A stretch of 60,797 bases of DNA, the filler included, from Sphacelaria rigidula (taxonomy: Eukaryota), in the NCBI GenBank assembly GCA_964200075.2. It is 5 parts of 5 records of this genome, joined end to end, with 100 filler letters (N's around TTAATTAATTAA, not from the genome) between each part and the next. Parts side by side here need not be neighbours in the genome. Positions count along the whole stretch, not along the records: positions 12,182 to 24,261 come from CAXNAA020004146.1; 4 more parts are not named here. The stretch is one strand, 5' to 3'. A program made the translations under genes and the position numbers. Below are positions 1-60,797 of the stretch, piece after piece (the stretch's first letter is position 1; each line of letters starts with the position of its first letter). The notes beneath the pieces were generated by a model. It saw only the letters and a program-made list of their open reading frames with translations. It had not been told where the DNA came from and did no database searches.

Positions 1-80
1 GCTTTCAACCACGATCTGACTCGAAATTTCGAGCAACAAATGGCCCAAACTACCCCCCCCCCCCTATCGTAGGATGACTC
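1..80. mobile_element. Terminal part of MITE family B (TIR GAGTCATCCTACGATAGGGG)
   Basis: 1-80 is the approximate reverse complement of 15380-15465 and ends in the TIR CCCTATCGTAGGATGACTC. It is truncated by the contig start. Confidence 0.75.
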
Positions 81-81
81 T

Positions 82-2430
82 AGTGTTGAGGTGCGAGTCT
101 CCTAGTATCACGTCCATCTTGGCTACTCATGCCTTTTTGTTTCCGAATACGTTATCTATGTGTGCATCGGAAGAACAGTCGTTTGCTATCTCTACGCCAA
201 GGTATGTATACTGATCTACGATCCGCAATTCCTCTTATTCCCACTTCCGTTTGAATTATAACGGGTTCCCCATGTCTTGGTTACATACCACTACCATGCA
301 TTGTTGATATTGACCGTCACTCTCCATTCCTAGTGTACCCTGGTGCCTTCTCGATTTGTTTTTACAATCCTTCTTGTGCTCCAATATCTCCGCGAAATCG
401 TTCGCGAGCATCAGTGCCGACATCGCAGCCTTCCGTACCTTGACTCCTTGCTTTGTTGCTATTACAGCTACTATCATGTCATCATTATATGCCTCGAGTG
501 AGGGTGGTAACGTACATCTTTTGCCACTCCTCGTAGGACACTTTCTACGATAGCCCCCCCCCCCCAAACCAGCTAAAATTGTCACGAAAAAAATGGCCGG
601 GCAGCGCCTGATGTTCGGGTCCAGGCTGCATGAAGCGCCTCATATTGGCAACACTGGCTAGAGCGAACCCAAGCGTGGGAATTCCCAGCTTCTCATTGTG
701 CTCGGCCTTTCCCATTTCGATTTACGTGAAGACTTTGCCTCCCAAAACCATGCACTTTTTGGGGGGGGCTATCGTAGAAAGTGTCGTGGCTGATTAACAT
801 ATTTCGAAATTTCCCCATCTAGCATCATAGCATATCTCGCATAGTCTGTCATTCTTTTCGCCATTATCGGCATCTTTCGACAGACCCCATTTTCCCACAT
901 CATGGTCCACAGTCCATTCCTCCTTACTGTGCCATAGGGGTCTTTCACATCTATGAAGAAGCAGTAAATTGTTAGCCCCGCGTCTTTCGTACCTTGAACA
1001 ACCTCACGCCATGTGTACACATGGTCTATGCAGTTATGGCTTGTTGTCAACCGTGCTTGCCCCACGCTGATTTTTTCTTCTTTGTCCAGTATCGTTCCCA
1101 CTCTATCATTCAAATCTTACCTCCCCCGTCTAGTAGCGTTATCCCTCTATGATTCGCTGGGTCAGGCTTGTATGTTTTCCTGAAGATGTATACTACTACT
1201 GTTTCTCTTCACATCTTGGGTGTGTACTCGTTTTCCCGGATTCAATTACACAACATAACCATCATGGTAATCATCCTCTTTCCCTCGCACTTCGTAACTT
1301 CATTCAGTGTTCCGTTTGCTCCTGCCGCCTTTTTATTCACACCAGTTAGCTACACGCTCATTTACTTCCTCTCTTTTCACGCTCTCTCTGGAAATCTTTC
1401 GAGCCCCTATCTTCCCGTTTTGAGTTCTTCACGATTGCCTCTGCCCATGCGTTGGTTTATCGAATTCCTCGTCGAACCTCCAGTTAGTTGTTGGTGTTCC
1501 TGGGTATCGGCAACTCTCTCCTAGTACTCCCCTTCTCCTTTTCGAACTACTTACCATTTTACCGTTCTGTACTGTAAGCCTGGCTAGTCCCTTGTCTGCT
1601 TTTCCTGCCTGTTGGTCCAGTATCCGTTTTATCCCTGCGCACACTGCGCTATCCCGCCATCAAAGTCTTTATTGGTTATATTTGCTACCTCTTTCTATAT
1701 CCCCCTTTTCCCCTTCTCTAGCATTCTGTTCACCTTTGTTTTTGGCCAAAGCATACTCCTCCCAATCTACCGCTGTTTCACTCGATGTGCATCTCTCGTG
1801 GGCCTCCGCCCTTACTTTTGCAGTCTCTATTACGTCGTAGTTACACCATTTTGCTGCTCTGTTGCATACTATCAGTTTCTTTCCTATGACTTTATGTGCT
1901 GTGGTCTTGACTAATACCTCCGATCCTTCTACAACTTTGGCTCCTGCCCGATCCGTTTCTATTTCGTTCTCAGCTGTACCTACGCTTTCATCGACTCCGA
2001 AACGTTTACTGCATTTATTTAATCTCTTCGTGGTACTTTGCTGTTATTTATTTAGTTCAATAATATTTTGTCTCTTTTCCGGTTGTCTAGGTTCCTTCCC
2101 CGCCTGTTTTTATAGCTCTCGTTCGTTGGCTGTCTGCCACGTGAGGCAGTGATCCGTAGCTCCTATGTCGGCTGCGCGCACATGTACTTCCGTTTCCTTG
2201 CTATTTCCAAATGATAGTACTATGTCGTCAAGGATGGAGCTGTGCATTCGTCGTATTGGTTGTCTAGTCCCTGCCGGATCTGGATGTTTGAATATATTGC
2301 TTAACGTCTTCATATCGTTGTTCTCGGGGACCTTCAACAACTCTACTCCATTTGTATCCTCCATTTTCCCATAATTGCCCAACGTTATACTTTGGTTGGC
2401 ATGTCTTTGCAATTCCTCCACAAATGGTTT
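82..2430 (-). mobile_element. Degenerate LINE (non-LTR retrotransposon): APE endonuclease and RT remnants
   Basis: Minus-strand fragments: NGVELLK..DDIVL..ADIGATDHCL (APE end), CIDHVYT..YCFFIDVKDPYGTVRR (RT), LMLANDF (LFADD-like), IVDQYTYLGVEI, MDVILGDSHLNT. Many stops and frameshifts. Confidence 0.85.
539..783. mobile_element. MITE family A inserted in the LINE RT (TIR CACTTTCTACGATAGCCCCCCCC)
   Basis: Terminal inverted repeats at 539-561 and 761-783. It splits the RT reading (ISKYVN | RGVAK). A second copy at 48720-48823 confirms the CACTTT terminus. Confidence 0.85.
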
Positions 2431-2899
2431 CAGTCAATACTGCGTCTCCTTGCCATTTATACCTCTGTGCATCTGCGTCATGAAGAGTGTGGGCAGGGGG
2501 TGCATGATGGCACCAGGAACAAAAGAGCTTCCGTCCCTGGGGGTTGGGTTCTACCGTGTATTCAAGAGGGATATCTACCGTTTTGGCCGATACCATGGAA
2601 ATGGCAATACATTTGCATTGTATTAAAGTGCTTCTGAGATAACCAGAACATGAAGAAAACAAAGAAATGGAGAATATGTTCTTGCTTCGGAATTTGATGA
2701 ACGGATTGCCTGCCGAACAGGATCACGCGGGTGGCATCTGTAGTTTTCGCGTGTCGCACACGAATGCCGATGAATCTTGACACACCAATGTGTCCACATG
2801 ATGTGTAAGTGATGAAGTATTTATCTCCGACCTCTCCAATCTCCCCACCTGGGGATGAATTCGCTCTCCCCCCTCCTCAAACGTGATGAGGGTGGTATC

Positions 2900-3745
2900 C
2901 ACCGTTTTCGCTTGTCATACAGGTATTTACACACAAATGGCGATGCTCCTGAACACGCGGCAGGCACTGACAGAACATGTCCATCCACTATTATTTGTCA
3001 ATAAACTCTTCCACCTCCCTTCCGCTCTCCTGGGGATGAAACCAAGGCGTTACCTTCCCGAATAATCTCAGTGGGCAGGGTGTGTGATCCGACTAGCGAG
3101 CCACTTACTGCTGGACAACAGTGAATCTGAACATGTGACCGGCATCAGTCGAGAGCTTACAATCTACCCTGACTAGGTACACCTTCCGTTTCTCTCTTAA
3201 CGACACTGTAGACACCCCGGGGAAGATTCCATTCCATAACCTCCCCATGTGCGTGCAGGAATTAAAATGCATCGATGGGGCTCGTGCCATACGAATAGCG
3301 AGGCCATTGAACACGCGGAAAGCATCGTTCGGACGTACTCACCGTACCGTACTGCTGTATAAGCCTTGCACCCTCCCCCCGCCCCTCCTCCGAGAGGATG
3401 AAATGGACGCATCCCGTCCCCCAACAGTGTCAGCAGGGAGGGGGAGGTATCCGACGTGTGAGCAGTTTGCAGCGGGATAACAATGAATCCGACCACATGA
3501 GGGCGCCAATAGGAAGCCTACACTCTACCTCAACTAGTAATACCTTCCGTATCTTTCAACGGGACTAAATACACCCTGAGGAAGAGGTCATCCCATCCCC
3601 TCCTTTCCGATGTGCTAGAATCATAATATACCATCTGGGCCTGCTACAAGCGAATGGCGATGCCCCTGAACACGCGAGTGGTCACTAGAGTATATGCATC
3701 CTAATTGATGATTCGAGACCGACCCCGCCTCTCCCCTCCGTGACG
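2900..3745. repeat. Degenerate tandem repeat, unit about 360 bp, about 2.5 copies
   Basis: TGAACACGCG recurs at about 2951, 3308 and 3667. 3151-3240 aligns by eye with 3513-3598. Confidence 0.6.
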
Positions 3746-4614
3746 ATTCGCACCTAGATCCTAGGAATAATATATATATTCTGATTCATGTGATTGTACC
3801 GACGCTGGCTTATGCAGGAGAAGTATGCGAGGGGAACGCGAGGTTGGTGAAGCCGGAAACCGTACAGATGACAGCAGCTAAAACAATACACGTGGATGTT
3901 CGGAAACGACATGTAATACAGCCTTAAGAGCAGAGTTGAAATTGTACTCACTTGAAACAAATAGAGGCATGAAAAGGCGAAAATTGCAATGTAGCGTAAG
4001 GAATATGCTAAGAAAGAGATTGTCAACTCCAGTTGGTAGGGCCGTACGCAATAAAATGACGAAAGGGTAGGCTGGAATGAGGTGGGATAGAGCGGTCAAG
4101 AAATTACGGAAGGGCATAGGAGGAAACAGACAAAATGATGTCCATAGATGAATGTAGCGGGTACAAGACGGAAGTAAGAGACATGTTAAAACTAAGGAGG
4201 AAAAAACGCTACGGCGGAAAGTAGACGAGGAAAAACACGTGAAGACATACGGGGGGTTGAAGGGATAGGAGTGAAAACATATCTGCATGGCCCAGAGGCC
4301 TCGGCGACGAAATTAAAACTCTGATTTCGGTCGAGAGACCTGGACCTGCTACGAAGAAGGAAGAGTTATACCAGCTGCCGAGGGGTGAAGGAAATCGATG
4401 GACAAAATTACCCCTGTGGCAAAGCAATAGAGTAGGCATCTTAAAGGAGAATGTAAACTGTACAAGGAGGGATGCGACGTGTTGGACAGAGAAATCCGAA
4501 AAGTACACAGAGGTGGCAAGAAACCGTTTGATGCATTAGACAGTAGTGAGATAAGGATGTCCACACTAAGAGATAGGTGACCCCAGACGACGATTCAGGA
4601 AGGGGATAAGATAT

Positions 4615-5024
4615 TGTGCAGATTATGTGTTGGACATAGATCTCATACGTAGGTTCTCAGGCATGTAGTTAACCAGCCTGGTAGGAGCCAGTGCGGTTCA
4701 GTACGAAGTATCAAGAGGAACGGTCTGCGAACCAGTACTGTAGCCGGTGCTCAGTCTAGCCAGAACGGCTCCGAGGCTCCATATTGTAAGCTCTATAGTT
4801 GGGGTTCAGGGCTGAGATTCAGAGAGCAAAGGTTCAGATAGAGCTGTACACCAGCGGGAGACGTCTGAATGGATAATGGAAAGCACGGCGATGCAGCGCC
4901 CCACTCGGGTACATCGTCTGTTCAACCCATTAAGGTCTCTCGTGACAATTGCCTTGCTCCGCTATAAAACGGTGCACTGCGAGGAGGTGCACCACGGCCA
5001 CACCAAACACCTCACAAGTGCACA
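4615..5024 (+). repeat. 5' LTR
   Basis: Direct repeat of 8323-8732 with two visible substitutions. Confidence 0.97.
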
Positions 5025-5045
5025 GGTTCGTGAGCCTCGAGGAGT

Positions 5046-7720
5046 ATGGAGGCAGACCCACGCAAGTTGCCAGTCTGGACGGGCGCTCGTGGGCACTCGC
5101 GAGAAGCATGGGACGCATGGAGACTTTCCATCGATGGATACGCAGGGGGGAAGGGACTATACCCCCTGCTGCGACCGGATTACATCACACCGGCCTTTCC
5201 GACAGCGACCATAACACTCGATCAGCGTAGGGCGTACGAAACGCACCAACGCAATACACAGTCACTATGGTTTCTCCTGGCACAGGCTACGAAAGGGTCA
5301 GCCGCAGTCATCGTCGCACGATGCGAGCACGACGGCAACCCTGACGGCAAGGAAGCCTGACTAGAGATGGAACGATATATGGAGGATATGCACACGACAA
5401 GCGGCCTGTGCAATTACTTGCATTTGAACGAAGACTGCGGGATCTCCGATGCAATTCTGCAGAAGAATTCGCAGATTTTATGGTGAAGCTGGACACCATC
5501 TGGGGGGAATTCGAAGCGTATGGAAACGCCAAAGCCGACGAGACCAAGAGGGCAGCCCTTTTACTCGGGATCAAGGAGGCGCTTCCACAAGAATTCATCC
5601 AGCTCACAACCCAGTCAGGTATGACGCACGATGAGTTAAAACGGGCAGTCGTAGCATCATCAGCATATCTAACGTCCGACATGGAATGCCGCGATGAGGC
5701 AGTAGCTTTCCAATCGAGAAACGACGGCAATAAAACCGATCCCGGGCTCGATAGAAATAAATGCGCCTCCTGTTTGAAGCGAAATCATAGGTGGCGGGAG
5801 TATCGTTCTTACCTTAACGGCAAACCTCCAGCTGAACGACCGCCGGGGATGAGCCCCGCACGAACGTTTCCACCCCCTCCACAAAACGGCAGAAGTAATG
5901 GGAGGAGGCACAGACCGCAGGCATTCATGACGATGAAGGTGGTAGTCGAAGATGAGCGAGTAGTATACATGTGCACGTCAACGAACAGTGACACAGAGGT
6001 GTCGATTCTCTGCGACTCAGGAGCGAATGACCACATGACTCCCTGGAAACAAGATCTCAGAAATACACGTACGGTTAATCGAAGCTGTACATTCGGGAAT
6101 AAGGGGCAACTGCAGGCACTGGCGATGGGAGAGATACCATTGCACGTGGGTGCTCGGGGAAAGGTGACTCGGGCAAAGGTCACACGGAAGGACGTACTTT
6201 GGGTACCTGGACTACTTTTCCGGGTGCTGAGTACCGGAACGATTCGGCGTGCCGGAGGATAATGCGTGGATTCCAGCAGGAAGGAGAGATACCTTTGGTT
6301 CAGAAAGCATGGACCGAAGATCCCCCTAGCCGAGAATAGGGGGTTCCTGACCCTGTCGGCATCGCTACAGGGGGATGGCAAACATGTGGCGTCGGCGCAC
6401 GCTTCGTTCGCAAACAAGAAGCAGCGCCTCACATTGAAGAAGTGACACGACACCTTAGGACACATCGATCCGGCTGTCATAAAACATCTCGAGAAGCGTG
6501 GGCTGATCGATGTCACTGATACCACGGTGGCGTCCGAGATGCGCTGCAGCATCTGCAAGGAATGCAAGTCCGAGGTGCTCAGCTACGGCCGCGGCGGCAG
6601 GAGTCCCAAAGCACCAGGTGAAGTTGTGCACACTGATCTTGAAGGCCCTTTTCCACGCCGATGTCACGGGCATGAAATCTTTTCAGGTTTTCGTGGACGA
6701 GGCCAGTCGAGACAAGCGCGTTGTTGGACTCAAGACACGAGATGCGGCCACTGACGCCACGGGAGCCTACATCGACGAAATGGCCCGTCAGGGAGTGGCC
6801 ATCAAATGCATCAGCGGAGACGACGCTGGGGAACTTGGACGGTCAGTCAAATTTCAACGCATGCTGAACAATCGCGGCATCAAATGGCGCACCTCACTGC
6901 CAAGGACACCTCAGAGTAATGAGATTGCTGAACGTGCAAATTCAACAACTGATGAGGATAGCACGCAGCCAACTGGTGAAAGCGGGACGCGGAGAGGACT
7001 ACTGGTTCTTCGCTGTGACGAACACGGCGTTCAAGACAGCAGGGATGTCCCACGAGTACCTCGGGGGCGAGACCCCATGTAAGAGGCTCATAGGAAAGCC
7101 TTTCAACTACGACCGGCTTCGTACTTGGGGATCGGAGTGTTTCTTGCATCAGCACAAGCAGCAACGCGGCGCCGCTGCAAAGTTCCACCCATATGCGAAG
7201 CGGGGCATCTTGGTGGGGCACGATCGGCACTCTCTCTGCTGGTACGTATGGCTAATACAGGAATTAAAGCTTGTCAAGTCTTCACACATCGCGTTTGAAT
7301 CAGAGGCCAAGATCCTAGACATCGTGCGGGAGCTGAAGGCAGTCGAACTCAGTGATGACGAGGCCGAAGCATCGGAAGAAGAGAAAGCAGCGCCAATCGA
7401 CGGCGATGATGGCCCGGGTGGACAGCCACTTTAGGACCCGCCATCATCGAAGCGCTCTTCTGCAGATAGTGGACTGCGTACGTCCAGTCGACTGGCGCAA
7501 CGGCATTGAGGGGACAACGCACAGCAACGCTTTAGAAGTTCTGGCGATAGCAGTCCTGGTGACGGAAATTTCCTCGCCACCCTTCTACAAGGACAAAGGC
7601 GCATTCTGCATGCTCGGGGGCGGAATCGTCACTGGACCACAGGAACCGTCGACAGCGAAAGAAGCTCCGGCAGAACCTGATGCTGACAGATGGACAGTGA
7701 TCATGGAAGAGGAGATCCAA
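5046..7720 (+). pseudogene. Disrupted copia gag-protease-integrase (pol without the RT core)
   Basis: Gag helices, protease ILCDSGANDHM, HDTLGH..CSIC zinc motif, integrase VHTDLEGP / FVDEASR / PQSNEIAER, SH3-like WGSECF..KRGILVGHD, and EPSTAKEA pre-RT linker. Stops at about 5358, 6260 and 6443, plus frameshifts. Confidence 0.9.
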
Positions 7721-8322
7721 CGGAAGGGCAACGAGCCTCACAGCCGAGAGGCCGGTGAACCGCTGGGACCACGGGGGCCACCGGCGGCGCCTGTAACCCG
7801 TGCGACTCCAAGCGCAGACGAGCGCTCCGACGGCCTATAGACCAACGCATCACACACAAGAAACGAGCAGCAGGTCGGACTGGAGGATCAAGCCTCCTCA
7901 TACGGAGATGATCGTGGACAAGACCGAATCACCGAACCGCCGGAGACGCTGGTCGATAACGAAGGAGCGAAGCTCGAGAAATTGTTCGTGCCGAGCGCGG
8001 ACGGCTCTGGCCTTGGCCATGAAGCGAAGCCACGACCCGCGGTGAGGGAAACGACAAAGACAATGGATGGACCACCCGAGGGTGCGGGATGCATGCCGAG
8101 CAAGGACAACCTCACACACAGCCAACATATGTTCAAGTTGCCGTTCTCGACGAAAGATGTCAAAACAGAAAAGGCGCCGGAAGTCGGGAGGAGTCCGGAG
8201 GGTCCTGGTCCACCACGTGGCTTCTATGGCATTCAATGAAAATATTCGTTTGCTTTGTATCTAGTACGCTGGGTGTGATCGTATTAGCTCTCTGGTGTTA
8301 CCGCTGTACGATCATGGGGGAG

Positions 8323-8732
8323 TGTGCAGATTATGTATTGGACATAGATCTCATACGTAGGTTCTCAGGCATGTAGTTAACCAGCCTGGTAGGAGCCAGT
8401 GCGATTCAGTACGAAGTATCAAGAGGAACGGTCTGCGAACCAGTACTGTAGCCGGTGCTCAGTCTAGCCAGAACGGCTCCGAGGCTCCATATTGTAAGCT
8501 CTATAGTTGGGGTTCAGGGCTGAGATTCAGAGAGCAAAGGTTCAGATAGAGCTGTACACCAGCGGGAGACGTCTGAATGGATAATGGAAAGCACGGCGAT
8601 GCAGCGCCCCACTCGGGTACATCGTCTGTTCAACCCATTAAGGTCTCTCGTGACAATTGCCTTGCTCCGCTATAAAACGGTGCACTGCGAGGAGGTGCAC
8701 CACGGCCACACCAAACACCTCACAAGTGCACA
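8323..8732 (+). repeat. 3' LTR
   Basis: Direct repeat of 4615-5024, followed by TSD GATAT. Confidence 0.97.
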
Positions 8733-9933
8733 GATATGTGAAAGGTTTGTGCGTAATATATCGAAGAAACGTAGTGAACACCCAAACGTCGGAGGTGTCT
8801 CTATAAGGAGAACAAACAGTGCTCCGTCTCGCAAGGGATGCGTGGCCATTGGTCAAACGACTATGGAAAACAATAAATAAGTACGCCCCACTCCCCTCTC
8901 CATGACGAGTAGACGAGGACACCTCCACAAACACCCTCACCTGGGAGGGTGTCCTTGAGTGATGCCACGGTAGGGGTGCACTGTTCAGTCCAAACGTTTT
9001 CTGAGACTGCACGCTGCACACTGAGGCCCGAACATTCGTCATGGAGAGGCACCTACAGGAAAGAGCCCAAGAAAAACATTATGTGCACCCCTACCGTGTC
9101 ATTGCTCCCTGTGACGTACTGCCCGTCTACGGCCAGACTATGTGATGCTTCTGAACGCATGGGAGGAATCGCCCTAATACCGACACCCTGTTGTATACCC
9201 GGAAGACACTCAGAAATACAACCGTTTGCTTACGGCAGGACAAAACGGTGGATACCGCCCCCAGAGACGACTATTTATGCAACCCCGGAAACACCGTGGG
9301 TCCAAGCTCCATATAAGACATCACCCACGTAGTTCAAATGTTTTTAGTATATAGTCTTACGTGCCATGCCCAAATTTCGCCCCTCGATTAGGTCTTGAAA
9401 GTACTAAAAATGCTGAAAGTACGGAAAGAGCCGGAACAAAATCGGGGCAACGTCAGCCCACAAGCTATTGATATCCGAACGAATTGGTCAGGATCCGGTC
9501 CGAGTGATGGAACTCCACTTGGCGTTTGTGGAGCCTGACTCGACGCAAACTTTGACAAACGTCATCAATATCCTCACGAATTCGATAGTGTAGATGCGAT
9601 TTCCGGATTGTCTTTTTCCACGGCGTATCTTGAATACCCCGGATTGACAATGTTGGATGTGAATTGGTCAGTCTCAGGTAGTAGGGGGGTTATATCGTGA
9701 AAAATACTTGAGGTTCGGCGTCTCCGCAAAACACTCCGTCGAACAATATCCTGCACCTCGATTTGGGCTGGATTGGGAACGCGAAACCGCGGCCTGCCGG
9801 AAGTGCCTCGTGATTGGTGGAGCACTGCTGGTGCAGCAGTCAAACCAAGATATCTTCACGTGATTCTATAACTCAAGCAAGCTCGACCATCAATGTGCAC
9901 CCTCGCTCGTGTTCCCAATGAACATGCGTTTAG

Positions 9934-11829
9934 GTGACAGCGGCGAGTCGACTCTACAATGCAACGTTGACGTCGCTGTATCCGGGGACGCGGTCGTGTT
10001 GGATGAGGCTCTGGTCGCCGACGACGGTTTCACGTGCTCCGCTGTCTACGTCGTCACAGCCGACGACGTCAACAACCTCGAGCGAGACAGCACTGTGACC
10101 GCTTCCGCCAAGGACGTGTACGGCTATGAGGTGTCGGACTCAGATGCGGAGGTGGTGGATTTGCACCAGGTGAAATACAAAGAAGCACGATCTGAACACA
10201 TTGTGCCCCTTGCGAAGGCCACCAGGCTGGGGGTTCGTGGTATATGGTTGATGGTGTGTAGAAAGGGTATCACCCAATCCCGATGGGCGTGTTTTGTGAC
10301 GGCCAGGAGTGTGCACACCCGAGGCAAAAAACGTACATGGGCGGAGACAAGGCGTGCATACTTCTGGTCCACACGCCTGTCATTGTCAAGTCCGTGATGG
10401 GTTGCAATCCCGCAAGACAATCGCATACCACGACAAGTTCTGTTTGTGTGGTAAAGTGTGCACGTATAAGCTGTACTGCAGTCGTGTGTGAGATAGCCGC
10501 TCCTTACACCCCAGGCGCTGCCGATGGCCATGCTCTCCCCGCCTCCGTATCGTGTTGATTTCAGGTCGGCAGCGTCCGGCTCTCGGTGACGCCGACCTAC
10601 TCCGGAGACACTGCGTCTACGACCGACGACGAGGTCGGCTACACTTATACTATTACCAACAACGGTCTGTTGAGCCTGTACGGTATCGAGATAGCGGTGG
10701 ACGGTCTGGCAGCGAACGGGGTATCCGTCACCTGTGGCGACGTCGGTGGCGGTTTTGTTGAAGGGGAGGCTCCTGGGAGTGTCACGGGGCTAGCCGCTTA
10801 CCCTGACAATGGTCTATCCCCTGCCGCATCTCTTACGTGCACGGCGACGGACAAAGTGTCTCAAGCAGAGGTGAGGTGTCGTTCGGCAGCGGACACCTGA
10901 AGCAATAGTAGGCACAGCTTTATATGAGCACAGTGGCCGTGTGGCACACAGTCGGGAAGTGTATCTCGACGTGCTTGTATTAGCTTACAGCGCGGACTTG
11001 TGGTGTTCGATGCAGATTCCATGATCACGCGTGCAAATGCATGGCGGCACGTAGGGGAAGCATATCAGGCGCTCCCCGTTTGTTCTCACCACCGTGCGGA
11101 TCGATGCTTGCGTTTGACTCAGATTAATGCTGGGATAAAGGCAGATTCAGCGGCAGTGAAAACATTTCACGAGAGCGATGCCGGCGAGTTGAGCAATGAG
11201 CCCGTTGTTGATGACGCAGGCTCTAGCGTTCTTCTGAATCAGGTGACAGTGCGTGTGTTGGGATTTGAGTGGAGGGCATCTCGACAGCCACAGGCAGACT
11301 GGGGCGATCTGCAGCGTGTGTGGTCGGAGATGGACACGGTGGCATGTTGCTTGCTGTCCGTGGGCTATGTAGTGCTGATGTAATATTTGTTTGTGGTGTC
11401 AAATATCGTGTGGCAGGCGAGGGAGCGACGTTCAACGGGGTCGAGTATATCGGGCAAGGTTTTGAGTGAAGGAGTGTGTTCGGTTGACAGCGTACCTCCA
11501 CCGATGGCATGTTCCTCACTGCAGCGATAGGAACACATATCGGTTGCCTTACGAACAACGAGACCGTAGGCACTTTCCCGGCGGTCCAGTGACAAGCCGG
11601 TCACATGGGTTGATTTTGTAGCGTGGAGTTTGATTCGCGTGCCCGCCGCTGCGCCTGCAGGAACCTGGGGTCGAGGTGACGCAAAGCTCGAGTCACCACC
11701 CGGTCGACGATGTGAACGGTTCGGCCGCAGTGGATGAGACGATCGGGTTCAATGTGACTTCGACAAACACTGGGAATGTGGAGATCACGGGCGGTGGCAT
11801 CTCCAACGCACTGTTCAGGCATGATGACG
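9934..11829 (+). CDS. Partial gene for a repeat-containing Ig-like protein (DUF7507/DUF11-type); exons 9934-10169, 10565-10870, 11123-11242, 11661-11829
   Basis: AG/GT-bounded, phase-compatible exons. Peptides FTCSAVYVVTADDVNNLERDSTVTASAKD, VGYTYTITNNGLLSL, LTCTATDKVSQAE|INAG and DETIGFNVTSTNTGNVEI match the YTFTVTNTGNV / TYTVTQAD repeat pattern. Both ends are missing. Confidence 0.8.
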
Positions 11830-12081
11830 GTGAGTGAACATGCTGCTGCTGAGTAAAGGAGTATGTAGTTGTCTTGCGCCTGGCGGAATGCGACGCACCT
11901 CGACGACGACGGCGTTCTAGAATTGCGATGACGGGAAGCCATTTGAGCAGGCGTCGCCCACGCGGGTCGAGAGTGCTGTTGTCTCATATGATGTGGAGAC
12001 CACAGAGGGACAAACCCACCCGTAAACAACAAATTGTGCGAATTGAGGTTTAACTCCGAAATGAGGTTCAAGCCTAAAACA

Positions 12082-12181
12082 NNNNNNNNNNNNNNNNNNN
12101 NNNNNNNNNNNNNNNNNNNNNNNNNTTAATTAATTAANNNNNNNNNNNNNNNNNNNNNNNNNNNNNNNNNNNNNNNNNNNN
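12082..12181. other. Artificial 100-nt spacer (N-TTAATTAATTAA-N)
   Basis: N run with an all-frame stop linker. Confidence 0.99.
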
Positions 12182-12259
12182 ATGGCATGCATGATCATGA
12201 GTACACCCCCCCCCAGTGCCCTAGTTAGTGTTAGTCTATGTTATCGGGCGATATATAAG

Positions 12260-12570
12260 TAGATACCCCGTTTATCAGCAGAGTGTTATTGACCGTAAAA
12301 CACAGTCATTGGGCTCTAGTGCAATAAGTATGTACGAGTCGAAAAAAAACAAGTATTTTCACTTTTTCACACATACGATCGGGACAGGCTCGATCGACCG
12401 AAAATACCGAAGAGTCAGAATCTGGGCTGAAAAATGGTAAGACCCCCGATGACCGATCACCCCGTAAGTCACTCAATACCGAGTACAGACGATTTTTTCT
12501 TGAAATGTGCAGCGGATACTACTATCTTCTGGTCCCCAATGTGATGAGCGGCGGCAAGCGAAAGAACCAA
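12260..12570 (+). repeat. Dispersed repeat (related copies at about 17975-18310 and 24400-24740)
   Basis: Shared blocks ACCCCGTTTATCAG, ACCGAAAATACCGAA and GATGAGCGG(C/T)GGCA. Confidence 0.65.
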
Positions 12571-12669
12571 AAAAATCAGCAATCAGAAAGAAATCACCAT
12601 ATTTTTCACACCGAACGTTGAGTACTGTAGACATGCAAACGCGAGGAAGGACATAGAAGATAACATACG

Positions 12670-13200
12670 TAGACTTATTCATCTTCATGTTGACGCCCGG
12701 CGTTTGGATAGCACATCAGCCACAACAAACAACAGCGAACGTACCCTCGAAACACGATTCAGTGTACTGCCAAACGAACAACACATGGAAGCAAATTAAA
12801 CAAAGCACATCGAGCCGACAAACAAGAAACAAAACACAAGAGGCTGAAAAAAGGCACACAGCACAAACAGTACGAGCCGCAGCGCACCTTCGCCTTCTCT
12901 GCATCGCTCTACACCCAAGGCAGCCAAAACCGACTTTTGGTACAGGGCGGTGAGCACCTGTGAAAACAACAGAAGACAAAACAAAAAATGCGAGCAACAA
13001 ATAAAGGCGCCAGACGAAGGGAAAGAGGAAAAACATCAAACGGAAAAGAAGTCAAATTTGAGGAAAGCAAAAAAAAAACTCAAGGGGAAAAAAAAAATGA
13101 AATGGGAGGTTGAAAAAAAGGGAGACGGCGACAACGACGACCATGATGAATACTCTTGTCGCGAGGGGAAAAAAAAAGCAAGACTGACTGACGACAAATA
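12670..13200 (+). repeat. About 530-bp purine-rich direct repeat, copy 1
   Basis: Aligns by eye with 16810-17340 (AACAACAGCGAACGTACCCTC, GGTACAGGGCGGTGAGCACCTGTGAAAACAAC). Confidence 0.85.
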
Positions 13201-13986
13201 AAACAATAATCTACCAAGATATATATGATGTCACCGAGCCCTGCTGGTCCGACCGTCACGACAACACGGCAACACGGCAACACAACAACAGCCAGTGGGG
13301 AAGGGCGAGATGAAGATCACGGTACACGTTCGGATCCAGACCCAAAAGTGTTTCTCCTTACTTCAGCCCGAATAAATGCCGCCGTGACTTGTAGCAGGTT
13401 TCACTTTCTCACGTCGGGCCCCAAGGCTTTGATTTTCTGCGCCACACACCGGGCGGCCGAAGATGTCGCGTGTATGGCTGGCACTCACCATTTTTCTTCG
13501 CTACACTAGATCATTCCTTCAGATCCGATCGAAACACACAACAGTCTTGCGTATTGTTGCACTGCGATGCAACACCACTCGTCGTGTGGTACACGCACCT
13601 GAATTACAGGACGATCAACACGGCTTGATCAAGCTGCATCCTGGGTCCCACTTGCGGTCGCACAGTCCCGTCACATATACGGCGACCAGCATCACGTCGG
13701 CGATACGAGTTCCCGCCAGCGAAGACGACGTGGTCTCGTCTCACACCGGACCACAACCGCCTGCGGACACACGTGCCCCAGAGGTTGACTCCGACTCCGA
13801 CCCGTCCCCCGTGTCCGTCGTTCCTTCCGAGGAAGATGGGAACGTGTCGCCCCTGGGCGAGGTCGAGTCGGAAATCGACTCGGGCGATGAGCCTTCCCTC
13901 GCCCCCGCGGAAGGCTCTTCCACCCCCGGCACGTTGCCGGATACGTCGCCCCGCACCGACAGCAAGATCGACACCCACGGCCACAT

Positions 13987-14282
13987 ATACAGTAGGAAGG
14001 TGCCCGAGTTTGGTGCTACCGTGCCCCCGGGGAAACTCAAGTCAGAGAGTCGGTGGGCCAGGGTCAGTCAGGCTGCACGCTGACCTAGGCCCCGCGGAAC
14101 ACTGTTTAACTATAACATGGACGTTAACCACTCGGAAATTGTTGACGTCCATCGTATCGTTAAAAAGTGTGCCGCGGGGCCTAGCTTGGCGTCCAGCCTG
14201 GCTGGCCTCGGCCCACTGGCTATCCGACTTGAGCTTGCCCGAGGGTACGGTAGCACCAAACTCGGGAACCTTCCTGCTGTAT
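13987..14282. repeat. Long inverted repeat, hairpin 1 (arms about 142 bp, 12-nt loop)
   Basis: 13987-14128 is the imperfect reverse complement of 14141-14282. Confidence 0.92.
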
Positions 14283-14283
14283 T

Positions 14284-14653
14284 TGTCAGTCTCGAGAATG
14301 CTCACGACCTCTACCCTGATGTCGCTCTTCCCGAGCTCGCTGGCCAACTCCGTCGCGATACTCGTGCCCCCGACATCCAGATCCCAAGTGCATCCGGGGC
14401 AGTACTGCTGGATGACTGCCTCCTTCATGCCGACGTTGGTGGCGTAGTCGTCAGCTTCTGGCCTCTTGTAGATGACCTGAAGTTGACGACTACATCACCA
14501 ACGTCGGCATCAAGGAGGCAGTCATCCTTCAGCACTGCCTCGGATGCACATGGGACCTGGACGTCGGGGGCTCGAGTATGGCGGCAGACTTGGCCAGCGA
14601 ACTGGGCAAGATTGATATCGGCGTGCCGGTCGTGAGCATTCTCGAGACTGACA
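14284..14653. repeat. Long inverted repeat, hairpin 2 (arms about 175 bp, about 21-nt loop)
   Basis: TGTCAGTCTCGAGAATGCTCACGACC (14284) pairs with GGTCGTGAGCATTCTCGAGACTGACA (to 14653). The inner ends are GTAGTCGTCAGCTTC / GAAGTTGACGACTAC. Confidence 0.92.
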
Positions 14654-15379
14654 CGGAAATGGACTTTTGAAAAAATATGAAGCCTAAAAATAAAATACCT
14701 TTTTGGAGCTGCCAAATAGAACGATGGGCTTTTGGGGCTGAAGCCTACGACGCAAAGGCCCATTCGCGTGGCCTCAGGACTGTTGTACGTATGGAGTCGG
14801 AAACATGAGAAGGAGGGAGGAGTATCATTGAGCAATTGGTCGATTGCTTGTTCCTCACTACCATAGCTAATCTGTCACGGATCCAATCGCGGTCAATCTG
14901 AAGGGCGATGACACGGAAGCACTCGCCAAGGAAAACTCGAGATAAAGGAAAAAGGCAGCGAAAAAAGCGAAAAAGCAGATGCTTCCCCTGTCCTATGAGT
15001 AAAGTTGAGTATGGGGTGCATCTCATGTCTCCTCGAAGTTAAGACCTCTGCTTCTCACGTCGCCGGGCATGGCAAGCGCGTGTTGATGTTGGCCGAGAAC
15101 GTCAATAGCTGAGTCGTGATCTTCCCCGGTTTACCCAGCTCTTGGTTCACGAATCGCTGGATCACAGTTCCTCCGATTTCTTCGTGGATCTGACGAAAGG
15201 GGCACAACGAGTGGACAAAAGAAGAAGGAACGCTGCTCATACTTTTTGGAACTACCATTGTGTCTCATGAGATGTATACCTCACGAAATTGAAGAACGAG
15301 GCGTAGAAAAAACAGCAAATGAAAACACGCGTTGCTCTCGTTGCAAACGAAAACCAAACAAACAAAAACAAAAACAAAA

Positions 15380-15636
15380 GAGTCATCCTACGATAGGGGG
15401 GGAGGGGGGGGGTATTTTGGGCCACTTCTTGCACGAAATTCCAAGTCAAATCGTCGTTGAAAGCAGCAAGGGTTGCTCAAACGAGCTTGCTATGGATAAA
15501 TAACGCTCATTCATACCGACCGACGCCATTTTGAACCAAAGACAAGCGCACCGCGAGTGTGGCAGGTCGCCTGACACACCTATGAGCCTCTTCTTCCGTG
15601 CAACCAAAACATCCCCACCCTATCGTAGGATGACTC
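15380..15636. mobile_element. Complete MITE family B copy
   Basis: TIR GAGTCATCCTACGATAGGG ... CCCTATCGTAGGATGACTC, in A-rich flanks. Confidence 0.85.
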
Positions 15637-16046
15637 AAAAAAAAATATTTTTTCATACGCGATACCTTGCGAAGAACACCTCTTCTTTGATTGAAGGACA
15701 TTGATTGTCTATTATCCAGGGTGTGATATTTTCAACTACAAACGCCGACGTCAGGGAAAAAAAAAACGGCGAACAGAACAATTTGGCACGACAGTCATAA
15801 TCACAAGCGCCCCCGTATTGTCCAACTTGTCTAACCGATAGCCGACAAGGAAGGACGGAAAGCTGCGGGTTCCTATACCTCCAGGTGCGAATTTTTGTAC
15901 ACAATAAACATATTATTTGAGGTTTTCAACAATAACACAGTACTGTTACATGATTTTCGTCGTGATCAACGTGAGGACGTCGGTAGCAAAATACTCTAGA
16001 CATCTACACTAAAACACAAATATATACCATACCCTATATAGCCTGT

Positions 16047-16440
16047 CGCCCCGGTGGCTCAGTTGGTAAGCTTGACGCCTTCGAAACCTTCGGACGGTTG
16101 GGTCGTGGGTTCCAATCTTGGTAAAGTCACACGATCTAGGATCTTCCCTCACACCATGCCCAACAGAGGAGAGCGACCATGTCGTGAGTATACCCAAAAT
16201 TCGACTCCAGAGTTGACGAGGAAAGGGGATGGCCGAACCCCTCTCGCGATAAAAAAAAAGAAGAAGAAGGCAACAACCGCAGAAGGAAGGTGGAGTACTT
16301 CTACAACAAAAGCAAAAACGAAAAAACTTCCTGTGTTGACCTTCCTCCTGTGAGGCCCCGACTGATGCGCCTACATGTACCGAGAGGTGTAGACCGGCGT
16401 CCAGAATGACCGGGACGACCACACATATTTACATACATGA
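16047..16440 (+). mobile_element. tRNA-derived SINE family 1
   Basis: Head GCCCCGGTGGCTCAGTTGG (Pol III A box) and GGTTCCAATC (B box). The body is shared with 20543-20915 and has a simple-repeat tail. Confidence 0.7.
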
Positions 16441-16809
16441 CACCTTGGACAATGGATTACGATGTCTAAAGGTGTACCACGTACAGTGTGTCATCTATTC
16501 TCTAACGCAATAGACGCAATAGTCGATACTGTGCGCAGTACACTTTTCACAATACAATAGTTTGTCCAAGGTATGATGTACATTCGACGAGCGTTCATGC
16601 GGTGCGGGAGTGTTAAGTCATGATCCAAACCGCGATACCAAGACGCTACGGGGGCGACACAAAATATGCGTGTATATATATATATATATATAGTGTAGCC
16701 ACCGACTTCAACCAAACATTCAAACAGAAAAAAAAACGAGGAAAAAAGCCTTGTAGTGTGCAGCAGCATCAGACATAAAAACACGAGGAAGAAGAAAATA
16801 GTGTACATA

Positions 16810-17340
16810 GACTTGTCCATCTCCATGTTGACGTCCGGCGTCTAGATAGTCAGCCACGAAAAACAACAGCGAACGTACCCTCAAAATACGATTCTGTGTA
16901 CCGCCAAACTAACAACATATGGAAGCAAAAAAATAAAAGCACATGGAGCTCACAAACAAAAAACAGAACACAGTAGGCTAAAAAAAGGGCACACGGCACA
17001 AACAGTACAAGCCGTCGCTCACCGTCGCCTTCCCTACATCGCTCTACACCCAAGGCAGCCACCACCAAGTTCTGGTACAGGGCGGTGAGCACCTGTGAAA
17101 ACAACGAAGAACAACAAAGGGATACAAGCAAAATAAAGGGCACCAGACGAAGGGAAAGAAAAACAAAGCGAAAAAGGAAAAAAAGTATGGGAGGAAAGAG
17201 AACCACATGGATGGGGAAAAAAATGAAGGGGAAAGAGGGAATAAAAAGGGGGCGGCGGAGGGGATAAAAAGGGAAACCATGATGATTTTCTTGTGGCATG
17301 AAGAACCAAAAAAGACTGGCTGACGACAGAGAAAGCAACG
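16810..17340 (+). repeat. About 530-bp direct repeat, copy 2
   Basis: Diverged copy of 12670-13200. Confidence 0.85.
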
Positions 17341-18568
17341 TCCTGCAAGGGAAATAATATTAAAAAAACAGCGTTGAACTGAGAGTGCAATGCATGTATG
17401 CTTTTGTAAATTTTTCGCAGTCGACGATTTTCAAGATTATTTTTCGCGTGCCACCGCTCATCCCAGTCAGCAGTTTATCCTAGCGTTTGGAATCGGGATA
17501 TACTAGGCATCAGCTCCACATTCGGGAACAAAAATAGTCTCTACGCCCAATATATTGTCTTTCCCTTATCCAAAAATAAAATACAACCATCCATCCTCAG
17601 ACGATCTTTAATTCATTTATTCATTTACTAAATTTATTATTTGAAGGACTTCCGAGCTGAATTGACAGGGGGTGTCGTTGACCCTTTTGGTCCGAAACAT
17701 GTTTATTTTCGGCTCTAGCTCAATGAATAGGTTGACACAAAAAATGAGGGCCCGTCAAATCATTCATGATAGTGATCCGAACTGGTTCACCCCCACCTGT
17801 ACTATGCAGAGCTCGGTTGGGCAATTTTCGTTTTCGGGTACTTTTCTGAATTTTCTCGTGTCGTATCCGTCCTTGCCGCTTCAAAGTCCTATCGTCCATA
17901 GATATTGGGAAGATAAACAGGTCGCGCTCACAACACAATTCTCCATTGGTGCTGTCGGGGTGATGCGGAGTGAGTACCTTGTTCACCAGGGGGTGTTGTC
18001 GACCGTCACTGGTTCACAAAACACAGTTTTCCGGCTCCAACGCAATTGATAGGTAGAAATTGACAAACATCGTTCGTCATTTGTTCACGGAAACGATGCA
18101 GATTGCTTCAATCAAGCAAAAATACTCGAGGGCCAGAACCTAGGGCTGGGTAGCTCAGGACCCCTGAAAACCGGTCAGCCCGTACGTTGTTCAATAATGA
18201 GCGCAGATGTGATCGTATTTCGAAATGTGGAACGGGTGCTACTTCCTCCCGATCCCCAAACTTTGGAATCAAGCATTCACTGAGATGAGCGGTGGCACTC
18301 GAAAACACTTTCGAATATCCTCATATACAAAAACACAACAACGACCCCTACCCCTTATTTTAGATGAAAACTACTGTACTGTATTTCTCCTTCTGTATAT
18401 ATATATAACAATGAACTCATTTATCTTTTTCGCCGTTGAAGAGCATTGGACGCAGGTGCACTTTTTGTCATTTTTTTCACTTGATTTTAGAGTACATTTT
18501 TTCGCGCCCATTTCATTCTCCCTGAACTGAAGCTCTGAGAAGCCAGTATTGGCTCTTACTTGATTTTA

Positions 18569-18620
18569 GAGTACAGCGGAGTACAGCGGAGTACAGCGGA
18601 GTACAGCGAAGTACAGCGAA
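18569..18620. repeat. Minisatellite (GAGTACAGCG) x about 5
   Basis: Directly visible tandem decamer. Confidence 0.9.
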
Positions 18621-18801
18621 ACGGGGCCGTCGTTCTGTCAACCTCTGACACGTTTTCCGTATATATATATATATACATTCTATCACGGCTGGGGGAATTA
18701 ATGCCGTGAGTCAGCGCACGTGGACGAGCCCCGATTCCCTACCCCTCCCCCCCGGCAAGGGCATCGTGTTTTTTTTGGGAGGGGGGGGGAGGGGATGTTA
18801 A

Positions 18802-19846
18802 CCCCTTTTGCCCCTTCGGGCCTTCGGGACCGGGCCTCCAAAACTACCAATGAGGCTGGTCAGGGATGACGTGTCTGGCGTCTGCACGAAACAGTGGCTT
18901 CATGTTACTGAAAATCCGCACATGTAACCGCAGGGTTATGAGGAAGACCGAAAGTTTCATCCGATCTATTTTCAGGTGCAGGGTGAGCATTAGGTAATGT
19001 ACATCTGATGTCGTACGCAGTATGGGTCGCCGTAGAGAGCTTTCAACAAGATGCCGGGACCGGCAAGCCGCCCGCCACTTGCGACTTTGGATGATATTAC
19101 TGTCCCCATCACCTTGCCACACAGCCCTTTTGTGGTTGGGGTGGGCCGCGATTTCCCGCATTGTTGCAAGCGGCAAATTCTCTTCGAAGGGTATGGGCGT
19201 TGCGGCGCATATACATACAGTACAGTAGTACAGTAGTGCAGTACGCCTCTCCAACTGCAGCAGCAGCTGCCGCTGCATACTCCCTTGCACGTTCTGAGCA
19301 CTTCTAAGCTACCGAGGTCAATTGCCTATATACCGCTTCTTCATCCCCGCCCACTGCTTACATGTTCACGGTGTTCTGCAAGGCATCGGCAGAATTCATG
19401 ACGATAGCTCCTTCTGTCCCTCCACGGCTCAGTTGGGTTTAGTGCCTCGTGAAAAATTACCACATTGTGACGTGTACACTATTTCCCGATTTTACCCCCT
19501 CCACTCTGTGTTATTGTAATAACTACATTTTAGGATAGGCTGGCGAACAAAAAAAAAGATTCGGGAAATCGTAGGAGCGCTACACTGAATGCAAATAATA
19601 CGAGTAACCGTTCCCCGAGCATCCGCGATTTGCATACCTGGGAAGGCTTGTCTGGGCCACGGATCGGGCCTCCACACGATCTTGGCCGTGACATCAAACT
19701 CGGTAACAATCCCCCCGCTGGTCGTTGGGGTCTGGTCGATAAATTTTGCCCCGCCGTGATTGAGCAGGTTGCTCCCTGACTTTTTTTTTTATATTTCATC
19801 AACACATGGGCAACCCCGTGGTGGTGAGGGGTCGGCCCCAAAAGGG
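18802..19846. mobile_element. piggyBac-like non-autonomous element
   Basis: TTAA|CCCCTTTTG ... CAAAAGGG|TTAA termini, with TTAA at 18798-18801 and 19847-19850. The TIR is short and no transposase is recognisable. Confidence 0.5.
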
Positions 19847-20542
19847 TTAAGCGCCCGCTGGCCTACTGCGCTACTGCAATCGTAGCGGTCGATAAAGAAA
19901 ATACGAGAAATCATTTCAGCACCCCGACCATCCTGCTGGGGTCTCCCTCGTCTACACTATCGCCATCATCTACGGGAGCGTCAGATCGACGAGGTTTTAC
20001 CAGAAGTGGGCTAAATTTTTCCATGGGTGACACATGTGGCAACTATCGCTGATCTCAACCCCAATGCAAGGCATGACGAGAAACCTCGGGGCAAGGTGGG
20101 TGCACAGGGTTCCCTAGGCAATCTGTGGCGTTGGTAGACCTCAAATCGGCGCCTTTAGCTAATCCTAATCCTAACCCTAACCCGGTTTGAATGAAAACGC
20201 GTTCTGCGCACGCTAGGAGCACATGGGACTGCCAAGCCCCACTGAAGATCCGATCCTCGTTGTTCACACTCAGATCAAGTAATACAACTTTGTAGCCCAA
20301 CCCCACTTAACTGAACTGGTCAGATCTCATTGCCGGCCGCGGGCGCCAGGACGGTTAATAGATATGTCCAAAACGTGTGCTTTCGGAACAGCGCTACACA
20401 AGTCTGGTGATCCAGTCAGGACCGCCGCGCTTCCTTTTCAAGACATTCAAGACACAGGAGCAATATATTCAAAATTCGATGCCGGGCAAGTACATACACT
20501 ACAGTAGTGGTTGATTCAGCCTCCCAATGGGAGTACAGCCGA

Positions 20543-20915
20543 TCGCCCCGGTGGCTCAGTTGATATTTCCAACGGGTGAGACGTTGGTTCGAATCTCGGT
20601 GAAGTCACGCGATCTGAGATGTTTCTTGCATCCTGTCCGACAGTGAAGAGCGAGGACTCTCATGTGTCGTGGGTACACAAAAAAACGATTTCATCGTCGA
20701 CGAGGAAACAGGGATCCCTGAACCGTTCTCGGGATAGAGAAGCAAGGCAAGCACCGCAAAAAAAAGGTGCGGCACCAGAAACAAAATGATCAATCAAACA
20801 AAAACCCTGCATTGACCTTCCTCCTTTGTCACCCCGGCTGACACGCTCACACATATTCACAGGTGTAGACTGGTGTCCCGAATAGATGGAACGACAACAC
20901 ACACAAACTACACAG
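20543..20915 (+). mobile_element. tRNA-derived SINE family 1, second copy
   Basis: TCGCCCCGGTGGCTCAGTTG..GGTTCGAATCTCGGTGAAGTCAC; the body matches 16047-16440. Confidence 0.7.
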
Positions 20916-20952
20916 ACGCCGATACAAGACACACGAACAGCTATCTCCTCAC

Positions 20953-21422
20953 CGAGCGGCTGTCGGCGTAGGCACGGTCGTCATCGGCGCAATCGTGAGC
21001 ATCTCCTCTTTCTTCCCCTCACACCTGCCCCGCCCACCCGCCTTCTCCGCTGCCGCCGCCGCTGCCGCTGCCGCCGCGGCATGCGCCGCGGCATGCTGCG
21101 CCACATCCCCCCCCTCAATTGCCGCTACAATCTGAACGGTGCCACCCCCACCCCCTCCGCCGCCCGCATGACTGCCCCCGCCGCCACCACCCTCAGCGGC
21201 CATGGTGCTAATTCCACCGCCTCCCCCAATTCCGCCGCCGCCTCCGCCGCCACTACCGCCGTCGCCGCTCGCGAGTTCTTCGGCAATCTTTTCGGTGCGC
21301 GAAGACTGCGGGCCACCCGGCATCATGGGCTGATCGTCGCTTTCGCGGGAAAACAAGCTGCTGCTAGCGATGAAGCTTGGATCGCCGCGGCTCGTCATTG
21401 TGCGCTGCGATTGCGGCGTGGC
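20953..21422 (-). CDS. Probable exon of an unknown Gly/Ala low-complexity protein
   Basis: GC-rich open frame (MMPGGPQSSRTEKIAEELASGDGG..HAAAAAAAEK) bounded by a pyrimidine-rich CAG acceptor and a GTGAG donor. Confidence 0.55.
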
Positions 21423-22539
21423 CTGGCAAATGAGGAAGGGAAAACCGCCCGCGCGCATGTGTGTGGAGGACGGGGAGGCGGGACGTCTGTGTTGTGGCGG
21501 AGTGGCAGTAATACTGGTGGTGGTTGTGTGTACAAGTAGCAGTCTTCATGTTCTTTGTTTTTCGATGTGTTATGTTCCTGTGTGTGAGTTGAAATGGATA
21601 GATGGCAGGTGCCTTCGTGGATGACTGACTTGATCGACGTATTAATCGTCGCATATCTTCACCTCTCTCCGAGGTATGATGCAGTCGAGTTCACGATGAA
21701 GACGATGTGTAACCAAGTTAAACATTTTACGAGACACAGTACAACATGTATTATATATAAACGAGTCATCATCGATTGTAAACGATAGACGCACTATTCG
21801 ATACTGTACCCAGTGCACTTTGTCCAACGTAATTATTTTGTTGCCCACAGACAACAGTGTTATCATCATACGTTTTCATTTACACACGGTACAAGTAGGA
21901 CAAGAGAAAATGTCAGAGAAAAACAATACGAATTTTGTCTGCTCATCATTATTCTCAAAAACCCGTCGACAAATCAGCCCACTGCCATTGGACAACGACA
22001 TTATCACAATATCAAGACATGAGAACGATGCCACTACTCACCACTGGCTATTATTATAGCGACATCCACTTATTATCTGTTCTTGTTCAGCCGCTTGGGT
22101 ATACACTGTTTATAGAAATTATGGGACTTGAGTGAGTGATACACATTTGCCGTATGAAGGGTGCTTTTGTCTTTTCTTTTCAAGATATGGAACAAAAAAG
22201 GTACACACACACACACACACACACACGTCTCTCATTCTTGGCGACCATCATTGTACGGTTGCGATTGTATACAGTTTCGCTTAGACTGCGACGCATCGAA
22301 AATCTCGAGGAGGGTATTTTCATAACATTTTTTGATGCCTTCGACCATGACATACACTTCGGAAATCTCGAGCAGCATCACTTTACAACAGCTTTTGAAT
22401 CCTTCCAGCTACCGCAGTCTTTTCCCGGCGAGTCCGTGTATAGTATGCAGAGCGCAAGGGTCTGTTGTTGCGATTTGATTTCAACCCTCTCCCTCACCAG
22501 GGTCACGATCTTTTGCACCAACATCACTTCAACCCTTGG

Positions 22540-23170
22540 ACCGCGGTGCGGGTAGTCCATTTGGATCATACATACTTCTTTCAAGTGAATATCGATGCCG
22601 ATTCGACAGGTGACCTGCCCTCGCAACCTATGGGTTAACCCTTAGACGGCGATGCGGGTAGTCCATCTGGATTACACATATTTTTTTCAAGTGAAATTAA
22701 TGCGGATTCAGCAGGTGACCTATACCCTCGCGGTGAAAGGGTCAACCCTTTTGGACCAGTATAATGCGTGAGAGGACCGCGTGTTTGGGGGACCGCATCG
22801 TAGTTCAAAACACCTCAGGATCGACGTTTTTCGAAACCAATCGGGCTAGTCCCCTAGCCCCCACCCTACCCACGGCGAGGTTCACATTCTGATGCGGTCC
22901 TCCAAGCACGCGGTCCTCTTAAGCATTACACCGGACTCCAGGACATATGTGGTTTGCACGCAGGGGCGTTTCCGGTGGCATCATTTTTACTTGGAAATAA
23001 TTGAAAATGATGCCGATTCACGGAAACACCCCTGGGTCCAAACCACATCTTTCTAGGAGTCCGGTCCAAAAGAGTTCACCAGTTAACCCCGAGGGTGTTT
23101 GTTCAACCGCTGAATCGGCATCAATTTCACTTTTTGAAAGTATGATCTAGATGGACTACCCGCATCGCGG
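22540..23170. repeat. Nest of inverted and tandem repeats (MITE-like)
   Basis: GCGGGTAGTCCAT block twice in tandem (about 22548, 22654) and inverted at about 23151. Internal hairpins at 22762-22928 and 22930-23065; AACCCTT/AGGG motifs. Confidence 0.7.
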
Positions 23171-23992
23171 ACGAAGGCTCATTCTGAAAAATGGGGATGA
23201 AACCTAGATGGCCCACCCTGACGGCCAAAGGTTGGGCGAGCACTTTCACCGCCAGGGCGGCCCATCCGGCTCTTCAACCATTCTCCAGTAAATCGGTGGG
23301 TGGACAACCCACCATATGCAAAAAGTCTATCTCCCGATATGATGGGGGGAATAGTGATCCGCCCAAACTTTTTTTCTTAGCGCGATGGTCGAAGGGTGGA
23401 TGTAAGGAACGATTGTTACCGCAAAAAAGACCGCTTCACAAGCGAGAGTACAACATGACGTTTTTGTACTACTGTACTGTCGTTAGAGTTCAACACTTGG
23501 CAGGAGGGAGATGGTCCGCCTTTGTTTTAGTGTGGACACCGAAATCCGGATCTTTAATAGGAGTGGTGCTCCCAGCGTGCAAAACTCATGAGGGGGTCAA
23601 CCAGCGATATTTTGAATGTTCCAAAGGAGGCGACCTTGCCCCCTGAGAAAAAATTGAACCCTTCGACTCCGATGTAGTTCAAGTAGATACAAGTCATTAT
23701 CCATTGAGTTCATTGTTTGGCAGTGCGAATGTTTCGTGACTCGATTTCAATATACGATTCTTATTGCAGTAAAGATTCCAATTTTTCGTGGTGAACAAAA
23801 GAGTCACGCTATGGTAGGGGTGCACTTCTTCGGCGAAAATGTTTCTCGGGGTGTTTGTTGGACGGGTCATTTTGAGATTCGGCATGATTTTTACTTGATC
23901 AAGACTGAAAATGATGCCGATTCACGAAAAGGCCCTTGCGTACGTCTCCACGTCCGGTCCCCGAATATTTCGATTGCACAATAAGAGCCGCC

Positions 23993-24261
23993 GCGCCCCG
24001 GTGGTGTGATGGTCCGACTGTCGCCATTTGGGTGGAGAGAACGGGGGTTCGATTTTCGATGCGTTGGGTTTTTTCTTCGTCATAAATGATTTCCACCGTG
24101 GAAGCGTGAGAACGTGAGTAAACAAAGTCGTCGACTGGGTTTGTGTGACATGATTTGACGCGGTGTGGGAGTGCTGACCCAATCCGAGAAACCAAAATGA
24201 AAGGCACGTACCGGGGGAGAGATGGGTTGATCCCCTGAGCCCACGGACTCATCCCGAGGAA
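23993..24261 (+). mobile_element. tRNA-derived SINE family 2 (truncated by contig end)
   Basis: GCGCCCCGGTGGTGTGATGG (A-box-like) and GGTTCGATT (B-box-like). Homologous copies at 49060, 54635, 58291 and 58608. Confidence 0.75.
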
Positions 24262-24361
24262 NNNNNNNNNNNNNNNNNNNNNNNNNNNNNNNNNNNNNNN
24301 NNNNNTTAATTAATTAANNNNNNNNNNNNNNNNNNNNNNNNNNNNNNNNNNNNNNNNNNNN
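24262..24361. other. Artificial 100-nt spacer
   Basis: N-TTAATTAATTAA-N. Confidence 0.99.
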
Positions 24362-25278
24362 AATCACAATGCCCAAGTTGGTGTTGTGGGGGTGATACGG
24401 AGTAAAGACCCCGTTTATCAGGAGGGTGTTGTTGATCGTAAATGGTCCAAGAAACATAGTTTTCCTGCTTTAGCGCAGTGAATAATTGGAAATGAAAAAA
24501 AAAAAAATTGGGTCTTCATTCATATGATCGGCATTGAGTCGGTCCACCGAAAATACCGAAAAGCCAGAACCTGGGGTTGCACCTTCGCAGGACCCCCGAA
24601 GATCGATCAAGCCCGGAATTCACTCAATATTGATCGCAGATATTTGCTCTTTCAATATTTGTCAAGGTAAATGAAATATCTCCAGATCCCCATTTTTTGG
24701 CATCCAACAGTAACTGTGATGAGCGGTGGCAAGCGAAACGAATTTGGAAAATCTTTGAGAAACTAAGAAATTACGAATTCTGCATACTTCTGAAGCTGAC
24801 TACTGTAGCACAATATATACGTTGGATATCAACTCTCCCCCTTCCAATCCACTGATGTTCAACTTCAGGGGCCTCCATGTCCGTACGGATGAACTTACTA
24901 GACATGTGTTCGAATATTGATGCCATTCAGCATAATAAGGGCGGATATCTGCTAGCATAGAATAATCTTTCCAAACATCGGCAGAGCACCTTTGCATTGA
25001 TATAAAACAGTACATATTCTAGATCAGATATCTGGAACAGGAAGAACGTGTTCTGTTCCGTCGCACGTGTGGTTTGTTAGTGAAACATGATACTGGACTC
25101 GTCTGAGGAAAGGTGGGCTCCCGAGTGTCATGGTGATGCGGACTAACAAGTTGCTGAATGATCTAGGAAAACGCTATATATAGCTGCTACAGGGTACATT
25201 TTAAGGCCTCGGTGTCATGTATTGCCAACAACACACTAATACCGTCACTTGTATATTTCGCGAGTAGACTTGCCTCAC

Positions 25279-28200
25279 CTGCCAGTCCGACTGTGCCTGG
25301 TCTTTCAGCATGCGCTCGTGTCCCGCCTTCAACACCGCCAGTGCCCGTTCCTGGCCCAGAAATAAAAGCGTAGCTAGGTGGGATATAATAATGATGGAGT
25401 GCGGTGTGTACAGGGTTCGGGCTTATATCTGTACCCGCTATCTACCTGCATCGCGCAGCCAAAACAATGGATGCTCACGACCCAAAAGGTTTGCCGGTTT
25501 GAAAACCACTGTTACCTTTGGTTCCGAACCGAACATCTCTCATCGCACGATGAGAACAGTGAATCGTCTCAACACGCGTACTTTCTCGAGCACATCGTTA
25601 TCAGAGCATGCATTTATTGCATTGATTACTTCGATGGAACATATTTGACCAAACAAAGTGGAGCCTGTGCAATCACTTATATCCAAGTGGCGGAGAGCCG
25701 GCAGTCTTCAGTCATTCACATGTACTATAGATAAGCAACGGTTGAGATTGAAAATACGGGAGTGTCAAGTGTCAGATGCGTGCATTAGAACAAACGATCC
25801 TTAGAAATGCCTCATTTCACCTCTCCTCCCAGTATCTCTGGACGACTCCCACGATGACACCATGAGGGTTGCGACGTCAAAATGGGTTTCAATCGATTTC
25901 TCAGGATTACTTCACTACATGCCAGCTCGTGTACACCAAATCTGCCCTTTGAAATCACGTCCTCCTCTGGTGTCTTGGGAAACTATTCGCCTCGAACAAA
26001 AAGATGTTGGCACTCCTGTACACGTGGTGGGTACTTATGCCGAAACACTTTCGCCACTGGAATAATGTCGAAACCATGACTGGTACAGTTCTAAAGCATC
26101 AGAATAACGGCGACGGGACTTGCCAGGAGAAGAACGGAAGTCAGAGTTGGCAAATGTGCGCGCTGATATCTTGCTCACCCTGTCAGGTGTAAGTGGCGAC
26201 AGCATCCGAAGGACTTGCTCGGCCAGCGCCCCGGCTTGCCTGAAGGAAAATTTGGCTTTGTTCATGCTGTTTAAGCATGCCGTCATATCAAACAACCTCC
26301 TCACCGTTGGCGCACTCAGCACAGGCCCCCACAAGTTCCACAGCATGTCGCCAAAGCTGAGAGTTCGATCCATTGGAGCCGCAAGAGGGGAGATAGAGAT
26401 CCGGGGTTGGTTGGGCGATGCTAGAGAAGAAACTCCAACAATCCACAATAGCATCTTGGTACAGAACTGGACTAATACAATCAGCTACGTGATGCGAATT
26501 AATCATCTCGTTGTGTTGTGTGTACGTGTGTTAATGTTATTGCTGTTGTTGTTGTCGCTGCTTCTTCCCTCCTTTCCTTTCTGTGGCTGTTGCTTCCGTC
26601 TTTTTCTGCTCCTTTCCTTTTTTCTTATTCTGCAGTTTTTTTGCTGCTCCTGACCACGGGCTGGATTGTTGCAATCAGCTAATGTGAGATAATCAATCGA
26701 ATCAATGAATGACAGAACTTCTGAAGCAACTTCTAGCGATCTAGTAGGACACACCGAATGATTTCACCGCTTTAGCTGAGCCACTTGACTGGTGATGACT
26801 GGTGATGACAGGTGATGACTGGTGACCACTTTCAAGACGACGAAGACTGTCATGGTAGGGAGGGGGGGGCTACACTATGACAGCAGTTTCCCACCGGTTG
26901 ACTGAATTATGTTGGACAGCAATCAATGCAAAGCTAGCTTGTGGATAACCCCCGAACTCGATCGTGATGTTGCTAGGTAGTTGAACCACCACTCGTGCAC
27001 TACGTCGAAGCTGCGAGTTCTTCCAGATGATCAAAGCCCATCAAAGTCCTAGTGCTGAGCTTACTGTGGGAAGTCCAAGCCCTCGCCGATCCCAACTGTT
27101 CGGCGTGTTTCGATAGCCTTCAGCAAGTATCGACGGCGTTCTTGTCGCTGCTCAAACCATGCACGCATAACCTTCTCGAGTGCAAGATCGATGTCCACGA
27201 TCTGAAAGTAACAATCAAGATTTCGGATAGCAGCTCTTCATTGGACAACGGCGAAAGGCAGCACACGGATCACGTTTGAGATATCCAGACATATCAAGAC
27301 TTTGAGACACGAAACGCTCATGGGTCGGCTCGGTGGAGATATACTGAGGCGTTGTGGTTTTGTTGGACTAGTTTTTGTCATGTGGTCTTGATTCTTGTTT
27401 GTATCACTTTCAATAACGTTCGCCATAGTATGCTTAAGCCATGGTTGATGTCGCATCTAAGGTAGCGTGATATCGCACAGCGTACATATATACATAGTAT
27501 GTCGTATACAGGTCGGGGACAACCCCATGAGTGTTTTGGGGGTTGGATGGATATTTGGCTTCATTGCACAAGTGATTATGTCGTTGTCCTTGAAGATTAC
27601 CAAACAAACGTTGGTTCGAAGCTTCTCATCATCACGTGGCAAACGATACGTGTTCAAATACTGTGATAAAAGAACATGCCGCAAAACGTTGCCGCCTGGC
27701 TTGTGCAGTATCGTAAGTTAACTTCTGAGTATCATCATAACGGCCGTGTATATGCGTTCACAACAGAACCCAGTCGCCAGGTATCTCTTATTAACTAAGC
27801 ATGAATTGTAAGAAATGTGACGGTAAAATATCTGCCTCTCGGGCGGTCGTCACAGACCATTGATGGGGACGACGACGTGGAACAGTGAGTGAAGCAAGGC
27901 TGATCCACGCTTCTTTTTCACCTGGACGAGTGGATCCACTGAGAAATATTCGGCGTAGGTGGCAGAACCCACGAGCACTTCCCCCGCAGGCCTGGCCATA
28001 GATATCACACTGCGCGTGAGATTTATTTTGCGAGCCTCGCTGATTGCCCATGTCCTGCTGTGAGGCGTATCAGAGGCTTCTTCGTACGAGAGGTTTTTGC
28101 TGCAGTGCTGAAAATGTTGGCCGCGAAGTGCGCACGAGTAAGCATATCGGTTCCAAATTAAGGAAAGAAGTCAAGGCAACAGGTGAAAACGGTGTCTGGC

Positions 28201-31200
28201 TGTGAATCTAGACCACACAGCATTTACGTATCATCTCTCAATACGCGTGGCTTCGACTAGGAGCACGTCGAACTAAGAATCAATGGTATTGATTACGGCG
28301 AAAGCACTCAGCACGATGACATCTCTATCATCTCTACCTGGATGCGAATGTTCGTTCACGCTCATGCTTACACCCGAATGCAAAGTTTGTCCAAACTCAA
28401 TCGTTGCCATGGCGATAAATGTTACACTTTTCCTCATATTTCCAACCATGGGACACTTTCTACTGAGCGGAGGAGAGGGGTTAGACCTAAAACGCCCCCC
28501 TCCCCATCGTGGACAAAATATACTGATAAAGAACAGTCATATCTGGTATACACACATTTTTGGGAATCGTTTCCTCCTCCATTATTGGAACGAGGCGCTC
28601 AATCACGGGAGTAACGGCTTGGAGTGGCATGTAGGCCCATCCCTCCCCTCGGTTCATGCGTGACAGCAACTGGCGCGCCCTTCCACTGAATATTCCAGAC
28701 ATAATGGCCAGATACAGGTCCATCGCCTGATCAGGGTGACAGCATAGGAAATTCAACAAATATGAGTAGAACATCGATTTACAGTGTCGATTTGAATCGC
28801 GTATACTCGTACGAGTAACAAACGACGTCGAAGATGTCAGCAGCGGTACCTGAGGGGCGTAGTTCTTCTCGTGTACCCAGCCCGTGATAACGCCTGCATA
28901 GGAGGGTCGGAAATGTCATTTCGGCATCAACCAGGCAGGTGGGCGGGAGGGGGGTCAGACCAAAGTTTTCGCGTGCTCAAACTGATCCGTTTATTTCAAC
29001 CTACTGTAGATGTAAATACGTATGGTCATTGTTCACGCAAAAGGCAGGCGGGATTTGTTAGGGGCTATTACTAAGAATACGAACGTATTCTCCTCGAGCC
29101 TCCTCTACATACTCGTACGATAAAATGGAGGGACCGCTGTCCTAATGCAGGTGATGTCGCCCTTCTAATGATATCTCACCGAATAAACCGACTCGCCCAT
29201 CCCCGGAGGATCCATATTTCTGAACGGCAGACTTGAGCGTGCGCAGTTTCAAAAGGGCAGTATCCCCGTCGCCCTTGCAGTCGTCGAACAAGAACGCCTG
29301 CGATCGATAGGATGGAACCCGGTTATTCTTATTCCTCGCTAGTTGGAGGAATATGAGACGTGAACAATGGGCGTTGTGCTAATTTGACACATTGGACCGC
29401 TCGTGTATGCTTTCTTCGCATGGCGCACACGGACGCAGACGGACGTCAGCTTTTCACGCGACACCGACGGTACCCAAATGATGCTTCAGGCCGGAGCTCG
29501 TTTTTGTGCTTTCCTCAAAAGTTGCATGGTCGGAGAGGAAGCATCATGCGATGTCCTTGCGTTTCAGAGTACTGGGTCGGTAGAATATGCTTCAACTTCT
29601 CACCTCAATTGCCTTGATCGGTTCCGCTCGACTGGCCCCTCTGATGTCGTCGCTTGCGTCGGCCACCATCTGCCACGACAAAGAATACGTATCCCACGTC
29701 GAAACCCCTTTCTTCAGATGTGGTGCTTGCGAGTTTCTGCACAAAAGTGCGGTCTCCAGACAGCGAAGTCGAATCCAGTTCCACGACCTTATGTACTACG
29801 CGGCGTCCTATTTCAAGCCCTGGCAGGGGTCTGTCCGGGTTTGCCTCGAAACCTTTCTCGGTCTCTGGTCCCTAGTCCATGCCAGCTTGTTCTGTTTTCT
29901 GTTTTTTTTTCATGTTGCCACTTTTTCGAGTTTCCTGCACTAGCGAGTGTTGTCGTGTATTCACCTTGGATACGTGGACCATGAGACCACGGCCAGATAG
30001 CTAGCGGATCAGTGACCGTTAATTGGTTAATTGTGACTAGCCATTCGATTTAGCAAGCAATCAATGTTGTTTTCGACCAGATAACGTATCCCTGGTGAAC
30101 GCGACCACAAGCAGCGACCTTCGTCAAACTGTTCGAGTTTTGTCTCTAAAAATGAGCATGTAGGATGTTCGACGGACTGGGTTGAAGATTTGTTCTAGAA
30201 GGTTGAGTGGATCGCTCTGCCTAGGACACAACCAACTCACTTGCAAGGCTAGTGACAGTAGTCTTGAGTGTCGAGGATGCCGCGTGTGCGCATCAAAGTG
30301 GCAACTATTGCCAAGGGATTCATCATGCTCGGAGCAAACGCGCCAAGTCCCTCGCCCAATGGCACCCGCGCAACACACTCAGGAAAAGTATTGATTTCGA
30401 GGCGGGGCGAATGTTTTTTGCAGTTTCGGATGTCCGCCGTTTGGTTTTCTCATCTCACCTTTCGTGCATAGATATCCGGGATGGAGATGACTTTCAACGC
30501 GAAACAACTTAGCTTCGAGCACGCTATTGCCCTGCGCAGAGAAGTCAAGGCGCATGAAATACAGTGCGGCTGTTTATACGGAGATATGCTGGTATTAGGT
30601 GGGTCAGCCAAGTCGACAACTACATGTATGCACCACGACATGTTGCGGTTCTCAGTGCCCTCCCAATCACTCCCATTCTTACTCTCGACCCTAGCCCGAT
30701 GACCAAAAGCTTACCTAGAAGAGTTTGCAGTTATTTCTCCTTGCATTCCTGTTGTATCCGAATCCTGTTTATGTTTAAACACCCGCTTGGGGCATTAGGT
30801 TGTTGAAATAAACACATGGGGTGTGACAAGAAAGCGTGGAAGCCGGACACGTTCGTCCTTGCTCGTGGTAGTGTACCTCAAGAGCTTGACTACACTCAAC
30901 ACAGTAATCTTCCCATGAAGAACATGTACGGGCACGACCCGCTGAGAAATATCTGAACGCCAATCTCACTGTTGAAGCTGATGCGTCACATGCTGCACGT
31001 TGATTGCAACACCAATGCGGCAAGACTTACATGAGTGTTCCACGAGCCAGGGGGTACATGAAGGGAATCGGGTGTCAGAATGACAACCTGCACGACAACA
31101 CGTTCCCCCTCCGAGTCGATATTCCAAGCGCAAGGAGCAACTATCGGCACCAACATATTGGAGGGTGCACCATGTACCGTTTATCGCGGAACAACACGAC

Positions 31201-34200
31201 TATTTGAACACCTCCAAGGCCAGAATCTGCTGCGCAGAGTCGCGTTCTTCGCTCCCGTTGACTCCCGAGTCACAGCTGGTGGCGTGTTTTGGGCTAGTCA
31301 TTGAATATCAAAACGTCGCAGGGTTTTTACACGCGAGAAGGGGGAGGTGACGCATGTCAGTATGTGAGCTACTGCTGTCTGTGCGACGTAGTGTAGAAAG
31401 GGGGTACTGTAATGTACCTCCAGCCAGAAGCTCCACGTTGTGTCCAGGGAAGCTAGAAAATAGATACCATTTGAACTGCTTTGGTTTTGAACCATTGCCT
31501 TGTATTCTCCGCTACGACGACAAAACTGGCAACTTCACGCCTACCTGCTGGACGTGGTTTCTTGCTGCCTGCCCGATTTACGCACGTCAAAGAGTGGAGA
31601 CGGACGTCCTTCTGTTTGCGTACCCTTTGTAACGAATGTTTTCGAGCTGAAACTCTCGTCCTGTCGTAAGAGTACGGAAATACAGGGGCATATAAAGAAC
31701 GTGCGTGTAAGGAGTGCGTAGGTTAGACCTCGAAGTCGACCCGTCAAGCACTAGGCACTTGCACCGGCTTAACCACAGTCCCGGCTCCACAATAACATGC
31801 GTGATAATTCGCACGATTTAGCCTTTTACACATGATGTCTGTGACGGTGGTGAGCAACTGAAAACGATCGTATCTATCTATTGTGCTTCGTTGTTGGCCC
31901 TTGGTTGCTCCCCGCGAAATCGCAGATAATTGCGGAGGCTATAAACTCAAAGACACAAGGATCGTTGCTTTATGTTGTCCTGCTTGTGTTTGTACCTCAT
32001 CATCCGCATCGGCTAAGTCGGCCCCAAGATCAAGTTTGATTTGTCCCTCGGCTTTCTTTACCGCGGCAGCCAGAGTAGATATTGATGCCAGTATGACCTG
32101 CCTTCCCGTTCTTGTTTCCTCCTGTTCTTGAACCTGTGCGAACATAATGGGGCAGCTTGGAGTCATGGGTTCACGATGCCCTGTCACTTACCGAAGTCAG
32201 CTCTTTGTGCAGCGAAAATACACGCGATACCCCAATCCATGGGCAACTGATGTGTGTAATCCGGCACTTTCGCAAGAAACACACGAGTCTGAACAGAAGG
32301 TATGCAGAGTACCACCTGCACCACTACTCAAACCAACACCTGATAAGTATGGCTATCAGAGGCAGTACCACTGTCGACGATGCAGCTTTCCCAGCAGCAG
32401 CAAAACTCTTGCCGTTGTTCGCCTGACGCAGTCAATGCCTGAAGCTGCAGGTCGTGCCACATACTCAGATACTCCATTCCCCTTTTCAATCCCCCCCCCC
32501 CCCCTCTCCCCCCCAACGCGTGCACCTACCTGACGATTCTGTATGTAAGTCTGCATCCCTACCTTCGCCATGAATTCCTTCGCTTGCTGTACCAGAGATG
32601 CAGCAATCAACTCCAGGGTTGATGCTGCCCTACTAGTTGGAGCGCTCTCTTGTGCGGAAGAACGTGTGGGGCTTGGCGGTGAAATACTGGCGTCTTTGGT
32701 CCCCTCATCTTTCCGAACCGTATCTTGGTTTTGTTCCAGCTCCCGCTCCCTATGAGGGGAAAGCACGGAATGCTCTACTTTTTTATGCGTTACCTTACAA
32801 AATCGGACATTAGGTTCGAACAAGTTTCGCCTATCAAATATTCACAGTATTAGGAGTGGGGTGAGCAAGATCACATTTACTGCTCGTGAGGTGAAGTGCA
32901 CTGCCGTTAGGGCTGCGTCCGCAAGATGGAAGTGCGGGGCAGGACGGGGGACCTGAAAGGCATGCAGCAGTAACAACGACCATTATGTACGATCTATTCA
33001 TACCTCAAGACCAGCTGGTATTTTGTCTCCTTCTCCATGCTTTTTATAAGCCGCATTCGCAGGCCTCCAAACCATATCCGAAGACGTGCCTTTCTTTCGA
33101 CATTGCACAATGGGCCCGGAACATGACTTCAAGAGCTTATACGTTTGATCATTACCTACTGCAAGGGAAATCTCACTACAACCTCGCGATACGACGTATG
33201 GATTCAAAAAGGGTACTCGAACTGTCTGCGTCTGGCGTATTGCGACCACTGGGGTGTTGTAAGCACCAAGCGTGTCGGATGCGTGCTCGTTGGGAAAGCA
33301 GCTGAAGCGGATCTATGTGGTGGATCCTCGGCTGTTTCCAACAATTGGAGAGTGCCGCAGAACGTATTTAGTCATGGTAACCAAAGTTATGCAGACACTC
33401 GAAACCAGCACAAGCGACAACGTAACACTCTTCTGGTAAGCCACTACTAAGTATCATATGACAGGCACCCTTGCGCAACGCCATCTCGTCATGCTACAAG
33501 TGAATGTGTGCAAAACAAAGCAGATATTCTTTGAGGTATACTGTAATAATGCTTGTGCTCACACGTTGGAAGCGTCTTCGCAGCACCATTCCACTCTCCA
33601 CGACGCACTTCCAGTTACCAAAGATTAGCCTGACGGCCCGGAGGTGTTCACATATTTATTTCATCGACGCAAGTAAGGTAGGCATTTCATACAATCGTAA
33701 GCGGGAGGACATGTATGACCGAGAATATTGGGATTCCTTCATGAAACATGTAACTGTGAGGATGTTAGCTTCATGAATGAAGAGATTCCCAGATTATCTC
33801 TTTTTCGGGTAGGGTTCCAAGTAGGATACTTTGGTGTGTGGGTAATCTGGGACCTCTGGAATACTGAGTATTTTGCTGTCGAACCTTCGGAATCCTGGAA
33901 TACTGATACTTACGACAGTCGATACCATGAGTGCCATGTTAATATTGATTATTTTTAGCAGTCGGTACCCTGGGTACCCAGAGTACTCGGTACATCGGGT
34001 AGGATACCAGATATCCGGAGGGGGGCGTTACTCGGTGCTTTCTGCAGCCAGTTCCCCGGGTACTCCGAGTACTCAGTACCTGTATTCAGTACTCCGGACA
34101 CCATACCGAGGATCAGGAAGGAGGCTGGGTACACGAGGCATCCTGAGGCACTCATTATTTCTGGCATTCGATACCGTACATAACGTGAAACACCTAGTAT

Positions 34201-35433
34201 TTTTTGCAGTTCGTACCCTGTAGTCGTGAGTATTTTCTGGCCGTCGGGTACCCTGCGTACCCTGGAATGCTGAATTTTCGGCAGCCCATACCCTTTGCAC
34301 CTTGAAGTACTTGGCACTTCAAATACGGTGAAAGTTCAAGCGAAGCCAGGGTACATACCCTACTACCCCAGGCATCTTTGGAAGCAATTTATGCTGTACT
34401 CTGACGACGCGGTGCACGGGGGGCATAGTCATGACTTTGTTAGACACAATGTAGATTGAATGTGTTTTGTACGATGTTCCTCTGCGCCACAGTAGGAAAA
34501 TAGCTATTTCACCTTGTAATGAGCAGAGAATCTTTCCCAAGGACAGCCCTCATGGTGTTTCTCGCGTTGGTAAGGTTGCTCAAAAGGGTCCCCTCATGCT
34601 TCTCCTTTACGAGCATCTTCTGTTCCAAATCGTCAATCTTCGGACGCGAACGCATGCAGATAATTAGGGGGTCGTTACGCGTATAACATCTCAAGAGTTC
34701 ACTGTCTCATAGACTACCGTGGTGCTTAGGATCAACGGATAACCTTCGTGGCGTATACTCAACGAGAGGAGAGATGGTAGTAACGGAGGACCTGCCGGAT
34801 AGTCCACAGGGCCTATAATCAGTTCATGCGTAGGTTACTGACCTGAGACCGGAGGTCCCGGCATCGGGCGAAGTGAGGCTTGCTCTTGAGAAACATCGCC
34901 TCTGAGGGAGCCATTGCCGGCTGTTGCGCAGACTGCGGGCGGAGCCACGCTAGGAACTGGTCCATCACTAGCTCCGGATCCTGGGGACAAAACCATTTTA
35001 TTGCATGACTGCATGACTGCATGACTGCATGATTGCATTTTCATGCTGGTCAAGAAGTCCATCAATAAGAGGGAACCTCGACCCTCAAAGCTTTAAACAG
35101 GCTCAAAACCTCCTAAATATGGGTATGGCATTTGCTGTGCTTGGCTTGCCACCACAGATATGCTCACTCGGTTTGGAGGCACCGCTCGGTCTCAGTACGT
35201 CTTATCGGAACATTGCCTCGAACGTGACTTTACCTCATAAACCGAGCGCAGAACTTCCCGGAGAACAAGGACAACGAGCGAATCGTACTGCTCAAATACC
35301 GGCAGCATCGTCCCGAGGGCTTCGCAAGCCGCCATCGTCCGAAATTCGTCCGGCATTGTCGCGTGTGCCGTTACAACGCATGCCTTATTCATAAAGGAAC
35401 GGACGATTCGGGGCGGGCTTCGTCGTGATATAA
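25279..35433 (-). CDS. Multi-exon gene for an uncharacterised largely helical protein (partial)
   Basis: AG/GT exons, mostly phase-compatible in series: 35433-35234, 34980-34843, 34619-34513, 33093-33004, 32749-32563, 32133-31996, 31660-31545, 30952-30877, 30531-30459, about 30350-30241, 29795-29604, 29297-29180, 28893-28850, 28726 to about 28555, 28099-27922, 27201-27065, 26356-26179, 25350-25279. Peptides include PDEFRTMAACEALGTMLPVFEQYDSLVVLVLREVLRSVYE, LKSAVQKYGSSGDGRVGLFG and IVDIDLALEKVMRAWFEQ. Confidence 0.75.
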
Positions 35434-35543
35434 CTGGTAAATGGGAATTCTGCCGTGCTACTACACGTGTGGTCAAGCGGGCACCTCGAGCCAGGTAGTG
35501 CGACGTCCTACGCGTTGGTTTGGTTGGTAAAGTGTGTACCAGG

Positions 35544-36366
35544 GAGTCATCCTACAATAGGGGTGGGAACACATTCTGGGCCATTTCTTGAACGAAAATG
35601 CCGCTTTGAATCGTCGTTGAAAGCAGCATCTTTGTTCGAGCACGGCTGTCCCATCAGTAAAGATACCTGAGTTTGTACGGGCCCTTAACGATGTCCGTTT
35701 TTTTTTTTAAATGAACTCTACGGTGTTTTTGGGTTCAAGAAAATGTGTTTAAAATTTGCAGCTCGTGCTTGTACCATGCCGCCGAACGGCTGCAAAAAAA
35801 GTAGTCGGCCAAAAAATGGCTGTTTTTTGCCCCTTTCCGAGGGGAAAAAAATTGTCAATTTTTTTTTGGGAACTTTTTTTTAAGTGCGTGGGACTTCCTG
35901 GCAGCAAGCCCCAGTGAAGGCGGGGGCGATTAAAAAACAAAAAAACGACACATTTTTTCCCGTCGGAAACGGCAAAAAACGGCAGTTTTTGGGCCGACTA
36001 CTTTTTTTGCAGCCGTTCGGCGGCATGGTTCAAGCATGAGCTGCAAATGTTGAACACATTTTCTTGAGCCCAAAAAACACCGTAGAGTTTATTAAAAGGA
36101 AAAAAACGATCGGGCATCGTTAAGGGCCCGTACAAATTCATGTGCCTTTACTTATGGGACAGAGGAAGTACTCATTCATACTGATTGACACCATTTACAC
36201 ACAAATATAAGCGCACCGGGAGCATGCTAGGTGGTGTGACACGCCTACGCATTAACACTGCTTGACACCCTTCACACCTAAATATAATCGCACCGCGAGT
36301 ATGATGGGTCGTCTGACACACCTACAAGTCCCTGTTTTTCGTAAAATCAAATCCCCCCCCCCCCCC
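35544..36366. mobile_element. MITE family B copy carrying a nested foldback element
   Basis: Starts GAGTCATCCTACAATAGGGG. 35544-35640 and 36170-36330 match the two halves of 15380-15636. Confidence 0.7.
35646..36162. mobile_element. Foldback element with about 200-bp inverted arms
   Basis: CTGTCCCATCAGTAAAG..GTACGGGCCCTTAACGATG..GCCGCCGAACGGCTGCAAAAAAAGTAGTCGGCC is mirrored at 35950-36162. Confidence 0.9.
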
Positions 36367-36440
36367 TTCAGCGATGGTTTACCATGAAAATCGCCTGGCA
36401 CAAACGTGGGGTACTTGTGTCAAAGGTGTTGAACTTGGCT

Positions 36441-36540
36441 NNNNNNNNNNNNNNNNNNNNNNNNNNNNNNNNNNNNNNNNNNNNTTAATTAATTAANNNN
36501 NNNNNNNNNNNNNNNNNNNNNNNNNNNNNNNNNNNNNNNN
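36441..36540. other. Artificial 100-nt spacer
   Basis: N-TTAATTAATTAA-N. Confidence 0.99.
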
Positions 36541-37334
36541 TGCTTCCCTCATGTACAAATGCTAACATACAAACGTGCCAGGTTGGACCCTGGAGCCCAT
36601 TGCTATTTTTTGAATGGAATGTTTCATAGTGGTTTTGCTAATTATTGTTGATGGATATAATTGGACACACTTCATCCGTTGCATGGTATGATTGGACAGA
36701 CCTTACCCAAATTCTCCAGGGAGGACATTCCTCTTCGGGCTTCCATTATAAAAATGGTTGCCGTCGGCCTATCCTCTTTCCATGTTTTCCTCTTCGTCAG
36801 GGCTTCTCATAATAAGGCGTTTGGCCAGGGGACAGGAGGGGAGGGTTCCGAAAGGGTTAAAGAATCGTTTTCGAGAAAATTTCCATTCAGTGAATCACTT
36901 ACTTACTCGAACTTTGTTCATTGTACATCCATAAGACTCCAACTCTACACAATGATGACAACACGGCAGTAAATCGTGCTGAAGGCACATCGTTCTTGCC
37001 ACCCAGTGTAATAGAGTATAGGTATCATTTGAGACTGCAGGTTATAGAAAACAACCTGCTGCAATGTACGACCGTTACTGGGTTACAATACAACTATGCG
37101 GCGCTTTCTCGTTGTACGTTATTTCGCAACTGCTCCCATTTGTCAACTTCGTCTGACTATTCCGAAATCTGGAATCTTCCATTTGGTTTCGTGCGCCTGC
37201 CTGTTTTGCGCAATCCCGTTCGTTTCGAGTAAAGAAACGGCAACCGTCTGCGTCTCACGGAAGTAAATCGTGGCAAATCCAAAGCTAACCTGTGAGTGTT
37301 GGTTTGATTCGTGTGTATTTTCGTGTGTACTGGT

Positions 37335-37335
37335 T

Positions 37336-37375
<40 letters not shown>
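37335..37375. repeat. (CAT)n microsatellite
   Basis: About 13 tandem units. Confidence 0.95.
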
Positions 37376-38110
37376 CGTGGGTGCCGGGCTACCTTCGGTG
37401 AATCTAGGCGACGACGACTCAGGAAAGGGAGGATTTTGCAACAACGTAGAGTCTAGCCTGCTCCCCGAGATGGCGGAGGGAATCATCGTAGCCGGTACGT
37501 ACTGTTAGCTGTTACCTGCTTAGATGAGAACGAAATAAATACATGAGAATGACCAAGCTCTTCTTCCCGTTTCGCCTCGTGACAGTGAGGATAGCACGGG
37601 CAAGTGTTGGAAGAACAGGGCTGTCAGTACACCATTTACAGCTACCGAGTTCATATCATAGTACCATTCTTCGTTGAATGGTTGTTGCTAGTGCATGTTG
37701 TTGTAGGGTTCACGTATACCCGACCCCGACTACATGGCACAGTTTCACTTGTTTCGCTGTGACGACATAGGCCGGATACTGTTGGTTATTCGCCCGCACA
37801 GTGAACTCATGTGGTGAATGCGTATCTTCACAAGCTCGTTCTCTCCTGGGCTGCCCAATTGTGCATCTCACCAATTGTGTTGTGTTTGATCTATTGTTGT
37901 ACACTCAAGGTTTGTTATTATTGAGTCATATGGTATGTAGCGCGTACATGTGTGTGATGCCACATGTCAGCTGTGTGTACAGTCTTGACATAACTTCGCC
38001 CAAATTTGTGCTGTCACTTGATGTCTGCCTATTTTATTCGTAACACTACGTTTAATTATACCTATATTTCTTGCTTTTTCTGTGTTTCAGGTCTGTTTTA
38101 TACGGCAAGA

Positions 38111-38573
38111 ATGATCTGCCAAGCGGGATACAAGTCGATTAAGTCTTATCGCGAGAAGAAGGCGGTCAGCCTAATGCCGGCTACTGAGGGTGAGTCCTTT
38201 CTATATTGTGTGATAGTTCATCTCCGACTGTGTCTGCCCAACCACGTGCGCGATGGCTTACTTTTCTGTTGTAGCAGTTGGTGCACTGCCTTCACTGAGA
38301 TCGTGCCTCCTGGTGTGAACGGTTGTAGTAGTAACTTACACGCTCCTCTCCATGCCTGGCAACCCCCCCCAGCAGTATCTAGGGTGAATCAGGCATGCAG
38401 CGTTAGCCGTGGTTTGGAAGCCAGAGTATTTTGAGCATCATGTATGGGTTTCACATTGAAACGATTTTGATTTTTTATCTTCCAAATTTAAACTTCTCAG
38501 ACCATGTGAAGACGACATGTTATCGTTTTCTGTGCCCCTGTACTGCACCATGAACTAAACCCCACTCTCTCGC

Positions 38574-38617
<44 letters not shown>

Positions 38618-41600
38618 AAAAACCCGCCTTCCGACCCCCCCCCCCCCCCCAACCGGTTTCAAACCACAAAAAAAAAAAACAAAAANNNNNNNNNNCATGT
38701 GAAGACCGCATGTTTTCGTTTTCCGGGCCCCCGTACCGCCCCCAGAACCAAACCCCCCCCTCCCCCCCCCCCCCCCCCCCGCCCGCCCCGTTCCCCATGA
38801 TCCACAACAAAATACCGTTCTCGGAACCGTCAGCCTACGCCGATGGCTGTTCAAACGACGATCACAGATACAAGGAATCAAGCCGATCTACACATGGTAC
38901 AGACAAGAGTGTCTATGGCACAAATAACAGCGCGCACGGCCAAGGTGGTGGAAGACATGACTACTTCCGACCAGCGTTTGGTGGCGAATCACACCCCCCC
39001 CACCATCACGTGACACCTTCCATACCATTGATGGGTCGTCCACCCGAACCCCATCAGAATCAAAGAAGGTCGTCGAGGGGGGGTGGTCAAATCCACGGTC
39101 ACCAGTCAGAAGAGCACTATCATCACCGCTCAAACTATGAAGAAGGCCATCTGACACAGTCCGCTCCATACAGCAGCACAGCCGCGTCTGCCGTGTACTC
39201 GAAACGTGCCCAGAATGGTGGAGAAGCGATGGCACCCCCGCCGTGGGCCGTCACCTCAGAAGCGCAAGCAGGTCTGAATGGGACCTCTGCCGCAGAAATG
39301 GAACGACGAATAACGGAGGAGGATCGGCAATGGATGGCGGTAATATACGGTGGTAACTGCGGTTTTTGCAATGTGTTTACAGTCAGCACCAAACTTTCTC
39401 TCTATAAAGACACGTTGCGGGGCGTCTCTTCTCAAACGAAACCCCCCTGGTGTTTTGTCATGGTCTCCTCGTATTCGCAGCCTATTCATTGCCGCTGTAC
39501 TGCTAAAGCGTTCACTTGTCAGGAAGCAGTCGTGTTCTCACCTTGCTTGTCTGCACCTTCCAGGGAGTGGAACTATCTGTGGGTGATTTTGTTAACGGCG
39601 TCCGCCAGTCTACGGCAAACGTCAGAGCTCGACTCTAGGAGCACCCTCTCTCGGTTGCCCCTCACATTTGGGTTCATTTTTTCTCATCTGTTGTTGATCT
39701 TTTTGTGCTTGCCAACACCTCCGTCCGGCCATGCCCGTTGACATGGCAATGTTTAACCCGATTGTGCATCGTTCAGGATCTAGCGTCTGCGACAGAGAGA
39801 CGAACACGGCGCGACAATGAAGTCTTACTACGCGAGATACAGTCCTTGGGAGACAGGATCGATAACATGGTGAGCAACATCGTGCGAAACGATCAAAACG
39901 TCACCCTTCAGACGAGATTGCTGTGCTGTGCTGCCCTGTGCTGTGCTGTGCTCCAGTTTACGCGAGCGCTGTTTAATCTGCATCCTTTCATGCGTTGACC
40001 TTGACGAACATAATCGCAATGCTTGCTCTGAGGCTGTCCCGATTCTTGACTACATTTTCCCTATCTCTTGCTAAGGACAGCAGGCTTGCCCTGCCCATGA
40101 TCCAGAGTTGCTCTGAATTTCTATGTCTAGAGCAATATATTAAATGAAAGCTAAACTGCTGGAAACGTTGTGAAGCACGGCTTACCCGCGCTTGGTATGA
40201 AGGAGCTGACGTTTTGGCAATGGATCAGAAGATGAACACCCCAGGGACAAGTGGCATAGAGCTGTCGCCATTAATTTGTTCAAGTACACGTTTCTGCTTT
40301 GGCCGCTGCTTCGTACCTGTCCGTGGACAGTCGTTGAACGAGCAATACAGCAAGGTGACGCAGGCCGTGAAGTTCGTGCTACTCTACCAACAGTCCGTCA
40401 AACACGGTGACTTCAGCCCGGTCAATATGCTCGAGGAGGCATACAAAAAGGCGATGGACGCGTACACACACCCGAAGGTGATGAGTGATACCTCCTTCGT
40501 CCAGTAAGCGAAGTGCTTCGGCTTTGCTGGGTTGTACCTCGAGCTCTTGAACCAGTGACTGGGTAGCTCACGCTATCGATCGGAACGAACTTTTGAGTCA
40601 AGTAGAGTCGAACGTGTAAAATGACCTGATACTTTTTCGTAGGGATGTCTGGGCCTCAAATTGGACCCCTTTCGGCTCCTTTTCGTCTAGTTCCTGACAA
40701 AAACACTTGAGACAGCCGACAATGAGACAGTTATTTGTCCCTGCTGGTGTGACACGTCAGAATCATCCCCACGATGCTTCACGTGAACGCCAAAATCCTC
40801 GGCGTTTGATGGCTTCCGTTAGGGAAATGTAGAACGCAATAGGAGAGTCGCGTGGTCTGTTGCCACTTTTTGGTGGCAATTCACGCCGTATTCCCAGATT
40901 CACGAGAAGCCGTGCGATCCGACTCACTATCGCGCAAGATTCACTGAGATACGTTGCCTGTAGATGTCATTCATCGATAGCTGAGCATTGAATGTTGGTG
41001 TAAGCTGTCGTGGCCTCAGTGTCGGCGTGTAGTTCGCAAGGACTGACTACATAATGTGGACCCTTTCTGAATCTCCCCGCCCCCCCTCCCTCCATTTCCA
41101 CACGAGGTTTGTTTGGCCGAAGAGATTTTTCGCCACCTGCTTTCTCTGCACCACGCGTGCGCCGGTCAGATTGGCAGGATTTCCGTGAAACTGTCAAGAT
41201 TGATAAAATAAACATTGAAGATGAAAACAAATAGCAGAAGGAAAACAGAGTGTCGTGACGTGATTGATCTGATTGATTCGATTGATTGTCGCGCTTTATC
41301 TGATCGATCCCCCAGGAATCATGATCCAGCCTTACCGTGGTTATTATCCACAGGATGTACGTACCCGACACAAGAAAAATACTGAAGCACTCGCTGAAGA
41401 AAATAAGGAGCAGAAAGGGCAGAAGAGAACAACAGAGTAGGCTAAGACAGGAAAGCAAAACAAATAGATAGAAGAGAAGAAGATGAATGGCCGGCTCTGC
41501 TACATGGCTTCGCCGGACACGGTCTTGAACAGACGCACACTCATGCCCAGTCGTAAAAAACAAAAGGCCGTGGGGAAAGAAATGACAGCGGCTCATCTTC

Positions 41601-44600
41601 TACAGCCGCACAATTTGGGGTATGGATCCTCTCATCCATGAGTGACTTGCGCATACAAATGTCAAGAGGCCTGTGTACATGATGTCCTCGTTTCCTATGT
41701 AAGACCATCACGTATTTGCACCTCCTCGACCCTAATGTCATCTTCACTGCCGCAATCATAAGTTGCGGCGCTCAAGTAGCAGGCTTCCGACGAGAGGATG
41801 GTGAAACATAGTCTTTTTACATTCAGAGACAGCACCTACACGATAATTTCGGAACAACATGCATCCGTCTTCCTCAACCATGGCAGGAAGCTGATGCATC
41901 TTTTTAGCTCAAGCTTCCAGCTCCGGGCAACTCGTGCTAACCGTTCACGTCCATTCAACGTCCTTCTCCGCCTTCAAAAACCACTCTCCGAAAATTCCCC
42001 GGGACAATCAGCGGAAACGGTCTCGGTATGAAAATATCAGAAAGTCGATAATATGAGTATGGAGTTACCGATCACGATATTATCGCTACAACCGCAAACG
42101 TGACCCTTTTCCGTTCGCTGAGTGGGGAACCTGTTGCATTCGATGGCCGTGAGCAAAGTTACGGGTCATGACGCTAAGTTAATCCAATGTGCGTGTTGGA
42201 CCCGTGTGTGCTTTGGTTGTCGCGAGCACGAAGTCAGCCGTGGGTGCGAACCCTTGATATGTACGGGTTACGGTAATCCAATGGTGTTTGTTCTCGCCAT
42301 GCTGTCGTGTCGAGTTTGGTGACGAACCCGTGTACTCGCCAATGCCTTAAACAGTGTTGTTGCTCCCCGCCGTTGCCCCTGTCATGTCTGTCCCGCCCGT
42401 CGTGTACTGCTGGGTGTGCTGTATGTGCTGGCTTTACTGGGTATGCTTTAGTCAATACTCATCATTCAACTTAGTGCGGTGCGAGTAACGATTGTGACAT
42501 CGTACATGAGCGCATCGAACCGTGGCGGTGTTGGTCGAACAGTCGAGCCGGATATGGTGAGGGCCAAAGCAAGCTGCCGGAGGCGACTCAACGACGCGTT
42601 GAAGGTGAAAATCTATTAACGAGCTTTTCAGCCAGTTTGAATGCGTTGTGGTGCTGAAAGGTGTCGTGCGATAGGATGGCAGGGCCTTATAGTGTCATGA
42701 CGCTGTGAAGGTTGAAAAGTGTCTAGCAGCCGGAGCATATATTTGCCAATGATCGCGGAAAATGCACGCTCTGACGGCTCATCAACACTTCGACTTGGCA
42801 ATGGAGTAGTTTGTCCAAAGTGAGCACATACACCAGAGGATGATGTGGTACATACTGCATGACTTGTCGTGAACCACAACCCATTGCCAATGTACGAATT
42901 CCACCGAATTCCACCGTTTTTCATCTGCGGGTGTCTGCTGCAACCATTGTGGACCTGGCAGAAGCTACCAAAGCATACATGGTGTGACCTTTTTCAGAGC
43001 AGTGCTTTCAACATCACCGCCCCCCTTGTCCATTGTCCGTTACACTTACTTAATCTCTTGACTTGGTCTGTTGAATCGAAGGTATTCGACTCGACGTACT
43101 GGTTTCAGCTGCCAGGCGTGCCTGATGGTTGCCTCAGTGTTCTTGTGATCTGTGAGCGAATTGGTCTGCATCAGGTGTCTGTGGTATCATTGTATCGTCG
43201 TTGTATCGTGTGTTGAAGTTGCCTCTGTCTCTGTTCCTTTGCCCTTGTTGCTCGTTGCCGCTCGTTGTTGCTCGTTCCTCCTTTCTGCTTTGACTTGATC
43301 TTGTTCATCGGTTTATTGACCTTAGCTCGAAGGCATATCCGCCTGCTGCAAAAAGTTTTTGTCGTCTCTGAATTCAAGGGGGGAGGAAAAGGAGATGGCT
43401 ACGCGTATGGACACAACGGCAGTTTTTAATATCATCCTGGAGATGATTGCCAGCCTTCACGTTCTCGAACCCTTCGAGCCAACAGACGTGAGTCCATACC
43501 TAGCACCCTGTGCACGATCGTTTTCTTGGCTTGACTCTCCTTGTATCATATACCGCGATTTCGTGGCAATGGTCAGTCGGCCGTCGTATCCTCTCCCCTA
43601 TATGCTTCGCAACCCCGCTCTGATACCCCCCCACCCCCTCGCGTAACCCCGAGAGTTGGAAGGAAATGTATGAATTGTTGTTCTCATTGTTGTGATGCAG
43701 CTTGGATACAGTTTGTGGTAAGACGACCGAGATAATAATGAGGCATATAATCTTCCCATCGGACAGGACCCATTCCAAGATCTGGATGTCTCGGGCGTCG
43801 TTATGCACAGCTTGAGCGAGTTCTGCCGACGGGGATATGGGGATTCGAGCAAGTACCATGACCTCATCCAGCAGTTCGAACACTGGCAATCCAGGTAAAG
43901 AGGACGGCCCACACAGGCTGGCAGGGTGGACATGCTTGCATGTGAATGCTAGCGACACGAAATTTATATCGTTAGGACTCACATTTGTTGAGATATTAGG
44001 CATTAGACATGCTTTTCGGCCCGGTGGATGTGATGACGGTACAAGAATTACTGCCATCCTGGACTCACGCGCGTATCAAGCACACCTGTAAATGTGAGAC
44101 TTTACTGCAAGATGTTCGTCCGTATGCAACAGTTCAGTAAACTCTGCACTTGTGCACTGTGCTGCGTTTCATCGCACAAGGTAGGAGGTTGACGTCACAA
44201 CGAACGTTTGAGATGAAGCCCGAACGCAACCAGTGCTATCGTGCTCGAATGATTTCTCTTTCTTAGAACACAAGGTATATTTCTTTCGAAAGGCCAGCGG
44301 CAGCAGGCGATGGGTCGACCCGGTTTGAGATTGAAAGCTGATACCGTTCTTGCTGCCTTGAAACGTGAAGCCTTTGTCCGCACATGTCAAAATCGATTTT
44401 GCCTCCATTTCGTTCCTCGTGCCGCATGTATTTCGATTTCGTCTAGCCCCCGAAACCAGGAGGCGATCGCTTTGCGAGCCCTGTACAACGCCACAAACGG
44501 CGACACTTGGAATTGCAACCGTGGTTGGGACAAAATTCTCGAAGATGACAAGAGCACTCCCTACGGCGTCACCATGGAAAATGGTTGCGTCACCAAGATC

Positions 44601-47600
44601 TCGCTCGGAGGCAACAATTTGACTGGTGCGCTTAGTTGCCCCCATGAGCATATACATCTCTAGAAGCTTTTGTTTTCGTGACCCGCGTTTTGAAGCCGAG
44701 TACTCGCTAGGCAGCACGAGTGCGGCATCGTGGAGCTGCGGACGGTTCTCTCCCCTGGCCGTTCCTCATTTTCCCTGCATCGCGAGCCCGCAAGACAACG
44801 AACGTCTTGAAAACAGAGCATTTCCTGTTGCCTGCTCCTGGTTGTTTACGCGGGGCGGCGAGCATGTAGTATGGTGTCATGCATATTATAAATACAAATC
44901 AATATGGACGTCGTCGACACATTTGCGTCGTTATTTTGATGGATTATATGTTCACCGGTTCATTGAGGTACGTTTGGCCTTTGAAGTATATATATATATA
45001 TATATACAGTGGGTGGCCGTTTTTGAGGCACACCTGGGGCGGCCGAAGAAGTGTGCCCTTAAAAGGGCACGGGCCTTATGGCGGAAGTGGCCTCTTTGAA
45101 GGCACAAACGGGCCAAACTTGCAGGCAGCGTGCAACTGCGTCGTTAATGTGGAGCATAATGAAATGTACACTTCTCGGAGCACAAAGGTTTCTAAGTATG
45201 GTATTTTATGTGATCGTTATATTATATATTCAGTATTATTATCATTCAGGCAACAGCGGGTTCGAAGCGAATCAGTAATGTGAGGAAATCAATCGATCAA
45301 TCAGGCAAGTAGCGACTATATACTGTATTGCTCCTTGGGTAAGCTTACTCCGTACAGTACAACATCAAGCATACCCCTACGCAGTACAAAGACAGGACAA
45401 CAAAATCAGCGACGACGGTCCCAAGGCGAGAAACATGAACGCAGTGTCTAACAGAGACTCACGAGCGAACCCCTACAACTAGAATCCTACGATGGCAACA
45501 ACATTCCAAATTCGTGAAAACGCCTCAGACCGTACAGCACCACCGACGCGAAATGGATACCAAACAACGTGCCAAACCGCATTCCCTACACAGGGTGACC
45601 GAGAAACACAGTCCAGCAAACCACGCTCCGGTTTTTAAGAAGAAACCCCGCGGAAGAAGCTGCGCATATCGGTCTGTTGAGAGCGCCGCATGGCGTATGC
45701 TTCGATAAAAGCCATCTTATGTCGCATATCCTGTGTGTTTCGTATATGCTTGCGGAGTCCTGGGCACCGCAAAGACCGTGAAGGTAGCCCCCACAACCTC
45801 CACGACATAAATGTGTGCCGACTGTTGACACGCTAGGAGTAAGACTTCGCAGTTTGCACTGCTCCCCTGCTGCGCAAGGCATGGTTTCCAGCGAAGTGCG
45901 CGGGTCCGACCTTCTTCGACTACTTGAACATGACATTTGTACAATTTTTGAAAAGTGGCCTCTTTGAAGGCACACTGTGCCTTATAGTGGACACGAGTTG
46001 GGGCAACCGGAAAAGCGTGCCTTTAAAGAGCCCGTGCCTTAAAACGGAGTGCCTTCAAAAGGGCCACCCACTGCATATATCGTTATCTTGATTGATTGTC
46101 TCGTTTTTTTTTGTTGGCTTCCTCTTAGTCATGATTGACGCAAACCAAATTGCTGAGTGCACGGTCGCGCGTGCGTGCTTCTTTCGTCCCATGATTTTTG
46201 TCAGCGTTGGCCCGTTCACTCAAACCACCATCTTCCTGTAAATCTCCAACCAACTCGTGACGTGCGTGGTCATTCATGATGGGGCATGCGTGCGTGTGAT
46301 GAGTTGAAGAGCTCCAATCTGAGACTGGCTAATTTGAATTGTCGGCCGAGGCTTGAAAAGAAAAAAAAATGCAAGGGACAGGGTTTCATCCATTGATAGG
46401 CCCGAGAATCGCAGCTAACTGTTTTCATTCGTGATGGCCCACTGCAGGTGCTGTTCCAGCGGAGGTGGTGTATCTTCGCCACCTCAGGGAGTTGGCGCTG
46501 CCTGCCAACAAACTGTCAGGTGTGTCACCGACACAGCATCGTGTGGTACCTGGAGTGTCACCGTTGCTGGTGCAATGTGGGGACACTGCAGTGCGATGAT
46601 CAAGGAAACAAGCACCATGATCGACGACGTGAAGCAAGGCAAATCAATCGACGTCATCACCGCGCGTTTTTACGGTGATGGCGCGGAACGAATGCCCTAC
46701 AGTATTATCAACATATGTACCCCATGAAGTGTCTGTGCCATCTAGTCGGGGCCGCTTTAGCTCTAGGCATGTAAACAACGGGGCGCTCGTGAGTCCGTCA
46801 GACTAACCAGCCGTGCCAACCACACCCGATGAGACTCCCTACAGCATGTGTACCAATCTTGCAAGTGTCGGACGAACAATGAGTCGTCTGAATATTACTT
46901 GCTTCTAGTATAAGTGGATCGTACTGAGCGGATCAATCCCCATGCGTTGTTCTCAGCGTTGCACCCCAGGTTAAGGCACTATACGCGCACTCGAGGCACG
47001 TAGAATAGGATAACATGAGTGCAAAGGCGGTTTTGACCCGCGATCGACGTTGTTTCTCTCTTTGGAGTACTCAGGCCTCAGAAATCGTAGATTTGACGTT
47101 TGGAACCGAAGCAGCGATGATGCCATGATTCACTCGACCGGATTTGAAATTGTTTGCAAAGGCCCAACCGACCCGGTCATGCACTGTTGCGGCGTGTGCT
47201 TGTGAAAGCAGGGAGCATTCCTATGGGACTCTGGGATCTGGAACACCTGGCAGTGGTGGCTTTACATGGCAACAATTACTGCCGTAAGTGACCATCACAT
47301 TTTTTTCTTTGAATAAGAATAGGACGTACATACTGTATTCTCACGTGGATCGTATGCGAAGGCAAGACTCGCGGACGCTTTTTGCGAGTAGTGCTTCCTT
47401 AGTGCTTCCTTCGTATATGTGTTTCTAATCCACGTTTCTAGTGCCCCGCTGTGTTCGGCGCCACAGGTTGTTGAGGCGAGGTGTGGAATAATACCATTTT
47501 CATCTCTTGCTCGAAATTGTTTGATTCTTTGGTGGTTTTTCGACCAAGGTATCAGCTAGATATTATCTGCGTCTTCACCGAGAGTGGTTGCCGTGTATGC

Positions 47601-48430
47601 TCGCGTATGTGGCTTCTACAGAGGTGCCGCCTCCGCGGTTCGCGCCAGTAGGACTTGAACGAAGAAGGCCATCTGACCGTGCTATTCCGTGCCCGTCTGC
47701 AAGTGATCCTACTGCTCCCAAGGTACGCAGAATCTAACCTGCACCCGGAGTGGCATTCCACAGAGCCCACGTAGTACACAAAAACGAATTACCCATTGAA
47801 ATATTTGACGAGGCCGATCCTTTGAGATACCTGACGGGATTAAAAGTATGGTTGCCTCGAGTAGCATGCGTCGGAGTAGTGTTTGTCGACCTCCCTCAGT
47901 GTAGTTGCACCAGTTGTTGATGAAACCCGACAGCTGGCACGGTGTCGCGGTGCTCGATGTGCGTAAAGAGTGAAAATATGTTCGCTAACGCACATGTGTT
48001 TTCCGGCGCCGTGGTTTTGTTGTTGTATTATTGCTGCTCTGTGCTGTTACGGTGCTGCCTAGCCGAGGGGTGCATGTATACAGGGATGTATACTGGGGAA
48101 GCGCTACGGCCTACAATACCGCTTCTTTCACCCGCGGAACGGTATAGAATCGAGACTAGTCGAGTCTAACTATGCTAACTAGTATTGTACATGCATTGTC
48201 TCTTGGGATATGTGGCCTGTGCCGTTGAACTTACTTGTTGTGTTCGGTGGTGTGCGTTCGTGGGTGCATGCGTGCCGTTGGGTTTGAGGACGCAGGTGGA
48301 GGTGACACCGCTCCACGCTTCCAAGCTCAAGGTGTACGAGCAAGAGTGGTTCGCGTGCTCTTGGAAAATCGTCAACAATATGGTGGACGACTTCCCGGAA
48401 AACACACGCATCGAGAAGGTGGATAGCTAA
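38111..48430 (+). CDS. Multi-exon gene: unknown N-terminal region followed by a brown-algal-type LRR cap and LRR repeats
   Basis: Exons 38111-38189, about 38501/38710-39339, 39777-39869, 40331-40477, (uncertain exons at 40.9-42.6 kb), 43379-43487, 43767-43894, 44138-44180, 44460-44625, 46448-46519, 47212-47283, 47652-47722, 48296-48418/48430. Linkage of the exons before 40.5 kb to the LRR part is inferred. Confidence 0.65.
44460..44625 (+). CDS. LRR N-cap exon
   Basis: EAIALRALYNATNGDTWNCNRGW..YGVTMENGCVTKISLGGNNLTG, the cap typical of Ectocarpus LRR/ROCO proteins. Confidence 0.88.
45007..46073 (-). mobile_element. Internally deleted Tc1/mariner-pogo-like DNA transposon in an LRR-gene intron
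   Basis: TIR CAGTGGGTGGCC..TTTGAGGCAC / GTGCCTTCAAAAGGGCCACCCACTG in TA-rich flanks; subterminal AAGTGGCCTCTTTGAAGGCACA repeated; Cys-rich ORF remnant MPCAAGEQC..HLCRGGCGGYLHGLCG..HRIC. Confidence 0.7.
46448..46519 (+). CDS. 72-nt phase-1 LRR exon
   Basis: GAVPAEVVYLRHLRELALPANKLS; exactly 72 nt between CAG and GT. Confidence 0.9.
47212..47283 (+). CDS. 72-nt phase-1 LRR exon
   Basis: GSIPMGLWDLEHLAVVALHGNNYC; 72 nt between CAG and GTAAGT. Confidence 0.88.
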
Positions 48431-48619
48431 TACTTCTCAAGATTCTGCATTAGAAAGCAGCCGGTGACCCCGACCCCGAATCTCTCAACGTTGACTTTCA
48501 GCTAACATGTGACTGTAATGGTTGATTGATTTGATTGATTGATTGTCGCACTTTAACCCTTTGGGAACTAGACCCCCAGGGAGTGCTGATTTTTGTTTTG
48601 ATGAATCGGCATCATTTTC

Positions 48620-48719
48620 NNNNNNNNNNNNNNNNNNNNNNNNNNNNNNNNNNNNNNNNNNNNTTAATTAATTAANNNNNNNNNNNNNNNNNNNNNNNNN
48701 NNNNNNNNNNNNNNNNNNN
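48620..48719. other. Artificial 100-nt spacer
   Basis: N-TTAATTAATTAA-N. Confidence 0.99.
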
Positions 48720-48823
48720 TATGAGGCGCTTCATGCAGCCTGAACCTGATCATCAGGCGCTGCATGACCATTTGTTGCGTGACACTTCTAGCTGTTTTTT
48801 GGGGGGGGCTATCGTAGAAAGTG
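48720..48823. mobile_element. MITE family A, partial copy
   Basis: Approximate reverse complement of 539-644, ending GGGGCTATCGTAGAAAGTG. Confidence 0.8.
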
Positions 48824-49059
48824 CCAGTAGTGGCATTGCCGGAACGGTGAAGGAGGGTCCTTTTGTGATCACGGATTCGAGAGATTGGGCTCATGGGCGA
48901 AGAGAAATGACAGCAACATGAAAATAATCGCATGTGTGCCTAACCCTTTTGAGCAGAAGAGTTTTTTCGGAACATTCTTGTGCTCGGCGGCCCTTTCATG
49001 TCTGCTTGACAACGTCGCAGTCTGACGGGGACACGATGGTTGCTGTTTTTTTTTTGTCG

Positions 49060-49329
49060 CACTTTGAACCCCTTCCCTTCCTCGGGACGATCCCATGGTC
49101 TGATGGTCTCAGGGGATCAACCCATCTCTCCCCGGTCTCGCGGATCGGGTCAGTACTCCCACACCGCGTCAACACGTCAAGTATATTCAGTCGACCACTT
49201 CGTTTACTCACGTTCTCACGCTTTCCACGGGGAAAATCAGATACTACGAAGAAAACCCAACGCATCGGGAATCGAACCCTCGTTCTCTCCACCCCGTTGG
49301 CGACAGTCGGACCACTGCACCACCGGGGA
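49060..49329 (-). mobile_element. tRNA-derived SINE family 2
   Basis: Reverse-complement homologue of 58291-58600. Confidence 0.8.
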
Positions 49330-50269
49330 GTATGCATCCCCACCACGGCGTTATAGCACCGTTGGAACTTTAACAGATGTAAACGCATATCGACGCCGCG
49401 CCCTCATGGTATAGTGGTATTTTACCACTGGCATCATTTGAAGGGAGGAAATAACAACGGTGCGTTTCCTGCCGGATGCGTTTAGTCTTTTCCTTTCAGA
49501 TAATCTGATTCACGTTGTCAAAGCGTGAGGACGGACGTGAAAATCGCTACACGAAACGCATTTTTTCATAATCGTGTGGATGTTGGGCATCTACAGCGAT
49601 TGTTGAAATAATGTGGCTGGGACGGGTTGGTGTGTTTTGTGTTTGGTTCGAGTTGTGTTTTGTTTTTTGTGCCAAGGGCAAGAATGATATGTTGTGGGGT
49701 GTATTTTGGTGTTTTTTTTTTTTGTATTTTGACAAGGGGAAGGCAAGAAAATGAAAGCTGAGTCTGCAGAATGAGGGGGCGACAATACCAAGAAGAGTTT
49801 GTTGGACTAATTTTGTTTGATGAGAGTCGACAGGGCGCGGAAGTGGTGATGGTCATCACACACTCGATCCGCGATGCCAAAATGCAAGGCGTGTATCGGA
49901 CAGAGATCGATGAGTTGATATCTTGAGACCACGGACTCGTCCTGAGGAAGTGGAGGGATTGAAGGTGTGACTACACAACCCCACGTGCAACTTCTGTAAA
50001 ATGACCATTTCAGCAGAGATCGACTGTGGTTTCAGAAGCATTTTTCTGCTCCCCCTTGTAAGATCTCATCTCTGATCGTCATGTACGATCACGGAAAAGC
50101 TCATGAGCCGGGGCATGTGTTTCTTACGTCCTCTGCTTTCTAGCGAATGTCTGGTCTGTACGTGATGCTACGGGTATGCGTTTCTTCGTGGGTCAAGTTT
50201 TCACTCTTCACATGCTTTTGACCGTCACTTTGTCTTCGATATTTTTTTTCTACTTTCCGGTGTGTGCAG

Positions 50270-50640
50270 TGCCTGCGGGATAAAGCTTTGCCAGTTCAGA
50301 TCGAGGCGGCTTCGTCTCTTCGGTACCTTATCGAGCTGGATGAGACGGAAGAACCCGTGCTGGCCGTGCTACCCCAGATTTTGGACGAATATTTCCGCAT
50401 CATGCAAGAAATTGGAGTGGATGAGGTACGCAGCAGTAACTTTTCGTTGTGGCTGTCGGCCGCTCTTGTCCTGGCGAATATGTAATTTTTTTTTGTCAGG
50501 ACGAGAATCATGTCAGGACCCCAAGGACCACGCATCATATTTTCAAATGTACTACCCCAAGATGATACTCTACGATTTTGTCCCACCTGCTCCTGTTTTG
50601 TGTTCGATCACGTGTGCCACTTTTGACTGCTGCCGGAATA

Positions 50641-50673
<33 letters not shown>

Positions 50674-53600
50674 CCTTCCCCTCCCCGAACGGGTCGAAAA
50701 CGTGCACGGGGGCGATAACCATAAATGCCGTTAGAGCTGATTCCGTGCTGGACGACGTGACTCATTCGGACGTTTTAGCTGATTTCGGGCCACTACACAT
50801 CCCTCATGTGGGCGAAATCGCTACAAACGAGCCCAATAGTGGGATCGCAGCCGGTTTGTCGGACGTTCTCCGGTGCACTTCTTGTGGGGGGGGGGCTATC
50901 TCGGCATAAGTCCTTTCTTCTCCACTTTACCCCCGTCCCTGCCTCTTCTCCCCCCCTGTCCCTCCCGCCTCCCTCGTATGTATTATTTTCCTTTACCTGC
51001 TGCTTCTTCCCTTCTGCTGAATTCAACGACTGTCTCCCTTTGTTCCCCCCTGCTCTAAGTATCGTTGATGCTGGCTGCCGCTGCTCCCGCTGTTGCTGCT
51101 GCTACTCCTGCCGCTGCTTATGCTGCCTGTCCAGGTGGTTGCGGCGCTTGATATCATCATAGAGAAGTTCCAGGATCACATCGCTCCGCATGCCTCGAGG
51201 CTCACCGAGAAACTCACGAAGTGTTTCATCGAATATGCTTCGGTGAGTTGGAGGGTTTACTTGTACAACCGTCGTGCGACCGTTCGGGTGTGACTTATCA
51301 ATCCATCTTCTTGAACGATTCACAGTTCGGACGAATAGTGCGATCCGACCTGAGCTTTAGCGTTTTATTTTGTAAGCATGATGTGAAGGAAGCTTTGCAG
51401 TGTCTGTTGGAGACAGATACAATGTTTTCAGAGGAAGGTGCAGCTTGCACCGTGTGTCGTCCCGACCGTCCCCCCTTTAGTTTTTGTCCATTAACAGCAG
51501 CCTCAACTTTTGTCCCTTTATCTTGTCTGTCGCAGATGGGAAGCGACGATGACGACTCGGCGCTTGCGGCGGGACAGGTAATCGAAGCCGTTTCCACCGT
51601 CCTGCAGAGCACCAAGTCCATCCCCGAGCTGTTCCCCACCATGGAGGCGCATCTCATGCCCATGCTCGTTCAGGCAAGAGCTGTTTGTCTTGCCGTTGTA
51701 AATCACACATCAAAACGACCCAAACCCATCACAACTAGCCCAATCCCAAGTTGGGGTGGTGAAGAAGAGCGGAACGACCAAAAACCCGTCCCAACTTATC
51801 CACCCCAACCAAACACGTATCATCCAGTAGTATTGCCGACCACGGAATACATTTTTTTGCTTATACATTTGCTGCCGTGTATGTCCGTTGTATGCTTTGT
51901 AGATGTGTATGTAATTTCAAGGGTCGGACGAATGAATGACTCGTCTGAAAATTACTTGATTTTAGTGTCATTGATTCATACCGTACGAATCAATCCTCAG
52001 GCTTTGTTTTCAGTGTTTCATGCTAAGTACGCGCAGCCCAGGCACGTGGAGTGGCGCAGGAACTGCGCTGAGATCTTCTTGACCAGTGGTCGACTTTTTT
52101 TTTCTCTTTCGAGGAACCACGCGAGAATAATCGCGAATTTGGTGATTCGAACCGGCTATGATTCCTCCGAACCGTGGAGTATTGACCTCTCACGCATTTC
52201 ACTGGCTCTGGTGGTGTTGCGTTTGCCTTCACTCTCGTGTATTTCACCCGAGAGAAATAAAGTCCCAATATCTAGCACACGGTGGACAACGAAGATTATA
52301 ATGTCAAATAGTGTACTGCGTAAATTATTCAACCTCTTGTCTACTGCAGTAGACGCAATTGTCGATACTGTACTCAGTACACTTTTTCACCAAGTAATGT
52401 TTTTCCCGGGATGCAATCTGGAACCTCACATGTATCACAAGGGCATACATAGCCTGCGGGATTATGTTCACGGTGGTTCACGGTGGTGAAATTGTGATAT
52501 TTTCGAAGTGAGGAGTAAGATATGTCCTCGATGATTTTTCCACGATATTGGTGAAGGAAGGTCGATCCGAATCATGGTATTGGTTTGTGCGGCGAAAGAA
52601 AAGAAAAAGCTATAATTAGTTTATTTTATGCAGAAGAGTTTTCTTCGTAGACTTCGACTTTTTATCGTTGTAGTCTGGATGGGATGGGTTGCTCAAAGGT
52701 ACCGATGCCGAACATGATTTACCGCATCGGTGAATTAATTCGACGCTAGTAGAATGCCGGGATAAAGTCCCCTGAATGAAAGCTGAAAACTGCACTCGTT
52801 GGACAGCTCATGGGCTACCTTGGATGACCAATCGAAGAACACGCACGTTCAGATCCTTTTTCCAAGAACACTAATGCGTGACAGCAGGGTCCGAGACGTC
52901 AAAGCTCTACCTTTTCGCTAATCCGCGTGCTCGGGTTCCACCGGTGTAGGTAAAAGATGTGGGAAACAAGGCCCAAATGAGCGAGCTTACAATTCGGATC
53001 AATATTTTACTAAGAAAGTGATACTCAGGTAGCTCATGAGCTGTCGCACGTGTGGAAAATTCCACGTTGCACGGATGAGTAATTTCATGAGAGTGCGTCT
53101 CATGTTCTGAACTTATTTCTGTACTGTTTTGGCCGTGGGTGTATTTGTTTCAGATTTATTTCTCACTTTTTTTTCTTTCTGTGAGAGCGTTGTGTGTATA
53201 ATAAGAACGATGGTGCAATTTCGTGTCATTGTGGTGGCTACTCCCTATTTCTTTTCTTGTCGATACAGTAGTGCTTTCTAAAGTTCTCCTTGGTTTGCTC
53301 AACAGCCGGGAGCAGAATTATGTGTAATGGTCGATGTGCTGTGTCCCTGTGAGCCGGAAGATGACATAAATACAGTATATCAGCACTTTCTCGAGTCCCT
53401 CGTTGAGATAGGATGTGGGATTGTGGGATTCGAGCGTCACTGTTGTTTCGAGTTTCCATATATATGTGCACATGTTTCTTGATTTTTCAGGTGCTGTCGT
53501 ACAGACGTCCGCGATATTCTGCGTGGGTCAACAATACCGCAGGTTCATCTGCCACAGAGTTCCGCCAAACCATTGGCGCGTTCGTCTGCCATGACCTGCG

Positions 53601-56600
53601 AAGATAAAAGAGTGTCGGTAAATATAGGAACCGCCGTGTGAAAGGGCGAGTGGTCACACCGCCTTTGTGTACTCGGCGGGTCGAACGCTGTCAACATCTC
53701 TCCAAAGTATGAAACCAGTCCTCAACACTTTTTCGTGTGTGAGTGTGTGAGTGTGGTCTTTGCTACACAGCTCTCCACCGAAGCCAAGTCGACGGAGCCG
53801 GGCATTTTTAGTTTTGTCCTTAATTTTTTTTGTTTTCCATGTCTACTCTGCCTATTCTCACTTCCTGTTTTCTTCAATTTTGTCCATCGAGTGTTTCCAT
53901 TTTGTCTGTCTCGGGTGCGCCTGTCGTGTAGATTATGACCACGGGTGGATATTTTGGGGAATACAGTGAAGGTACGACCATCATGTCAATTCCCCCCCCC
54001 CTTCCCCCCCCCCCTCCCTTCTCCATTTTGGTTTCGCTGCCGATCAGATTTTCAGTGAAGACGGCGAGCTTATGGAATACTTGGAAAACGCCTTGGATGT
54101 CTTGAGCTTCCTTACCTATTACGGGTGAGACTTTTGTCAGAGGCTGCACTATAGCTACACGTTGACCAAAGCTGCTCTTCATTTTATGCTGTCTCGAAAC
54201 TGCATGGCGCGGTTTTGTGTATTGGCTTCACGTCCATCGTATGTAGACGGGGCGCCACACCGCACCGCACCGCACCCACCATACGAATGACTAGATCTCG
54301 GCCCTAATTTTTTCGATGTCGCCGGAATTCGTTCGTTTTTGCGTGCACCAGGCCGGGCATCAGCCCCCAGCTGTGGACTCTGTTTCCGATGCTGTACCGA
54401 TCATGGGATCAGTACGCTTACGACCTTTTATCAAATATGGCGGTGCCCTTGGACAATTACATCAGCCGGGGAACAGATGTGTTTGTGTCGGGCTCCACAC
54501 CGGAAGGGCACAGGTGATGATGCTATTGCTCCCTCTCTGAAGTACACTCCGCCTGCATATTTTTATTTATATATATATTTATATCACGTATGTAAATATA
54601 TACGGTATGTAGTTTTGTCACCTTTGAACCTCTGACCTTCCTTGGGATGGGTCCGTAGTCTAACGGTCTCGAAGGACCAACCCATTTCTCCCTCGGTACA
54701 TGCCTTGCATTTTGGTCTCGCGGATTGGGCCAGCACTCCTGCACCGCGTCAACTCTCGTCAAACGAAATGGAATCAAGTATCTTGCGTTTCATCACGTTC
54801 TCACGCTTCCGACCGTAGTAGTGAGATGCTTCGAAGAGAAAAACCCAAGCCATCAGGAATCGAACCCACTTGACCTTCACCCTAATGGTGGCGGTCGGAT
54901 CGTTTTAATTTACATCACCGGGGCGCAGCGGCTATGTACATACATGTTGCTGGTGTGGATCTTGAGTGGGGTATCTTGAATTGTCAAATGGTCAATGGCT
55001 TTTGTTGCTTTTTGGGTATATGTATATACCACACCCTGGACAACAGATTCTATTGTAAAGAAATCTACTGCGTCCAGTATGAAATCTATTGTCTGCTGTA
55101 ATATGCACAATAGTCAATACTGTACACGGTACACTTCTTGACGGTGTAACCTGCTGTACAGGGTGTGGCATATACGCGGCAGTCTGCTGTGGTTGGTGTC
55201 GTGCGCATGTATTCGTATTTTTGCTTTCCTTTCTTTGAAATAAAAGGGATATACCTCACCCAACACCAACCTCGCAGTCGGGTGCGTGTGCCGATTACTC
55301 GGCGGCTCGGCTAGACCGCCTCGCGGCGGTGACGTAAGGTAGGTACCTCGAGCGTTCCGGAAGCTTTGCTCAAAACCGTATAGGGGTTCAATATACTGAA
55401 ATCCTCCGTCAACTTGGCGCAGTGCACGCGGCGCCCTACTGTCAAGAGCTTCGACCCTAGCCGCATGTGTTTGATGTGCTGTGGTGATGGCTGGTGCTGT
55501 TTTGGATTAGAGGTGGTGCTTTTTCTCCTGGAACGTTGCGAAAGAGGATGTGTGGCGGTGCACACGTGCTGGGTGGGTGATGAGCGGTGCTTCGTTGTTT
55601 GTTTGGCCTGTCGATAATGGATACCGTCGGTATGCACGTGGGAACTTGGGGTGCCGAGTTGTTGTTGTTGTTGTTGTTGTCTTGACATCAAAAACCGTTC
55701 CGATATCTGCACGGTACCTTCGTACTGGGCATCTGATGCGGACGCCTTCCGTGGTCACGGGCTAGCTAAAATACCAATAATAAGGTATGAGGAAATCAAA
55801 CAAAACAAGAATATACAAAAAAAAAGAAGAAGCCCAGATTGAAAACTCACAAAGCAATGGCAATGCACTGCATCGGCAAGAGTGTACTGCGTACAACGTC
55901 GTATCCTCTGTTGAATGCATTGGACGAATAAAGTCGATGCTGCACACAGTTGGCGTTTTGCCGATGCAGTGTATTGTCATTGTTTCACGGTGTGCAAGAA
56001 GCCCACGAGGTGCCCCATGGCTGTGGCACGGGTGGGGAAAGTGTGTGGGGCATCTGCGTTGGGGATTTTCCTGCAGAGTGCGGAAGAATGGATACTGAGA
56101 TTCGATTGATTGTCGAACGATAACATTACAGTGATCCTCTTAGAAGTTAGCCTTGGTTATCATTGATAAACGCAAGACAGGCATACTGTACCCGATGAAA
56201 GGGAAAAACGCTAGCTAGGGGAGCCTCGAAAAGGCGAGAAACATGAGACCAATAGGTTACATGAAAATCTGGCGGGAAATTCCATCGCTTGATGATCGAA
56301 AGATGTTAACAGGAAATTTCAAGTCTTTGCTCGTATCAGGTTTGTGTACCTATCCATGTGTTGAGTCTTCCGGTACGTATCTCTGCTCCCTCGCATCGTT
56401 GGGCAGAAACAATCCAACCCACCGGGATGGCTGATGTGCGTACGAATTCGCGTGGCTGGCAGGTACATCGAAATGGTGCTTGATATGTCGTCCCGAGTGC
56501 TGAAAGACACGAGGCAATCTGAGAAGGAGGCCAAGGTCGCGGCCCAGCTGGTGATGGTCATCTTGCACCACTGCCCAGGACGGGTGGATCACTATCTGCC

Positions 56601-59600
56601 GGCCATGCTGGCGATGCTCAACGACCGCTTGCGAACGGTAGGCAGCTCTTTGTTTGCTTGTTCGTTGTTTTCGCTTTGGAAAAATGCGAAAATCTTGGTA
56701 AGAGGGAGAATCATCCGGTGAAATTCTTTCAAAAAGTGTATCCAGGCAATGAAAATAACGATCGAAGATCCTGTCGTCTACGCCTTTTTTTCTCTCTCTC
56801 GACCGTGGTGGACTTTGGTTGGGCAGTTGATGAGGCTGTGGATGATTCTTCAAAGCTCGCTGCTCACGATGTAGGGGTCGGGGAGTACAATTCTACGGGA
56901 CAGGCTTCCCCGATTGAGTGAGAGGTGCCCAACAGGGAATGTGATCTGTTATCGAGATCCGCCATCAAATCGCATCTTGGGGTTTGTTAGACGGCTAGTG
57001 CTTGCTGTAGGTTGCGTCCCCACCCTACACCCTCCCGGCGGTACTGCCATCAGGATATACAAGCTGAACCTGGACAGGGAGCACTGCCGTAGATAAAGTA
57101 GGCCAACCGTTGCTAAAGCGCCTTGTACCACGCTGGGCGATTTGGGGTGGTTGTTCGTTCAGAGCCGCGTCAAGAACATGGATCAGGAGCCCCCCCCCCC
57201 CTCCCGCAGTAGAGTTTACCGGAGTTGGGCTGCAAATGTTCATGCTTGATATCGCTTGATTCGAGTGTATACACCGAGAATCGGATGTCTAGTAGGGGGT
57301 GACAGTCGCGTGCGCAAAACGCGTTTTCGTTGAAATCGGCGCAAATACCCCGATTTGGGGCTTGACAAGGCCGAGCACGTGCCCTTGCCCGATGGTTGTC
57401 CGTGTAGGTTGGGGTAAGTTAGGGTTGGGAGTAGCGATACTTATAAAATTATGCTAGTCATGGACATTTGTAGCCCAGCACCGGTAAACTAGCGTCCCCC
57501 CTCCCCTCGTGCCTGTGGAATGTAAACGCAGACGGAGTGAAAATGATGAGTAACAAGAGACGGTAGCGAGAAATGATCGCTATACTAGAAGAGAGATAGT
57601 GGCCTCTCCTACATGTGAAATACGATCAAGTCTCTTTCAACAAATCACTTTTGGTTAATTTCAGCTGGGTGAGTCTGACACGCTTTTGTCTGCCGTTCTC
57701 ATCAGGTTTTATGTCAGAGATGTTCAATGCCGTATCTTGTCCTCTTTTTTTAGAACACGGTCCTTGTTTTCATCATGAAATCAAATGTATGACGCGGGAG
57801 CATGTCGCAATTAACTCATAATTGTTTTTTTTTTCTGTCCACTGATGCCTTGAAAAATTATCTTCAAAACCGAGCTTGAAGATCAAAATGAGTGTCAACT
57901 CCAAAGTTGTGCTTTTCCTGACCTGCAGTCATGTCGAATGACTTTTGTATGGACTAACCCATGCCCCCGACCTCCCTGGAAATACGTTTGGGGGTTTACC
58001 ATCTTCCGTTTCCCCAGAGGGTATGTACGAAAGCACCTTTTGACTCCATGTCAGGGTGAAAAAAGGGGCACTTTTGGCCCCGAAAGGGTTTTTTCGCACA
58101 CTACCTTTGAGGGCACGGAAGACGGAAAACCCCAGAAAACAGGTCCCGGGAGGTCGGTGGGCATGAGGTAGTCCATGTGAAGGTCATCTGTAGATAGTTT
58201 AGGTCGTGGGAAGCGCTGTTTCGGAGTTGAAACCCATGTGTATGTTCAACCAATGTTCGAAGATAATCTGCTCCATACCATAAAGCCACCGCGCCCCGGT
58301 GGTGAAATGGTGCGACTGTCGCCGTTAGGGAGGAGAGAACGGGGGTTCGATTCCTGATGCGTTGTTTTTTTCCTTCGTAATGTATGATTCCACCGTGAAA
58401 AGCTTGGAACGTGAGTAAACGAAATAGTCGACTGTGTTTGTGTGATATGAGTTGACGCGGTGCGGGAGTGCTGATGGTCATGACCCAATCCGCGAGACCA
58501 ACATGCAAGGCACGTACCGGGTGAGAGATGGGTTGATCCCTGGAGACCACGAACCCATTCCGAGGAGGGGGGGGGGGTCCAAAATGTGAAGGACAACAAA
58601 AAGGCGGCGACTCGGTGGTGTAAATTAAAATGACCCGACTGTCATCATCATTAGGGTGAGCGTGTTTACAAGGCCACTGTGCCCCTCTCTCGTCGGTATC
58701 TGTGAACCTTGGCTGTGGAGAGAACGTCGGCGCGATTCCCGATGCGTACTTTTTTTCTAGGAAGTATCTGATTTTCCACCGTCAAAAGCGTGTGAGTACG
58801 TGAGTAAGCAAAAAGTCATTGGCTGAGTTTGTTTGACGAGAGTTGACGCGGTGCTGGAGTGCTGACCCGATCCCCGAGACCGAAATGTAAACCGTGTATC
58901 GGGAGGGAGAAGGGTTGATCCCTTGATACCGCGGACTCGTAACGAGGAAGGGAGAAGGGATTGGAAGTCCGACAAAGAAAAGCCAACCCCGATAACCTCC
59001 CTAACCCCTCACCCACTTCCTCATCCGTCGAAGGTTTCTACGCCGGAGCTGAAGTCGGCTATCCTGGAGGCGATCTGTAGTGCATTCTTCTATGACGCGT
59101 CGTCCACGCTGCAGTGGGCGGAATCGAACAACGCCACGCAGGTGAGGCCGCACGCCTGTCCAAGCAGCAGTAGGTGGATGTGTTCTCCCTCACATTCGCA
59201 CAAACGACGTATCGCCAAGGGGTGTCATATATGTATATATCTATTTGTTTTTGCACGACTTTTTGAATTTTTCCGTGAAATTAAAGAAAAAAAATCTCGA
59301 CCTTCACGTCATTAAATTGCTGAAAGAAATCAGATGCTGAAATTTTCGGAGAAATGTGTAGTCTTCAACTGCTCAAAGGGCCTGACCCGATCAAGAAAGC
59401 TGCCATAACTTTTTTCAGGAGAAATATATATACTTATTAGAGCTCGGAAATGGTACCAGTTATAACTGGCCATTATCATTGTACTGGTAATAATGGTAGT
59501 GGTTATATGGAAATTTCTAATGATGGTTTCAAACCATTATTTACCGTTACGGGCTTTATAAGCCGTCACCGGCTACGTATGCTATACGTAGCCCTTGGAA

Positions 59601-60149
59601 ATTGGCCCAATCTGAATGTTTTTTTAGCTCTAGTGAAGCCAAATCACGTGAAATCGTGCCTCCCGCATGGCTCCTCCGGCGGGGAGCCCTCCCGAGGGAG
59701 GCTTTTTGGCTTGCGGCTGCACCGCTCGATGACCAAACCATTGTGTACCATTTTACTGGTTAATGAGAGCACCACGCGTAACCATTCAAGTGGTTGATGG
59801 TTGGACAAACCATTTCCGAGCTCTAATATTTATATATATATATTACCCAGAACTTCGGATATTTCGGGAAAGAATAACAGGCCCCCTTTTTCTGCCTGAG
59901 CAAATGATGCTATCGGAATGTTGCCCATGAATTTCGCCCTGAATCTTGCTTGATGCCGTTGTGTATGTCTCCCGCCATCAGAGTTTCTTGACGGAGACCT
60001 TCGTTGCATTGGAAGCACAGTGCTTCGAGAGCTTGTTGTCGAAGAAGATCGCGGCGTTAGGGCTCACGTCGTTGTTATCGCTCCCGTTCGCCTCGCTGCC
60101 GGCGTCGGTTACCTCCGTCATGCCGCATGCCTTCGGCACTCTCGTTAAC
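50270..60149 (+). CDS. IPO7: Importin-7/8 (SAD2/Nmd5-like importin-beta family), central exons; partial
   Basis: Exons 50270-50425, 51135-51242, 51536-51673, 54048-54124, 54352-54513, 56463-56637, 59034-59141, 59982-60149, all phase-compatible. Peptides LPVQIEAASSLRYL, ILDEYFRIMQEIG, IIEKFQDHIAPHA, LSFLTYYGPGISPQLWTLFP, MAVPLDNYISRG, HCPGRVDHYL, KKIAALGLTSLL. Confidence 0.93.
50631..50906. mobile_element. MITE-like element in an importin intron
   Basis: TGCCGGAATAGCCCCCCC ... GGGGGGGCTATCTCGGCA imperfect TIR, resembling family A ends. Confidence 0.55.
54635..54926 (-). mobile_element. tRNA-derived SINE family 2
   Basis: Reverse complement of the GCGCCCCGGTG head plus the shared body (CACCGCGTCAAC, CACGTTCTCACGCTT). 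Confidence 0.75.
57938..58188. repeat. Degenerate foldback or MITE
   Basis: ATGGACTAACCCATGCCCCCGACCTCCC vs GGGAGGTCGGTGGGCATGAGGTAGTCCAT. Confidence 0.7.
58291..58990 (+). mobile_element. Two tandem copies of tRNA-derived SINE family 2 (58291-58600; about 58608-58990)
   Basis: Both carry GGAGAGAACG, ATTCCACCGT-like, GAGTTGACGCGGTG and GGGTTGATCCC blocks. Confidence 0.78.
59438..59825. mobile_element. hAT-like MITE
   Basis: Perfect 17-bp TIR TAGAGCTCGGAAATGGT / ACCATTTCCGAGCTCTA; 8-bp TSD ATACTTAT / ATATTTAT (7 of 8 match). Confidence 0.85.
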
Positions 60150-60797
60150 GTGAGTTTGTTTCATTCGTCCACTTTTTTTTTTCTCATTTCTTCTCTTCCT
60201 TCCGAGTTCATCTTCTTGTTTTCAGTGCTTTGGTCACTGTTTTCATTATTTTCGTCATTGTTTTTTTTTGGTCGCAATGGGCCCTTGCTTCCGGTGTTTT
60301 CCGTTTTCCACATTTAATTGTTTTACACTTACATTTTTTTTTTCATGGAAGGATTGGACATGTTGGAAGCGGCCGCGATCTTGTGCGTCACCACGACGGA
60401 AGTGCTGGGTAGGGTAAATACCCGGTCACTTACCCTCCCGAATTTTGTGTTGCGATGGTCCGATCCCTGAAATCTATTCAACGAGTGGACGAAGTTAGGT
60501 ACGATCGGATTGGGTCCCTTCTTATAGAGTAAAAAAAAACATGTCTGAGACTCGTCCTTTTAAATCCTTCATCACGGATTAATGGCGGAATGCGGGCCTT
60601 GGCGGATTTGGCCACTCGGAAAGATTTCACGGTTAGGACAAATAAAGATTTACACGAGTCGACTCGCCATGACGCGCAAACAGTTATGCCGTATAAACCG
60701 TAGGTCCCACTGAGTCAAGGGTGGATAACACATATGCACCGCAGTCATCTTGCGCGCAGTGCAGCTGTGAGAAATTTACTCGTGGTTCAGGGCCCAT

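Follow-up and report, generated by a model that had tools for sequence, protein, structure and literature searches.

Two abutting long hairpins in Sphacelaria rigidula: a candidate rearranged copy of a multi-copy gene family's terminal exon

We report a double inverted repeat in Sphacelaria rigidula (assembly GCA_964200075.2), located at positions 13983-14653 of a 60,797-nucleotide stretch of DNA, filler included, that was analysed as a whole (henceforth the window). On balance, we favour the view that fold-back and template switching, in a repair or replication accident, rearranged a copy of a gene family's terminal exon at this locus and left it probably non-coding; the parent would be a lineage-specific, multi-copy brown-algal family with the segment order N-A-M-B-C and no known domain.

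The original prediction that the halves of an exon are flanked by their own inverted copies, forming two abutting long hairpins, is borne out by both a repeat search and blastn. The arms of hairpin 1 lie at 13983-14128 and 14141-14286 (146 nt, 83% complementary, 12 nt between them) and those of hairpin 2 at 14284-14461 and 14476-14653 (178 nt, 84%, 14 nt between them). Hence the hairpins do abut, but rather than meeting within 1 nt (14282/14284), as had been thought, they overlap by 3 nt (14284-14286). A blastn comparison of 13983-14653 with the window recovers the region itself and two inverted matches only, whose E-values (5.6e-107 and 7.9e-80) show that they are not due to chance. On folding of 13960-14680, each strand proves far more stable than its shuffles, with -534.7 kcal/mol for the + strand (shuffle mean -258.9, z -34.7, equalled by 0 of 20 shuffles) and -524.3 kcal/mol for the - strand (z -41.0). 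Each foldback measures about 300-370 nt, and the stems of 146 and 178 bp include perfect runs of 20 and 26 bp. Read along the + strand, the order is N, A, a 12-nt loop, the reverse complement of A, the reverse complement of B, a 14-nt loop, and B; segment M (~55 codons, ~165 nt) is missing save for 12-15 nt in each loop. The features are as follows:

13610-13982, + strand: N part of the family's terminal exon, directly after an acceptor-like site (ttacag, 13604-13609) and running on into left arm A
13983-14128, + strand: left arm, family segment A in sense, reading IYSRKVPEFGATVPPGKLKSESRWARVSQAAR and PRPRGTLFNYNMDVN on either side of one in-frame stop; P0001 residues 13-56 align with 13997-14128
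14129-14140, + strand: loop 1, reading with its neighbouring codons N-HSEI-V, compared by eye with N-PTEF-S at the start of M in P0005 (a weak assignment)
14141-14286, sense on the - strand: central A, pairing with the left arm but for 25 differences over 146 positions; P0001 residues 13-56 align with 14272-14141
14284-14286: junction common to both hairpins, TGT on the + strand and ACA in sense
14284-14461, sense on the - strand: central B, PEADDYATNVGMKEAVIQQYCPGCTWDLDVGGTSIATELASELGKSDIRVEVVSILETD; P0001 residues 110-171 align with 14473-14285 at 57%
14462-14475, sense on the - strand: loop 2, (V)IYKR, the last codons of family segment M
14476-14653, + strand: right arm, B in sense, PEVDDYITNVGIKEAVILQHCLGCTWDLDVGGSSMAADLASELGKIDIGVPVVSILETD; paralogue contigs match 14476-14655
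14042-14494, - strand: stop-to-stop open frame of 150 aa, running through loop 2, both central copies (B, then A) and loop 1 and, in antisense, into part of the left arm

The loops and junctions give the structure a direction. Loop 2 runs on into central B, not into the right arm: 13 of its 15 nt are identical to the ...GSVIFKR codons of a canonical paralogue, seen in the loose contig end before 14476, and its VIYKR aligns with AVHKR/VMHKT of the family (alignment A1). For loop 1, the polarity is read from four residues, of which 1 is identical and 2 are similar. At the junction, the ACA of 14284-14286 suits the beginning of A as well as the ends of both copies of B, central and right-arm; these three nucleotides constitute microhomology at the B/A join, though 3 nt may also agree by chance. 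On the right side, homology to the family ends at 14655, 2 nt past B.

The derivation from a gene with intact paralogues, part of the original prediction, was upheld by a homologue search with the peptide. HMMER against 1.84 billion representatives returned four matches. Two of them, P0001 and P0004, are proteins with A-M-B-C in colinear order; of the others, P0002 is a model in the antisense frame, while P0003, a 2279-aa repeat protein with 24% identity, was treated as spurious. In phmmer comparisons with the family, E-values were 1.9e-19 for P0001 and 3.3e-05 for P0004, and tblastn with P0001 detected both copies of B (57% and 54%) and both copies of A (43% and 39%). In alignment A1 and by tblastn, N-A falls on the + strand of the window, and A and B appear in both orientations. 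The N region is supplied by P0005, residues 8-168 of which align with 13568-14152, and by P0006 (Sphacelaria rigidula, partial), whose residues 85-171 match 13610-13870 at 89.7%. Summed contig depth over 13610-13982 reaches 1450 against about 60 in the flanks (run X1), and contigs put the family at about 7-24 times flank depth. The locus itself lacks the order A, M, B on one strand that characterizes intact members, and carries a stop in its left-arm A. The premise drawn from Ectocarpus small RNAs found no support, in that the only named relatives are "unnamed protein products" of Sphacelaria rigidula with 80-90% identity.

Pfam gave no match above threshold for the 3 local frames, the 106 window frames of at least 110 aa or P0001-P0006; the best matches under the cut-off were CbiJ (E 0.19) and PelD_GGDEF (E 0.083). 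Elsewhere in the window, the Pfam matches are solely to Copia-type and DUF7507 domains. No match was found in phage records by tblastn, none of 14 pattern matches to P0001 in viral contigs was confirmed, and the ESM Atlas returned no usable match for P0004. The sole metagenome locus recovered matched over 15 residues, with E-values of at least 0.077 for the family proteins, and was set aside as chance. An AlphaFold2 model of P0001 built on a 6-row alignment had a mean pLDDT of 37.4 and was unusable. Segment A also bears a merely suggestive likeness, at the protein level, to the tail that follows B in the family; at the DNA level about 11 of 27 nt agree by hand count.

The minus-strand open frame and peptides that were originally described are present as stated, as is the single stop in the left copy, which follows ...SQAAR. 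Their interpretation as a normal exon does not hold, as the family runs N-A-M-B-C while the frame is a B-then-A fusion without M, and the presumed TTCAG acceptor (14477) is the reverse complement of the CCT-GAA-G (P-E-V) codons of the right arm. Given the order of the family, the sense of the locus is the + strand (N-A ... B). Contigs of run X6, which we took as RNA by guess and compared as contigs and not as reads, point to a minus-strand transcript close by:

12958-13598, - strand: intron of 641 nt, with donor CAG/GTGCGT and acceptor TTTTTGTTTTGTCTTCTGTTGTTTTCACAG/G
13599-13973, - strand: exon portion of the transcript, antisense to the N region of the family; X6 contigs tile 13595-13973

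The evidence for the intron is an X6 contig over 13595-13705 that continues with letters equal to window positions 12924-12953; among 8 possible cuts, CT..AC on the + strand is the sole canonical option. Four of the X6 contigs (25, 26, 28 and 30) show 0 differences and one (29) shows 2. The exon portion stops where the contig breaks, 10 nt short of hairpin 1's base; an exact X6 contig resumes from 14604 to beyond 15100, and among the matches listed none is exact within 13974-14603. As contigs of DNA-like runs break at nearly the same places (13974 and 14633), these are probably branch points of the assembly graph.

Independent data bear on much of the structure. Loop 1 and the junction of the hairpins are spanned by contigs from other studies' runs (X1, X3 and X5), such as an X1 contig over 14082-14308 with 3 differences and an X5 contig over 14082-14445 with 21. 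Contigs over 14082-14445 also reveal a sister copy (~94%) that keeps hairpin 1, loop 1 and the junction. The Sphacelaria rigidula protein P0002 aligns with 14152-13637 at 79.7% and begins with MDVSDFRVVDVH, the palindromic centre of hairpin 1. Loop 2 (14462-14475) is spanned by no contig among the matches listed, so that hairpin 2 rests on the assembly alone; the 16% divergence of its arms argues against a technical palindrome there. A foldback transposon or MITE was rejected, as the window contains no further copy, the core depth in run X1 (56) is close to that of the flanks (61-62.5), and the arms derive from an exon; by eye, no direct repeat of target-site type was seen beside 13983 and 14653.

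The arms have diverged to an equal degree in both hairpins, with 25 of 146 positions differing between the A arms (0.171 +/- 0.031) and 28 of 178 between the B arms (0.157 +/- 0.027). The estimate that about half of the differences in hairpin 1 are synonymous agrees with our count of 12 among the 25 of the A pair, and hairpin 2 has 12 among the 28 of the B pair. Thus, in the sense frame the synonymous differences number 24 of 53, and the five other frames tried give 4-10 of the 25-28; in permutations matched for base and spectrum the mean was 13.4 and 0 of 20,000 reached 24. Third codon positions hold 29 of the 53 differences against 17.9 expected (P = 0.0003), including six C<->G changes in B, and the Nei-Gojobori dN/dS for B is 0.33, not the value near 1 that had been named as speaking against a gene-derived hairpin. 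The supposed bias towards G:U-compatible changes proved weak (18 of 28 transitions compatible in + RNA and 10 in - RNA; binomial p = 0.18). The pattern in the arms is not one of neutral decay, and their differences look like coding divergence.

A source for this divergence is suggested by the paralogues. Between the right arm and a canonical high-depth paralogue contig there are 16 differences over 180 positions (91% identity), against 28 over 178 between the right arm and its partner in the hairpin (84%; z about 2 by hand). Together with the coding type of the differences, this points to paralogue templates or gene conversion. The paralogue contigs match 14476-14655 with these 16 differences and are unlike the window on both sides. 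Contigs with canonical M (runs X3 and X5) also align to central B, in minus orientation, with a loose end at 14473. A variant contig concentrates at least 7 differences in 14309-14333, 6 of them at synonymous third positions, as a conversion tract would give; positions are known, among the matches listed, for 10 differences of the variant contig and 10 of the 16 of the paralogue contig. By our own reading of alignment A1, central B keeps 6 family-consensus residues and the right arm 3. Where the sister copy differs from the window, 6 of the 7 differences listed in B are synonymous and all 3 of those listed in central A are non-synonymous.

The path that we infer would begin within M, in the terminal exon of one paralogue, with a single accident of repair or replication. 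The broken or stalled 3' end would fold back and copy A backwards, then jump at the 3-nt microhomology (ACA) to the end of B, and from there copy B in reverse as well, continuing into the terminal 15 nt of M. A second turn would then give B forwards, to be joined to the unrelated right flank. The arms could later have been overwritten patchwise by gene conversion from expressed paralogues, or might have come from different paralogue templates. The locus has what a fold-back leaves behind, namely inverted copies that abut their templates over short unique spacers (12 and 14 nt) and a 3-nt microhomology at the other junction. As a local fold-back gives identical arms, the synonymous bias would need a second process, either conversion or paralogue templates. 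Two observations sit less easily with this scenario. The middle switch lands at the end of B, just where homology to the family stops at the right flank, a coincidence that a purely local template-switch model does not predict, and the additional consensus residues of central B would also suit a live central exon. A transcript across the locus would carry imperfect duplexes of 146 and 178 bp, which as a possible by-product might serve as Dicer substrates against roughly 7-24 paralogues.

Certain other routes were considered and discarded. Folding back of both ends of one break followed by ligation fails for hairpin 2, whose loop runs on from the inner arm. Layouts of the staggered-break inversion and DUP-TRP/INV-DUP types predict the order rc(B)...rc(A) or full alternating copies, unlike what is observed, and neither a DIRS-type internal complementary region nor a circular-RNA retrocopy explains the B/A join, there being by eye no GT/AG at the required sites.

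In yeast, fold-back priming at breaks, with the copy captured at a microhomology of 0-5 bp, yields inverted insertions of 2 to about 150 bp according to the available portion of PMC11724301, and the excerpts of PMC3907307 and PMC4352052 describe multi-step microhomology-mediated template switching of the MMBIR/FoSTeS type. As in these systems, the locus has an inverted copy of a flank beside its template, with a short unique spacer continuous with one arm; like the yeast fold-backs, its other junction has 3 nt and the copy length is within the reported range. Unlike them, it comprises two fold-backs placed back-to-back, with ~165 nt replaced and at least three switches needed, and simple self-priming by the outer end would not give the polarity seen in the loop of hairpin 2. 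Also in contrast to reported fold-backs, the event is old (16-17% divergence), it has been duplicated, and its arms show coding-type divergence.

A rather unlikely alternative is that the locus is a functional hairpin-RNA gene, of the endo-siRNA or proto-miRNA kind, in which a non-coding minus-strand transcript through the hairpins is diced and silences the expanding parental family in trans. It is indeed a long inverted repeat with arms homologous to a protein-coding target, and the amplification of that family, the spliced GT-AG contig adjoining the structure on the minus strand, the start of the sister-locus minus-strand model P0002 in hairpin 1, the persistence of the structure in the ~94% sister copy and the perfect stem runs all speak for it. 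On the other side stand the 16-17% of arm mismatches with no significant strand bias in G:U pairing, and the lack of any Rfam match in the whole window. We consider it distinctly unlikely that, in addition, siRNAs from the A and B stems of such a minus-strand transcript police the family while conversion from the targets keeps the arms matched.

Drosophila hpRNAs are mostly derived from their targets and may arise in existing non-coding units (accessible text of PMC10317233), and the inverted-duplication model of young plant MIRNA genes goes back to Allen et al. 2004, as cited in the part of PMC5381526 at hand. As far as the available sections of PMC10317233 and PMC3237417 go, the locus resembles both in the homology of its arms to an exon of a recently amplified family and in lying beside or in a non-coding-looking transcription unit; unlike hpRNA and young MIRNA loci, it consists of two different abutting hairpins (A and B) whose arms run on into remains of the parental exon. 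Brown-algal miRNA foldbacks average 170-183 nt, with 75% in transcribed genes, in the accessible parts of PMC4513859 and PMC5381526. The locus shares with them an unusually long foldback but belongs to the "extended hairpin" class that these sections set apart; the miRNA criteria in the corresponding part of PMC5381526 bar extended hairpins with other, more abundant small RNAs. The same portions of the two papers present no evidence for brown-algal pre-miRNAs derived from protein-coding genes, and that of PMC4513859 describes Ectocarpus pre-miRNAs without gene or transposon derivation.

The arrangement also invites comparison with a transposon-silencing system. Mu killer of maize reportedly arose as an inverted duplicate of part of MuDR and silences that element. 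The locus is alike in that an accidental inverted partial duplication of a multi-copy sequence could yield a hairpin transcript against all copies; it is unlike in that its parent looks like a host gene family, with multi-exon models P0006/P0001, and not a transposon.

We regard as quite improbable that two or more independent events inserted or recombined fragments of different paralogues beside their counterparts. Each arm does have a canonical paralogue of at least 90% identity, against 84% to its own partner, and the divergence is of coding type; but the arms of each pair share their family start and end points to within 12-15 nt, the hairpins abut with 3 nt shared, and both pairs show the same divergence, three coincidences none of which independent insertions predict. 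It is highly improbable that the central minus-strand frame is a live exon, with B fused to A, beside which the flanking copies are decaying relics or modulate its splicing or translation by hiding it in dsRNA. The synonymous excess and the dN/dS of 0.33, the retention in central B of CPGC, GKSD and other consensus residues gone from the right arm, the synonymous sister-copy differences in B and the spliced X6 contig on the same strand would fit such an exon. It is opposed by a B-then-A order without M that no family protein has, by a frame that is stop-bounded and continues as antisense of the left arm, by an acceptor that is antisense of P-E-V codons, and by the non-synonymous sister differences in central A; moreover, the only protein overlapping the frame in the 1.84 billion representatives and a 5.8-billion-protein set is P0002, by an antisense-derived tail (query residues 115-150). 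An artefact of assembly or library, such as a chimeric palindromic read, is scarcely credible: the source assembly appears fragmented and loop 2 has no independent spanning contig among the matches listed, but the arms are 16-17% diverged where technical palindromes are near-identical, contigs of other studies cross loop 1 and the junction, the centre of hairpin 1 recurs in P0002, and core and flank depths agree in X1.

If the locus is merely a scar, as the favoured account of a fold-back rearrangement holds, it would be a clean natural example of a multi-step fold-back, in which an internal exon segment was replaced by inverted copies of both its neighbours and the product was later duplicated and reshaped by paralogues, and it would shed light on the origin of long hairpins in the genomes of brown algae. 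If it is instead transcribed through and diced, it would represent, in an independent multicellular lineage, the gene-to-hairpin birth of small RNAs recognised in plants and flies. Should the siRNA reading be true, this would be, as measured against the available parts of PMC4513859 and PMC5381526, the first small-RNA gene of the inverted-duplication type reported in brown algae.

Two abutting inverted repeats, which hold positions 14284-14286 in common, make up a 671-nt unit (13983-14653) recovered by inverted-repeat search as follows:

13983-14128 and 14141-14286, arms of hairpin 1: 146 nt, 83% complementary, 12-nt spacer
14284-14461 and 14476-14653, arms of hairpin 2: 178 nt, 84% complementary, 14-nt spacer

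Searched by blastn against the whole window, the unit matches only itself and two inverted segments (E 5.6e-107 and 7.9e-80). The hairpin pair is far beyond chance: RNA of 13960-14680 folds at -534.7 kcal/mol from the plus strand (z -34.7) and at -524.3 kcal/mol from the minus strand (z -41.0), with 0 of 20 shuffles coming near in either case. These strong folds on both strands agree with the original prediction that a transcript would fold into double-stranded RNA, and the peptides that it listed, together with the 150-residue stop-to-stop minus-strand frame at 14042-14494, match the form it described. The stem of hairpin 1 comprises 121 Watson-Crick pairs plus 10 (plus-strand RNA) or 4 (minus-strand RNA) G:U pairs, and that of hairpin 2 has 150 plus 8 or 6, respectively; both are imperfect, their longest perfect runs being 20 bp and 26 bp.

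Pfam searches with the hairpin peptides and the family proteins gave no match. HMMER, run in full over 1.84 billion representatives, gave four hits, one of which (P0003, a 2279-aa repeat protein with 24% identity) was taken as spurious; the others are:

P0001, 195 aa, E 1.9e-19
P0002, 172 aa, E 6.2e-10
P0004, 374 aa, E 3.3e-05

A word-index search added P0005, 68% identical to P0001, and P0006, 90% identical to the plus-strand frame of the window. The only names among these relatives are "unnamed protein product [Sphacelaria rigidula]" (P0002 and P0006), and none indicates Ectocarpus, whose small RNAs the original prediction had cited. Their alignment with the window frames (A1) defines a family with the order N-A-M-B-C:

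Segment N: ..HGLIKxHPG..ITSAxRVP.., then an acidic Ser/Pro-rich stretch
Segment A: ..SRWARxSQAxRQxxP..DAN
Segment M: ~55 residues, ..HPWF..KVGxELVSPAxLRG..VxxK
Segment B: RPxxxD..KEAVxQxxCPxCxWD..GKSDIxVxVVSxLxTD
Segment C: tail, KKFxKV...

P0006 carries 84 upstream residues absent from the window, and its match begins at 13610, right behind a ttacag site; hence, a larger gene has N-A-M-B-C as its terminal exon. In X1, a DNA-like sequencing run, contig depths add up to 1065-1450 over 13666-13848 and to ~450 over 14520-14641, as against 56-62 in the flanks and hairpin core (the core, at 56, equalling flanks of 61-62.5). This excess points to roughly 7-24 family copies at 90% identity or more, a rough figure since the depths of all matched contigs were summed. 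Over 13483-13909 the summed depth rises to ~24 times that of the flanks in X1 and is also raised in runs X3, X5 and X6; B, at ~7 times the flanks, is repeated less than the N region.

With tblastn, sense N and A are placed on the plus strand (P0005 residues 8-168 at 13568-14152; P0001 residues 13-56 at 13997-14128), as is sense B in the right arm (P0001 residues 114-173 at 14476-14658), while the central copies of A and B are sense on the minus strand. The plus-strand layout is thus N, A, inverted A, inverted B and B, without M, and, judged from these matches, it is on the plus strand that the locus reads in sense as a family member. What had been described as a central exon is accordingly a non-canonical B-then-A fusion. 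Loop 2 (14462-14475) reads (V)IYKR in the minus sense and equals the canonical paralogue codons ...ALDGSVIFKR, from a contig loose end before 14476, at 13 of 15 nt; loop 2 is thus the last part of M and runs on into the inner arm. Taken with its adjacent codons, loop 1 reads N-HSEI-V in the plus sense, which, with one identical and two similar residues of four relative to the family's N-PTEF-S, weakly suggests the start of M. The shared 3 nt, ACA in sense, can be read equally well as the first bases of A or as the last bases of B, in both its central and its right-arm copy. Family homology of the right arm reaches 14655, 2 nt past the arm; there, canonical paralogues continue KKFAKV... and the window differs.

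On the side of N, an X6 contig (a run taken as RNA by guess only) covering 13595-13705 continues with 30 letters identical to window 12924-12953. Just one of eight possible cuts for this 641-nt skip is canonical, and on the minus strand only:

12958-13598, minus strand, putative intron from the X6 contig, donor CAG/GTGCGT, acceptor TTTTTGTTTTGTCTTCTGTTGTTTTCACAG/G

The contig and its canonical ends hence argue, if X6 is RNA, for a minus-strand spliced RNA over at least 13599-13973, antisense to N, with the contig break 10 nt from hairpin 1. A second exact X6 contig runs from 14604 to beyond 15100. The downstream exon region (12455-12957) is strongly T-rich on the minus strand and of low complexity, and the minus-strand transcript, antisense to a family exon, resembles the minus-strand model P0002 at the sister locus. 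An Rfam search of the whole window gave no match. As a candidate RNA gene, the locus resembles both the plant inverted-duplication model and the Drosophila hairpin-RNA loci, which, in passages of PMC10317233, "typically derive from their targets" and can originate in existing non-coding units. By the brown-algal criteria set out in part of PMC5381526, it would class as an extended hairpin, not a miRNA, and a section of PMC4513859 reports no evidence for gene or transposon origin of Ectocarpus pre-miRNAs. We consider a functional hairpin-RNA locus unlikely.

In family coordinates, the arms of each pair end at matching places; spacers are short, a 3-nt microhomology is present and the two arm pairs are equally diverged (0.171 +/- 0.031 in hairpin 1, 0.157 +/- 0.027 in hairpin 2; K2P 0.196 and 0.177). 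Hence, we infer that a single accident inside M, a fold-back or template switch mediated by microhomology, gave rise to the structure, not independent insertions; a stepwise origin from paralogue fragments appears improbable. In the path that we chose as the simplest consistent with the loop polarities, a nascent plus strand would copy N-A plus a few M codons and turn back to copy A in reverse; it would then jump at ACA to the end of B, copy B and 15 nt of M in reverse, turn a second time to copy B forwards, and be joined to a foreign flank. A two-ended model, with both ends of one break folding back before ligation, was rejected: it needs loop 2 to run on into the outer arm, and the loop runs on into the inner one. 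That the middle switch lands exactly where right-flank family homology ends lies outside what a purely local template-switch model predicts. Portions of PMC11724301 describe, in yeast, fold-back priming at breaks with the copy captured at 0-5 bp of microhomology, giving inverted insertions of 2 to ~150 bp with MMBIR-like features; the present locus likewise has an inverted copy beside its template and a 3-nt microhomology. Related precedents, in parts of PMC3907307 and PMC4352052, are large human inverted duplications and DUP-TRP/INV-DUP events. As regards structure, the reading of the locus as the terminal exon of a paralogue, rearranged by fold-back/template switching, is well supported.

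The divergence of the arms is not neutral. Read in the sense frame of the family, the arms show 53 differences, of which 24 are synonymous (A 12/25, in line with the earlier estimate of about half for hairpin 1; B 12/28), for an expected fraction of 0.22-0.27; the other five frames tried give 4-10 "synonymous" per 25-28 changes. When each change was moved to a random site with an equal base, keeping its base and type, the mean was 13.4 synonymous, and 0 of 20,000 permutations reached the 25 observed on that background. Codon positions 1, 2 and 3 hold 11, 13 and 29 of the differences (permutation P = 0.0003; chi-square p = 0.004). Among those at third positions of B, six are C<->G changes, so that a GC-to-AT decay bias fails as an explanation, and the Nei-Gojobori dN/dS of B, 0.33, is not near 1, the value that the original prediction had set against itself. 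A live central exon, for which a synonymous excess is also expected, seems more doubtful still than the stepwise origin.

Canonical paralogues bear on how the arms diverged. A high-depth canonical contig (585 nt in X1, 673 nt in X6) differs from the right arm at 16 of 180 sites, and the arms of hairpin 2 differ from each other at 28 of 178. At the 10 of those 16 paralogue differences listed, the central copy agrees with the right arm at five, the paralogue at three and neither at two, so that, of the 28 arm differences, 17-23 would have the paralogue in agreement with the right arm. Central B is also matched, in minus orientation, by canonical-M contigs (loose end behind 14473; X3, X5); thus, for each arm there are canonical relatives nearer to it than the arm with which it pairs. 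By our reading of A1, central B keeps six consensus residues lost in the right arm, which keeps three lost in the centre. An X5 variant contig over 14082-14445 has 21 differences, seven of those listed falling within 14309-14333; six of these seven alter a third position synonymously, and four of the seven bring back pairing to the right arm of the window, as would be expected of a gene-conversion patch from a coding paralogue. These contig comparisons use the best-supported entries, with 45 difference rows and 109 contig pieces beyond those listed. Two histories would account for the arms: templates from different paralogues or, with more likelihood, patchwise conversion by expressed paralogues after the event.

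P0002 aligns to the minus strand of window 14152-13637 (79.7%, an antisense-derived frame) and starts with MDVSDFRVVDVH, the palindromic centre of hairpin 1. Contigs of ~94% identity cover 13945-14111 (X1, X3, X5) and 14082-14369 or 14082-14445 (X3, X5), spanning loop 1 and the A/B junction. Hence, the arrangement is kept in a further copy or in a haplotype that is strongly diverged. None of the contigs listed spans loop 2, yet the 16% arm divergence of hairpin 2 is not what a library palindrome gives, and an artefact is very improbable. The core 14082-14445 varies more between samples than the flanks (X1, 3 differences in 227 nt; X3 and X5, 15-21 in 288-364 nt; flank contigs, 0 in X1 and X3 over 317-468 nt compared, 2-4 in X5).

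Elsewhere, the window consists of five artificially joined pieces of ~12,080 nt, the double hairpin lying within 12182-24261; fillers at 12082-12181, 24262-24361, 36441-36540 and 48620-48719 read N44-TTAATTAATTAA-N44 with a period of 12,179 nt, and only 38686-38695 (10 N) resembles an ordinary gap. Other features are:

35646-36162, in another piece: second long foldback, arms ~81% complementary over ~517 nt (blastn), -343 kcal/mol, rich in A/T runs, single-copy in the window, not obviously coding; it may be MITE-like or a non-coding hairpin
5345-7431, plus strand: Copia-type retroelement fragments, Pol_BBD (E 3.8e-10) and SH3_retrovirus (E 2.1e-13)
10559-10897, plus strand: open frame with a DUF7507 match (E 1.1e-07)
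1-80, 15380-15464, 15614-15636 and 35544-35597, both orientations, several pieces: short dispersed repeat with GAGTCATCCTACGATAGGGG

The event and the locus are each of a kind already known, and what is unusual is that the form is double and abutting and that the divergence is of the coding type. On balance, we lean towards a rearrangement scar shaped by its paralogues, of which any small RNAs would be a by-product.
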